Positions 1-39,446 of a stretch of 39,446 nucleotides of DNA are shown here, piece by piece (positions within the stretch are counted from its first letter, which is position 1; each line of letters starts with the position of its first letter). Location: the NCBI GenBank assembly GCA_008632985.1, contig QPGO01000106.1:248001-287446 (forward strand). Direction: 5' to 3'. The notes under the pieces are model-generated. The model did not search any database. It was not told the DNA's origin and worked only from the letters and a program-made list of their open reading frames with translations. This stretch comes from Psammoneis japonica (Eukaryota). Both the position numbers and the translations under genes were made by a program.

Positions 1-19
1 CCAGGCTCGCGGGAAACAG

Positions 20-830
20 ATCACTACACAAACCGTTATTCTGCCAGCAAGAGAATCTTTCCCGCAAAAATTTTGATCACGGCTGGCGGGCGTCAAAAAA
101 GAGTGACCGCTCTATGTCATTGCAGCGCATCTTCTTTGCATCTCGCAATCACAACGTTGCGACCGCAACGTTTGCAACAACGATGTTTCCAGTTGCTGTC
201 GCGGTGATGCAGATGAGGATGATCTGATTGGCGATGTTGACAGCTTCGCATTTTCGGCTCATGAGTTGTGGTCGTGCATTTGTGTGCATTTTTGCATTTG
301 TTCTTTGCATGTTTGTAACAGATGGACTTGCAAGGTTGTTGACATCTTTGTTCCCAAATTTGTCGAGTCTGAGCCCATCACCAAAAACCACTTGGAACAG
401 CCTGAAGGCATGGAAAACCAACCTCTTGCTGCAACTTGCATCGGATTGACCAAGTTTGAAAATTTGCAGAGCACAAGATCCCCCTCCTTTGGGAAATTTG
501 TTCCCAGTGGCTGGGCGGCACTCATCATGCTGCACAATCCAGTTTCATTTCCATTGAGAGATGCGCTCTTGGACATCAGCAACAAGGAGTTGCCGGAACT
601 CTTGAAGCAGACACAACTTGACAAGGCCTCACTCGCAAAACCCAACGCGGCATTTGAGAACCCCCAGCTGGACAAAGCCGTGACTCACCAAGCCTTTTGC
701 GGACAGGGTGCACATCAACTTGAGGCTGTCCCAGAAAACAAGGAGAGTGCTTCAACGGGAGCCGCATTTGAAGCAGATGCCCTTTTCATGAAGGCTCTGG
801 AGGTGCCAAAAGGCTTTGGCAAGTGCAGAG
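20..830 (+). pseudogene. Decayed duplicate of the 5' part (promoter, exon 1, intron, start of exon 2) of the neighbouring lipoxygenase gene
   Basis: Colinear with ~2470-3310 (e.g. aaccgttattctgccagcaagagaatc vs aaccgttattctgccagtaagagaatc). ATG at 183. Intron donor GT changed to CT at 244. ORF 266-916 matches LOX (KVVDIFVP...ALFMKALEV) and then diverges. Many TA/CG to TG/CA changes. Confidence 0.9.
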
Positions 831-1407
831 GAGGGGGGCCAAGTGGCAAAATTGAGGAACAAGAGGAGGCAGAGGAAGAGACGGATGATGTCCAAGAGTC
901 TTGGTTGCCCACCTGACCCAGCAACTCAAAAGGGGCTTCCAGTTTGAGTTTTTCCACAGTTGGTGGCAGTGATGCAATGCAAACAGTTTCCTTTGATCCA
1001 GCACAACGGCTCTTGACAATGTCAAATTTCTGGTCAACTGGTGCAAGATCACATGAGGCTTGGCTGTGCAAACAATGCTCATGCACCAATGGTGAGAGTG
1101 ATGAGACTTGTGCCATGTGTGGGCGGGCGAGTGATCCGGAACCCGAGCAGCGATTAAGACTCTCAGAACAGCGAGCAGCAGGAGTGCATTGGTTGCCGCT
1201 GTGGCTCTGAGTCCCAGCATGTCAGAAGGTGAACGGTGGTTGTGTCTCACGTGCACCTGCATGAACCAAAATGTGCTTCATTTGTCTTTTGAAATTTGTG
1301 GCCAACCCCGGTCCAGATTGGATGCGAGTGCATTGCAAATGCTTGAAGATGCTGGACCACAAGGGGGGCATTGTCAGCAAGATGAGCAATTGGCAGGGGA
1401 ATTGTGA
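830..1407 (+). pseudogene. Decayed fragment of a gene with two RanBP2-type zinc fingers
   Basis: Translations WLCKQCSCTNGESDETCAMCG (~1060-1122) and WLCLTCTCMNQNVLHLSFEICG (~1237-1302) fit W-x-C-x2-C-x3-N-x6/7-C-x2-C. There is an internal TGA at 914-916 and a frameshift between the fingers. Confidence 0.65.
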
Positions 1408-1449
1408 GAAAGGGCAGAGGAAAAGGAGCTTGTTTTACATTTGTTGACA

Positions 1450-1890
1450 TCATGGCAGCAGAACAAAAAAGTGACATTTTTGTTGTGCACACACCACGAC
1501 CTGAAATGCAGCGGCAACATTCTGAACAACTTTGGAGGAAGCAGTTTCACAACCCCACAATGAAATGCAGCAATGGGAACAATGGCAACTCTCACAAGAG
1601 TTGCCTCATCTTTTGATGCGGCAGACAGGAAGCAAGAAAGTGTGAGATGGACTGCGCCCGATCTTGTGAGGCGGTCACGGGTCCTGTGATCGAGCGCGGT
1701 CGTCGCGCCACAAGACCAAAATGATGCTTTGTCATGCAACATGCACTGCCATTCTCTCGGCAAGACCAGCATGTTGTACCTGCAACAAACTTAATTCAAT
1801 CACTGCAGGCCCTGGCCAGCAACCCCTTCCCCATTTGTTGCACAGCGCTGGAGTCTTGCACTTGCGGCGCTGGTTGAGGAGTCATTTCAT
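1450..1890 (+). repeat. Decayed duplicate of the region downstream of the lipoxygenase (~4310-4730)
   Basis: Shared blocks caccacgacctg, gcagtttca, ctctcacaa-agttgcctcatcttttgat, agcaagaaagtgtgaga, agcaaccccttcc, gctggttgagga. Confidence 0.8.
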
Positions 1891-2642
1891 GGCTTGCCCA
1901 CACCGACCACAGAACACTTCAACAAAACAAAGGAAGAACTTGCCAGCTGCAACAGGGTCCAAACAATCTCATTTGCTCTTGAGACAAGAGTTGTGAGCAC
2001 ATTGGCCAAAAACACACAGCTGAGCCCCAGCAACGCCAGAGCGGACCATGTGCATCGCACATCTTTTCCAAGTTTCCAAGAGGCACAACACACGCAAGAC
2101 AGGTGAAGCACAACAGGAGAGACATGACGGGAAAGAGAGCCACTTGGAAGACTCCAGCACAGGCTCCCATTGTTGACATGGGAGTGTCGCAAACATTCCG
2201 ACCAAATGACACGACCACAGCCTGCTGTGAGACTCACCCTGTCATTTCTCTCTGCCTGCCAGTCTTGGCTCTGTGAGGTGTCATATTGCCTGTTTGTCAG
2301 TAACGTTTGGGAGTCCTCATCATCCACAGCTTACTTCAGATTTTTATTCCTGGTAGCGTGCATCTTATCAGCGTCATTGTCGATCTCTCCAGATCGTGCA
2401 ATCGTGCGATCAGCCATCAAGGGCGGCGGGGTTCGGGCCACAATTGAAAGATTTCAGTACACTCTCTGTAGAATGCTACATAAACCGTTATTCTGCCAGT
2501 AAGAGAATCTTTCACGCAAAAATTTTGATCACGGCTGGCGTCAAAAAAGACGTTCCGCCGTGTGTGTGACCGCTCTTTGTAATAGCGTATCTTCTTTACT
2601 TCTCGCCATCATAACGTTGCGACCGTAACGTTTGCAACAACG

Positions 2643-4299
2643 ATGTTTTCTAGTTGTTGTCGCGGTGATGCAGATGAGGATGATCTGATTGGTGATCTTG
2701 ACAGGTTCGTATTTTCGGCTCGTGAGTTGTGGTCGTGCGTTTGTGTGTTTTTTTGTATTTGTTCTTTACAAACGAATCCAGTTTCATCAGTTTGCCCATG
2801 TTTGCAACAGATGGACTCGCAAGGTTGTCGATATCTTTGTTCCCACAATTGTCGAATCCGAGCCCATTACCGAAAACCACTTGGAACAACCTAAAGGCAC
2901 GGGAAACCAACCTCTTACCGTGACTCGCGTCGGATCTACCAAGTTTGAGAATTTGCAGCGTGATCCCTCCTTTGGGAAATTTCCTCCCGGTGGCTGGGCG
3001 GCACTCACCATGCTGCACAACCCGGTTTTGTTTCCATTGCGAGACGTATTCTTGGATATCAGTGACAAGGAGTTGCCGGAACTGTTAAAGCAGACACAGC
3101 TTGACAAGGCCTTGCCCAAACCCAACGTGGTGTTTGAGAACCCCCAGTCGGACGAGGCCATGACTCGTCAAGCCTTTTATGGATTGGGTGCGCATCGACT
3201 TGAGGCTGTCCCAGACAACAAGGAAAGCGCTCCAACGGGAGCCGTGTTTGAAGTAGATACACTCTTTATGAAAGCTCTGGAGGTACGAAAAGGCTTTAGC
3301 AAATACGGAGCGTGTGCGTACTTTGATGGCGACCAAAAGGTTCTCGCCATTGACACACCCGACGGTTTGGTCACACCGAGCGATGGAAGCAAGTGGGAAT
3401 ATGCCAAGTTTGCATGGCGATCCTCTCTGTTCTGTCTCGTGACGGCGGTGGATCATTTGTTTCATCATCATTTTTGGGTTTCGGCTCAAATGTTGCGTGC
3501 CAGCACCGTGGCCTTGACGGAAGACCATGCCGTGCGTCGAGCGCTCCAACCCTTTCTCATGCGCACGGCACTGGTCAACAACCAAGCCGGCAGCGCACTC
3601 TTGCCACGAGAAAGCATGGTGCATCATACTACGAGTTTGACTTGGGCTTCTTTGAAAACCGTAGCGGCAACAACGTACCGCAAGGGACCAGAATGGAAAC
3701 CACTACCAGATCTTGTCAAGAGCAAGGGACCCAAAGTCAATGCATTGATTCAAAATGGAAAGCTTCCCTTGTTTGAAGATGGATTGGAAGTATATGACTG
3801 TTTTATTCATTATTTTGACAAGGTGCTGGGTGACAGCGACGTGACCAAGGATGCTGGATTGGTCCAGTTCTGGTCTCTACTCAAGCAGTACACACTTGCC
3901 GATGATTTGCCCGATTCCCTCAGTCGCCAAGCTTTGTTGGATTGCTTGGCCACCTTTTCCTACCGCGTCACATCGGGACATGAACACGTGGGTAGTGTCG
4001 CAGAGCACATTCAAACTCCACTTCATGGCGCCATTCGACACCGTCCCAGTTCCATTCGTGCCGACAAGCAATCCTATGTTGGCCTCTCCGTTCTCATGGC
4101 CCTGACCTCTCTTCGTACACCGCCACTCATGAGCGACTTTGCAAACTATTGGAAGTCGGACGAGGAACGTGCCCATTGGAAAGTACTGCAAGATAAACTG
4201 AAGATTGTTGTCTTCAATGTGGACAAGCGCAACGAGAGTCGACCCTTCAAGGTGGTTTCCGGCAATCCCCGTATCCTTGAATGTGCCGTGTCAGTGTAA
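2643..4299 (+). CDS. LOX: Lipoxygenase (catalytic-domain-only type), ~516 aa, 2 exons
   Basis: Exons 2643-2704 and 2811-4299 (GT..CAG intron 2705-2810, frame compatible). Motifs: WEYAKFAWRSS (WxxAK), DHLFHHH (HxxxxH metal ligands), HAVRRALQPF, LVNNQAGSALL, GHEHVG, C-terminal ILECAVSV. Confidence 0.85.
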
Positions 4300-4822
4300 T
4301 AGTTTTGGCATCATAGTAGCAGAATAAAAAGTAGCATTTTTGTCGTGCGCGCACCACGACCTGGAATAGTGGCAATAACATTCTAAAGTTATGGAGGGAG
4401 CAGTTTCATAATCCTACAATAAGATAGAGCAACAGGAACAATAGCGACTCTCACAACAGTTGCCTCATCTTTTGATAGATGAGAAGCAAGAAAGTGTGAG
4501 ACGACTGCGCCCTCGTGTTGCGAGCTCCGTTCGACCCATCCACGCAAAGCCTCGTGAGCGACGCGGGACCCGGGACCCGGGACCAAAAATAACACCTCTG
4601 CGACCGACTGTTGATGTTTTGACAACAAAATCAATACTACGCTCGTCCCTGAACCTGTAGGCCATAGCAACCCCTTCCTACTTGCGTGTTACTGTAGTCT
4701 TGTACCTGGTGCTGGTTGAGGAATCGTTTGGCGGATAATTTTACCAGTACCGATTTGCCCACCTTGAACCTATCACAGAACACCGCGCTATTTACGTACC
4801 CAAACGGTGTGCGTCAGCCAAG

Positions 4823-5973
4823 ATGGGGAACCGAATGGCAAGAGAAGATGACAGCGAATCGGAAGGAAAATCTTTGTCTCTTTTTGGAGTTGCTTCAATG
4901 ATCGTTCACGACAAAATACCTAGCCCGATGAGCATTCCAATATGCCTCGACGAGCTCGTCGATTGGACGCAAGATGCATCCGTGACCGCCAATACCCTTC
5001 ACGGAGTACAAGTCCTTCCCAACAAATCTACGTACCCAGTTTTATTTCAAGCCTTTGTGAGAAATAGACGAGTAGTTCACAGAAGTGAGTTATATGGGTC
5101 AGTCGCGTTATTGATGACTTGACTCGCCGCCGTGGCTAATGTTGATGTCGACTACATCCCACCTCTCACTACTGAACTCGTTTTCGTCTTCGCAAGAGAG
5201 GCATACGGCCATCACTCAGAAAGACGTCATTAACTTTCCAGCTGACCATGCATTTGAACGCGTAGCATTTTATGAACAGCATGTGAGTCCATCGTTGATT
5301 CCTTCTTTTGAAGTGGTAAGGTTGCTTTGTTGCTTTCTCTGACACTTCTTGTCTGTAGATTTTGATTTGCTTGGTCTTTTTGGATGCTTTTGACGAGAAT
5401 CAACCCGATGTTTGCAGTGTTGGAGTTGTTTGTACCATTTCTGGGCTGGACTTTTGTATCTACATACGTTTGTTGCGTCGACTAGCACAGCTATCAGAGC
5501 TCACGGAGCAAAGCGTGGGCGCCATCACCAATAAGCCGTCAGACTCGCATGAGTGCGGCATTTGCTTTGATAACCCTCAAGAGACTATCCTACCATGTCT
5601 TCACGGAATGTGCAAGGAGTGTGAAGCAAAATGGGTGGAAACGCACCAGGATTGCCCCTTTTGTCGAGAGCAATACACCAATCGACGTCGAAGACATCGA
5701 GAGCAATGGCAGGTATGTTTGATTATGACATTTCATGTGCTGTGTGCAACTAGACATAATTTGTCTGACGCCCTTTTTCAAACGGCTGCCTAGTTGGAGA
5801 GCTGGAGTCGAAACGATGTTCAGGAGGATGTTCACACCATGGAGCAACAGATCAAGAACTTCTGGGAGGGACGTGTTTACAACCAGAGGAGAAACGGGGC
5901 GGAAGGATTTACCCAATTGAACAAGTCTTTCCAAGAGTCGATTGTCGACGATGGATTTGTGCTCCTTCATTAG
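4823..5973 (+). CDS. C3HC4 RING-finger E3 ligase, RNF141/AIRP2-like, ~293 aa, 4 exons
   Basis: Exons 4823-5084, 5197-5282, 5359-5712, 5794-5973, with GTGAGT/GTGAGT/GTATGT donors and AG acceptors all in phase. RING: CGICFDNPQETILPCLHGMCKECEAKWVETHQDCPFCR. N-terminal MG (possible myristoylation). Confidence 0.85.
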
Positions 5974-6305
5974 AGAAACTCTTTGAAATGAATTATATTC
6001 ACTGTGCTATGATCGCGTTGCAATAGCGATAGGCAAAACCGAAGAGATAGGCCATAGTACGAGTAGCATAATGAGCGTCCTTGTGATTTCATTGCCTACT
6101 TTTTCTTCTATGCATTGTGTGCTATGTTTTGCCGAACGCCAGTGCGCAGTCCATTCATAGGACTACTACGTTTTTAGATTTGATTTTAATCAAGCGCTCT
6201 ACCTCAAGTTTACCGCCGGTGACGAAAACAAGACGGGAAAATGTCGCAGATACACAAAAATGACAGAGCATAGAAGTCGAGCAATTGCAAAACTAATATG
6301 TTGGT

Positions 6306-7157
6306 TTAACCTACTTTCTTTCGAGCCATGTAAAAACTGTTTGCACAACAACAGAAGTCACTTCCCCAAGACACCGCGACGCACAAATCGCCAGGTTCAA
6401 AAAACATTGCTGGACAAGGCCGCCGCGGTGAGCAGTATTCACTTATTGTCTCACCAACAGTACCATACTCTGGAAAAATGAGTTTTTTCGTCCACGAGTA
6501 ACTGTCTCGATAGCTCCGGACCGCCGCTTCAGCGGCTTGAATGTTTTCAAACGGTGGTTGCGCTAAATCGTCCTGTACCGAATCTTGGTCGTCTGGGTTG
6601 TACCACTCCGAAGGAATCCAGTTGCAAGCGATTCGTTCCGAGAGAAACGAAAACTGTACGTCAATGTCGTATTCAGAGCATGCAGATGGGTACTCGGTCA
6701 TTTCGCAATCGATTCTGGTTTCCCCTTTACGTGCTTCCTTGAACTCAAATTCGTCGTCGAATTCGCAAACGTGGCCGTTTCTGCCATAATTCATGTCACT
6801 GGGAGTTTTTCCTACGGAACATTGATGAATGCCGCTGTCATCCACGGTCAGAGTTAGCGTGCGGTCCGTGGTGCGTTGCACCAAACAAAAGTCGCATTTA
6901 AACGCTTGGTAATAAACCTGATACTCTCCGGCGACATTTTCTGATGGAAGAGCCGCAAAAGGCCCTTCATTCTGGAGCAAATCCCACTGCCAGCCATTGC
7001 CAAACTCGTAGTAAACAATGCCTTTCGCCTTTTGCTCCAAAACGCGCTTCACAAGCGCTTTGCGGCGATTTTCGGGGAGTTGGGCCACTGCTCGGTTCCT
7101 TTCTTCTACACACGTTCGCTCCTCCACTTTTTGCCGTTTGGCGAGGGGAGCTTCCAT
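6306..7157 (-). CDS. Hypothetical protein, 283 aa, N-terminal basic NLS-like motif
   Basis: Uninterrupted ORF with normal Tyr usage in an unmutated island. Begins MEAPLAKRQKVE. No family recognised. Confidence 0.7.
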   Translation of the reverse strand: MEAPLAKRQKVEERTCVEERNRAVAQLPENRRKALVKRVLEQKAKGIVYYEFGNGWQWDLLQNEGPFAALPSENVAGEYQVYYQAFKCDFCLVQRTTDRTLTLTVDDSGIHQCSVGKTPSDMNYGRNGHVCEFDDEFEFKEARKGETRIDCEMTEYPSACSEYDIDVQFSFLSERIACNWIPSEWYNPDDQDSVQDDLAQPPFENIQAAEAAVRSYRDSYSWTKKLIFPEYGTVGETISEYCSPRRPCPAMFFEPGDLCVAVSWGSDFCCCANSFYMARKKVG

Positions 7158-7649
7158 TTTTTTCCCTTCGCGTCCGATTGCTGGCTGCTGTGTTCCTTGA
7201 AGATCTACTGACTATGATGTTGTGAGATTGAATGAAAAGTGGGAAGCTGGGAAACCTCACCGTCGGCTGCCATGACATGTCACGAGAAGCGTTGAGAAGG
7301 AAGAAGTCGTGAGTCGTGGGAAAGACAATGCGCGAATGATCACGAAGCGTGACTGAAACATGCGCAACGGCCATTCTCGCTCACATGACATGCGCGGTGC
7401 GCACATCATTGCACTGAGCACTGAGCGTGAAACCGCATCATTGAAGCCATGCGGTGGAATGCAGGGCCCAATGATGCATTGCTTGCTCTTTCATGTGAGC
7501 TCTGATCGTAACATCTCACGGTGATGGAATGCTGACACAGCAACCAGCCACCCAGCAGGGTCAAAAGTGGTCCATCATGCTTTCTCTCATCACTCTCGTG
7601 CACAAAAGAGGTGGGTCCGCAAGAAGGGCACAGAAGATGTGGCTTGGGG

Positions 7650-9680
7650 AGCAGGAGCTGCATCAATGAAGACATTGCAGGAGCCTGGTTGTGGGTTGAT
7701 GAGCCTTGCTGCAGCATTGCATCACATTTCTCATTGCTTTGTTTCTGAGCGAGTGTTGCCCCTCCTCATCAACAAGAAGAAAGCAAGAAAACAACGTGCC
7801 ACTCCCTGTGTGCAAGCAAAGATGGGAGGAGCTCCTCTGAAGCTGAGCTTCAACTTTGACCAACATTGTGGCACTCTGTGTGAAAAAGCAGCAATGTCTT
7901 GGGTGCCCAAGCTGCGACATTTTTAGAAATGAGAGCAGAGCTTTTGAGTGCAGCCGCCGCCGCGTTCTTTGCATCGTGGCTGGCTTTTGGTCTTGTTGAG
8001 CTCAAAAGAGTTGCAAGATGTCACAAACAGGAGGGGAGGGGGGCATTGCTGTCACTCTTGAGAGCTGTGACATTTTTGGCCACACTGTGGAGTTTGGACA
8101 CTCAGTCTGTTGTTGTTGTTGAATTTGTTGGCATCATGATCGCTGCTCTCTTCATCAACAAAGTGGGCTTTGTGCTTGATGACCATCAAGGTGAAAGCTG
8201 ATGTGAGACAAGGATGGTGGCTTGTGTGAATCAACAAGGCCTTGGTTCCAATGGCATGTTTGCCACTTTGCAAGGGTTGTGAGTGCAATCATCATGTTGC
8301 GCAATCTCTGTCTCCATGTTGCTGCTTTTGCAAGCCACAATGGCATGTGATGAAAATGGTGCACAACCCAGGTGCAGCTCTTCAATCATCTGTTGAGCCC
8401 ATTGCTCCTCCTCCTGCTCTGCTCTCTTTCTTTTGAGAGCAGCCTGCTCCAACTCCAGGCAAAACAAAATCATGCAATTGGGGCTTTTGGCAAAACAATC
8501 CTGTCTCAAACTTGTCCATCACTTTTGACAGTTTCGACCACAAAAAGATGCACCAACATGGACAGCGCAGTGTCTCATGTGAACATTTTTCCATTTGTCT
8601 TGAAATTTCCCAACTCAAAGAAGAAATTTAAGCAAGACATTTTTTGACTTCCAAAAGTGCTTCAACTGGAGCTGGAACATGCCGCACATCTGAGCGAGCC
8701 TTTGGCATGCCAGAATCTGTGAAATGGTCAGGTTGTCAGACTTTTGTGAGTGTTTTCACAAGTCCTCACAAAGTGTGATTGTGTCTGTGGCATTTCCTGA
8801 TGACATGCTGGACTGCATGCAGTCAACATTGTGAATTGTCAATGTGTCACTTTCAATCCTTCTGTGCTGTTCAAGCACAAGCGTTTGAGTCCAGCCACAC
8901 TGTGGGCAAGTGGAGTGGTGTGCTGTGTGAGAGGCACATGACAATGACAAGTCTTTTTGCACTGCTTTGTCATGGACATTTGGATGGCAAATGCCCCAAC
9001 TCTTTCAGCAAAAAAAGGTGGCTTTTTGGGTGACTTGAGAGTGAAGGCATCCCCAGGATCATGTGTGCTTTGTCATTTTGTGGTGACAATCTGCACTCAA
9101 ATGCTCAGCGGTGATTCCCAGCATCATTCACAAGTCTCGTTTGGCCAAACAAAACAATGCCAACTTTGCCATTTGGGGATTGTGCACCCTGCTTTTAGTC
9201 AATTCAGTCCTCGTGACTTGGCCAAACTCACCATGTGATGGGTGTTGCGAGAGCTCCACACAATGCCACCTCCGTCATACATTGAGCTTTGATGAAGTGA
9301 CCAAAAAAGGATGTGGCATTGCGGCCATCGCCAAGGCATGTAAATTCGAAGAAAACGTCGTCTTTTGATGCCCCACCGGCATGGCGGGGATGGCCAAACA
9401 GAAAAAGATGGCCTCCATGGAAGCTCGGAGCTGTGAGTTTACAAGCAATCAAGATGGCATTCAAAAGTTGGTCGATTGCGAGATGGCGGGAAAGTAAGAA
9501 AAAGCAGTTTGTGTGGAACTTTGGTTGTTTTGAGTTTGCCTGTGTCGTTTTGCAGGGTGTCCGTGCGTGCAATTCATGAAACATGATGTCTGCTGGACTG
9601 TGACAGCAAATGAGCAATGGCAAACCCATTGTCCTTGGGTTTGTGGTGAAACGGACACAACAGTTTGGCACATGCACTTG
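7650..9680. repeat. Decayed member of a local multi-copy segment (relatives at ~10930-12000 and ~21760-23210)
   Basis: 7650-7760 ~ 10950-11040 (gagctgcatc...cattgcaggagc...tgggttgatgagccttgc). 8270-8330 ~ 11880-11940. 8050-8140 ~ 21850-21945. 8700-9680 ~ 22245-23210 (gtgtgattgtg..tggcatttcctgatgacatg; caactttgccatttgggg; gaagctcggagct). Confidence 0.7.
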
Positions 9681-9689
9681 CTTTGTTCT

Positions 9690-10720
9690 CTGACACTTTT
9701 CTGTAGATTTTGATTTGCTTGGTCTTTTTGGATGCTTTTGAAGAGAATCAACCTGATGCATGCAGTGTTGGAGTTGCATGCACCATTTCTGGACTGGACT
9801 TTTGCATCTGCATGCATTTGTTGCGTTGACCAGCACAGCTGTCAGAGCTCATGGAGCCAAGCATGGGTGCCATCACTGTTGAGCCGTCAGACTTGCATGA
9901 GTGTGGCACTTGCTTTGATGACCCTCAAGAGACTGTCCCACCATGTTTTCATGGAATGTGCAAGGAGTGTGAAGCAAAATGGGTGGAAACGCACCAGGAT
10001 TGCCCCTTTTGTCGAGAGCAATGCACCAATCGACATCAAAGACACCAAAAGCAATGGCGGGCATGTTTGACTGGGACATTTCATGTGTCTGGTGTTGCCA
10101 GACAAACGTTGTCTAACACCCTTTTCCAACTGCTGCGCAGTCAGAGAGCTGGAGTTGAAACAATGTTCAGGAGGATGTTCGCGCCATGGAGCAACAGATC
10201 AAGAACTTCTGGGAGGAGCGTGTTTGCAACCAGAGGAGAAACGGAGTGGAAGGATTTACCCAATTGAACAAGTCTTTCCAAGAGTTGATTGTCGATGATG
10301 GATTTGTGCTCCTTCATTGGAGAAACTCTTTGAGATGAGTTAGATTTGCCATGCTGTGATCGCGTTGCATTGGCAACAAGCAAAACTGAAGAGACATGCC
10401 ACAGTGCAAGCAGCGTGATGAGCATCCTTGTGATTTCATTGCCTGCTTTTTCTTCTTTGCATGGTGCCCACGCCATGTTCTGCCAAAAGCCAGGGCTCAG
10501 TCTGTTCACAAGACTGCTGCGTTTTTAGATCCATTCACAAGACTGCTGCATTTTTAGTTTTGATTTTGATCAAGCACTCTACCTCAAGTTCACCGCTGGC
10601 ACCAAAACAAGACGGGACAATGTCGCAGAAACACAAAAATTGCAGAGAATGGAATTCAAGCAATTGCAAAACTGCCATGTTGGTTTGGCCTGCTTTCTTT
10701 CAAGCCATGTAAAAAGTTTT
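9690..10720 (+). pseudogene. Decayed duplicate of the 3' half of the RING gene plus downstream region (5340-6340)
   Basis: Near-colinear with 5340-6340. RING still readable (CGTCFDDPQETVPPCFHGMCKECEAKWVETHQDCPFCR). Intron donor GTATGT became GCATGT (10061), and stop TAG became TGG (10318-10320). Short internal duplication at ~10501-10557. Confidence 0.92.
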
Positions 10721-10929
10721 TGCAGAATGACAGGTGCAATGGAGACTGAAATGATGAGCTGCTTGTCGTTTCACAGGAACTCTTTGATCGCGACAGCTCA
10801 TGGCAATGGAGTGATGACACAGCATCCACACAGCGGGATGATCAAGTGTTGGTTCATGGTGTGGCTGCTTTCATTGCTCGCACACAAAGATCATAAAAGC
10901 GCTGCAGCTCTGGAGCCACAAAGAGGACA

Positions 10930-12000
10930 AAAAACAACATCACGGAACAGGAGCTGCATCGATCACATTGCAGGAGCTTGGGAATGGGTTGATGAGCCTT
11001 GCCAAAGCATGGCATCAGTTTTTTGTTGCTCTGTTTCTGGTCTTTCCATCATGTTGCTGTCCAAGACTGGCGCAAGGCCAGGAAAATTGTTGCCAAAAAT
11101 GCTCCAGGTGAGAAGCTGTTGATCATGCCAATGTTCTTGCCAAGGCAGTTGGCTGGATCCTCCTCTCCCAATGTGCTCATTGCTTGATGGGTCGTTGTCA
11201 TTGATTGTCATTTTGTGGCTGCAGTTTGTTGCTGTTCTGGTCCCATGCTTTTGATCAAATGTTCCACCTTGTTTTGATGAGTTTTGCATTGCTTGTCAGC
11301 AGAGGAGGAGGGTGGCTGATGCCCGTGCAAGATGAGGGGTGCATTTCCGAGCATCAGACAGACTGGTGCAGATGGGATGCGGAGAGATCCACTGATCTCT
11401 GATCTCTCCTCTTTTTGCTTTCTCTCAGCTCCGCAGTGCATGATTGCCTCTGCCCCAGACATTGATGGTTCATTCTTCCCATCAGCATCCCACAAGAAAC
11501 TTTGACTGGCAACAACACCTTGGGTGACCCAGCCTCAGTCTTTGGAGAGATCAGAGCAGAGCTTGAGTGCAGCCACTTTCTTTGAACCACAGCTTTGTGT
11601 TGTTGTGATGACATTGAAAGTGTTGCAAGATCATGAGCAGGAGATGTTTTTTTGCTCTTGACAGCAGCAGTGCTTTTGCCATTGCTTTGAGCTGCAGCAC
11701 TCATGTGCCCAAAGCTGCTGTTGCAGGGCTTGCTTGCATCATGGCCGCTGCGTTTTTCATCAAATGTCACCAGACTTTGTCAGATGATGGCTGAAAGAAA
11801 AGCTGATGCAAGGGTGGCACCTTGTGGGCAGCAGGATGCCAATGACTTTGGCTCAAATGGTGCATTGCATGCTTGCCATTGCAGGGGTTGTGGGCACCAT
11901 CATCATGCTGCACAATCTCTGTCTCCATGCAACTGCTCTTGTCAACTGTGGTCCACAATGAAAAAATGCATCAACTGGCAGCAGCTTGTCAGCAAGAATC
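10930..12000. repeat. Decayed relative of 7650-8400
   Basis: Shared blocks agagcagagctt..gagtgcagcc, gttgcaagat, caatctctgtctccatg. Minus-strand peptide KSSCMETEIVQHDD vs KSSNMETEIAQHDD. Confidence 0.65.
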
Positions 12001-12627
12001 TTTGAGCCCATCACTCTTCTGCTTTGCATTTTTTATCAGCATGGGTGTTGTGCATTGCAGAGTCTGAGTTGGTCTCTTTGGTGTGGCACCAGGTGGCCCA
12101 ACTCAGCGCCCACCATAAAATAAATGTTATTGCAGAGCATGACTGAGCGTCGCGAAAAAAAAAAGAATCGACTTCTCATCCTGAAAAATCCTCCTCACGC
12201 AATCAAAACAACAACATCCATCACTGTTACACCATTCCCCCCACTTTCCAACTGAACCTATTTGTCTTTTCGCCTCTTGTATATTGATTGGTATGTCTCT
12301 GCGTGTTTTTGCTTTCAGATTGCGTGCCAGCGAACAGAAGATCGCTCTCGTTCCACTTTCTTTGTCGCTGGAAGCTCGAACACGTACAGGTTGGAGCGCA
12401 CACTCGACGTTCGAATGAAGTCGATGCCGATTCTTCTCTTCTTCTTGCGATATAAGTCTCACACCTCATTGTGCACAAATTGACTCTCTGACTCTGTCTG
12501 TCTCTTTCTCTGTGCCTCTCTCTATATGTTCGCTACTTTACTTTCGCTCGCATCTTGCATCCTCGCTTTCAAGAGAAAGAACGCACGTGACCTCACATAA
12601 ATCAAGTCAATCGGTGCTTATCACATA

Positions 12628-14250
12628 ATGAGTGCAATTGTTGATGCACTCAAAGACACCGTACGGGTCTGCATCGAGATCTACAATGTTTACAAGACGG
12701 TGAAAATCATGCCCGACTTGGCCCACAACCTCGTGGGCCGTGTAGAGTTGTTTGAGCCGCGACTCAACCAGCTTTTGAAAAACCCACCAAGACGATCAGA
12801 CCTCGTCGATCCTCTACCTCATGTTGAGAGAATGAGCGACGTCTTACATGAGACCAAGGAGTACTTGAACAAACTCAAGGACGACTCTTTCAAGAAGAAG
12901 TTTGTGAATCGTGCGTTCTATCGCAGTCTCCTGAACGAGTATGAGGAGCTCAACATGAAGCTCAACACGTGTCGTGATGATCTCAAGTTTGACTTTGAGT
13001 TTGACCTCGCAGCTGAAAGGAGCGCTTTTGAGAACGAAGCCAAGGGACTCCTGTTTTGCCTACTCGAGCATCAAGAAGATCACGGGCAAGAGCAGCGTGC
13101 CATCCGAGATACTCTTGCTGAAATCCTGCAGTTCCTTCAGGAGCACCTAGGTATGGGCCTTAACCGACACAACAGTCCTACTATTGAAGCTGCATCTGTC
13201 TTTGTGGATGAAAGTTATTCTACTGCGTCCACTTCGCAGTCGATAGTTTTGGAACAGATCGCTCTCGAATACGAAATCCCCCCGTCTAAGATTCATATCA
13301 GTGGTCAAGTCGTTGGAGAGGGCACTTTTGGTGTTGTCATCAAGGCAGTCTACATGAAAAAAGATATTGTCCTCAAGACACCACACAATGCCGATGACGA
13401 TATTTTGGAGGAGCTCATTAGTCAAGAACGATGCAGCAGCTCTGCCTATGTTGCGAGCGCCTTTGGATATACCCACGCCCCCAACGGTCTTCGTTCCATC
13501 GTTATTGAGTATGCACCATGTGGATCGCTTGCCAACCTCTTGCATGCCGCATCTGGAAACAATGGACAGCTTTCCGTCCAGTCCACTGCGCAGAACGACG
13601 ACAGGTGTCTCGAGGGTTTTCTTCCAGTCCACGGTATTCTCCAGATGCTTTACATGATTGCTCTTGGAATTGAATTCATACACCAACGCCGAATCATTCA
13701 TCGCGATATCAAGCCAGATAATATCCTTTTGGGCGATAACCTTATTCCTAAGCTGAGTGATTTCGGGTCTGCACGAAAGCTATCCAACAGTGCCACTCAC
13801 GCGACGGGGTCGCCTGCTGGGTCTATTTACTACATGGCCCCCGAAACACTCTCGGTTATGCAAGAAGGTGTGAAGGGCCATTATTCGTTCACGGTTGACC
13901 AGTACAGTTTTGGAGCGATCGTTACAGTCCTTTGTCACCGACTCTATGGAACTCTATACCGTGATCGGTCGCCACCCAAGACCGCCTGTCTACCGGAGGC
14001 GTTTCCCCAGTTGCTTGATGAAATAAAGGACAGATGTCTTGTGTCGAATCCTCGCGGTCGATATGGACGTGGTAGTACAAGGGAAGAATTGGTTTCGCGG
14101 GAGCTTGCAAAAATGTTAAGTCCCAAACTGGGACGGTCCGGTAATGCCGCACCGTTCCTTCCCCCCAAGACAGACTGTTTGGTTTTGACGTTGCTGCGAT
14201 TGCAAATGTCGCACGCATTTCCTTTGAAAACCGTAATCGTAAACGAGTGA
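12628..14250 (+). CDS. Protein kinase (TKL-like) with N-terminal MLKL/RPW8-like helical bundle; probably the 5' part of a longer gene
   Basis: Kinase motifs GEGTFGVV, VLK, HRDIKPDN, DFG, YYMAPE, DQYSFG and NPRGR are all present. The first ~130 aa are amphipathic helices (IEIYNVYKTVK...LVGRVELFEPRLNQL...LHETKEYLNKL...YEELNMKLNTCRDDL), resembling MLKL N-terminal-type domains. Confidence 0.85.
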   Translation: MSAIVDALKDTVRVCIEIYNVYKTVKIMPDLAHNLVGRVELFEPRLNQLLKNPPRRSDLVDPLPHVERMSDVLHETKEYLNKLKDDSFKKKFVNRAFYRSLLNEYEELNMKLNTCRDDLKFDFEFDLAAERSAFENEAKGLLFCLLEHQEDHGQEQRAIRDTLAEILQFLQEHLGMGLNRHNSPTIEAASVFVDESYSTASTSQSIVLEQIALEYEIPPSKIHISGQVVGEGTFGVVIKAVYMKKDIVLKTPHNADDDILEELISQERCSSSAYVASAFGYTHAPNGLRSIVIEYAPCGSLANLLHAASGNNGQLSVQSTAQNDDRCLEGFLPVHGILQMLYMIALGIEFIHQRRIIHRDIKPDNILLGDNLIPKLSDFGSARKLSNSATHATGSPAGSIYYMAPETLSVMQEGVKGHYSFTVDQYSFGAIVTVLCHRLYGTLYRDRSPPKTACLPEAFPQLLDEIKDRCLVSNPRGRYGRGSTREELVSRELAKMLSPKLGRSGNAAPFLPPKTDCLVLTLLRLQMSHAFPLKTVIVNE

Positions 14251-15995
14251 GTTCCAGCTTAAGTGCCTCACATTCGTCTTCACCACCGTCAGCTCCGGCG
14301 ATCGAGGAGGAAGATCCAGAAGAAGAAACAAGCGCGCCGAGCCGCACAAACACGTCGTCCTTGTCCTTCTCGTCCTCTCCCAGAAGTCAGACGGTCCCTT
14401 CATCATCCTTGGCAGCTCTTACGGAAGGAATCATAGTTTCGAGTTTGCCAATCGCAGATGAAGAAGCGGTGGCATCCATGTCTAGACAAGACAAGACAGA
14501 TAGTCTTTGTTCACAACACCCGATTCCCTTGGCACCTTTGATTGATGTCGCAGAAGAACACAGTAAGCGTCATCGTCGCAAACGCTTGGTTGTCTTGGGG
14601 GCTGCAGTGACAGTCGTTGTTGTGATCGTTGGAGCTGTTGTTGGAGTAATGTCAGGAGGTGGTGGAGGAGGCGGAAGTGCCACTCAACCTCCCACAGTTG
14701 CTCCCGCCACTCCCACTTCTACAGCATCTCCCACCACTGCTACTTCTACAGTTGCTCCTGCCACTCAAGCTCCTTCTACAATCATTACGTTTCCACGCGG
14801 TCCATGGAATCCCATTGGACAAGTCTTGCCCGGCAAAGCGGAAGATGATTATTTTGGCGAATCCTTGTCATTGTCCCGTGATGGTAATGTCATGGCCGTT
14901 GGAGCAGAGCAATCTTCCGATCCGGGCTATGTTGTTGCCAATCGATACAATAAAAACACCCAACAATGGATGCAAATTGGCCAAGAATTGATTGGACAAG
15001 ACGGCGGCGACGATTTTGGCCACTCTGTTTCGTTAAATGGCGACGGCACAATTCTTGCTGTTGGAGCACCTTTGAATGACAGTGGCGGGTTGGATGCCGG
15101 CAATGTACGAGTGTTTGAATACAACTCTGCATCTGATCGCTGGGATCAACTCGGTGGTGCTGTTCTTGGAAATAGCGCTGGTGATCAATTTGGCATTTCC
15201 GTGTCGCTCTCAGACGCGGGTGACATTCTTGCCGTGGGAGCGTGGCATGATTACACGGAAAATGGCTGGAATGCTGGATCTGTTCGATTGTTACAATACG
15301 ACCGCGGCTCCTCATCCTGGAAAAAACTCGGACAAACAATCATTGGCGAAGCTGATGAGGATGAATTTGGTTATTCCGTTTCCTTGAATGCACTGGGAAC
15401 CATAGTTGGCATTGGAATAACTGAAAAAGATTTGGGTGGAAACAATGCGGGTCAAGTGTCGGTGTATGAATACAAGTCTACATCGTCAAGATGGCATCTT
15501 TTAGGCGATCCAATCAATGGCCAAATCGCAGATTGTCGGTTTGGATGGTCGGTTTGTCTTGACGACAGCGGCTTGGTTGTGGCCGGAGGTGCACCTGGAA
15601 GCAACGCGAGAGTTTTGGTTTATTCGTACGACCGTTCGACATTGGAGTGGAATCAACGTGGCCAAACTCTCTTGACGCAACAGCCTGGCAATAATTTTGG
15701 ATGGTCAGTGTCGTTGAGTGGCAATGGAAATGTCTTGGCGGTCGGAAGTTTTAGTCATGACGTCAATGGATTAGATGCAGCGGGTCAAGTTCAAATCTTT
15801 CAGCACGACAGCAATGTAGACGAATGGATCCCAGTCGGAGATCCTTTGAATGGTGAGGCTCAAGGTGATAGATTTGGAACTTCCGTGTCCTTGTCGGCAG
15901 ACGGAAGTATCGTTGGAGTTGGTGCGAAGGAAGCTGATGTCAATGGCGTGGGTTCCGGTGGATCCGTGCAAGCATTCACAGTGAACAACAATTAA
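14145..15995 (+). CDS. Low-complexity linker, type II transmembrane helix, Thr/Pro stalk and seven FG-GAP (integrin-alpha-type beta-propeller) repeats; probably the 3' part of the kinase gene
   Basis: Frame open from 14145. KRHRRKR precedes LVVLGAAVTVVVVIVGAVVGV (~14586-14650). Seven repeats of D-x-FG-x-SVSL-x2-DG-x2-LAVGA. No ATG near the start of the frame. Confidence 0.85.
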   Translation, partial: CRTVPSPQDRLFGFDVAAIANVARISFENRNRKRVSSSLSASHSSSPPSAPAIEEEDPEEETSAPSRTNTSSLSFSSSPRSQTVPSSSLAALTEGIIVSSLPIADEEAVASMSRQDKTDSLCSQHPIPLAPLIDVAEEHSKRHRRKRLVVLGAAVTVVVVIVGAVVGVMSGGGGGGGSATQPPTVAPATPTSTASPTTATSTVAPATQAPSTIITFPRGPWNPIGQVLPGKAEDDYFGESLSLSRDGNVMAVGAEQSSDPGYVVANRYNKNTQQWMQIGQELIGQDGGDDFGHSVSLNGDGTILAVGAPLNDSGGLDAGNVRVFEYNSASDRWDQLGGAVLGNSAGDQFGISVSLSDAGDILAVGAWHDYTENGWNAGSVRLLQYDRGSSSWKKLGQTIIGEADEDEFGYSVSLNALGTIVGIGITEKDLGGNNAGQVSVYEYKSTSSRWHLLGDPINGQIADCRFGWSVCLDDSGLVVAGGAPGSNARVLVYSYDRSTLEWNQRGQTLLTQQPGNNFGWSVSLSGNGNVLAVGSFSHDVNGLDAAGQVQIFQHDSNVDEWIPVGDPLNGEAQGDRFGTSVSLSADGSIVGVGAKEADVNGVGSGGSVQAFTVNNN

Positions 15996-16029
15996 AACTA
16001 CCATTTTGATTTCAATTTTGCATTTCATC

Positions 16030-19000
16030 CTTTTGTGTCCAAAAAATCAACAAGTGAGTCCACCTGTCTCTCCTTTTTAGTTGTGCAAAATTCCCATCAC
16101 AAATCATTGGCTCGCCTTGCCCAGCACCTTGCTCGCTGAAAAATCTGTGAAGAGTGCCTGTTCAGCAGATGGTCATTGTGACTAAGACTCCAATGATGTC
16201 CAGTTTCAGGGTCCTGCTTGCTTCCTCCAATGGACGTGGTCTTTCATGTGTGTCACTTCTTTTTCATGGGCAGCTCTGCAGAGGGAAAGTGCCACCCCGG
16301 GCACATGAGTGTGCAGCCTGCATTGCTGGAGTTGGGTGCAGGTGGTTTTCACACCCAGTTGGGCAGCAATGGCAAGAAATTCTGTGTGCTCATTTTCCCA
16401 TGGGGGAGAATGCAAACTGCACATGCATTTTGTGTGGGGGCTGCGCAACTTGCCACATGGACACATTTTGGGAGAAAGTGTTGACCTCATTTGAGAATCT
16501 GATGTGTCCAGTCAAACACATTTGGACAACCTCCTTTGTGTGGCAGAGGGTGTGCAAGAAGATCACCCTGAAAAACTTGAGCTTGTCTCAAAGTGTGTGT
16601 GCACAGCATGAGGACAAAGTTGTGTTTTTTTGCCAGACCCAGCTGAAGTGCTTGGGTCCTTTGTTTGGTTGGGGCAGCACACAACTGTTGCCTTCATGAG
16701 GCCATCAAGCATGCCACAAAGCCGGGAAATGAGCGCAGCACATGGCAAACACCTTCTGAAGTGGGAGCGGGAATTTGTCAATGTTTGGTCAATTCCAGAC
16801 TTCATCAAACCATTTTTGACACTCACGCAGATGCTCCCAAATGTCAGCAGGTGGCAACAACATTTCAAAATGACAGACCTGTTGCGCTTTGTGGCAGAGA
16901 AAGCTCAACACAGCACACACAGCCAGTTTGCAAAAATCTTGCTCACAAGAAAGTGCTTGGCACCAAGAAGTGCACAATGTGCCAGAGGTGGACATGCAAA
17001 GGGCAAGGCCCTGAGAGGCAGTGAATTGAGCAGCAGCACAGTCCCTGGCTGCTGTTGCTGTTGCACCTGGAGGCTTGTCGCTGCCACCCAGCTTGCCTGT
17101 TGAGCACAATTTGGAGGTTGCCACAATGATGTTGGGCTGCTGCTGTCAGCTGCACAAAGCTTGCAATGTAGAAGCTGTGCAGCAGACATGACCTTGCTCT
17201 CTGCCAGCTTCAAATGCATTCAACCAGAGCAGCAGAAGGACAAGCACCTGTCATTGTGAGCAAAGGGCTCCATTGACTGTGTGCTCAACCCATGTGTTCT
17301 GCAACGGGAGAAAGTTGTTGCAGCAGCTGGCACACATCAAGAAGACAATGCCACCATGCCCCAGTCATTGCAGATTCCTTTGACTGAGTGGCGCCATGAG
17401 CAACTGTGTTGTCCCAGTGACACACTGACAAACATCCATTGCTTGGCACTTTTCTTGGCACAGTGTGTGATTTGTGGTGCACGTGGCATGTGCTGAGTGT
17501 GCAACATTTGTCTCAAAGGATGAAATGTCAGACACAACAACATGGGAAGCCACTGGAAAAGGCAGCTGAGACATGGCTCGTTGGGCAGGAAACCTGTGCA
17601 CAGGCATGGTGGGGCCCTGAAAAATCAAAAAACATGGAAAGGACACTCTGCAATTGTGGGCAGTTGCAATCATTGACCCCACAAAATGTGGGGGGCTGGC
17701 TCTGTTGTGCAGGCACTGCCAGAGTTGTCCACAGAAATGACAACAAAAAGCTTGTGCTCTCAGTGCAGCACACTGACAGACATGCACAGTTGCAACAAAT
17801 TGCACCCTGTCACCAGCAGCACACTCTGATGCTTGTTGTCCCAAGCCATGGAAAAGTGCGCAGCATTGTTTGTCCACTGTCCAACATTGCACAGCCCTGT
17901 TCAGGTGTGTCCAGGAAGCACAACTTCAGAAGGACGTGGCTCTCAACTTGGGCTCATTCAGAGGAATGCTTGGAGCTCCCATGTGCTGCGCGCACATTGT
18001 CTTGCCCCAGATGGCAGTGCAGCACAGCATGAAAACATTGCACGCCGGCACATGTGGTTGCCCATTTCATGCAATTGTGAAGGTGTGTGAATTGCCGGGG
18101 CTTTGGCACAGTGCAAAACCTGAACAAGTGAGAGTTTGGCATGACTCCATGTTTGCAAGACACCACAATTTCTTGGGAAGCAGATTGGCCTCACAATTTC
18201 AACAGAATGGCTTTTGGAGCTCAAAACTTTCTTGGCACAGCATCTCCTTGACAAGAGTGAACAAAAAGTTTGCTCAATGTTTTCATGTTGTGTGTTGGAA
18301 ATGTCATGTTGTCAGGGCAAGGAGAGCCACAATGTGGTCACAAATGCACACTGTGCATTGCTTGAGCCAACTTGCATTGAAACAAGTTTGTTGTTCCTTT
18401 TGCATTTCTGCAGGAAATTTCACCCTTTCAATTTTTTTCTCCCTTTGTCTGGACCCATGATGACAGGGGGGGGGGGGGTCACACAGCCTCCATGGTGGCT
18501 TTTTGTTGTGACAACATGGCCAATGGGGTCATGTTCACCTCTTCATCCTGCCAAAGACAAGCCTGCTAAATCCATTGATGCTCCTTTTCATGATGGCCTG
18601 GGTGTGAGAGCTGCTGTTGGCATGCAATTGTCATCTGTGAAGAAACTTTCTGCCTGCCTTGGATGCTCCCTTGGGCAGTCTCTTGATCATGCAAACATCA
18701 ATGGTGAAGAAGAAGAATCATCTGACCTCTTCTGCACTGGTGCTAAAGACGGTTCTGAAGAATTCTCTGATGACAAAGAAGAGTCTATTTTGGTTCTCCA
18801 TGGAATCAAGCAGCACAGAATGGCTGCCAGAGTTCATTCCCCTTGCATGGACAACAAGGCTGCCAAAGGTTTGCAGGTGTCAATTGACATGTGCACAAAA
18901 CTTGCCACATTGTGAATGTGTGCTTTTTCTGATCTGTGAAAGAAAGGCTGTTGAAGTTGGAGGCAACTCACTTGTTCACAAGCTCATCCACTCATGTTGC

Positions 19001-20150
19001 AAGGCTTGGCACCTGCCTGTCATTCATGAAAAGAAGGAGCCACCCAACAAACCCACAGCTGATGCTCCTGTCCCTCCCAAGGCTCTCACTGACCATGAGG
19101 TTGGTTCTCTGTGCTGTGAGAATCCAATGTGGCAAGCAAGTGCAGCCAAGGTTGCAGACAAGTTTGTGTCTTTTGGTCCAGAGCAAACAGAACAAACCAT
19201 GCAGTTAGCTCCAACTGTGATGCAATGACCCAAGTTGCACAAATGTTGGTGACTTGCAAGAACTGTGACACTCGCTGCAAACACTGGACACTCCAATGGG
19301 TCAAGTGTTGGAGTGGTGGCCATGCACCCTTGTTGCTCCACCCCAAGGCCCAGTCTGAGAAGTGCATTGGGGATCATTGAAAGAAGGAAGGTGCCTTCAG
19401 GTGCTGTTGCTGCAACACACCCATTGGGTTGGGAAGGAATGCAGGTGCCAACACAAGGTTTGGAAAGCAACACAATGAGCATGAGAAGTGTTCAAAACTC
19501 ACTGATTCCAAGCACATTGGCAATGCTTCCCATTCTTTTTGTCCATCCAAAGAAATCAGCACCAAGATGTGAAAGAGCAAATCAAGTTACAACAGAGAGG
19601 AGGATGGTGTGAGGATCTTGAGCTCATCACACTCTTTTGGTGGTCACACAGTGACACAGACACGTCACAAATTTGCTCACCTCAGAAGGCCCTGATGGCA
19701 TGTTCCAAAGCTCTTTGGTTCGAGTGTCCAAGAAATTGGCAATGGTTGGTCACTTGGCCAATCTCTGTTTTGGAGAAGACTCTCCAGGATTTGAAAGCTT
19801 TGGTTGGCTTCAGATTTGCTTGAACCAAAAACCAATGGCATCTCTCTGCAACTTTGAAAGCCACTGTCTCACAGGCATCATCCTCTTGTGCAAAGCTGTT
19901 GCAGATGTGTCAGTCAAGAAGAACAATGAGCTGCGTCAGTCTCAGCACCAAAAGAGGATGCACAACACACAACTTCTCAAACATCACTTGCCTTTTTCAC
20001 CAGATTCCAGTCCAGAGTTGTGGCACTCCAGAGAGCAATTGCCTTCTCCAGCCATGGAGTCCATCCTGTTCTTGCAGCAGCGACAACATCTGTGAGTCAT
20101 CCTTTGCAGTGATGAAGCATGGCACCCACTCTTGCTTTTCATGCCAATGA
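16030..20150. other. Heavily TpA/CpG-depleted block, probably a decayed large coding element (unidentified)
   Basis: Only a handful of TA dinucleotides in ~4 kb. ORF translations are Tyr-free and Cys/His/Gln-rich, with some protein-like remnants (e.g. EEEESSDLFCTGAKDGSEEFSDDKEESILVLHG). Family not recognised. Confidence 0.45.
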
Positions 20151-20324
20151 GAAGAAATGGCACTTTTGCCTGAACTCCATCCCTTTGCTGCACCTGGTTC
20201 TCTGTTGTTTCATCCTTCACCTCTCTGGTCTCAACTGGGTGCTGAGAGCTTCAGGACCTGATTTCCCAATGAGCAGTGCTGTTTGCACTGCATGTCACAA
20301 CCAATGCCCCCAGGAAACCAAACC

Positions 20325-20515
20325 AAGATGCACCTGAGACTGAGACTGCCAACACCCTTCCCAGAGCACAAGCCCTTCCCAACAAATCAACACACACAGT
20401 TTTGTTTCAAGCCTTTGTGAGAAACAGATGAGCAGTCCACAGAAGTGCAAGAAAGTGTGTGAGATGGACTGCACCCTTGTGTTGTGAGCTCCATTCCACC
20501 CATCCACGCAACCTT
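20325..20515 (+). repeat. Decayed mosaic of two fragments from the RING locus
   Basis: 20325-20446 matches 4970-5086 (cttcccaacaaatc...tttcaagcctttgtgagaaa). It is immediately followed by a match to 4486-4550 (gcaagaaagtgtg...gagctcc...acccatccacgcaa). Confidence 0.75.
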
Positions 20516-20839
20516 GCAAGTGAACAAACTGCCCACAGTTGCATGCTCTGGGGGCAAGACTAAAAGAAAGACTGCAACTTTGTGACACTGTTTTCTAGAA
20601 GTGAGAGTCATCCTGGAAGTCCAACTTGGCACACTGTCACCAAAGATGAAGCATGTGAAACCAAATGCAATTGCACACATGGCAAACTTGTCAGCCCCCT
20701 CAAGTCAATGAGACAGACATTGAGTTGGCTTGACCCAATTTACTCTCTGGCTGCATTCTGTCACTCCAGTGTGACAACGGAGCCCTGACAACCTGCCTCA
20801 AACCCATTGGGACAAGGGAACTGGATCCAGGCTGTTCAT

Positions 20840-21745
20840 CAGCCATCACAGACATTGTGAAGTGTCATCTCCACTGGACCATCTCATTTCGTGCCACCAC
20901 ACATGACTTCAGTTGTGACATCCACCAGATTGCATTCAAATTGGACATGCCCAGTGAGTGACTTGCCCATTGTCACTGACTCCCTGATGGCATGACAACA
21001 AATCAAGTTGGATTTTTTCTTCAAAGTCAATTCCGGACTTTGAGTGTTGTGGACAACTGACATGTTGCACCCACAAACATGTGACAGTCCTGCCAATGGC
21101 ACACCCATCATTCTTGACTTGTGCCTTGGACCACGCAAGGCTTCCATGTCCTGCTTCATGGCTGCAAACTTGGCCCCAAAGACCACATGACCAAGGCCAT
21201 GTTCACACAGCAGATGAAATGGCCGGTGCATGAGCGTCTCATTTTTTTGTCATTTGCATGATCCAAGTCAACAAACAAATGCAGATCCACCTCCAAACCA
21301 AGAAGTTCTGGTGCATTGGTTGGGACAGCTTTGTGCACTTCCCCACAGAATGGCTTCCAGTCACATTCCTTGAAGTCATCCACATCTGTTTCTGGACACA
21401 TCGGATCCAGCACCAGCCTGGCATTGTGTCTGGCCTTTGAGCATCTGCGCGCATGTGGACTGCCTCAAGATGTTCCTCTCTGGGCATTGTGAGGAACAAG
21501 GCAAGCATGGAAACCTCCACAATCTGGATCAGCCAAGCATGGCTTCCATCCAAAGTGATGCATGCAGGAGGGGGCAGGTCGTTCTGGAAGGATGCCCTTG
21601 CACTCTTCAAACCACAAAGCACACGCTTGACCATTGCACACTTCCCCAACAAGTTGGTGCCAAACTCTGGGCCCAGAGTTGCAGTGATCTTCTCACTGTC
21701 AGGTGCAGAGAGACACAGGCATTTTCAATTTCCGCAGTCTCAACC
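20840..21745 (-). mobile_element. Decayed Ty1/copia (CoDi-like) RT-RNase H remnant with internal deletion
   Basis: Peptides AEIENAC, KRVLCGLKSARASFQNDL (ALYGLKSAGASFRNHL), LFVDLDHANDKKMRRSCTG (FVDSDHAGDKxTRRSRTG), MEALRGPRHKSRMMGVP, NMSVVHNTQSPELTLKKKSNLICCHAIRESV. Conserved Tyr residues are replaced by Cys/His. Confidence 0.9.
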
Positions 21746-21759
21746 TCTGAGCCATGCCA

Positions 21760-23210
21760 CCTGCCTGGCTTTGTGTGTTGTGGCAGCGGCAGCAGCAGCA
21801 ACGCAACAAAAAAGGTCACATGAAACAATGTTGCAAACAAGGGGAATGCTCATTCTTGACAGCTGCAAGGTTTTTGGCCACACATTGAACTGCGACACTC
21901 ATGCACTGAAATCTGCTGTTGTTGGATTTGTCAGCATCATGGCCCACTTCTGCTCCTCTCTTCATCTCAAGGCGGGCTTTGTCTGCTGCTGGTGACCCCA
22001 CTGAGAAGGAAGCTGGTGCAAGGACATTCAGGGTGCTGTCACTGTGCCTCACAGTCTTTGTTGTTGTGCCACTGCTCAACAAGCATGGCCTCCTGTGATG
22101 AAAAAGCATGTCACCCAGGCAGCTCATTGGCTGTTGTTTGAACCCATTTTTTGTGCTCACCCCAATCTCTGCTTTCTGTCTCCAATCTGCTTTCTGTCTT
22201 CATCAATGTGGCTGTTGTGACATTGCGCACTGCAATGAGTCATCTTTGGCATGCCAGGATCTAAAACAGTCAGGTTGTCAACTTTTGCACTTGGCTGCTT
22301 CTTTCAAGCCCTCAAAGCTGGCTGCATCCTCAGAGGCTGCTTGGCTTTGCTTTCTGTGGGTCAGTCCTTGGCAGTTGGAGCCACACATGTGTGCGCACAC
22401 TGGACAACACATTGTGGATGGCTTTCTCAATGTTCCTCTCTTCATCCAGTGTGATTGTGGCCATGGCATTTCCTGATGACATGGGCTGCATGGTCAACAT
22501 CATCAACACATCACTTCCAGTTGTCCTGCCCTTTGGCTTTGCATCTCTGGTCAAGTGCAAGAACTTCAGCCCAGCCACAGTCATTTGGGTTGCAAGCAAA
22601 ATGACAACAGTCAAGAGAGATGGCCTCTTTGGTGGCTTGCAAGTGAAAGCATCACACCAGGGTCATGTGCCGTTGTCATTCTGTGGTGGAAATGTGGGTG
22701 ATTCCCAGTCTCATTCACGGATGTCATTTGGCAAAAAAGAAAGGACTGAACAATGTCAACTTTGCCATTTGGGGGGATCTGGCACCCTGTTCCATCAACT
22801 CAGTCATGCACCCCCATCACAGGTTGAGTGTCAACCAAGCCGACAAAATGTCCGTCAAGGATGCGGCGCTGGCCGTCGCCAAGACACGCAAAATTGAAGG
22901 AAACATTACATTTGACACCTCCAAGGCGGGGACGGCCAGTTCAAAAAGACGGCCTCCACAACAAGAAGCTCGGAGCTACGAGATTACGATTACTCAAAAC
23001 GGCATTCAGAATTCGGTCGATTACGAGACGGCGCGAAAGTAACAAAGAGTAGTTCGCGTAGAATTTTTTGGTCATTTTGAATTTTTCTTTTTCGTTTCGT
23101 AGGGCGTCCATGGATACAACGTGGTGTCTGCTGTGGCATTAAACAACAAACAACAAATCCATTGTCATCGGGCTTGCGGTGAAACGGAAGCAAGAGTTTT
23201 GGTTTGGCAC
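21760..23210. repeat. Relative of 7930-9680; includes the 3' end of an unknown + strand ORF ending at 23042
   Basis: Colinear blocks with 8050-8140 and 8700-9680. The portion after ~22830 keeps CG/TA and reads ...EARSYEITITQNGIQNSVDYETARK*. Confidence 0.65.
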
Positions 23211-23260
23211 ATGTGTGGAGATTATCGTGGCTCGGCGAAGACCACCTTGGTAAATCCATG

Positions 23261-24067
23261 CTAATCAGAGCTTGCAGCTCTTTCTTCCATTTCAATCTTT
23301 TTCCCAAACCACGATCGGAAGAGGACAAGATTGGGTCTCGTTAACTTCGACAGACCCATGCAGTTGCATGCCCAATGGCAATGTCCCCGATCCTGTTCCC
23401 ACACTTCGCGGAACGACTTCCCTTTCCACTTGCCTCCCCACTGAATGATCGTCGAGTCGCTGGGAGAAGAAGTCGAGGATGAAGACAAGGGGACAGCATT
23501 GCTGCCGCAGCGCCTGGACTTTATGGTTGACGCCACCGATCCACCTTTTTTCCATTTCTTCTTGTTGTGTCTCCATTTCTTCTTATAGTGCCGTCGCGGA
23601 ACCCGTCGAAACTTTCCAATCTGCTCTTCAATGGGCAGCTCTGGGAGTTGTAAGCCAACAGCACCCTGCCCAAGACGGATCGGGTAGAATCCCGGCATGT
23701 TGTGTGTCGGCAAGGACAGATCATTCCATTTCGCGAGATTGCATCTGTCGCACAACGGCAAAAGACACGCCGTGCTTTCCCCTCGAATAAAGACGTGTGC
23801 CCCCACTGTAGGCTTTCTCTTGCGACAACGTTCGTTGCAGCATTGATCGGGCCAACATTGCCCCGTTTCGCCCTCCCACTGCTCCTTGAAAGACTTGCAG
23901 GGCGGACCAGGCTTGAACCTGGAGCTTCCAACCATGTTGCCAGCAACGTCACCTCTTCGTGATACGATTATCGACCACGTGCATGAGCGCCTCACCAACA
24001 ATGCGAGTACAAGATACCAATATATGGATGAAAAGAATCTGTTTGTGTTAAACATCAGAGCATCCAT
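23261..24067 (-). CDS. Putative HNH/His-Me-finger-like Zn-binding protein with a C-terminal ExoX-C/DUF3820-like motif
   Basis: ORF open to 24334, with the first plausible ATG at 24067. Contains WPDQCCNERC...GAHV...LLPLCDRCN and IQWGGKWKGKSFREVWEQDRGHCHW (cf. FGKYKGxxFxEVxxxDxxYxxW). Confidence 0.55.
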   Translation of the reverse strand: MDALMFNTNRFFSSIYWYLVLALLVRRSCTWSIIVSRRGDVAGNMVGSSRFKPGPPCKSFKEQWEGETGQCWPDQCCNERCRKRKPTVGAHVFIRGESTACLLPLCDRCNLAKWNDLSLPTHNMPGFYPIRLGQGAVGLQLPELPIEEQIGKFRRVPRRHYKKKWRHNKKKWKKGGSVASTIKSRRCGSNAVPLSSSSTSSPSDSTIIQWGGKWKGKSFREVWEQDRGHCHWACNCMGLSKLTRPNLVLFRSWFGKKIEMEERAASSD

Positions 24068-24682
24068 TAGGTGTGTGCTGCCCAAGGAGATAGTTGCAAA
24101 TCTATTTCGATGTTTTTTGCCCGCACAAGTATTACCTCTCTTGAATAGTTCGTCTCTGTTTGAGATTTTGAGGTACCAGTATACCGTGGCTCTCGTTGAT
24201 CGCAGATGATTCGCGAGCAGAGCACTGGCTCGCTCAAAAAGGCTCTGAGCCTCTAGCTTGATCTGGTTTCCTTCAAAAAAAAAAAAATGCAACATCACTG
24301 GTCTCACCACGGCACTCTGGGGCGGAGGCCACAATCGGGAGGCTGGTAGTCAATGTAAATTTTGCGACCCAGGGTGACGCTCCCCGAAGTGGATACACAG
24401 CGTCGGAATCCATTTCCCACCCACGCTTTGGCCGAGAAAGTTTACTTGCTTGACGTTCCAGCCCAAATGAACAATGTTGGACAAAAACGGGTCGTGCGGA
24501 GAATCTCGTACGACATCATGGACTTTCGACACATCATAATAATGCCTCTGCCATACAATGTACACAGCACAACATCATGCTCTGAAGCTCTGAAATAAAT
24601 CAGAAAAGGTATTACGTAGAGGGTGAGCAGCGTGTGATGAAAAAGTGACAGAATAATTGGCTGACCGTGACGTGGCGGATAC

Positions 24683-24961
24683 CTTGGCGCCAATTTTTTA
24701 GAAATAAATGTTTTCTAATGAATGTATAATCCAAAATGCATAAACAGATTTGCAATTTTAAAAATAACGGCTGACAATTTTAAGTTCATGATCCGTTGAG
24801 GGCAATACTTTTAGAAACATTTCTTAAAAATGATGTTGGAATAATATAAATATTTAAATTATTAAACATTACATAAATTAATTAATTTTTACACTATTCA
24901 AAGTCTGATATGATGTTAAAAATTGGAAGTGCCGACGAAATATCAAAATTTTGTCGCCAAG
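24683..24961. other. AT-rich island with imperfect flanking inverted repeats (possible MITE or promoter element)
   Basis: Very A/T- and TA-rich core (24840-24900). Left end cttggcgccaatttttt vs reverse complement of right end cttggcgacaaaatttt. No clear TSD. Confidence 0.3.
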
Positions 24962-25285
24962 CAACGCTCTCACAACTTCGCACAATATCGGCTTGCGGTG
25001 GCTGCAGAGGTGAAACAACGTTCGGATTTCACATTTTTGTGCAACCTGCTATTGTGAGCCTCCACTCTGCCAACGCTCAGGTACGAAAATGGTAATCACT
25101 GCTGGTGTTTTAGCCGTTGCTAGAAGTTCGAGAAAGCGTCACGCGAGCTCCAGAGCCACAAGCACTTAAGGGCGATCGGTTATCGTCTGCAACGACCAAG
25201 GTCACATCTCACTCATATTGTTTGCCTGCTGATTCTTCTCCTGTGTGCGCCTTTGGGTAGTTTGGACAGACGAGTGGAGACAACA

Positions 25286-27032
25286 ATGAAGCTTGCATTC
25301 GTCTTCGTGGTCGCTGCGGCCCTCTCGATGCATTGCATTGTGGGTTTCGACAACAATCGGCTCGTCAGTGACAGCATCAACACGGAACGGAGGTTACGTG
25401 GAAAGAAGGGTAGTAGTAGCAGTAGTAAAAGCAAGGGTGGAAAGAGAAGCAGTAGTTCCCGCAGCTCCAGCAGTAAAAGCAAGGGTGGGAGGCGCAGCAG
25501 CAGTTCCAGCAGCTCCAGTGGTAGCAGCTCACCACCACCTCCCCAACTACCGCCTCCACCGTCTCGATCCAGTTCGAGCTTGTCCAGTTCGAGCTCAAGC
25601 TCATCCAGTTCGAGCTCATCCAGTTCGAGCTCAAGCTCATCCAGTTCAAGCTCGTCCAGTTCGAGCTCAAGCTCATCGCCTCCGCCGCCAACGCCTTCAC
25701 CGACATCCCCGCCTCCGCCGTCTAGTTCCTCGTCTAGTTCCAGCTCAAGCTCGTCTAGTTCAAGTTCATCCAGTTCGAGCTCGTCCAGCGGAAGCTCGTC
25801 TAGTCCGCCTCCGCCACCTGTTAAAGACAGCAGCAGTGGTAGCAGTTCTAGTAGCAGCACTAGTGAGACGATTCCTCCTCCAGACGATACCAGTTATAAC
25901 ATTGACATTCAATTCAGTGGTATCAAGCCAGCGGATGAAGCTACTCGAGCTGCTGCGAGGCGTTGGGAACAAGTGGTCGTTGGAGATCTCCCTTCATATG
26001 ACTTTGGTGATACGATTCCCACAGGATGTACATTTCGACCACGCGTCGTTGACGACATGGTGCTTTGTGCAACCACGCCTTCAGTTGACGGTCCTGGTGG
26101 CTTTCTTGCATCGGGCGGACCCCTGAGAGTCCGACCGCGAACCGCGGCTGGAGGCGTAGGAGAAGGGCTTCCTGCGTCCGCTTCGTTTCGAATAGATGCA
26201 GGAGATGTCCAAAACTTTGCGAATAGAAATCTTCTTTTTGACATTGCTCTCCATGAAATGGGTCATGCGTTGGGTATAGGTAAGTGCAAACTATGATGAA
26301 CAGTACACTTGATCGGACGCCATTGGTGTCACTCAAATGTTGAGTTTCCGTTGTTTCACAGGAACTTTGTGGGGTGCAAATGCTTTCAATCTGACGGGCA
26401 CGGGAAGATTTGGGCCATACCGATCCGGCACTGCTGCCTGCCGTGAATACGAACGAATCACGAGTTGCCCCGGATGCCCACCGGTACAGTCAGGAGGGGC
26501 TCATTGGAATGAATTCAATTTTAGATCCGAGTTAATGACGCAAGCACTTGGTCCGACCGAGGCTCTGCCACTAACCGCAATTACCATTGCTGCCTTGGAA
26601 GATATGACCTACGAAGTCGATTACTCTTCTGCCGATCCTATTGGACCGTTTACCTGTGACTCACCTCCTCCACCATCTGTGCCAGTATCCGATGGGATGG
26701 GTAGCGAAGGCATATCAGCTCTTTCACAAGAATCAGAATCATCGTCATCGTCGTCTTCATCTTCGAATGAATTTGATCACTCTGGCAGTAGCAGTAGTAG
26801 TAGTGAGGAAGAATCTCGAGGCCGCCGCCGCCTTGAACTCAGTGAGCAAGGATGGCAAAATGCAATGAAAATGGGGAAACAAGTACTGGAGGAAAATCGA
26901 TTGGCACACATGGCCGAACTGGTCGATGGAGTTGATCCGTTAGAGGGTGAATACGTGGGCCACCTTTGTACTTGCGTATTTTACGAGGAAGCAGGTACAA
27001 GCTACGCAGTCATGGTATTCGCAGACGAGTGA
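25286..27032 (+). CDS. Secreted Ser/Pro-rich leishmanolysin-like (M8-type) zinc metalloprotease, ~554 aa, 2 exons
   Basis: Signal peptide MKLAFVFVVAAALSMHCIVG, RRL site, poly-Ser/Pro tract. HEMGHALGIG zinc motif followed by GAHWNE and ELMT. Intron 26280-26361 (GTAAGT..CAG) joins the two ORFs in phase. Confidence 0.88.
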
Positions 27033-29798
27033 AACTCTATACAAGAAAATAAAATGCATGTCCTAGAGGTATAATTTTTAGTTTGTTCCTCGTTCTATAA
27101 CAAATCCTATCACCTTTGGAAAGGAATCATTACAATTTCTGTTGGAGGGTTACAAAAGCACTTCCACATCTATTCGCTTGAGTTCAGAGTGCGGTGGGTG
27201 CGACATGCTCTGCCACTTGCCAGCTAGAGAGAGCATCTTCATGCTCGTCAGTGATGGCTTCTCATTTTACAAACATGCACACATGTTCGTGCGCAACCCA
27301 AATCAAACATTGGCAATGCTCACGCTGTTGCCACATGAAATCGATTGTGTGGAGTTGCATCTCTTGTGTGTGTGTGGCCACGTTCTACACCCCGATTTGG
27401 ATGGAGGTGGTTATTCTGCCATCCTTTGTTTCGGCAGATTTTTTGCAACAGGATGGGTTGTCATGTGCCCCGGCCTCCAGTCCGCTCCTTGATGCTTTCT
27501 GAGAAAGAGACTTTTGCATCCTCCAACAACATGACTCAGAAAATGTAAAATGAGCAACTCATCCTCATGCCTGGCTGCCAGTGCAGCCTCTTCAGAAAGC
27601 CAACCCAGAGGTGCAACATGGGAAATGGACAAAAACTTGCTGGAGCAGATGACAACATCATGCAGCAGATGAGGTGTCCAAGCCTTCATTGTTTTTTGGA
27701 CCATCACACAATGCTGGTTCCACTGGAGGCTGGTGATTGATGAGTGGTGTTTGCAATTGTTCAATCAGAGATCTCTCTGTCAAGAATTTTTGAAGCATGC
27801 CAATTTGGTTGTGCCATGCCCTGCACAATCTTTGGCCAACAAAACCAAAAAATTGCACAAGAAGTTGGCAAGAATTTTGACACTGTTGCCATTGATGCAG
27901 ATCCTTTGGATGCATTGAAAATGCCAAAGGAGGGCATCAAAACATGTGCTCAAGCAAGGTTCAATGATGTTTGGAGGTTTCAGAGGTGCCATGCAATGGG
28001 CCAGATCAATGCAGGCTCACAACTTGACAGTGACTTCAGTGCATTGCAGGAGTGACCTCCACATGTCACTGACAACTCAGAGGTTCTTTGTGCAGAACCA
28101 GCACCAAGATGTGAGTCAGCAAACAACCACATGTGGCTCAGAAGGGCCGCTTATGCAGAAATGCCAACTTCAACAAAAAATGAGGCCGCAATGAAGCAAC
28201 ACACCAACAGCACATTGGACTTTAAAAATCAAGTGAACACCAAAAAAAGTTTGCACTGCATCAACAAACAGATGTTTCTGTGTTGACTGATGTGAGTGAT
28301 GTTTTTGCAGCAGACATCTTGTCATTTTTTTTTATTTTTTCCATTTTCACCCATTCTTTGTCAGGCCATTTTTGGTGCACCATGACCCAGGGAGGGGGTG
28401 GGGGCAACAATTGTGCACATCATGTGTGATTTCACATGGTGAACCACCATGACTGCATGGCTTGGAGTGGGAGTGGGGTCAGGAAAGCAAAGAACACCAG
28501 CCCCAGATTTTCCTGTGCAGACGAGTGGCTTGGATCTAAGAAATCTTTTGATGCTGTGACAAAGCAGCTGCTGCAGTGGCCAAACCACCATGACACCATT
28601 GATTTGGAGAGTTGGGTTGGGTTGAAAATGCAGAATGAAGTTTGTTCACACAAAAGCATTGGCTGGTGCTTTGTTTTACTAAAAAGGAGACTCTCCAACA
28701 ACATCGTCAGCAAAATCATGCTGGATGATGCCAGCACTGCCACACAGAACAACAAAAATCAACAAGCTGAGCCAGTGCCTTGCTCTCATCTGCTTTGGAC
28801 CAGTTGTGGACATGCTGCAAACTGTCAAATCTGAAAACAGAAAAGTGTGGCTTGTGGGTGGCAAGTGTTTTCATGGACTGCGCAACTCATTTTCAGCACC
28901 AAGGAGGCAAAGAAGCTTGGCTGTCATGGGATCAACAACAAACTGCAAAATGGAGTGCTGCCACAAGTGGGTTTCCCACTGATGCTCCTGTTGCATGTCT
29001 TGACATTGACAAAGGGTTGACTCCCCTTTTTGTGCTCTCTGAGTCTCATGATTGTTGAGCATCTGCACCCATGCTTGACTCTTGAGAGCTCTCTTTTTGG
29101 GTTTGTGCTGGCCAGACTTTGTGAGCCCCAACATGCAGCCAGAAAGTGTGAAACTCCAAAATGTGAGCATCATCAGTCTCCCACTCTTTAAAATGATGTC
29201 TTGCAAGAATGTGGTGGGCACACACCATTCATGGCACAGGGCACATTGGAGGGCACGCAGCTGATTTTTTGCAAAAGTTGCCTTTTTTGCAAGGGAGAAA
29301 GTGGCTGCAAGGGACAAATTTTGGCAACAGCTCTGTGGCTCACACAAACCCCTGCTTGCAACCCCAAAAGTTGTCAGGAGCTTGGCATGAGCACAAAGTC
29401 AGTCAGCTGGAAATGCACTTTGGCAGAAGAGTTTTTGTCGCTGCATGTGGCACTGCAGGGTTGAGCAACATTGCTGTGCATGACTCTTTTGTGCTCTTGC
29501 TGTGACCCCATCCATTTGTCACATGACTCACTGACATCACACCACACTTTCAACAGCCATTTTTGAGGAGTTGCACTCATTCTGCACAAAATTGTGTGGG
29601 AGAAAGATCTGGCAGATCTTTCAAGCCAGCCAACACTCTCACAAAAAATCTCCCACCACCTTGTCTTGGGATTGTGCCAAGGCCCAGCCTTGTGCTTCCT
29701 GATGCCAACTCTTGCTCATTTCTTCTTTTGACCACAAGCCCCCATTTTTAATGTTTGCTCTGGCTGCTGGAGAAAGCAACCATCATGCTGCTGGTCAG

Positions 29799-30405
29799 TG
29801 GGTCACAACAAAAGGCACAGCTGACTTTGTTGTTTTTTGTTTGCTTGGCTCAAGCTTGCTTCCCAGCTTTGTGGTTTTTTGATGTTTGCAAGAAAAATGG
29901 GATCTCAACTTTTTGTGTGCACAGTGCATTGTCCCCACAAGTGTGGAGAGTTGATTGGAAAAACAGTCCCCCCCTTGGAGTGCAGCCACTGGCTGTGCTG
30001 TGGGCCAGAGGGTCATGACAAAGTGATCAGCAGCTGTCTTTGTTGTTTTTTGTTTTGCCTGGCTCAATTTTGCTTCTCAGTTCTGTGGGTGTTGACATTT
30101 GCAGGAAAAATGGGGCCCAAGCCTTTTTGTGTCCAATGCATTGTCCCCACAAGTGTTGAGGGCAGGTTGACAAAATGACTCCCTTGGAGTGCAGCCACTG
30201 CTCTGCTGGTTGGCCAGCAGGTCATGATGAAGGGTGCAGCTGTCTGTGTTGCTTTTGTTGCCAGGCTCAACAAGTTTGCTTCTCAGTTTTGTGGACATGT
30301 CAACAATGTTTGCTGGAAAAATGGGGTCTCAACTTTTTTGTGTTCAGCGCATTGTCCCCACAAGCATGGAGAGTTGATTTGCAAAATGACTCCCTTGGAG
30401 TTTGG
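29799..30405. repeat. Degenerate tandem repeat, ~210 bp x 3
   Basis: Units start near 29799, 30010 and 30220. Each has ggtca..., ggctcaa, gaaaaatggg, gcattgtccccacaag and cccttggagt. Confidence 0.85.
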
Positions 30406-31509
30406 GCAAGGCACTTGACAATTGCCCACTGTTGTTTGTTCCCATTTTTCTCTTGTGGCTGGTGCACTCCCTGCAGAGCTTGCTGGCTGATTGTGCAATG
30501 TGAGTGTAGAATGAGGTTGTTGCTCCTGGCACCTGCATGGGAGCCCTGTCATCATCTTGATTCTGAGCACAACAAAATTCACATGAGCCAGCTTGCTGTG
30601 CCACAGCAGTGCATGTCATGAGCTTTCAAATGCTCATCTTGCCCTCTGGAGCATGTTTGTTGGCATCAGATTGTGCTGTGCACAGCTCTGGAGCCCATGC
30701 ATTTTTGCCCCACTTGTCATCTGCTGGCAAATCATTCACCAGAGTGTCAGGGAGATCAACTGCAGCAGCAATGCTGCACACTCCAGGGGTCAAGGCAGCA
30801 AGATTGAGCAGACACTGGAGGCTGCACTTTTCAAGTGTCATGATGATGTGTGTGCAAACGCCAGCCAACTCTGGGTTGACCAGGCCCGTGCCATTTTGTC
30901 AATGAGCACATGCAATTGTGGGCACCCTGTCCAAAACATTTGTGGCAGCTGATGTGCTCCAGCCCCAGGTGGGGCTCCATGTGATGTTGGGCCTGCAGCA
31001 TTCCACAAGTGGGCCCCTCAGCAAAATCCTCAGGCAGCAAATGCGCTGATGATCACTGACAGAAGAAGAGGCACCAACTTTGCAAAATGTGCAAGCTCAC
31101 TCACCATGCTTGTTGCAGCAGCAAACCATCTCTGGTTTGCAGGGGAACCCATGCAACTTAAAACAACAGCAGCCAACAACATGAGTTGCAACACCTGTTG
31201 CCTTGACCAGCACCTCAGCCGACAGCTTTGACATGTGAACAAATGCAAGCATGCCACTCAAATTGAACAACACCTCCAAGAAGGATTGCAGCAGTGGCAC
31301 AGCCAACAAGAACCTGACTGTGCCTGGAGCAGACAAGCCAGTGTGAAAAACTTGCAGTCACAAAGATTGCTGAAAGACAAATGGAGCTGGTGACATGATG
31401 GAGGCAATGCAAATGTTTGCCTGTTTTGACAAATGCAGATCACACTTTTGTCAGTGCCAGTGGGTGGTGGCATCCATGTGTTGACAGCTCTCAATTTGCT
31501 GTTGCTGGG

Positions 31510-31915
31510 CATGCAAAACTTGCTGTCACCAAGACTGCTCTCAAAAGTGAACAGAAACAGCATTGCCATGAATGCAGTGCAAATGTTGACTCTCAGTCTT
31601 GACAATCAGCTGTCACCAAGACAATCAAAAATTGAACAGCAAGGCACTGTGATGCATGCAGTGCAAATGTGGACTCTGTCTTGATGCCAATCATCAAAGT
31701 TTGCTTTTCTGTCAACACCCGGTGGTGGTGCCCAACAAGCATTGTTCAATCTTCATTTGGCACTGCTCCACTGGCCAGATGTTTCAAGCCAGTGCAACAA
31801 AACTTGCTGTGTCACAAGACCACTGAAAAGTGAAAAGCAATGGCATTGTGATGGATGTGGCACAGAAATGCTGACTGCTCTTGACAACCACAATTTGCTC
31901 TTTTGTCAACACCAG
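31510..31915. repeat. Degenerate ~90-bp repeat, three copies
   Basis: gctgtcaccaagac...gcagtgcaaatgt.gactct at ~31520 and ~31609, with a weaker third copy at ~31800. Confidence 0.55.
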
Positions 31916-32869
31916 CAGGCAGTGGCATCCACTCCACTGGCAAGATTTCTCAGGCCTGTGCAACAAAACTTGCAAGCTCCAATGAGCAGTTTTGGCAGCC
32001 TGTTTGGAGATTTTAATCCTCATCTTGAGACCTGCAGCACAGAACAATGCAGTGTTCATGGAGTGGACGACACAGGAAGCAATGTCTCCTCTCAGAAAAG
32101 CCAAGCAAGTGTGGCCAAGGGAGACATGAGACACCATGCTGCAGAAAACAGTGTGCTCAACAATCTGCTTTTTCTGGGGTGCAAAGAATTGGCAAGGGAA
32201 GTCTTGACTGCCAAATCACCTGGTACAAAAGCAGGTTGCAGGGGGCATGGATGCCATGGAAACCTTTTTCAGAAATTGCAGCTCCAGCCAGATCTAGAGA
32301 GTTGGTCATTTCATTCACCAGCAGCAGTCATGCACTTGCTGTGCATGATGAAAAAGCACCAAAAGTTCATGAACAGCCTTCTGCATTGTTTTGGAGATCA
32401 GGCCCACACCGTGCTCATGCTCCATTGCTCTTTTGATTTGTTGTTGCTGATCCTTGCCCAGTGCTGTTTTTTTGCCAAAGTTGCAGACTCTGGCAGCTTC
32501 TGGCACAAGCTTGCAACAGAGGCGCAGCTCTTCAGGAGGCATCTGGCACCATCACCGCATGTGTGCAGAGAATTTGAAGATCATCAAAGTGACATTTCCA
32601 CTTCTGATTGACAGCACCATTTCATGGCCTTGCTCTACAAAGCTGTCAAAGTGGGCAGCAATCCAAAACCAAAATTCCATGTTTAAAGTGCTGTTGTGCT
32701 TCTGCCCTGTGACTCCAGAAAACAAGCTGACCCACACCCCCAGCACATTGCAGCACGGCAGGAGCATGTGACAACTGGCTGAGATTGATGCCACAAGCAT
32801 GGGCCCCACAGGAAAGAGCTGGCATCAGCAAAAGCTGCATGGCAAAATGAAGCATCAACATCAAAGTGC

Positions 32870-33385
32870 TTGGGCAGAGAGCAATTGACAGTTTGACAAG
32901 TCGATCATCCAAAATGTCCTCAAAGACATGCAAAACTTGTGTGGAAATGCAGGCAAACCAAAGAAAGGCAGGATCATGCCAAGATCATTCACAACACAAA
33001 GTGGGGAACTTGAGCTGACAATGGGTGGAAGGGGGTTGTTAATGCCTGAGAGGTGTGGGCAGAGAGCAGTTGACAGTTTGGCAAGTTGATCGTCCAAAAT
33101 GACCTTCAAGACATGCAGAGCTTGTGCTGAAACTTGTGCAGAAATGCAAGCAAATGGAAGAAAAGGCCAAATCATGCTGAGTTGGTCTCAAGTTCAAGCT
33201 TCTGGGAGTGCCAATGATGGAAGACTGTTCACCACATGAAGCAGGGAACTGAAACTGACACCAGACAAAAGGGGGTTCATTGATGCCGGTGAGGCATGAG
33301 CTGAGAGCAGTCGACAGTTTGTTGGCAAGTCAGCCATCCGAGATGACTTTCAGAGCACAGAATTTGTGCTGAATCTTGCATTGAA
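32870..33385. repeat. Degenerate ~185-240 bp repeat, three copies
   Basis: gggcagagagca.ttgacagtttg.caagt.gatc.tccaaaatg at 32872 and 33057, with a weaker copy at 33298. Confidence 0.7.
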
Positions 33386-33462
33386 CTTCGCAGACAATGG
33401 AGCAAATTGCCAAAAAGAATGACAATCAAGTTGGCCAAAGAGCGTGGTGCTGGTTGCTCTCC

Positions 33463-33738
33463 TGACAGGATTTGAACAGGATTTGGGTGCGCGCGAAACA
33501 TCGCGCGCTGTTTAGTTTACCGCGCACAGTTTTGTGTGCTTTAGTTCCGCGCGTTCGCGCGCGATGTAGTTTGCTTTCGAGCCACAAGGCTCACAAGAAT
33601 AATGACAGTAGCCCGATTGTGCCGACTTACACGTCTTTCGGCTCCTGCAACGGTCTCTGAGCGGAGACTCATCTGCTGTTTAGACAGCAGCAAGGAGTTG
33701 TTGTTTGAATTCTTGCCATTTGCCTTCAATTTCTGTCA
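33463..33738 (+). repeat. 5' LTR
   Basis: 276-bp direct repeat of 36891-37166, TG...CA termini. Confidence 0.95.
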
Positions 33739-34697
33739 GATTGACAGTCTTGCTCATTGTCAACCCATTGAGCAACCGCCATCGTCGTCGTTGATTTGCC
33801 AACGACGCCATTTCAATTCTACGTGGACCTCCGCATGTGTTCTACATACATCGGCAAGTCTACGCGCATTCAACACCAGGGCATCGGCAGGAAGTTAACG
33901 TCGCCGTCAAGTCTCCTTGCCGCTGGATGTCTGGATTGACCATGCCACCTTCAATCGCTGAAGACATACATTCAACGGTCATGTCCAAGTCTGTCCTTGA
34001 TCCTCATCCCTTGATGTGCCCATTCATCGGTCAACGGTCAAGAACCCTGCACATTCAAGGATCTTCGTTGCTGAAGACATGTGTGTTGTGTGTGCATGTC
34101 TTCACGGCCAAGAACCTGCACCCACTCTTCGGACTGCGGTTTTGCTGCCACTCTACAAGCACACCGAGTCCATTGCACCTGATCTGCCCCAGACTGCCGG
34201 TGCCCCACAGTTCTGCCAGGTCCACGAGGATGACTGTGAGAGCAAGCAGCCGTGATTGCAGCCTGCGTTAGGGCGAGGGTGCTTTCCCGCGTTTGTTCGT
34301 TCGTCCACAGTGCCTGACGCCTGCGTCAACTGGCCAGCCTGATCGGGAAATCCAACCGACATAAAATAAGAACGGTTCGGGGGTCTTGTCCACCTCTGGT
34401 CAGCTCACCTGCAGGGGTTTGCAACCCGCTGCTCCGCTCGCAAGCAACCCAAAGCACCACCAGCTGCGGGTTCGGACGTGCCGGCACAACTCTACGGACC
34501 GGACAGGAAGTTTAGCACTTGACAACGAACGGGATGGCACAACCCGGCGACTTCTGATTTTAAGACAGTCCAAGATTTCAAGTCAAGTCTAGCTCAAGTC
34601 AAGTCTTTTTCAAGCCAAGTTCCAAGTCAAAACTCCGAGTCAAGATCGCGCTCTAGATTGGTTCCTGTCTTTTGTTTCCACTGCACCGTCCTCTGTC

Positions 34698-35387
34698 ATG
34701 GTTCTCACGCGACAGCAACAAACCGAAAGCTTCAAACACATTCCAGGCACTGTGCTCAATCAAGACGATGACAGCCCTCTTCGTTCTGCCCTGTCCATCA
34801 ACGGGATTGAATCGTGCGAGGAATTGTTCACGTTCTTACCCACCCAAATTGACGCCCTCACTTACAGAGACGGCGCCAATGTAGTGCCTTTGCCACGGAC
34901 CCACAGAAACCTCCTAGCAGCTTTGATCAGCTTCTACTTTGTCAAAGTTTGCAACGGTGATGATGTGACCAATGAACCCCAGTTGCTCACACCCGAGGAA
35001 TTTCGCAACTGCCGCCTTGGTCCGGACTGCTTGACCTCTCTAGCCACTGGCGCAGCACCCTCCGCACCTGTGCCGAGTCCCTTGCCATCCAAACCAGATG
35101 AACCCAGTGCCATTTTGACACCAGCCTTGCACTGTGCCGCCACTCAGGTGTCTCCTAGAAGTGGTGTCAGTCGCGCCCCGCATGTCTTGACCAACCCGCC
35201 TGCAAGCAACCTCGTCCCAGTGCAGGATTGCAGCCCCTTGCACAGGCCCGCACTTCGAGACCAGTTGGGACACTCCACCCATGGCTTCCAAAGCTGCAGT
35301 CTTTGCACCCCGCAAACCACGTGCTGCCAACCTCCACGTGTCGACTTCTGTCGCTGTCACCCTTCACAGTCTTCGTTTGGGAAGTGA
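34698..35387 (+). pseudogene. gag-like N-terminal remnant of the LTR element
   Basis: MVLTRQ...FKHIPGTVLNQDDDSPLRSALSINGI...IDALTY...RNLL resembles the N-terminus of diatom copia polyproteins (recognised from memory). Preceded by TCAAG-rich leader repeats at ~34565-34645. Confidence 0.6.
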
Positions 35388-35540
35388 TGGAGGTGACAAC
35401 TTGCTTCTCGCATCTCCTGATGGGGAGCCTCCTTTTCCGTCATTAAATCTGTTCACAACAGTTCAACCGGTTCATCAGATGGGGAGTTCAGGACATCCAA
35501 GCAGCTTCGTTGTCTTCGGATCCTCCAAGCATCGCACCAT

Positions 35541-36338
35541 GAGACCAGGCCTCCTGATTGGATGCCTCAAGTCTCGTACCTCGAGACTGGGCCTCCTGAT
35601 TGGATGCCCCAAGTCTCGTGCCTCGAGACTGGGCCTCCTGATTGGATGCCCCAAGTCTCGTACCTCGAGACCAGGTCTCCTGATTGGATGCCTCAAGTCT
35701 CGTACCTCGAGACCAGGCCTCCTGATTGGATGCCTCAAGTCTCGTACCTCGAGACCAGGCCTCCTGATTGGATGCCCCAAGTCTCGTACCTCGAGACTGG
35801 GCCTCCTGATTGGATGCCCCAAGTCTCGTACCTCGAGACTGGGCCTCCTGATTGGATGCCTCAAGTCTCGTACCTCGAGACTGGGCCTCCTGATTGGATG
35901 CCGCAAGTCTCGTACCTCGAGACTAGGCCTCCTGATTGGATGCCCCAAGTCTCGTACCTCGAGACCAGGTCTCCTGATTGGATGTCCCAAGTCTCGCACC
36001 TCGAGACTGGGCCTCCTGATTGGATGCCTCAAGTCTCGCACCTCGAGACTGGGCCTCCTGATTGGATGCCCCAAGTGTCGTACATCGAGACTGGGCCTCC
36101 TGATCGGATGCCCCAAGTCTCGTGCCTTGAGACCAGGCCTCCCAACTGGACTCTCAACGTCTCGTGCCTCAAGACCGGGCCTCCCAATTGGATCCTCCAC
36201 GTCTCATACCTCAAGACTTGGCCTCCGGATTGGATCCCTCAAGTCTTGCGCCATGAGACTCGGCCTCCTGATTGGATCCCCCAAGTCTCGCACCTCAAGA
36301 CTTGGCCTCCTGATTGGATCCCCGAAGACTCGTGTCAC
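35541..36338 (+). repeat. 42-bp tandem array, ~19 clear units plus ~4 degenerate units to ~36490
   Basis: Consensus gagactgggcctcctgattggatgccccaagtctcgtacctc, period exactly 42 (35541, 35583 ... 36297). Encodes ETGPPDWMPQVSYL. Confidence 0.95.
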
Positions 36339-36639
36339 AACACTGGCAAGTCCTTTTGGATCCCAGAAGTCTTGCAGCACGGGACTGGTTGCCCCAATCA
36401 GACATCTGCAGCCTTGCACCACAAGATGTCTTGCTCCAATCCGATCCCCGAAGGCTTGCACCTTGAGACTCGTTTCTCCAATTGGATCAGTCTCTCAGGA
36501 GATGCAGTCAGATTGGTGGAACACAAGACCACCGCTTGTGCCTTTGAACTGATGCTTGCTCTGTTCCCTGAGTCGTGCAAATGCCATGCCGCCTGCAATG
36601 TTGCCCCACCATTCAACATTGTCAACCAGACCAAGCTTT

Positions 36640-36790
36640 GCTCCTTCCATTGCAAGCGCGGATGTGGAATCCCACAAGATCCCAAGTGTGCCTTGAGCTT
36701 TGAAAAGCACAACGGCATCTGCGGTTGGGGAGACGCAGCTCATCTCAAGATGACCCACTTGGAGAATGCAACGTTGCTCTCGGATCTTGA
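36640..36790 (+). pseudogene. Remnant of the copia integrase-RT linker
   Basis: CKRGCGIPQDPKCALSFEKHNGICGWGDAAHLKMTHL resembles the CoDi-type motif YKYGYEIPRxYxxALxLDxxNGNxxWxDAxxLEMxQL with Y to C changes. Confidence 0.6.
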
Positions 36791-36890
36791 TCCTTTCTTG
36801 TCTCCTCATGTTTTGGTGCTTTGACTCCAAAGTTCTTTAGTCAATCCGAAGTCGAATCTGTTTCTGTGGCTCCTCAAGCAAACTGGGGAG

Positions 36891-37166
36891 TGACAGGATT
36901 TGAACAGGATTTAGGTGCGCGCGAAATGTCGCGCGCTGTTTAGTTTACCGTGCACAGTTTTGTGTGCTTTAGTTCCGCGCGTTTGCGCGCGATGTAGTTT
37001 GCTTTCGAGCCACAAGGCTCACAAGAATGACAACAGCAGCCCGATCATGCCAACTTGCACGTCTTTCGGCTCCTGTGACGGTCTCTGAGCGGAGACTCAT
37101 CTGCCATTTAGACAGCAGCAAGGAGTCATTGTTTGAATTCTTGCCATTTGCCTTCAATTTCTGTCA
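36891..37166 (+). repeat. 3' LTR
   Basis: 276-bp direct repeat of 33463-33738. Confidence 0.95.
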
Positions 37167-38090
37167 TCTCCAATGAGCAAGATTTCTTGTGATGATGAAA
37201 CAGGGGCATGTCAACATGTGAGAAGGAGAAGCCAGCAGTCGGAGTGGGCAGGCTAGAGCCATCATCACACCATCAGAGAAAGGTGACATCAGCAGCACCA
37301 GAGGCCATGCAGAGTCACACACAGGCAGTGTGGCAGAGAGACAAAGGCAGAAAAAATGTCAAAGCAGGCAAAGAAAAGGAGGGCGTGGCTCCTGCTCCTT
37401 GCTCAGGCCACAAAAAAAGCTCTTTCTTCTTCACTCATGAGGAGAACAGTTTGGGTTACAGCATTCACAATGCCATCATGAAGGAATCCTTTTGTAGAGA
37501 CGTGAGCATGTTATAAAGAGAAGCGGACACGCCAACCTTGGCGAGGTGCGGTGCTCGTTCTCCAAAATCACGAGCCACTTGAACAACACACGAGCTAAAA
37601 AAGTATTGCCTGTTTTACAGAGGCTTTATACAATTACTATGGAAATGAGTATTTTTATAACCGTTTAAGGGCATGAACGTATTCAGCATTGAAGGCTACA
37701 TTAAAAAATCTGGATCGTGTTCCGACATAATAAAAATTTGATTCCGCGACCAGGCCAATTTTGTTGCTCACAAGATCCAACCACCATCCCTTATCTTGCG
37801 GTGCGACAAGAAAGAAACTTTGTCATTCCACTTTGGCGAGCATCGATATCCTGAGAATCCACCAGGGTGCAGGTAAGAAGATGTTGTTTGAATCGAGGGT
37901 TTTCCTGCTGTAGAGCCCAAAAATAAAAGTGTGAAAAAGCGTCGGGCTCCATTGGTTGTCAGAAGAGCACTTTGAACGTGAGAGGTGTGTGCTGCTCTAC
38001 AGACGAAGGTCCTAAGTTGCTGACTTTTTTTGTCTCAATCCTTTCTTGTGTAAACATTAGGGTGGTTTGGGTAGACGCGCGGAAACAAGA

Positions 38091-39446
38091 ATGAAGTTTG
38101 CACTCGTATTGTGGTCGCAACGGCGGCCCTCTCGATGCAATGCATTTTGGGTTTCGAAAACGACCGGTTCGTTAGTGACAGCATCAGCATGGAACGGCGC
38201 TTGCGTGGAAAGAAGGGTAGTAGCAGTAGTAAAAGCAAGAGTGGAAAGGGCAGCAGCAGCTCAAGCACCTCCAAAAGTAGCAGCTTTTCTGGGTCTTCCG
38301 ATTTACCACCGCCTCCTCCGCTGCCGCCTCCAAGCAGTAGTAGTAGCAGCAGCAGTGGCTGTCCTCCAGGCTCTGTGCACCCGCCGCCCACTCCAACACC
38401 ACGAGTGCCAGCTCCTTCTAGCAGCAGTAGCAGTAGCAGCAACAGCAAGGGTGGCTCAAGCAGCAAGAGCTCGAGCGGCTCGTCTAGCAGCAAAAGCTCA
38501 AGCGGTTCCTCTGGATCAAACCGCAGCAGCTCTTCAAGTTCAAGCAGTAAGTCTTCATCATCAAGTGACGACTGGCGTAGCAGCTCGTCATCATCCAGCA
38601 ACGGTTCCTCATCAAGTAGCAGCAATGGCGCTCCAATGCCGTCACCACCTCCTCCTCCGCCGCCGCAGTCGCTGCCGAAACCACACAGCAGCTCGTCATC
38701 ATCGAGCAAAGGATCATCATCGAGTAGCAGCAAAGGTGCTCCGATGCCGCCACCACCTCCACCGCCACCACCACCTCCTCCGCCGCCGAAACCACACAGC
38801 AGCTCGTCATCATCCAGCAACGGATCCTCATCAAGTAGCAGCAAGGGCGCTCCAAGGCCGCCGCCACCACCTCCTCCTTCTCCTCCTCCTCCACCGCCGC
38901 CGAAACCACACAGCAGCTCATCATCATCCAGTAAGAGATCCTCATCGAGTAGCAGCAAGAGTGCTCCGAGGCCACCACCACCACAACCTGCGCCAACGCC
39001 GCCACTTCCGCCGCCGATACCACACAGCAGCTCGTCATCATCCAGCAAGAGATCCTCATCGAGTACAGCAAGGGCGCTCCAAGGCCGCGGCCACCGCCTC
39101 CTCCTTCCCCTCCTCCACCGCCGCCGAAACCACACAGCAGTCCTCATCATCCAGCAAGCGATCCTCATCGAGTAGCAGCAAGGGCGCTCCAATGCCACCA
39201 ACATCTCCGCCGCCGCTGCCGAAACCACAGCAGCTCGTCATCATCCAGCAAGAGATCCTCGTCGAGTAGCAGCAAGGGCGCTCCGCTGCCACCACCACCT
39301 CCTCCGCCGCCGACCCCTCCAACGCCACCACACCTCCACCAGTCCGCCCACTTCCGCCGCCGAAACCACACAGCAGCTCATCATCATCCAGCAAGAGATC
39401 GAGTAGCAGCAAGGGCGCTCCAATACCAAAGCCAACCCCACCACCG
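38091..39446 (+). CDS. Secreted Ser/Pro/Lys-rich repeat protein, paralogue of the 25286 gene; frameshifted as assembled and truncated by the window end
   Basis: 5' end aligns with 25286 (MKxAxV..[43 protein letters not shown]). One base is missing near 38109. ~33-aa repeats [23 protein letters not shown](P)n. Further indels near 39065, 39140 and 39229. Confidence 0.7.

Follow-up and report, generated by a model that had tools for sequence, protein, structure and literature searches.

In the window, the whole stretch of 39,446 nucleotides analysed here, segments of host genes occur in pairs of which one copy has been stripped of TpA and CpG steps (hereafter, erased) while the other has been spared. 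What directs the mutation to one member of each pair? The original prediction held that a single TpA/CpG process erases duplicated host genes, and suggested that chromatin domain rather than homology pairing selects the target, or else that selection acts on the parent copy.

Parent genes and erased copies

The parent gene of the lipoxygenase family (LOX), at 2643–4299 on the forward strand, is intact, with an intron ending at 2810 and an open frame from 2812 to 4299. Nineteen homologues with identities of up to 51% were found, 17 of them carrying PF00305; the window's own LOX reading frame fell below the Pfam cut-off. A splice joint 2721|2811 was present in a contig of run X2, and homology favours a donor at 2705. 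The RING-finger parent gene (4823–5975, forward strand) consists of four exons (4823–5084, 5197–5282, 5359–5710 and 5792–5975) encoding 293 amino acids; its GT..AG joints were found in X2 contigs, the spliced frame is open and RING hits in Pfam had E = 7e-11. With both parents being intact spliced genes, and LOX agreeing with 10 homologues at 17 of 17 invariant columns, the ancestral condition is TA and CG, as had been predicted.

The two duplications previously noticed were recovered, along with four further pairs; the duplicated segments are given on the forward strand. The LOX-locus copy (24–830, matching 2476–3310) comprises the 5' flank, exon 1, an intron 27 bases shorter than the parental one and 500 bases from the start of exon 2. 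A copy of the LOX 3' flank lies at 1444–1906 (4305–4753 in the parent), within which 1681–1906 aligned to 4549–4753 with a score of 77.5 against 29.5 for the null. Between them, in place of parental 3311–4304, stands a filler (831–1443) without homology to the LOX parent (local alignment score 28, shuffled maximum 32.5). The RING parental segment (5322–6354), which runs from the end of intron 2 through exons 3 and 4 (with intron 3 between them) and the 3' flank to the final 49 bases of a convergent gene, recurs at 9678–10733, where the TA observed/expected ratio (o/e) is 0.10. In a third pair, 9307–9680 matches 22857–23215, a non-coding segment in the 3' flank of a minus-strand gene (23261–24295), situated on the non-depleted side of a domain border and with TA and CG o/e of 0.47 and 1.39. 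Two fragments of the LOX–RING interval lie in swapped order at 20344–20511 (20344–20447 matching 4984–5087, then 20447–20511 matching 4486–4547). All these copies are erased, as is the filler (TA o/e 0.05, CG o/e 0.34). Patchwork joints link 21809–23215 to 5322–6354, and 4984–5087 to 4486–4547. Members of a pair share only about 80% identity, and distances of 0.2 to 16 kb separate the parents, which lie in gene clusters, from the erased copies. As had been predicted, the targets include duplicates of host genes; the erased DNA derived from LOX and RING retains introns and flanks.

The LOX copy deviates at 4 of 17 invariant and 4 of 15 near-invariant columns (8/32), including Y123C and Y165C. 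Both of its candidate splice donors are destroyed, its codons differ from the parental ones in 40 non-synonymous and 24 synonymous cases, and it has insertions of 4, 2 and 3 bases. All the examples quoted earlier (stop TAG to TGG, donor GTAT to GCAT, EQY to EQC, tacatacg to tgcatgca and two LOX strings) can be read in the sequence.

Direction and specificity of the changes

The fate of every dinucleotide was tabulated in six parent/copy alignments, five in or near 1–10720 and the sixth being the third pair (22905–23215 versus 9360–9680). Parental TA was altered in the copy at 91 of 101 sites, 81 of them becoming TG or CA, and parental CG at 86 of 133, 75 of them to TG or CA. Leaving out the third pair, the counts were 83/91 for TA (37 TG, 36 CA) and 71/111 for CG (34 CA, 27 TG). 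Controls, from which bases in a TA or CG of either copy were left out, changed far less often than TA, at 20/93 (AT), 28/177 (AA) and 18/143 (GA) sites, or 261/1721 for 14 classes pooled (Fisher p = 1e-57 for TA and 2e-34 for CG versus controls). TA loss also exceeded CG loss (90% versus 65%, p = 6e-6). The direction is clear from the reverse counts: the copy had TA at parental TG or CA in 2 sites, and CG in 11. From the pairs, the per-site rate of TA change is at least about 30 times the background. The copies also bear transversions and indels.

Losses of TA and CG were, respectively, 35/37 and 28/54 in the LOX copy with the 3'-flank block 1444–1659, 41/47 and 33/46 in the RING copy, 8/10 and 15/22 in the third pair, and 7/7 and 10/11 in the fragments at 20344–20511. 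Depletion does not simply scale with age: the oldest pair (background 47/229) retains 2 of 10 TA, and the LOX pair (63/796) 2 of 37.

The erasure is one-sided. As predicted, the neutral sites of the parents are not TA-depleted: non-coding TA o/e was 0.69 in LOX and 0.74 in RING, against 0.10–0.12 in the copies, and resembled that of other short spacers (0.66–0.89). Within the LOX coding sequence, TA o/e was 0.46 in the duplicated and 0.37 in the non-duplicated part, compared with 0.38–0.57 in single-copy reading frames. Parents may nonetheless not be absolutely immune to the change: at 3030 and 3246 the window's LOX parent has TG, a variant contig TA and the copy CA, both changes being synonymous.

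Depleted domains

Two-state segmentation on TA/TG/CA steps delimited four large domains of 2.2–6.8 kb at 115–2282 (TA at 5/461 steps; this domain may begin to the left of the window), 7215–12114 (18/1104), 16082–22904 (11/1613) and 27270–33509 (19/1488). TA thus occupies 0.7–1.6% of steps, versus 17–21% in gene clusters. The domains sum to 20,131 of 39,446 bases (51% of the window) and contain 53 TA (1337 expected), 256 CG (1181) and 4609 TG plus CA (2514); the excess of 2095 TG plus CA approximates the deficit of 2209 TA plus CG. Corresponding o/e values are about 0.04 for TA and 0.22 for CG, with about 96% of the expected TA and 78% of the expected CG gone and TG plus CA doubled. The borders are sharp and lie about 60 to 510 bases from the ends of reading frames. 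In each pair with a single erased copy, that copy is the one in a gene-free domain, and the filler 831–1443 and the stretch 1660–2282 are depleted as strongly as the homologous blocks.

The older part of the third duplication (8004–9300, matching 21809–22857) is depleted in both copies, and its best-aligned blocks have 65 concordant TG/TG or CA/CA steps versus 3 discordant ones, indicating depletion before copying. The TA border at 22904/22907 falls inside the duplicated segment. Already-depleted and normal DNA therefore moved together, and the normal part was erased solely at the new site.

TA loss and CG loss

The predicted single process was not supported. In the LOX copy, 10 of 12 TA but only 2 of 19 CG were lost within the initial 335 bases; over the following 500 bases, 21 of 28 CG were lost (Fisher p = 2e-5). 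The TA and CG borders of the domains also differ by 20 to 250 bases. Because the two losses are separable both in the LOX copy and at the borders, they are probably two processes that share largely the same domains.

Variant contigs

Contigs from run X1, built from exact 31-letter words at depths of 32–65, showed no difference from the window over 801–2532 (which spans a border), 9020–9729 and 10256–12200; X1 may be the window's own source sample and so is not an independent one. Elsewhere, the window differed from X1 by a 1-base deletion beside a T run at 8640 and a few substitutions. At 277–278, where the parent has CG, the window's LOX copy has CA and a variant contig TG; this variant contains further TA to CA and CG to CA changes. 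Decay of the LOX copy is thus stepwise, and independent in the two versions.

Proposed explanation and alternatives

Taken together, the data make it likely that context-specific mutation affects any DNA in gene-free domains, and that it is aimed by position rather than by homology or foreign origin. Two processes would act continuously inside long gene-free domains, one converting TpA to TpG or CpA (A:T to G:C) and the other CpG to TpG or CpA (G:C to A:T). Segmental duplication would place host-gene fragments in such a domain, where they would be erased like their surroundings, and parents in gene clusters would escape. Since host genes are hit, aiming would not be by foreignness; since parents are spared and non-homologous neighbours hit, it would not be by homology. 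The domains may correspond to silent chromatin and the loss of CG to deamination of methylated cytosine. Loss of TA is presumably enzymatic; thymine oxidation at TpA would leave an identical signature in the sequence. For Bigelowiella, a TadA/ADAT2-type DNA adenine deaminase has been proposed (10.64898/2026.01.13.699255).

In a RIP-like alternative, homology between copies would trigger mutation of both, and lineages with a hit parent would be removed by selection. The erased host segments in the window being all duplicates would fit, as would a 276-base repeat (33463–33738 and 36891–37166) with partial mutation in each of its two copies: of 19 differences, all of which are transitions, 6 are discordant TG/CA steps. 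However, non-homologous filler is erased too, erasure is near-complete (11/1613 in the third domain) in spite of pairs only about 80% identical, parental introns and flanks are untouched, and the third pair's parental segment has been spared although it is non-coding, the erasure border lying within the duplicated segment. Stepwise, independent decay of two LOX-copy versions fits poorly with one burst followed by selection, and the Bigelowiella natans target is single-copy (10.64898/2026.01.13.699255). Such a trigger is accordingly quite improbable, and, as the original prediction suggested, targeting by position is a better reading than homology pairing. A second possibility is that a mobile element (by Helitron-like or Pack-type transduplication, or as a non-autonomous LTR-like unit with the low-copy repeat X at its ends) captured the fragments and was itself the target. 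Unrelated host fragments are indeed joined in patchworks, and X flanks the composite 8430–10943 with direct copies at 7648–8429 (forward strand) and 10944–12034 (score 313 versus 32.5 for the null; a third, partial copy lies at 21809–22035). No transposon family in Pfam was matched (E ≤ 0.01) by any of 80 reading frames of at least 90 amino acids from depleted DNA (three of these frames lie in smaller stretches beyond 33,500, on the right, and the others in the four large domains), and terminal inverted repeats of at least 40 bases were not found. One frame of 308 amino acids had no relatives among 1.84 billion proteins, and its only atlas lead, to Plavaka/Transposase_21, was weak (score 0.86). 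The LOX copy, moreover, is tandem to its parent, with flank, intron and 3' flank in order, and capture is considered unlikely.

Two further alternatives concern the origin of the bases. Miscalling of modified bases at CpG and TpA by a long-read basecaller would accord with the deletion beside the T run at 8640 and the few substitutions relative to X1, which resemble features of a long-read assembly. This is very improbable given the identity of X1 contigs over 801–2532, 9020–9729 and 10256–12200 (with X1 possibly the window's own sample), the transversions and indels in the copies and the even split of products between TG and CA. Reverse transcription of A-to-I hyper-edited RNA would account for A to G changes with a 5' T, a context similar to the neighbouring base that RNA-editing deaminases prefer, which is discussed in the Bigelowiella report (10.64898/2026.01.13.699255). 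It is refuted by introns and flanks, as the copies retain introns, the promoter flank and DNA past the poly(A) site; in addition, both strands are changed in a copy (37 TG, 36 CA) and unrelated surrounding DNA is erased equally, so that it is barely conceivable.

Relation to known systems

RIP converts C:G to T:A, mostly CpA to TpA, and mutates both repeated sequences; it is premeiotic, depends on methyltransferases of the RID/DIM-2 type and stops below some identity between copies. The process at this locus resembles RIP of ascomycetes (PMC2621366) in that dinucleotide-specific transitions destroy duplicated DNA, gene duplicates included, leaving a strong dinucleotide skew. Unlike RIP, it destroys TA rather than making it (81 versus 2 in reverse), hits only the copy in the gene-free domain (parental TA o/e 0.69–0.74 versus 0.10–0.12), reaches non-homologous DNA (831–1443, 1660–2282) and goes on far below the identity limit of RIP. 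In CpG decay of methylated repeats, CG becomes TG or CA in silent DNA. The CG half of the pattern is similar (75 of 86 changed CG to TG or CA; domain CG o/e about 0.22), but such decay covers this half only, and TA loss is faster and reaches stretches that keep CG. In Phaeodactylum, repressive histone marks are present on transposons, which are mostly untranscribed (PMC4504042). APOBEC3 action on vertebrate retroelements (PMC4866542) likewise represents deaminase-type, context-dependent hypermutation that inactivates unwanted DNA; it consists of C to T changes on one strand during reverse transcription, whereas here A:T to G:C changes affect both strands of resident chromosomal DNA.

The closest counterpart is B. 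natans, for which the report describes TpA-only A:T to G:C hypermutation of integrated giant-virus and virophage DNA, including a single-copy silent integrated virus, with the rate measured in mutation-accumulation lines (Mettrop et al., bioRxiv 10.64898/2026.01.13.699255). In both cases the change is near-exclusively A:T to G:C, from TpA to TpG or CpA depending on the strand (here at 81 of 91 changed TA), and is confined to blocks, with depressed TpA and elevated CpA plus TpG as the long-term signature in clustered windows and the rest of the genome normal. The targets described there are viral, whereas the erased DNA here traces back to a lipoxygenase and a RING gene and to the 3' flank of a gene, its carriage by a mobile element being unlikely. 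The depletion reported there is mild (TpA rho 0.45), and here it is near total (o/e about 0.04), covers half of the window and is spatially coupled with CpG loss. That rate is direct and comes from a chlorarachniophyte; the present one is derived from old pairs in a presumed diatom. The target in B. natans is single-copy, so that no homology is needed there. In the window, erasure is better predicted by position than by homology. New in the present case are substrates from host genes, parents that have been spared and a dependence on position. A full-text literature search returned no report of such a process in diatoms.

More tentatively, and with somewhat less than even confidence, chromatin-directed DNA editing that erases TpA in silent domains, whatever the origin of the DNA, without a homologous partner and apart from cytosine methylation, could be common to stramenopiles and rhizarians. 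It might represent an old SAR system of genome defence and pseudogene disposal, and would then also settle what becomes of new gene duplicates, those outside active gene clusters being destroyed chemically well before ordinary decay took effect. Should the process be general, misplaced gene duplicates would be actively destroyed in this genome, with consequences for the growth of gene families. Parent/copy pairs, unlike repeat families, give the ancestral base at each site and fix direction and specificity (about 90% of TA versus about 15% of controls), and the search for the machinery is narrowed to recruitment by a domain-wide chromatin state, apart from CpG methylation. The erased host segments of the window are duplicates without exception and would, by themselves, also fit a trigger by duplication. 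The third duplication, for its part, implies that domain borders have been in place since an old duplication.

Composition of the window and borders of the depleted domains

The window is of eukaryotic origin, has a G+C content of about 49% and contains GT..AG introns. Gene clusters alternate along it with long gene-free stretches whose composition is highly unusual. In 500-base steps, the observed/expected ratio (o/e) of the clusters is 0.3–0.75 for TA and about 1 for CG; that of the gene-free stretches is 0.00–0.15 for TA, 0.0–0.5 for CG and about 1.9 for TG/CA. Two-state segmentation on TA/(TA+TG+CA) delimited four large TA-depleted domains, at 115–2282 (domain 1), 7215–12114 (domain 2), 16082–22904 (domain 3, with TA at 11 of 1613 steps) and 27270–33509 (domain 4), as well as three small ones to the right of 34,900. 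The four large domains sum to 20,131 of 39,446 bases and contain 53 TA against 1337 expected, 256 CG against 1181 and 4609 TG plus CA against 2514, the excess of 2095 TG plus CA approximately balancing the deficit of 2209 TA plus CG. From border to end of the flanking ORF the distance is about 60 to 510 bases. The segment 7215–7452, presumably on the promoter side of the minus-strand gene 6306–7157, is TA-free yet normal in CG. The ATG of this gene is at 7157 and a contig from sequencing run X2 extends to 7276, and TA erasure (the turning of TA into TG or CA) seems to reach up to, or into, the 5' end of this active gene.

Duplicated pairs and polarity of the changes

The original prediction held that duplicated host genes are erased in one copy while the parent is spared. 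Both proposed duplications were recovered: 24–830 corresponds to 2476–3310, in and upstream of a lipoxygenase-family gene (LOX, 2643–4299), and 9678–10733 corresponds to 5322–6354, overlapping a RING-finger gene (4823–5975). Every example quoted in support could be read in the sequence. The LOX copy continues at 1444–1906, which matches the parental 3' flank 4305–4753, and the 613 bases in between (831–1443) are unrelated to the 994 coding bases whose place they take. Smaller host-derived pieces were found at 20344–20447 (a copy of 4984–5087) and 20447–20511 (a copy of 4486–4547), in swapped order relative to each other, and at 9307–9680 (a copy of 22857–23215, the 3' flank of minus-strand gene 23261–24295).

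Both parents are functional genes. Four exons with GT..AG joints in X2 contigs make up the RING gene, which has an open 293-codon frame and strong Pfam matches to RING-finger; the LOX frame is open through to 4299, and 17 of its 19 homologues, all at 51% identity or less, are annotated as lipoxygenase. Aligned with 10 homologues, the LOX copy deviates at 4 of the 17 invariant residues and at 4 of the 15 near-invariant ones, the deviations including two tyrosines (TAT and TAC to TGC), R119H, R159P and G166R. Compared with the parent, it shows 40 non-synonymous and 24 synonymous codon differences, small insertions and loss of splice donors, and two thirds of the coding sequence are missing. Judged from these sequences, TA and CG are the ancestral states and TG/CA the derived ones, because the parents are intact working genes while the LOX copy breaks conserved residues, splicing and coding sequence. 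A search for a RING outgroup among longer proteins found none, so the polarity of that pair is taken from its parent, which is intact and spliced.

As to LOX splicing, an X2 contig joins 2721 to 2811 (GT..AG) within 2692–2811. The donor at 2721 leaves ATG 2643 out of frame, and splicing from a donor at 2705 yields an N-terminus that resembles the homologues (GDLDRW versus GDMDRY or GMDRW); alternative 5' splice sites may be in use.

Fate of TA, CG and control dinucleotides

Over six parent/copy alignments, 91 of 101 parental TA were changed in the copy, 81 of them into TG or CA, as were 86 of 133 parental CG, 75 of them into TG or CA. Control dinucleotides, defined as sharing no base with any TA or CG of parent or copy, were changed at 261 of 1721 sites (AT 20/93, AA 28/177, GA 18/143). 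By Fisher tests, TA differed from controls at p = 1e-57, CG from controls at p = 2e-34 and TA from CG at p = 6e-6. TA sites are therefore changed far more often than AT, AA or GA sites, as the prediction of a TA-directed process demands. The opposite pattern was rare: where the parent reads TG/CA, the copy reads TA twice and CG 11 times. The products were balanced (37 TG versus 36 CA in the first five alignments). At positions outside TA and CG in both copies, 120 of 1737 differed, by 76 transitions and 44 transversions. In a simple survival model of the two main pairs, the rate per site was at least about 30-fold above background for TA and 9- to 20-fold for CG.

TA loss and CG loss are separable

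A single TpA/CpG process had been proposed; the main points of that interpretation stood, except that the loss is better read as two processes directed at shared domains, of which TA erasure is quicker and reaches further. TA loss and CG loss overlap over most of their extent, and this reading follows from their separability in parts of the LOX copy, at borders and between pairs. The part of the LOX copy matching the parental 5' flank, exon 1 and intron lost 10 of 12 TA and 2 of 19 CG (p = 8e-5), whereas the exon 2 part lost 15 of 15 TA and 21 of 28 CG (CG loss between the two parts, p = 2e-5). Segmentation based on CG placed borders 20–250 bases away from the TA borders and left CG-retaining islands in TA-free DNA at 2–273, 1124–1250, 1619–1706, 2034–2282, 7215–7452, 9322–9566 and 27270–27483. 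How far TA loss exceeds CG loss also varied by pair, with ratios of 4.0 versus 1.6.

Regarding sequence context, a 5' A precedes 2 of the 53 TA remaining in the domains versus 135 of 470 in the gene clusters, and TTAA, CTAA and TTAG are over-represented among the leftovers. In the pairs, the first-hit A lay in 5'-TAC at 33 of 58 sites versus 48 of 144 for TAA/TAG/TAT; the two measures disagree in part and the numbers are small. Runs tests for strand runs of products were not significant (LOX P = 0.31, RING P = 0.72), and a switch from CA to TG in the LOX copy near 2811 (8 CA:1 TG versus 5 CA:8 TG, p = 0.03) is post hoc and weak.

The parents are largely spared

LOX homologues, at 51% identity for the best, are too distant for polarising synonymous or intronic sites, and single-copy genes of the window were therefore used as the control for neutral sites of the parents. 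Aligned non-coding DNA of the parents has a TA o/e of 0.69 (LOX) and 0.74 (RING), compared with 0.66–0.89 in other short gene-cluster spacers and 0.10–0.12 in the copies. In the LOX coding sequence, the ratio is 0.46 in the duplicated and 0.37 in the non-duplicated part, single-copy ORFs having 0.38–0.57. The predicted sparing of the parents thus holds at their neutral sites, which show no TA depletion.

The sparing has exceptions. Positions 3030 and 3246 read TG in the parent of the window, TA in a variant contig and CA in the copy; since the variant contig has TA there, the parental allele of the window probably underwent two synonymous TA>TG changes. Sites with TG in one of parent and copy and CA in the other number 12. 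Reading these generally as hits on the parent was rejected, because an ordinary TG>TA change followed by fast TA>CA within the copy yields the same picture, and this copy-only route predicts roughly the number seen.

Erasure follows position

Erasure follows position, not homology, and four observations agree on this, in support of the predicted targeting by domain rather than by homology pairing. Unrelated filler is as depleted as the homologous blocks (TA o/e 0.05 at 831–1443 and 0.06 at 1660–2282), and normal composition is back at 2284, 192 bases ahead of the start of the parental LOX homology; homology therefore does not bound erasure. TA loss is near-complete, as in domain 3, despite a pair identity of only about 80%.

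A third duplication, from 21809–23215 to 8004–9680, provides a comparison of the same DNA on both sides of a border. Its left part is depleted at both places, with 65 concordant TG/TG or CA/CA steps versus 3 discordant ones in the best-aligned blocks, and this part was therefore already depleted when copied. In the right part, source 22905–23215, on the normal side of the domain border at 22904/22907, retains TA and CG, whereas the copy lost TA at 8 of 10 sites and CG at 15 of 22. From this pattern it follows that the source border has not moved since the duplication and that the same DNA was erased only where placed in a gene-free domain. Selection on the parent, offered originally as the alternative to domain targeting, cannot at the protein level account for the escape of this parent, which is non-coding.

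The fourth observation is a stepwise course of decay. The sample contains another version of the LOX copy, an allele or paralogue, which has TG where the copy in the window has CA and the parent CG, and further TA>CA and CG>CA changes make up 6 of the 9 substitutions listed.

A 276-base repeat, at 33463–33738 and 36891–37166, is 93% identical between its copies and rich in GCGCGC palindromes. Each copy lies at the edge of a depleted stretch, and the 19 differences are all transitions. Six are discordant TG/CA steps, so both copies decay independently from a source bearing TA and CG. The repeat probably represents a small mobile element at an early stage of erasure.

Content of the domains

Recognisable in the domains are a patchwork of host-gene fragments, a low-copy repeat (7648–8429, 10944–12034 and 21809–22035) and tandem repeats. 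The latter include two arrays in domain 4, at 29786–30401 (unit of about 210 bases) and 32871–33378 (unit of about 185–240 bases); most steps carry an identical TG or CA in the copies of an array (65 concordant versus 6 discordant at 29786–30401), so that duplication came after depletion. Rfam and tRNA scans gave no matches.

A transposon origin of the domains was considered and, on the open frames searched, rejected. None of the 80 ORFs of at least 90 aa in depleted DNA matched a transposon family in Pfam at E <= 0.01, and at E <= 10 a search with 10 ORFs returned a sub-threshold zinc ribbon and nothing else. The longest domain ORF (308 codons, 31685–32611) had no HMMER match among 1.84 billion representative proteins and gave a weak atlas lead to Plavaka/Transposase_21 (0.86, 130–137 shared features). 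Stop trinucleotides in the domains comprise 76 TAA plus TAG versus 1016 TGA, and long open frames are expected there because TAA and TAG are erased; the 308-codon frame was accordingly dismissed as a by-product of stop erasure, not to be annotated as a gene. Capture of the host fragments by a mobile element, though less likely, would fit their patchwork order.

Authenticity and variants

Contigs from run X1 showed no differences from the window over 801–2532, a match that crosses border 2282 into the parent, or over 9020–9729 and 10256–12200; those over 7287–8833 showed 3 substitutions and one 1-base gap. Such agreement speaks against base-calling errors at modified bases. The sample behind X1 may be that of the assembly, and the platform of X1 is not on record. 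X1 contig depth, which is not copy number, was about 32–37 over 801–2532 and 9020–12200 and 63–65 over 5909–8833; haplotype-specific sequence in the erased copies might underlie the difference. One X1 contig joins 830 to 3101 with 12 unplaced letters.

None of the runs listed for the stretch is labelled RNA. Run X2, labelled 'DNA?', behaves like RNA: its contigs have GT..AG splice joints, and a loose poly-T end at 6273 would mark where minus-strand gene 6306–7157 is polyadenylated. Its contigs cover none of 1–2442 and almost none of 7327–12200, which is not evidence of silence. Both X2 and X1 contain another version of the LOX parent, which differs at 13 of 181 bases (2964–3144). The six that are listed (2994–3030) all fall at third codon positions, and this version is thus an expressed, constrained allele or paralogue.

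Comparison with known systems

Repeat-induced point mutation (RIP) turns CpA into TpA and strikes both members of a repeated pair (PMC2621366). RIP makes TpA, the opposite direction to the TA loss seen here, and three of its defining features were looked for in the window and not found. The closest precedent is a 2026 preprint on Bigelowiella natans, which reports that in two integrated viral regions A:T>G:C changes, all at TpA, made up 230 of the 231 mutations that arose; the regions were silent, one was single-copy, the rate was about 1000-fold over baseline and an ADAT2-like deaminase was proposed (10.64898/2026.01.13.699255). The window shares with this system the chemistry and the block-wise confinement, and differs in having host-gene duplicates as substrate, in near-total erasure, in coupling with CpG loss and in lineage. 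The full-text literature searched, most of it from outside subscription journals, contained no description of such a process for diatoms or other stramenopiles. The value of the present case lies in the aiming rule exposed by the pairs and in the test loci that they supply.

Other repeats

A 42-base unit is repeated in tandem about 27 times at 35392–36531, within long open frames at 35191–36552 and 35421–36824. Repeats of 108–114 bases, Ser/Pro-rich in translation, lie at 38530–39446. Genes 25286–26296 and ~38035–39269 have in common a 240-base segment, 81% identical (25239–25475 and 38044–38279), and from sequence these two genes and their repeats seem to represent a small protein family of repetitive, low-complexity sequence.

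Follow-up and report, generated by a model that had tools for sequence, protein, structure and literature searches.

Organization of the locus

The window under study, a 39,446-nucleotide stretch of the genome of the diatom Psammoneis japonica, holds a candidate gene in which the parts of a receptor kinase (ectodomain, transmembrane helix and kinase) all lie in order across two overlapping plus-strand reading frames (Table 1). Frame A runs from the ATG at 12628, which lines up with the first methionine of the relatives P0123 and P0124, to a TGA at 14248-14250 and encodes 540 residues. Frame B is stop-free from 14145 to 15995 and has its own first ATG at 14478, 227 bases downstream of the frame-A stop. 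Described in a first-pass annotation as abutting frames that fuse, the two in fact overlap by 106 bases (14145-14250) in different phases (positions 1 and 0 mod 3), so that a continuous protein would require either the splicing of an intron or a shift of the frame by 1 base. A scan of 18 neighboring open reading frames turned up no kinase, FG-GAP or immune-type domain in any of them.

Table 1. Features of the candidate gene, in positions of the window.
Feature	Position	Strand	Basis
Whole candidate gene, ATG to TAA/TGA-type stop; discontinuity at 14141-14383	12628-15995	+	ORF lists
MLKL-like four-helix bundle (residues 1-118)	12628-12981	+	AlphaFold model; Pfam MLKL_N; structure searches
Brace and linker (residues 119-215)	12982-13272	+	Structure models; invariant columns
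Protein kinase domain (residues ~222-497)	13291-14118	+	Pfam PF00069, E 2.8e-30; motif scan; structure matches
G-loop GEGTFG	13315-13332	+	Motif scan
K250 (IVLK; beta-3 Lys)	13375-13377	+	Motif scan
HRD	13699-13707	+	Motif scan
DFG	13759-13767	+	Motif scan
APE	13837-13845	+	Motif scan
Junction of frames A and B	14141-14383	+	Sequence; in-frame GT..AG enumeration; codon-usage scores
Candidate join: 137-nt intron	14247-14383	+	GTGAGT ... pyrimidine tract-CAG, correct phase
Candidate join: 152-nt intron	14141-14292	+	In-frame GT..AG pair
Candidate join: 1-base error or mutation in C6 run	14161-14167	+	Sequence
Candidate join: 29-nt GT..AG	14141-14169	+	Enumeration of in-frame pairs
Predicted cytosolic juxtamembrane linker	14384-14585	+	Translation; charge count
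Basic stretch KRHRRKR, end of juxtamembrane linker	14565-14585	+	Translation; charge count
One 22-residue transmembrane helix, orientation read as N-in/C-out	14586-14651	+	Hydrophobicity scan
Predicted extracellular Gly7 run and Thr/Pro/Ala/Ser stalk	14652-14792	+	Translation
Seven FG-GAP_2 repeats, predicted seven-bladed beta-propeller	14793-15992	+	Pfam PF14312; motif copies

Several GT..AG pairs, all of them putative splice sites, can rejoin the frames. The hexamer GTGAGT that opens the 137-nt candidate overlaps the frame-A stop codon; across the window this hexamer is not enriched (25 matches vs 26 expected). The shortest pair listed also restores the frame, but we judged 29 nt too short for a spliceosomal intron and set it aside. 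Log-odds of codon usage, with the two clearly coding parts of the locus as training set, gave +6.9 for frame B vs -0.2 for frame A at 14143-14247 and were negative in all three frames at 14250-14383 (-4 to -8 bits, as in non-coding DNA), scores too weak to choose among the joins. Stops are scarce here in all three frames, which makes the openness of frame B 5' of its ATG weak evidence. Read from ATG 14478 alone, frame B encodes a plausible type II membrane protein and frame A has a stop of its own, an observation that counts against a single chain.

The predicted N-terminal fold resembles the MLKL executioner domain

The N-terminal ~175 residues are predicted to be all-helical. When 1.84 billion proteins were searched exhaustively, only two relatives of this domain came up, and a scan of JGI metagenomes with the N-domain alignment gave 462 pattern matches with none confirmed. 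A word-index search with residues 1-225 at near lengths returned no match at E<=0.01 among 1,011 candidates. The same search with the 540-residue frame A at longer lengths returned 455 matches, which we read as matches to the kinase domain; among the best 120 of them, no match spans more than 59% of the query or carries MLKL_N (PF22215).

The AlphaFold2 model, built on an alignment of three sequences (pLDDT 72.7, pTM 0.68, with low confidence at residues 121-130 and 148-185), is a four-helix bundle (residues 2-22, 29-51, 63-84 and 95-118) with a short capping helix (88-91) and a brace of two long helices (~125-147 and 154-172), followed by two shorter ones. The best-conserved motif of the family, FDFEFD..AERSAFENE.KGL, marked by invariant columns, falls at residues 121-141 (bases 12988-13050).

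Structural comparison of this model points consistently to one family. The top Foldseek match was the MLKL executioner domain 6zvo_A (E 0.059, probability 1.00, TM 0.64 by target), followed by 6d74, 2msv, 6ux8 and 4btf, likewise MLKL executioner domains, with no match at E<=0.001. A Foldseek-independent search of 48,161 solved chains placed MLKL entries at ranks 1-3, and among 993 re-aligned chains MLKL-family entries took ranks 1-8 and 10 (nine of the first ten). Mostly helical models can score Z ~14 by chance, and it is against this level that the individual values are to be read: human MLKL NTD (Z 13.0, rmsd 3.0, 136 residues aligned), mouse MLKL (Z 12.6, rmsd 6.4, 146 residues), AtMLKL3 (Z 10.7, rmsd 3.9, 165 residues), AtMLKL2 (Z 13.7, 168 residues over bundle and brace) and, for comparison, HIP1R THATCH (Z 11.1).

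Profile and language-model comparisons lead to the same family. Pfam MLKL_N aligned with residues 12-121. For the isolated N-domain the match had E 1.7e-4 (21.5 bits, short of the curated 27-bit cut-off), and for the 540-residue frame A it had E 0.0021; P0123 matched at E 0.032, and P0124 gave no MLKL_N match at E<=5. The top language-model clusters for the N-domain alone scored 0.93, with 188 and 179 of 256 features in common and MLKL_N on 26% and 22% of their members; in a cluster from plants the shares are 62% for MLKL_N and 16% for RPW8, and all ten of the best named matches belong to one family or clan. The whole cytosolic module scored 0.99 to a basidiomycete kinase cluster (MLKL_N on 23%), 0.98 to chordate MLKL (MLKL_N on 98%) and 0.95 to plant DUF1221-kinases. 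A model of N-domain and kinase together (pLDDT 74.8) drew kinase domains in both structure searches, with full-length MLKL absent among the 50 best matches shown.

We considered whether the N-domain could be no more than a generic bundle of helices, or a coiled-coil linker, that has come to resemble MLKL by chance convergence on a common helical arrangement, a possibility to which we assign a low probability. Identity to MLKL chains is just 11-19%, the Foldseek E-values are 0.06 or worse, and the calibration noted above means that a high Z does not by itself imply relatedness. Searches of PDB sequences with the N-domain alone or with the three-sequence profile did not find MLKL; their best matches were the Sid, ROCK and EzrA coiled coils (E 0.02-0.4), EzrA and ROCK being those recovered by the profile. 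Against chance, however, three kinds of evidence meet on a single family (the Pfam match, the first three ranks among all solved chains and the language-model neighbors), and the N-domain directly precedes a kinase in the order seen in MLKL, within a module that as a whole lies close to chordate MLKL. The MLKL-type four-helix bundle proposed in the first-pass annotation, fixed beforehand as the point on which to test it, is thus upheld, and the modeled N-domain very probably has an MLKL-type fold.

The kinase retains its catalytic motifs

The kinase domain keeps an intact DIKPDN motif in addition to those in Table 1, as the annotation had claimed in describing a kinase with all catalytic motifs; judged by these motifs, it is most likely a catalytically competent enzyme of the Ser/Thr type. 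Its structure matches Csk, BRAF, IRAK4 and RIP3 at Z 25-27 and the kinase domain of PknB at Z 23.3, and in structure searches many TKL/TK kinases are at least as near to it as MLKL is. The pseudokinase trait of the MLKL family is therefore absent from the diatom kinase, which keeps its catalytic motifs as the Pm13-type relatives do. An active kinase also counts against an executioner in that it differs from animal MLKL, whose release a separate kinase drives.

A predicted type II membrane anchor with an FG-GAP_2 ectodomain

The transmembrane helix stands out as the top hydrophobicity window of the chain (mean Kyte-Doolittle value of 3.05 over 19 residues). The 15 residues on its N-terminal side include six K/R and the 15 on its C-terminal side include none, a charge distribution that would place the kinase and bundle in the cytosol and the propeller outside the cell, the topology that had been claimed. 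The basic stop-transfer sequence, Thr/Pro stalk and seven FG-GAP repeats of the earlier description are likewise all present on the plus strand. Pfam FG-GAP_2 matched at E 1.2e-27 in six stretches, the motif FG-x-S-[VL]-x-L recurs in seven copies spaced 52-59 residues apart, and the chain ends three residues past the last strand region of the seventh repeat; from this repeat pattern the ectodomain is expected to form a seven-bladed beta-propeller.

Relatives of the ectodomain are abundant (of 8,000 candidates scored, 3,529 fall at E<=1e-5), the top-scoring being Bacteroidota T9SS surface proteins with 36-41% identity; an Aureococcus protein also matched. Stalks resembling that of the diatom gene occur in P0124, P0138 and P0174. 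The last two are type II proteins with a similar transmembrane helix, stalk and FG-GAP_2 ectodomain, and their cytosolic parts are unrelated coiled coils.

The orientation had been called inverted, which holds only in part: N-in/C-out reverses the arrangement of plant RLKs and animal RTKs, but it is the rule in bacterial kinases of the PknB/PknD type. These have a cytosolic N-terminal kinase, one transmembrane helix and a C-terminal extracellular sensor, which in PknD is a beta-propeller. The diatom protein shares this topology, whereas the bacterial kinases are not known to have an MLKL-like domain and their sensors are PASTA or NHL-type rather than FG-GAP_2.

One chain or two products

The relative P0124 (700 residues, 43% identical) carries in one open frame an N-domain, a kinase, a basic stretch, a transmembrane helix, a Pro-rich stalk and the start of a different ectodomain, and this same order of domains supports a single chain for the window gene. 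We infer that frames A and B probably give one transcript and one protein. The alternative, which we consider improbable, is that the locus yields a soluble 540-residue MLKL-like active kinase and a separate FG-GAP protein, frame B from ATG 14478 giving a type II membrane protein whose cytosolic tail is 37 residues long, or that a recent frameshift has split an ancestral fusion. Each frame does have its own start and stop, the frames differ in phase with joins that are candidates, the region between 14250 and 14383 scores as non-coding, the scarcity of stops weakens the argument from the openness of frame B, and soluble proteins pairing an MLKL head with a kinase are known in plants and fungi. 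What weighs against separate products, besides P0124 with its kinase and transmembrane helix in one frame, is the stop-to-ATG gap of only 227 bases, the consensus GTGAGT over the frame-A stop with a pyrimidine tract and CAG following 137 bases on in the right phase, and the cytosolic N-terminal parts of FG-GAP_2 relatives with such a stalk, which are ~180-250 residues long and not short tails. The single chain that the annotation envisaged is favored by P0124, with the same order of parts in one frame, and by the candidate splice signals, but not by the frames, which overlap out of phase.

Predicted self-association through the brace

When four copies of the N-domain were folded together with ESMFold2, the score was 0.68 vs 0.00 for the best of three controls, contacts agreed by at least 90% between runs and partner pLDDT was at least 77. 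The predicted self-interface lies in the brace region (residues ~113-175), with like-on-like contacts such as 163-163 and 166-166, indicating that the brace helices may pair in an N-domain oligomer. In calibration, 21 of 30 proteins whose solved structures are pairs of one chain passed the mark, and none of 23 solved as single chains did, counts from two-copy folds that apply only roughly to four copies; of eukaryotic proteins 17 of 29 passed it, but only one of the seven with no older solved relative. The score may also reflect memory of the solved MLKL tetramers AtMLKL2 and AtMLKL3.

A proposed surface-triggered executioner

Our leading interpretation, to which we give a probability of about 0.4, is that the locus encodes one single-pass membrane protein of ~1,080-1,130 residues with a cytosolic N-terminus, combining a sensor, a kinase and an MLKL-type executioner. 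Outside the cell, the seven-bladed FG-GAP_2 propeller would stand on its Thr/Pro stalk; inside, a competent kinase would be linked by the two brace helices to an MLKL-type bundle at the free N-terminus, held at rest against brace and kinase. Binding of a ligand or surface by the propellers would cluster the receptors, the clustered kinases would phosphorylate one another or the brace, and the brace helices would zip into a parallel oligomer. The freed bundles could then engage the inner leaflet of the membrane that already holds the protein and open an ion-leaking or lytic lesion, with a defense signal or cell suicide as the outcome. One chain would in this way do the jobs of a receptor, a RIPK3-like activator and an MLKL-like executioner. 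We infer clustering-driven activation and membrane damage from this arrangement; a membrane-damaging or cell-death output taken separately is tentative, falling somewhat short of an even chance, and one may speculate on a role in immunity or cell death.

It is possible, though we think it unlikely, that the protein is a single membrane receptor kinase whose bundle does not kill and serves instead as an autoinhibitory, oligomerizing or membrane-docking module, the kinase acting on other substrates in ordinary signaling such as adhesion, surface sensing or cell-cell sensing through the integrin-like propeller. With a kinase fully equipped for catalysis, downstream phosphorylation is the simplest reading of the output, and the predicted self-interface lies in the brace rather than the bundle. 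P0138 and P0174 join a similar ectodomain to unrelated coiled coils, indicating that this ectodomain serves several outputs, and plant MLKLs are described as restricting pathogen growth besides their cell death activity (10.1101/681015). This reading has to contend, however, with the nearest structural matches of the bundle being executioner domains themselves (131-168 residues aligned) and with its free N-terminal position, the one used by MLKL proteins.

Comparison with known systems

An MLKL head joined to an active kinase is already known from plant Pm13-type proteins and fungal clusters, and what is new in the architecture is the membrane anchor with its ectodomain. Like the predicted diatom protein, Pm13 (wheat/Aegilops AelMLKL) has an N-terminal MLKL-type four-helix bundle, a brace and a catalysis-competent kinase, and it acts in pathogen resistance (PMC10951266). 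Pm13 is described as MLKL_NTD and STK only, in 476 residues, and the sole mention of "transmembrane" in its description concerns another gene, Pm4 (PMC10951266); the diatom chain would continue into a transmembrane helix, a stalk and a propeller of seven repeats. Sequence kinship between the Pm13-type and diatom N-domains reaches only the sub-threshold Pfam level.

Animal MLKL (4btf, 2msv, 6ux8, 6zvo) provides the best N-domain matches (Z 12-13.4, 131-146 residues aligned) and has in common with the diatom protein the order of bundle, brace and kinase fold. It is described as a soluble pseudokinase activated by a separate RIPK3, in contrast to the diatom kinase, whose motifs are intact and which would be membrane-anchored with an ectodomain. 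AtMLKL1-3 (6lba, 6ka4) give the longest structural alignment, 165-168 residues over bundle and brace (Z 13.7 and 10.7), and were solved as tetramers; the four-copy fold predicted for the diatom N-domain also passes the mark. The AtMLKLs are reported to have an immune role (10.1101/681015). They are described as soluble pseudokinases (PMC10951266), have an N-domain classed as DUF1221 and, unlike the diatom protein, are not known to have a transmembrane helix or ectodomain. If the frames are joined, the chain differs from soluble MLKL-family proteins in general by its transmembrane helix and ectodomain.

The ectodomain resembles integrin alpha and FG-GAP_2 surface proteins in its seven FG-GAP-type repeats and expected propeller. 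In contrast to integrin alpha, it is without thigh/calf (leg) domains, takes the opposite membrane orientation with the transmembrane helix preceding the propeller, and has no known partner corresponding to the integrin beta subunit; its repeats match Pfam FG-GAP_2 and not the integrin FG-GAP model.

Implications

MLKL-type bundles are known from animals, plants and fungi, where they act as executioners or as components of immunity. In the full-text literature searched we found no paper on such a bundle in a diatom or tethered to an ectodomain, and the combination of an outside sensor, a working kinase and an MLKL-like head in one membrane protein was likewise absent there. A bolder reading, which we hold as doubtful, is a small diatom family of cell-surface "death receptors" that would unite sensing, kinase activation and MLKL-type membrane attack in one polypeptide; the ectodomains would be exchangeable, with FG-GAP_2 in the window gene and another domain in P0124. 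How phytoplankton blooms end is shaped by regulated cell death, whose executioner proteins are to our knowledge largely unknown. If this reading is true, a single protein would stand in for the whole receptor-RIPK3-MLKL necroptosis axis and could tie the recognition of parasites, viruses, bacteria or neighboring cells directly to phytoplankton cell death. Should the bundle be regulatory only, the MLKL head would have non-lethal uses. If the fusion is real, it would give a stramenopile candidate for cell death triggered at the surface that can be tested directly, and a natural experiment in how a kinase of the same chain can control an MLKL-type head.

Probable MLKL-type helical bundle in the N-terminal domain

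An exhaustive phmmer search of 1.84 billion representative proteins with the N-terminal domain (residues 1-185 of P0001, the frame-A product) returned three matches at E<=0.001, of which two are genuine relatives: P0123 (310 aa; 47% identity, E 2e-41), whose gene appears to be cut short or wrongly modelled, and P0124 (700 aa; 43% identity, E 1.8e-31). The remaining match, P0125, a repetitive protein of 1,960 aa that matches residues 6-59 (E 2e-4), was set aside as unrelated. The Pfam model MLKL_N matches P0001 below threshold (residues 13-120, E 0.0021), the isolated domain at E 1.7e-4 (21.5 bits; cut-off 27 bits) and P0123 at E 0.032; the Pfam scan gave no MLKL_N match on P0124, and MLKL was absent from the results when PDB sequences were searched with the domain, either as a plain sequence or as a profile. 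Independent support for the MLKL-like reading, separate from the structure searches, comes from protein-language-model neighbours. The domain alone scores 0.93-0.92 to clusters in which 26%, 22% and 62% of members carry MLKL_N and 0.88 to an RPW8.2 cluster, while the scores of the whole cytosolic module are 0.99 with a cluster of basidiomycete kinases (23% of members carry MLKL_N), 0.98 with chordate MLKL (98% of members) and 0.95 with plant DUF1221-kinases.

The AlphaFold2 model of the domain, built from a three-sequence alignment (pLDDT 72.7, pTM 0.68), places helices at residues 2-22, 29-51, 63-84, 88-91, 95-118, 127-147 and 153-174. In MLKL, as seen by NMR, four long helices form a bundle, an additional short helix lies between long helices three and four, and brace helices come after them; the predicted layout appears to match this arrangement. 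Foldseek against the PDB placed MLKL executioner-domain entries at ranks 1-4, 6, 9 and 11 and Arabidopsis AtMLKL3 at rank 21, with no row at E<=0.001 (best 0.059). An aligner independent of Foldseek ranked the human MLKL NTD first among 48,161 representative chains (Z 13.0, rmsd 3.0, 136 residues aligned), followed by mouse MLKL (Z 12.6, rmsd 6.4, 146 residues) and AtMLKL3 (Z 10.7, rmsd 3.9, 165 residues), with the RPW8-type NRG1.1 CC-R at rank 14 (Z 8.1). Among 993 re-aligned Foldseek candidates, MLKL-family entries held ranks 1-8 and 10, led by AtMLKL2 (Z 13.7 over 168 residues, model residues 3-174), and the first unrelated fold was HIP1R THATCH (Z 11.1); since this aligner can give helical models a Z of about 14 by chance, the structure matches alone are not decisive. 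With the Pfam, structural and language-model results weighed together with the PDB-sequence negatives, the domain very probably adopts an MLKL/HeLo-type fold, which supports the MLKL-like helical domain proposed in the first-pass annotation.

Kinase, brace and predicted self-association

Pkinase matches P0001 at residues 226-436 (Pfam, E 2.8e-30), and a script located GEGTFG, IVLK (K250, the beta-3 lysine), HRD, DIKPDN, DFG and APE, so that the full set of catalytic motifs previously ascribed to this kinase is intact. Its sequence lies about as far from MST/STK3 as from B-Raf (E ~1e-16 to 5e-17), and its modelled structure is about equidistant from Csk, FES, BRAF, a plant RIPK, IRAK4/1 and mouse RIP3 (Z 25.6-27.1). 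Sequence and model place it as a predicted TKL/TK-like kinase of active type, not an MLKL pseudokinase in particular.

Conservation among the three relatives peaks at residues 121-141 (FDFEFD..AERSAFENE.KGL), where the first brace helix begins. Four copies of the N-terminal domain folded together scored 0.68, with the best of three controls at 0.00, and so passed the tool's mark, with at least 90% of contacts agreeing among runs and a partner pLDDT of at least 77; the contacts lie in register along residues ~113-175 as a predicted parallel brace-helix bundle. Among proteins solved as one-chain pairs, 21 of 30 attain that mark, and among those solved as single chains, 0 of 23, counts that hold only roughly here because four copies were used. 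For eukaryotes the figure is 17 of 29, and 1 of 7 for those without an older solved relative. Because MLKL tetramers have already been solved, the pass may be a memory of likeness and not evidence for the domain at hand.

Two overlapping frames and their join

The same-strand pair of open frames described at first stands, while their direct abutment holds only approximately: frames A and B differ in phase and overlap by 106 bases. This offset speaks against a single chain, whereas in P0124 one frame runs from the N-terminal domain through a kinase with HCD in place of HRD, a basic stretch and a transmembrane helix to a Pro/Thr stalk, beyond which an extracellular region that is not FG-GAP begins before the record ends at 700 aa. 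A membrane anchor C-terminal to the kinase is thus part of the family plan. The non-FG-GAP region hints that ectodomains may vary across the family; this stretch (P0124 residues ~640-700) seems to resemble the N-terminal cap that precedes leucine-rich repeats in stramenopile proteins.

Every GT..AG pair in the window that restores one open frame was taken as a join candidate, and the best-looking candidates are the two longer introns or, alternatively, a missing C or the 29-nt GT..AG pair (see table); codon-usage scores do not clearly favour one join over the others. The post-kinase head of frame B (FGFDVAAIANVARISFEN) is weakly like the brace motif FDFEFD..AERSAFENE (BLASTP E 0.026 to P0124, 0.039 to P0001) and may represent an additional pseudo-brace with a regulatory function, or the likeness may be due to chance. 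The frame-A tail has no likeness to P0124 (E 0.8), and this head and tail comparison, made after the fact, mildly favours an early switch from frame A to frame B. Stops are scarce in all three frames across 14250-14460, and the openness of frame B there therefore proves little. A single chain encoded by frames A and B is probable but unproven, at roughly 75-80%.

Features of the candidate gene and of other open frames in the window
Feature	Coordinates	Strand	Details
Open frame	2689-4299		536 aa
Frame A	12628-14250	+	ATG 12628, TGA 14248-14250; 540 aa (P0001); ORF listing
Candidate intron	14141-14292	+	152 nt, GT..AG
Candidate GT..AG	14141-14169	+	29 nt
Frame B	14145-15995	+	stop 15993-15995; P0002 translated from 14148-15995
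Candidate frame correction	14161-14167	+	one C missing from C6 run
Frame-B head	14178-14246	+	brace-like
Candidate intron	14247-14383	+	137 nt; GTGAGT overlaps frame-A stop; acceptor pyrimidine tract + CAG
Hydrophobic segment	14586-14651	+	22 residues
Propeller	14793-15992	+
ORF chain	17365-19491	+	17421-18032, 17777-18460, 18145-18915, 18641-19228
ORF pair	35191-36824		453 and 467 aa

Predicted type II topology and the FG-GAP_2 ectodomain

The sole strongly hydrophobic segment (19-residue Kyte-Doolittle mean 3.05, by script) is preceded by six K/R within 15 residues and followed by none within 15, in keeping with the proposed basic stretch and single transmembrane helix. No signal-peptide-like hydrophobic stretch was found at the start of frame A, and the best hydrophobic window anywhere in that frame reaches 1.6. 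By this charge distribution the N-terminal part, with helices and kinase, would lie in the cytosol and the propeller outside, as had been claimed.

FG-GAP_2 matches six stretches of P0002, the frame-B product (Pfam, E 1.2e-27), and a script found the expected seven repeats as FG-x-S-[VL]-x-L copies spaced 52-59 residues apart. In a search covering proteins of 338-1,077 residues only, 3,529 of the 8,000 candidates scored against residues 120-615 reached E<=1e-5; a Pfam kinase domain occurs in none of the 120 matches listed. Two relatives, P0138 and P0174, share a type II plan in which a long cytosolic N-terminal region leads into a transmembrane helix, then a Pro/Thr stalk and finally seven FG-GAP_2 repeats; their cytosolic parts are unrelated, one a highly charged coiled coil, with no kinase domain listed. 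This makes the ectodomain look like a type II module that can be reused, and the pair suggests a modular receptor family in which cytosolic parts may be interchangeable. FG-GAP proteins are found across stramenopiles and expanded in a diatom parasite, according to a 2026 paper (PMC13524835), whose passages on these proteins describe no kinase fusions.

Against the propeller, the highest scores belong to T9SS surface proteins of Bacteroidota (36-41% identity), to proteins from marine metagenomes and to one from Aureococcus. That T9SS-sorted Bacteroidota proteins outscore Aureococcus, the sole named algal match, could reflect gene transfer or mere repeat number.

Other open frames in the window

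Downstream of the candidate gene lie long ORFs in successive overlapping frames, which may be a decayed element or a frame-shifted gene; Pfam gave no match in the two scanned. Two further ORFs overlap in different frames within a G+C-rich stretch (0.576 at 35001-36000), with no Pfam match in either. Lipoxygenase is matched weakly by the 536-aa frame, at a score under the threshold (E 0.0056; 15.7 bits, cut-off 23.6).

Relation to known systems

The plant MLKL_NTD-kinase class is the known architecture closest to the candidate. In Pm13, which gives mildew resistance, an MLKL_NTD and a brace are combined with a kinase that keeps every catalytic residue (PMC10951266). Animal MLKL and the AtMLKLs have the fold and domain order in common with the candidate, although they are soluble pseudokinases. 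The candidate's predicted topology is that of bacterial PknB/PknD-type kinases, with the kinase inside on the N-terminal side and the sensor outside at the C-terminus, and is reversed relative to plant RLKs and animal RTKs. What is new is an MLKL-type module in a stramenopile that carries a membrane anchor and an FG-GAP_2 ectodomain; no such protein is described in the full-text literature searched.

The arrangement first observed is largely confirmed, with its single-chain part at the level of probability. The candidate appears to be an MLKL-type head and active kinase made into a type II surface receptor, probably in one chain, and may act in cell death or immunity.

Follow-up and report, generated by a model that had tools for sequence, protein, structure and literature searches.

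In this work we describe a stretch of DNA of 39,446 nucleotides, analysed at its full length (the window), in which the dinucleotide TpA has been converted to TpG or CpA by a region-targeted process that is, in our judgement, probably real. The change has a clear direction, is specific to TpA, is restricted to discrete domains, falls symmetrically on the two strands and is faster than CpG decay. A targeted conversion of TpA in silent, repeat-rich blocks, accompanied by a slower CpG decay, is the likely explanation; the enzyme, the chromatin cue and a role in defence are what we infer beyond these patterns. A first-pass annotation of this DNA had proposed a second, TpA-removing A:T to G:C process beside CpG decay, and this proposal is supported by TpA-free domains, by pairs of genes and converted copies, by outgroup proteins and by a variant of a repeat family. 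The composition and pair analyses cover this single 39-kb window.

Results

TpA-poor domains

Four converted domains were delimited in the window:

1..2283, unstranded: converted domain, TpA nearly absent and CpG partly retained; contains the decayed tandem copy of a lipoxygenase-like gene region
7214..12033, unstranded: converted domain; contains the decayed copy (9677-10734) of a RING-finger gene region (5326-6355)
16184..22906, unstranded: converted domain; TpA-free runs of up to 1,520 bp, and 0-4 CpG per 250 bp up to 22750
27413..33462, unstranded: converted domain into which an LTR element is inserted; conversion resumes from 37167 to about 37456

These domains have sharp edges, and the adjoining genes display ordinary TpA and CpG. 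Together they amount to 19,962 bp, about half of the window, and contain 57 TpA where 1333 are expected (about 4% of expectation) and 250 CpG where 1166 are expected. TG and CA add up to 4561 against an expected 2492, with symmetric contributions (TG 2295, CA 2266), and the surplus of 2069 is roughly equal to the TpA and CpG deficits (1276 + 916). The genic domains (15,446 bp) hold 528 of 999 expected TpA and 881 of 932 expected CpG. In terms of rho, the converted domains range over 0.00-0.12 for rho(TpA), 1.5-2.05 for rho(CpA+TpG) and 0.04-0.5 for rho(CpG); the segment 16001-23000 displays rho(TpA) of 0.00-0.08 and rho(CpA+TpG) of 1.77-2.05 in 7 consecutive 1-kb windows, and 28001-33000 is similar. 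Some 250-bp bins contain no TpA, yet retain 19 CpG. No strand-coordinated (processive) clustering was detected in the series of TG and CA steps (runs tests, P = 0.26-0.71). The targets of conversion include one LTR element and decayed duplicates of cellular genes (lipoxygenase-like and RING). A Pfam search of 56 ORFs, drawn from the LTR element and from the converted domains, yielded no TE or viral family; its only matches were to the RING finger and, below threshold, to one zinc ribbon.

Genes and their converted copies

Pairs composed of a genic and a converted member allowed the changes to be polarised, two of the genic members being:

2476..3310, + strand: unconverted genic copy in pair A, belonging to the lipoxygenase-like ORF 2689-4299; polarises the changes in 24-830
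5322..6354, + strand: unconverted genic member of pair C, with the RING-finger ORF 5359-5793; its decayed partner lies at 9678-10733

The lipoxygenase-like copies are in tandem, with the decayed segment 16-1892 matching 2468-4734. In pairs A, B and C the genic copies retain normal TpA, CpG and open reading frames. Where they read TA (86 sites), the converted copy reads TG at 38, CA at 32, TA at 8, CG at 1 and another dinucleotide at 7; thus, genic TA became TG or CA at 70 of 86 sites, and genic TG or CA became TA at only 2 of 299. Genic CG was kept at 40 of 99 sites and replaced by TG at 23, by CA at 28 and by others at 8. The converted copies also carry about 5% of other transitions, about 2.5% of transversions, and indels. 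In control pair E, with both copies genic, TA was kept at 5 of 8 sites, and transitions (24) and transversions (20) were similar in number.

The first-pass annotation had made its proposal depend on A>G being commoner at TpA than in other contexts, and this is the case: in the strand-collapsed spectrum, A>G affects 73 of 179 TpA (40.8%), 20 of 359 ApA (5.6%), 9 of 262 GpA and 28 of 302 CpA, with the contexts other than TpA at 3.4-9.3%. C>T, collapsed likewise, affects 52 of 200 CpG, 6.3-6.4% of CpC and CpT, and 19 of 303 CpA (6.3%, background). The polarity was assessed against 13 homologous proteins (about 43-53% identity): of 48 amino-acid differences, 37 side with the genic copy and 1 with the converted copy, the other 10 being ties. 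Tyrosine codons TAT and TAC appear as CAT and TGC in the converted copy at positions where outgroup proteins have Tyr, and the RING domain of the genic copy reaches 39.7 bits, against 28.9 bits for that of the converted copy. In 26 of 71 events a C comes directly after the changed A, compared with 8 of 71 for the A of the other strand (post hoc p=0.006), a 3'-C bias that was weakly replicated in two smaller sets (6 versus 4 of 19; 2 versus 0 of 4) and that recalls UAC, the target of TadA.

With regard to the encoded proteins, the lipoxygenase-like protein displays about 50% identity to its homologues, and Atlas gave bacterial lipoxygenase clusters; a kinase has its best match at 45% identity, and Atlas also gave an FG-GAP_2 cluster dominated by Bacillariophyta. 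Gene orientation in the window is mixed.

The same spectrum bears on an alternative that retains the TpA target and places the lesion on thymine, and that we consider unlikely. In silent or TE chromatin, a dioxygenase of the TET/JBP type would turn the T of TpA into a 5-hydroxymethyluracil-like base, which would occasionally pair with G and lead to T>C; TpA being palindromic, sequence cannot separate this from A>G. A natural parallel is the 5hmU of dinoflagellates, which is enriched in repeats, aids TE silencing and replaces T preferentially in TA and TC, and thus offers a conceivable route to T>C (PMC11572971). Nevertheless, T elsewhere, TpC included, changes at background in our data (16/311 transitions for T in other contexts), the part of that source cited here reports no mutational footprint for 5hmU (PMC11572971), and the mixed gene orientation is at odds with the unidirectional gene arrays of dinoflagellates. 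The source organism does not resemble a dinoflagellate.

Structure of the LTR element and comparison of its LTRs

The features of the element are as follows:

33458..33462, unstranded: left copy of the target-site duplication (TSD) TCTCC (direct comparison)
33463..33738, + strand: left (5') LTR, 276 nt, TG...CA ends, 8 TpA and 22 CpG (repeat search, MAFFT and direct comparison)
33739..36890, + strand: internal region, rho(TpA) 0.22, in which Pfam detects neither RT nor integrase nor gag
35541..36333, + strand: 42-bp tandem array within the element, 19 units
36885..36890, + strand: GGGGAG purine run, polypurine-tract-like, abutting the right LTR (direct comparison and family contigs)
36891..37166, + strand: right (3') LTR, 276 nt, differing from the left LTR by 19 transitions, each in a YpR step; 6 TpA and 19 CpG
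37167..37171, unstranded: right copy of the target-site duplication TCTCC (direct comparison)

The interval 33463-37166 is a single LTR-element insertion, displaying the hallmarks of LTR retrotransposons: terminal direct repeats with TG..CA ends, a short matching TSD of 5 bp and the polypurine-tract-like GGGGAG. Many contigs of the repeat family, when aligned to the window, stop or diverge exactly at 33463 and 33738, and the loose ends of other family copies likewise carry GGGGAG directly before position 33463. No primer-binding site was identified in the element, and its internal ORFs gave no Pfam family for gag or pol (RT, integrase); since the internal region has no such match, the element is probably a non-autonomous member of its family. 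Within this region, 36208-36837 contains no TpA. In the 42-bp array, one step reads TA in 11, TG in 3, CA in 4 and CG in 1 of the 19 units, another reads TG in 8, CA in 6, TA in 1, CG in 1 and others in 3, and two CpG steps are retained in 17 and 13 of the 19 units.

The two LTRs differ at 19 of 276 positions with zero indels, and repeat search, MAFFT and direct comparison agree with the first-pass annotation that every difference is a transition (from the left LTR to the right LTR, six G>A, five T>C, four C>T and four A>G) and lies within a YpR dinucleotide. The paired states are CA/TG at six steps, TA/TG at three, TA/CA at one, CG/TG at two and CG/CA at one, and this recount exactly reproduces the earlier tally of 4 sites with TA versus TG/CA, 3 with CG versus TG/CA and 6 with CA versus TG. 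YpR steps occupy 144 of the 276 positions, and the probability of all 19 differences falling there is 4.3e-6; none of the 132 non-YpR positions differs, against an estimated 62% of TpA changed. Among CpG copies of the LTRs, 3 of 44 have changed. Six adjacent pairs occur among the 19 differences, which has a probability of about 6e-4 under random placement and 1.5e-3 under placement restricted to YpR steps.

These six double differences had been interpreted as independent hits on opposite strands of an ancestral TA or CG. A TA ancestor fits only marginally, a model of independent hits (5 kept, 4 single, 6 opposite doubles) giving G=6.2 and p=0.013. A CG ancestor, with 19 CpG kept and 3 hit singly, fits far worse and is rejected (G=20.3, p=6.5e-6). 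Doubles thus exceed what independent hits at equal rates would produce, and this excess would be accounted for if the LTR differences were polymorphisms of the family imported by ectopic gene conversion or by polishing, instead of mutations in situ. Linked CA/TG pairs do segregate family-wide at 33952/3, 34461/2 and 34504/5, with both letters in nearly equal contig counts, and 5324 contigs of run X1 align to 33263-35390 at >=80% likeness. Against this, the differences are scattered across LTR positions 23-238 and do not form one tract, the intact matching TSDs speak against inter-element recombination, and the question is only shifted elsewhere, since YpR-step transitions make up 94% of the polymorphisms within the family as well. 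We regard importation as improbable, somewhat more so than thymine modification.

The repeat family in other contigs

The element belongs to a high-copy family, which was compared using Logan contigs from a single sample, possibly the source sample of the window assembly. Summed contig depth reaches 310,000-624,000 over the LTR and about 90 in the flank, values that indicate only that the family is very abundant and are not a copy number. Two degenerate LTR patterns had 0 matches in metagenome contigs, and the second also had 0 in viral contigs. Of 126 variable places of the family, 118 are transitions; site states were read at 40 of 131 variable places, all outside the LTR. Polarisation of the ancestral state by the family covers the internal region only, and the 13 LTR sites fall outside the polarised set. 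In 33800-34366, the most abundant variant has TA at 19 cleanly aligned sites that read TG or CA in the window copy, with the reverse at 1, a comparison that rests on the sole contigs spanning this segment in three very small runs. The variant carrying those 19 TA has a TpA content close to the expectation from composition (29.6), and the window copy has 9. The family state had been put forward as a test of the initial proposal: in the internal region, where it could be read, the abundant variant has TA and not TG/CA, as the proposal predicts. At the three linked CA/TG doubles of the internal region, TG or CA is the abundant state in place of TA, which counts against the proposal.

These contigs also bear on a technical origin, in which heavily modified bases of heterochromatin were miscalled by a long-read caller, or the assembly was mis-polished with short reads from paralogues. 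Miscalls at modified bases are typically transitions, no sequencing technology is recorded for either the window or run X1, and a very abundant family favours mis-polishing of LTRs. Nonetheless, miscalls on both strands would leave a mixture including TA and CG, not the near-absence of TpA; an X1 contig (depth 67) shares 199 of 200 letters with the TpA-free flank 33263-33462; thousands of k-mer contigs vary by YpR transitions in the same way; and the converted copies carry transversions, indels and other transitions as old pseudogenes do. Furthermore, the same process was directly seen in Illumina mutation-accumulation lines of another alga (10.64898/2026.01.13.699255). We consider an artefact quite improbable.

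Discussion

Relation to known mutational systems

Fungal RIP produces C>T, preferentially at CpA, thereby making TpA from CpA/TpG, and mutates both copies of a duplicate. The signature described here resembles RIP as a transition-only, dinucleotide-specific hypermutation that degrades duplicated DNA and may serve in genome defence, but its direction is opposite, TpA being destroyed by A:T to G:C change, and strand-coordinated clustering is absent. It likewise resembles the 5mC decay of methylated TEs, in that 51 of the 99 CpG present in the genic state have been converted in the decayed copies; however, 5mC decay cannot remove TpA, and CpG loss, for which methylation is presumed, is slower here than TpA loss. 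C>T deamination alone (5mC decay or a RIP-like activity), with the doubles derived from CG ancestors and TA as end product, has in its favour the CpG loss of the converted domains and the DNMT4 enzymes of diatoms, which are related to fungal RID (PMC9998398). This explanation is very improbable: TpA is depleted and not enriched, CpA changes at background, genic TG/CA scarcely ever became TA, outgroups give TA as the ancestral state, one copy of each duplicate is spared and the CG-ancestor model of the doubles fails.

APOBEC3 and ADAR also drive transition hypermutation of retroelements by deamination, and ADAR prefers a 5' U (10.64898/2026.01.13.699255); these enzymes, in contrast, act on RNA or cDNA before integration and in one direction, leaving changes largely common to both LTRs, whereas in the window the two LTRs came to differ after integration, the strands were hit equally and gene duplicates were converted too.

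The context spectrum, the TpA depletion and the model of the doubles together lead us to reject RIP-like, CG-only and WA-motif readings. Pol-eta-like repair and GC-biased gene conversion are known sources of A:T>G:C, the former having been among the candidates of the first-pass annotation, but both are about as improbable as C>T deamination alone, since ApA at background makes the motif TA and not WA, and changes of 4-5% at other A and T exclude a general AT>GC drive.

The precedent in Bigelowiella natans

The first-pass annotation knew of no description of such a process as a genome-defence system, a claim superseded by a preprint on mutation-accumulation lines of the alga Bigelowiella natans, where hypermutation occurs only at TpA, yields TpG or CpA and is located in integrated viral regions (Mettrop et al., bioRxiv 10.64898/2026.01.13.699255). 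According to the parts of that preprint cited here, the de novo rate was raised about 1000-fold in only some lines, with a spectrum almost exclusively of A:T>G:C; 124 clusters poor in TpA and rich in CpA+TpG, defined by rho(TpA) <=0.43 together with rho(CpA+TpG) >=1.52 in >=3 consecutive 1-kb windows, were found in the 95-Mb genome; 3.3% TpA was left in the viral region; TE-type domains were enriched among TpA-poor genes; and an ADAT2-like candidate was named (10.64898/2026.01.13.699255). The likeness to our data is close, as the change is confined to TpA and gives TpG or CpA by strand, is limited to certain regions, possibly of foreign or selfish DNA, with normal neighbours, and leaves a footprint of low rho(TpA) and high rho(CpA+TpG) that falls within those cut-offs in, for example, 16001-23000 (10.64898/2026.01.13.699255).

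There are also differences from the account given in those parts of the preprint (10.64898/2026.01.13.699255). The process was seen there in mutation-accumulation lines and is deduced here from sequence; the targets there are giant-virus or virophage inserts, and here they comprise an LTR retrotransposon together with decayed duplicates of cellular genes; the residue of about 4% of expected TpA extends here over half of a 39-kb window, against 124 clusters in 95 Mb; and genic TpA is 3.4% here, compared to a genome average of 6.0% there. The spectrum here is not solely A:T>G:C, given that CpG>TpG/CpA is also strongly raised in the converted domains, which we attribute to an additional, ordinary process. 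Searches with window proteins turned up nothing near-identical, and the source is a eukaryote that is probably not B. natans and possibly a diatom. In the literature searched, we found no report of a TpA-erasure signature in diatoms.

Proposed mechanism

In the explanation that we favour, 5'-TpA-3' would be converted to TpG or CpA by an A:T to G:C change on either strand of the palindromic step, within transcriptionally silent, repeat-rich blocks of chromatin, with neighbouring genes spared. CpG, presumably methylated, would be lost to TpG/CpA in the same blocks by the ordinary and slower route. The LTR element would have been inserted in such a block and its conversion only partly completed; its LTRs would differ only at YpR steps because it is part-way through conversion. 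The chemistry we favour is an adenine-to-inosine deamination carried out in DNA by a tRNA-A34-type deaminase (TadA/ADAT2), an enzyme type whose natural substrate has U 5' of the target A, and which might be recruited by the silent-chromatin state. Provided that the process is real, adenine deamination has about an even chance of being responsible, with thymine modification and other chemistries each rather unlikely and on a par.

Implications

To our knowledge, natural DNA mutators driving A:T to G:C are almost unheard of. The sole direct report is the 2026 preprint on one alga, and the window carries this signature in a lineage that is probably a different one. This signature can be read by eye, with silent blocks almost devoid of TpA beside untouched genes and an LTR pair that serves as a clock; moreover, rho(TpA) versus rho(CpA+TpG) offers a simple genome-wide marker for silent chromatin and for other organisms with the system, and natural gene/pseudo-copy and LTR pairs provide a measure of rates and sequence preference. 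The window also opens a way towards the enzyme. Converted DNA contains many Cys and His codons and neither TAA nor TAG as stops, and therefore gives rise to long spurious ORFs and possibly to weak zinc-finger-like matches. If the enzyme is a chromatin-guided adenine deaminase of double-stranded DNA, it would be of interest for genome defence and base editing alike.

A broader reading, which in our estimation is evenly poised between true and false, would be that a chromatin-guided, TpA-erasing DNA editing operates in a second, unrelated algal lineage, possibly a diatom, likely by adenine deamination at 5'-TA and perhaps with a TAC bias. As part of this evenly poised reading, more than 95% of TpA would be stripped from every silent block, far more pervasively than in the described case and an estimated 14-40 times faster than CpG decay; a young LTR retrotransposon would be attacked faster than background substitution, and the erasure would halt within a few hundred bases of active genes. 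If true, TpA erasure would constitute not a curiosity of one chlorarachniophyte, but an ancient and widespread signature of genome defence and heterochromatin among SAR protists.

Domain organization of the window

The dinucleotide profile revealed that the window is a mosaic of genic domains, where the genes lie, and four converted domains from which TpA is nearly missing.

Converted domains of the window (in all of them TpA almost absent, CpG-poor)
~1-2283
~7214-12033
~16184-22906
~27413-33462, resuming past the LTR element to ~37456

Over the 19,962 bp of converted domains, base composition predicts 1333 TpA, 1166 CpG and 2492 TG+CA, whereas the observed numbers were 57, 250 and 4561, respectively; the TG+CA surplus of 2069 approximately balances the combined TpA (1276) and CpG (916) deficits, and TG (2295) and CA (2266) occur equally. 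The longest TpA-free run extended for 1,520 bp. By comparison, the genic domains (15,446 bp) displayed 528 TpA vs 999 expected, and 881 CpG vs 932 expected. As TpA and CpG conversions offset each other, both kinds of domain have equal G+C. Certain 250-bp bins contained no TpA yet 19 CpG (e.g., 7251-7500), and therefore TpA loss is separable from, and ahead of, CpG loss.

Short TpA-rich stretches (16-23 TpA per 250 bp) were found directly at converted-domain edges (27001-27250 and 37501-37750) and within a genic domain (24501-25000); possibly they represent promoters or intergenic DNA that is not targeted, and they show that a lack of coding function is not in itself enough for conversion. Short tandem duplications with periods of ~210 and ~185-240 bp lie inside a converted domain (29782-30401 and 32844-33381), their copies differing mainly by transitions, TG/CA doubles included. 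Other features of the window comprise the following:

12601-14250 (+), protein-kinase ORF whose N-terminus weakly resembles MLKL_N
14145-15995 (+), FG-GAP_2 repeat ORF, overlapping the former in a different frame
38455-39446, Ser/Pro-codon-rich array of ~114 bp period in an unconverted domain, continuing past the window end and partly resembling 25234-25633

The overlapping ORFs could be parts of one gene interrupted by an intron or frameshift, or belong to two adjacent genes.

Direction and context of change in duplicated segments

Self-BLAST of the window identified three duplicated segments with one genic and one converted copy (pairs A, B and C), as well as a control (pair E) whose copies are both genic.

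Duplicated segments
Pair A: genic 2476-3310, converted 24-830
Pair B: genic 4305-4512, converted 1444-1659
Pair C: genic 5322-6354, converted 9678-10733
Pair E: genic 25239-25475, genic 38044-38279

Pairs A and C were 96% identical in purine/pyrimidine space vs 86% in full letters. Steps in the genic copies of pairs A, B and C, and the rates of change per base (strand-collapsed, pairs A-C), were as follows:

Fate of genic steps in the converted copy
TA, 86 sites: TG 38, CA 32, TA 8, CG 1, other 7
CG, 99 sites: CG 40, TG 23, CA 28, other 8
TG or CA, 299 sites: TA at 2 only

Rates of change by context
A>G at TpA: 73/179 (40.8%)
A>G at ApA: 20/359 (5.6%)
A>G at GpA: 9/262 (3.4%)
A>G at CpA: 28/302 (9.3%)
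C>T at CpG: 52/200 (26%)
C>T at CpC: 11/175 (6.3%)
C>T at CpT: 15/235 (6.4%)
C>T at CpA: 19/303 (6.3%)

In the control pair E, TA was kept at 5 of 8 sites, with 24 transitions vs 20 transversions.

The polarity of these changes was assessed in pair A, whose genic copy lies in a lipoxygenase-like ORF (2689-4299, +); its own Pfam match is below threshold, and its homologues, ~50% identical, carry PF00305. The genic copy was aligned with 13 homologues (~43-53% identity). The two window copies encode differing residues at 48 codons, of which 37 agree with the outgroups in the genic copy, 1 does so in the converted copy, and 10 favor neither; for instance, the Tyr codons TAT and TAC became CAT and TGC in the converted copy where outgroups keep Tyr. 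The converted copies are thus the derived ones, and the change is from TA to TG/CA. Several gene-TG/copy-CA doubles affect codons for Val (GTG/GCA) or Leu (TTG/TCA), and a silent change in the gene plus a free change in the copy, starting from ancestral GTA/TTA, could be one route to such doubles. The decayed tandem copy, directly upstream of the lipoxygenase-like gene, spans 16-1892 and has lost 26 of 28 aligned TpA.

Regarding pair C, a RING-finger ORF (5359-5793, +) scored 39.7 bits vs 28.9 bits for its decayed copy (9830-10264, +). The whole duplicated unit is larger (~5326-8411 matching 9677-12020), one copy being converted over its full length and the other spared at 5326-7213 and converted beyond 7214. 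It follows that something other than homology by itself must specify what is targeted.

Structure and divergence of the LTR pair

A repeat search detected a 276-nt two-copy direct repeat (33463-33738 and 36891-37166), 93% identical and surrounded by a single converted domain. The region 33463-37166 represents one insertion of an LTR element (+ strand), given that the LTRs start with TG and end with CA, TCTCC is duplicated (5 bp) on both flanks, GGGGAG adjoins the right LTR, and contigs of other family copies stop or diverge precisely at 33463 and 33738. Pfam searches of ORFs in the 3.15-kb interior yielded no match to RT, integrase or gag; a 42-bp tandem array is located there. The element is intermediate in conversion: rho(TpA) was 0.47 and 0.34 for its two LTRs, and 0.22 for the part between them.

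MAFFT alignment followed by position-by-position comparison showed 19 differences and no indels between the LTRs, reproducing exactly the count and pair states of the first-pass annotation. Only transitions are present (reading from the left LTR to the right one, G>A 6, T>C 5, C>T 4, A>G 4), the LTRs being 100% identical in purine/pyrimidine space, and all 19 lie in YpR dinucleotides: CA/TG 6, TA/TG 3, TA/CA 1, CG/TG 2 and CG/CA 1, next to unchanged CG/CG 19, TG/TG 18, CA/CA 17 and TA/TA 5. YpR steps cover 144 of the 276 positions, and none of the 132 others differs (P = 4.3e-6 for all 19 differences falling in YpR by chance); the differences also include six adjacent pairs (P ~6e-4). Chance is excluded as the source of this pattern.

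The six CA/TG doubles had been attributed to a TA or CG ancestor hit independently on opposite strands. The TA part of this claim fits better, although marginally: with 5 sites kept, 4 singly hit and 6 hit on opposite strands, the model gave a hit probability of 0.62 (G = 6.2, p = 0.013). The excess of doubles may reflect strong rate differences between TpA sites, saturation of susceptible sites in episodes, or linked family variants imported by gene conversion or assembly polishing. Linked CA/TG pairs do occur as variants within the family (33952/3, 34461/2 and 34504/5), and at these positions TG or CA, not TA, is abundant. An origin of all six from CG ancestors (19 kept, 3 single, 6 opposite) was rejected, since such counts do not fit hits that strike each LTR independently and with equal probability (G = 20.3, p = 6.5e-6).

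Comparison with the element family

Family data were obtained from Logan contigs of four runs of one sample, matched to 33263-35390 at 80% likeness or above. Run X1 yielded 5324 matching contigs. Its summed depth, which is not readable as a copy number, was ~90 for the unique flank but 310,000-624,000 where the LTR lies; the family is very abundant. In X1, 118 of 126 variable places were transitions, and YpR toggles constituted almost all of the 40 variable places listed among 131, all outside the LTR. Two degenerate LTR patterns had no match in public metagenome contigs, nor did the second of them in viral contigs.

Three very small runs were able to assemble only the most abundant family sequence. 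Over 33800-34366, their sole contigs differ from the window copy at 19 cleanly aligned sites by reading TA instead of TG (11) or CA (8), the reverse occurring once (34270); five further rows in a TG microsatellite were excluded from these counts, their alignment being ambiguous. This (TG)n microsatellite (34083-34092 in the window copy) corresponds in other copies to TA-containing variants with small indels. Counting these 19 sites, TpA in the abundant variant approximates the composition expectation (29.6) vs 9 in the window copy, which has therefore lost ~70% of its TpA there; its net CpG loss relative to the abundant state is ~1/35. At 34069 the window has TG vs CG in the family, and at 33903 CG vs CA. 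The 42-bp array agrees with this: one step is TA in 11 of its 19 units, TG in 3, CA in 4 and CG in 1, and two CpG steps are retained in 17/19 and 13/19 units.

Mechanism of TpA conversion

The process is shown to be TpA-specific, to proceed from A:T to G:C and to use both strands equally, no runs of same-strand events being detected by runs tests (P = 0.26-0.71). It is also shown to be restricted to putatively silent blocks with edges near genes, and its rate is well above that of CpG decay (roughly, per dinucleotide, 0.97 vs 0.07 in the LTRs and 1.2 vs 0.03 in 33800-34366). The partial sparing of unit C suggests that chromatin state would be the targeting cue.

Among the candidates of the first-pass annotation, adenine deamination at TpA by a TadA/ADAT-like enzyme would fit best. 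In the substrates of tRNA A34 deaminases, U33 lies 5' of the target adenine, and the target of the bacterial enzyme is UAC. In pairs A-C, a C lay directly 3' of the changed A in 26 of 71 events vs 8 of 71 for the other-strand A (p = 0.006, post hoc), a bias only weakly replicated in two small independent sets (6 vs 4 of 19; 2 vs 0 of 4); it is reminiscent of the bacterial target, and an extended motif is possible. A modified thymine at TpA is a live rival: dinoflagellate TEs are enriched in 5hmU, a base that earlier studies placed preferentially in TA and TC (PMC11572971). In the window, TpC is unaffected. The Pol eta-like candidate with WA preference is disfavored, since A>G at ApA stays at background (5.6% vs 40.8% at TpA).

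Relation to known systems

The closest system is that reported in a preprint of April 2026 for Bigelowiella natans (10.64898/2026.01.13.699255). Mutation-accumulation lines of this alga revealed a ~1000-fold raised mutation rate in two integrated viral regions, 230 of whose 231 single-nucleotide mutations were A>G or T>C, all on TpA; further, 124 TpA-poor, CpA+TpG-rich clusters are described, RT/DDE domains are found among TpA-poor genes, and an ADAT2-like deaminase is proposed (10.64898/2026.01.13.699255). This single preprint supersedes the statement that no such system had been described. The window passes the B. natans compositional cut-offs by a wide margin, and extends the range of targets to LTR retrotransposons and decayed copies of cellular genes, with near-complete erasure and CpG loss alongside. 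The window probably derives from an organism other than B. natans: protein searches gave no near-identical match, genic TpA constitutes 3.4% of dinucleotides vs a B. natans genome average of 6.0%, and clusters number 4 in 39 kb vs 124 in 95 Mb. One Atlas protein cluster points, as weak evidence, to diatoms. We found no report of a TpA-erasure signature in diatoms in the literature searched. Fungal RIP acts in the opposite direction, and the window failed both RIP tests applied; CpG decay accounts for the CG part only.

The gene/copy pairs, the outgroup polarity, the domain composition and the abundant family variant all support the second process, removing TpA alongside CpG loss, that had been proposed for repeats, and its effects extend far beyond the LTR pair. 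In the converted domains TAA and TAG are nearly gone, leaving TGA as the sole stop, and long, spurious ORFs rich in Cys/His codons abound: counted from stop to stop with a minimum of 110 aa, they number 62 in these domains and the element. Such ORFs make converted DNA a trap for gene finders.
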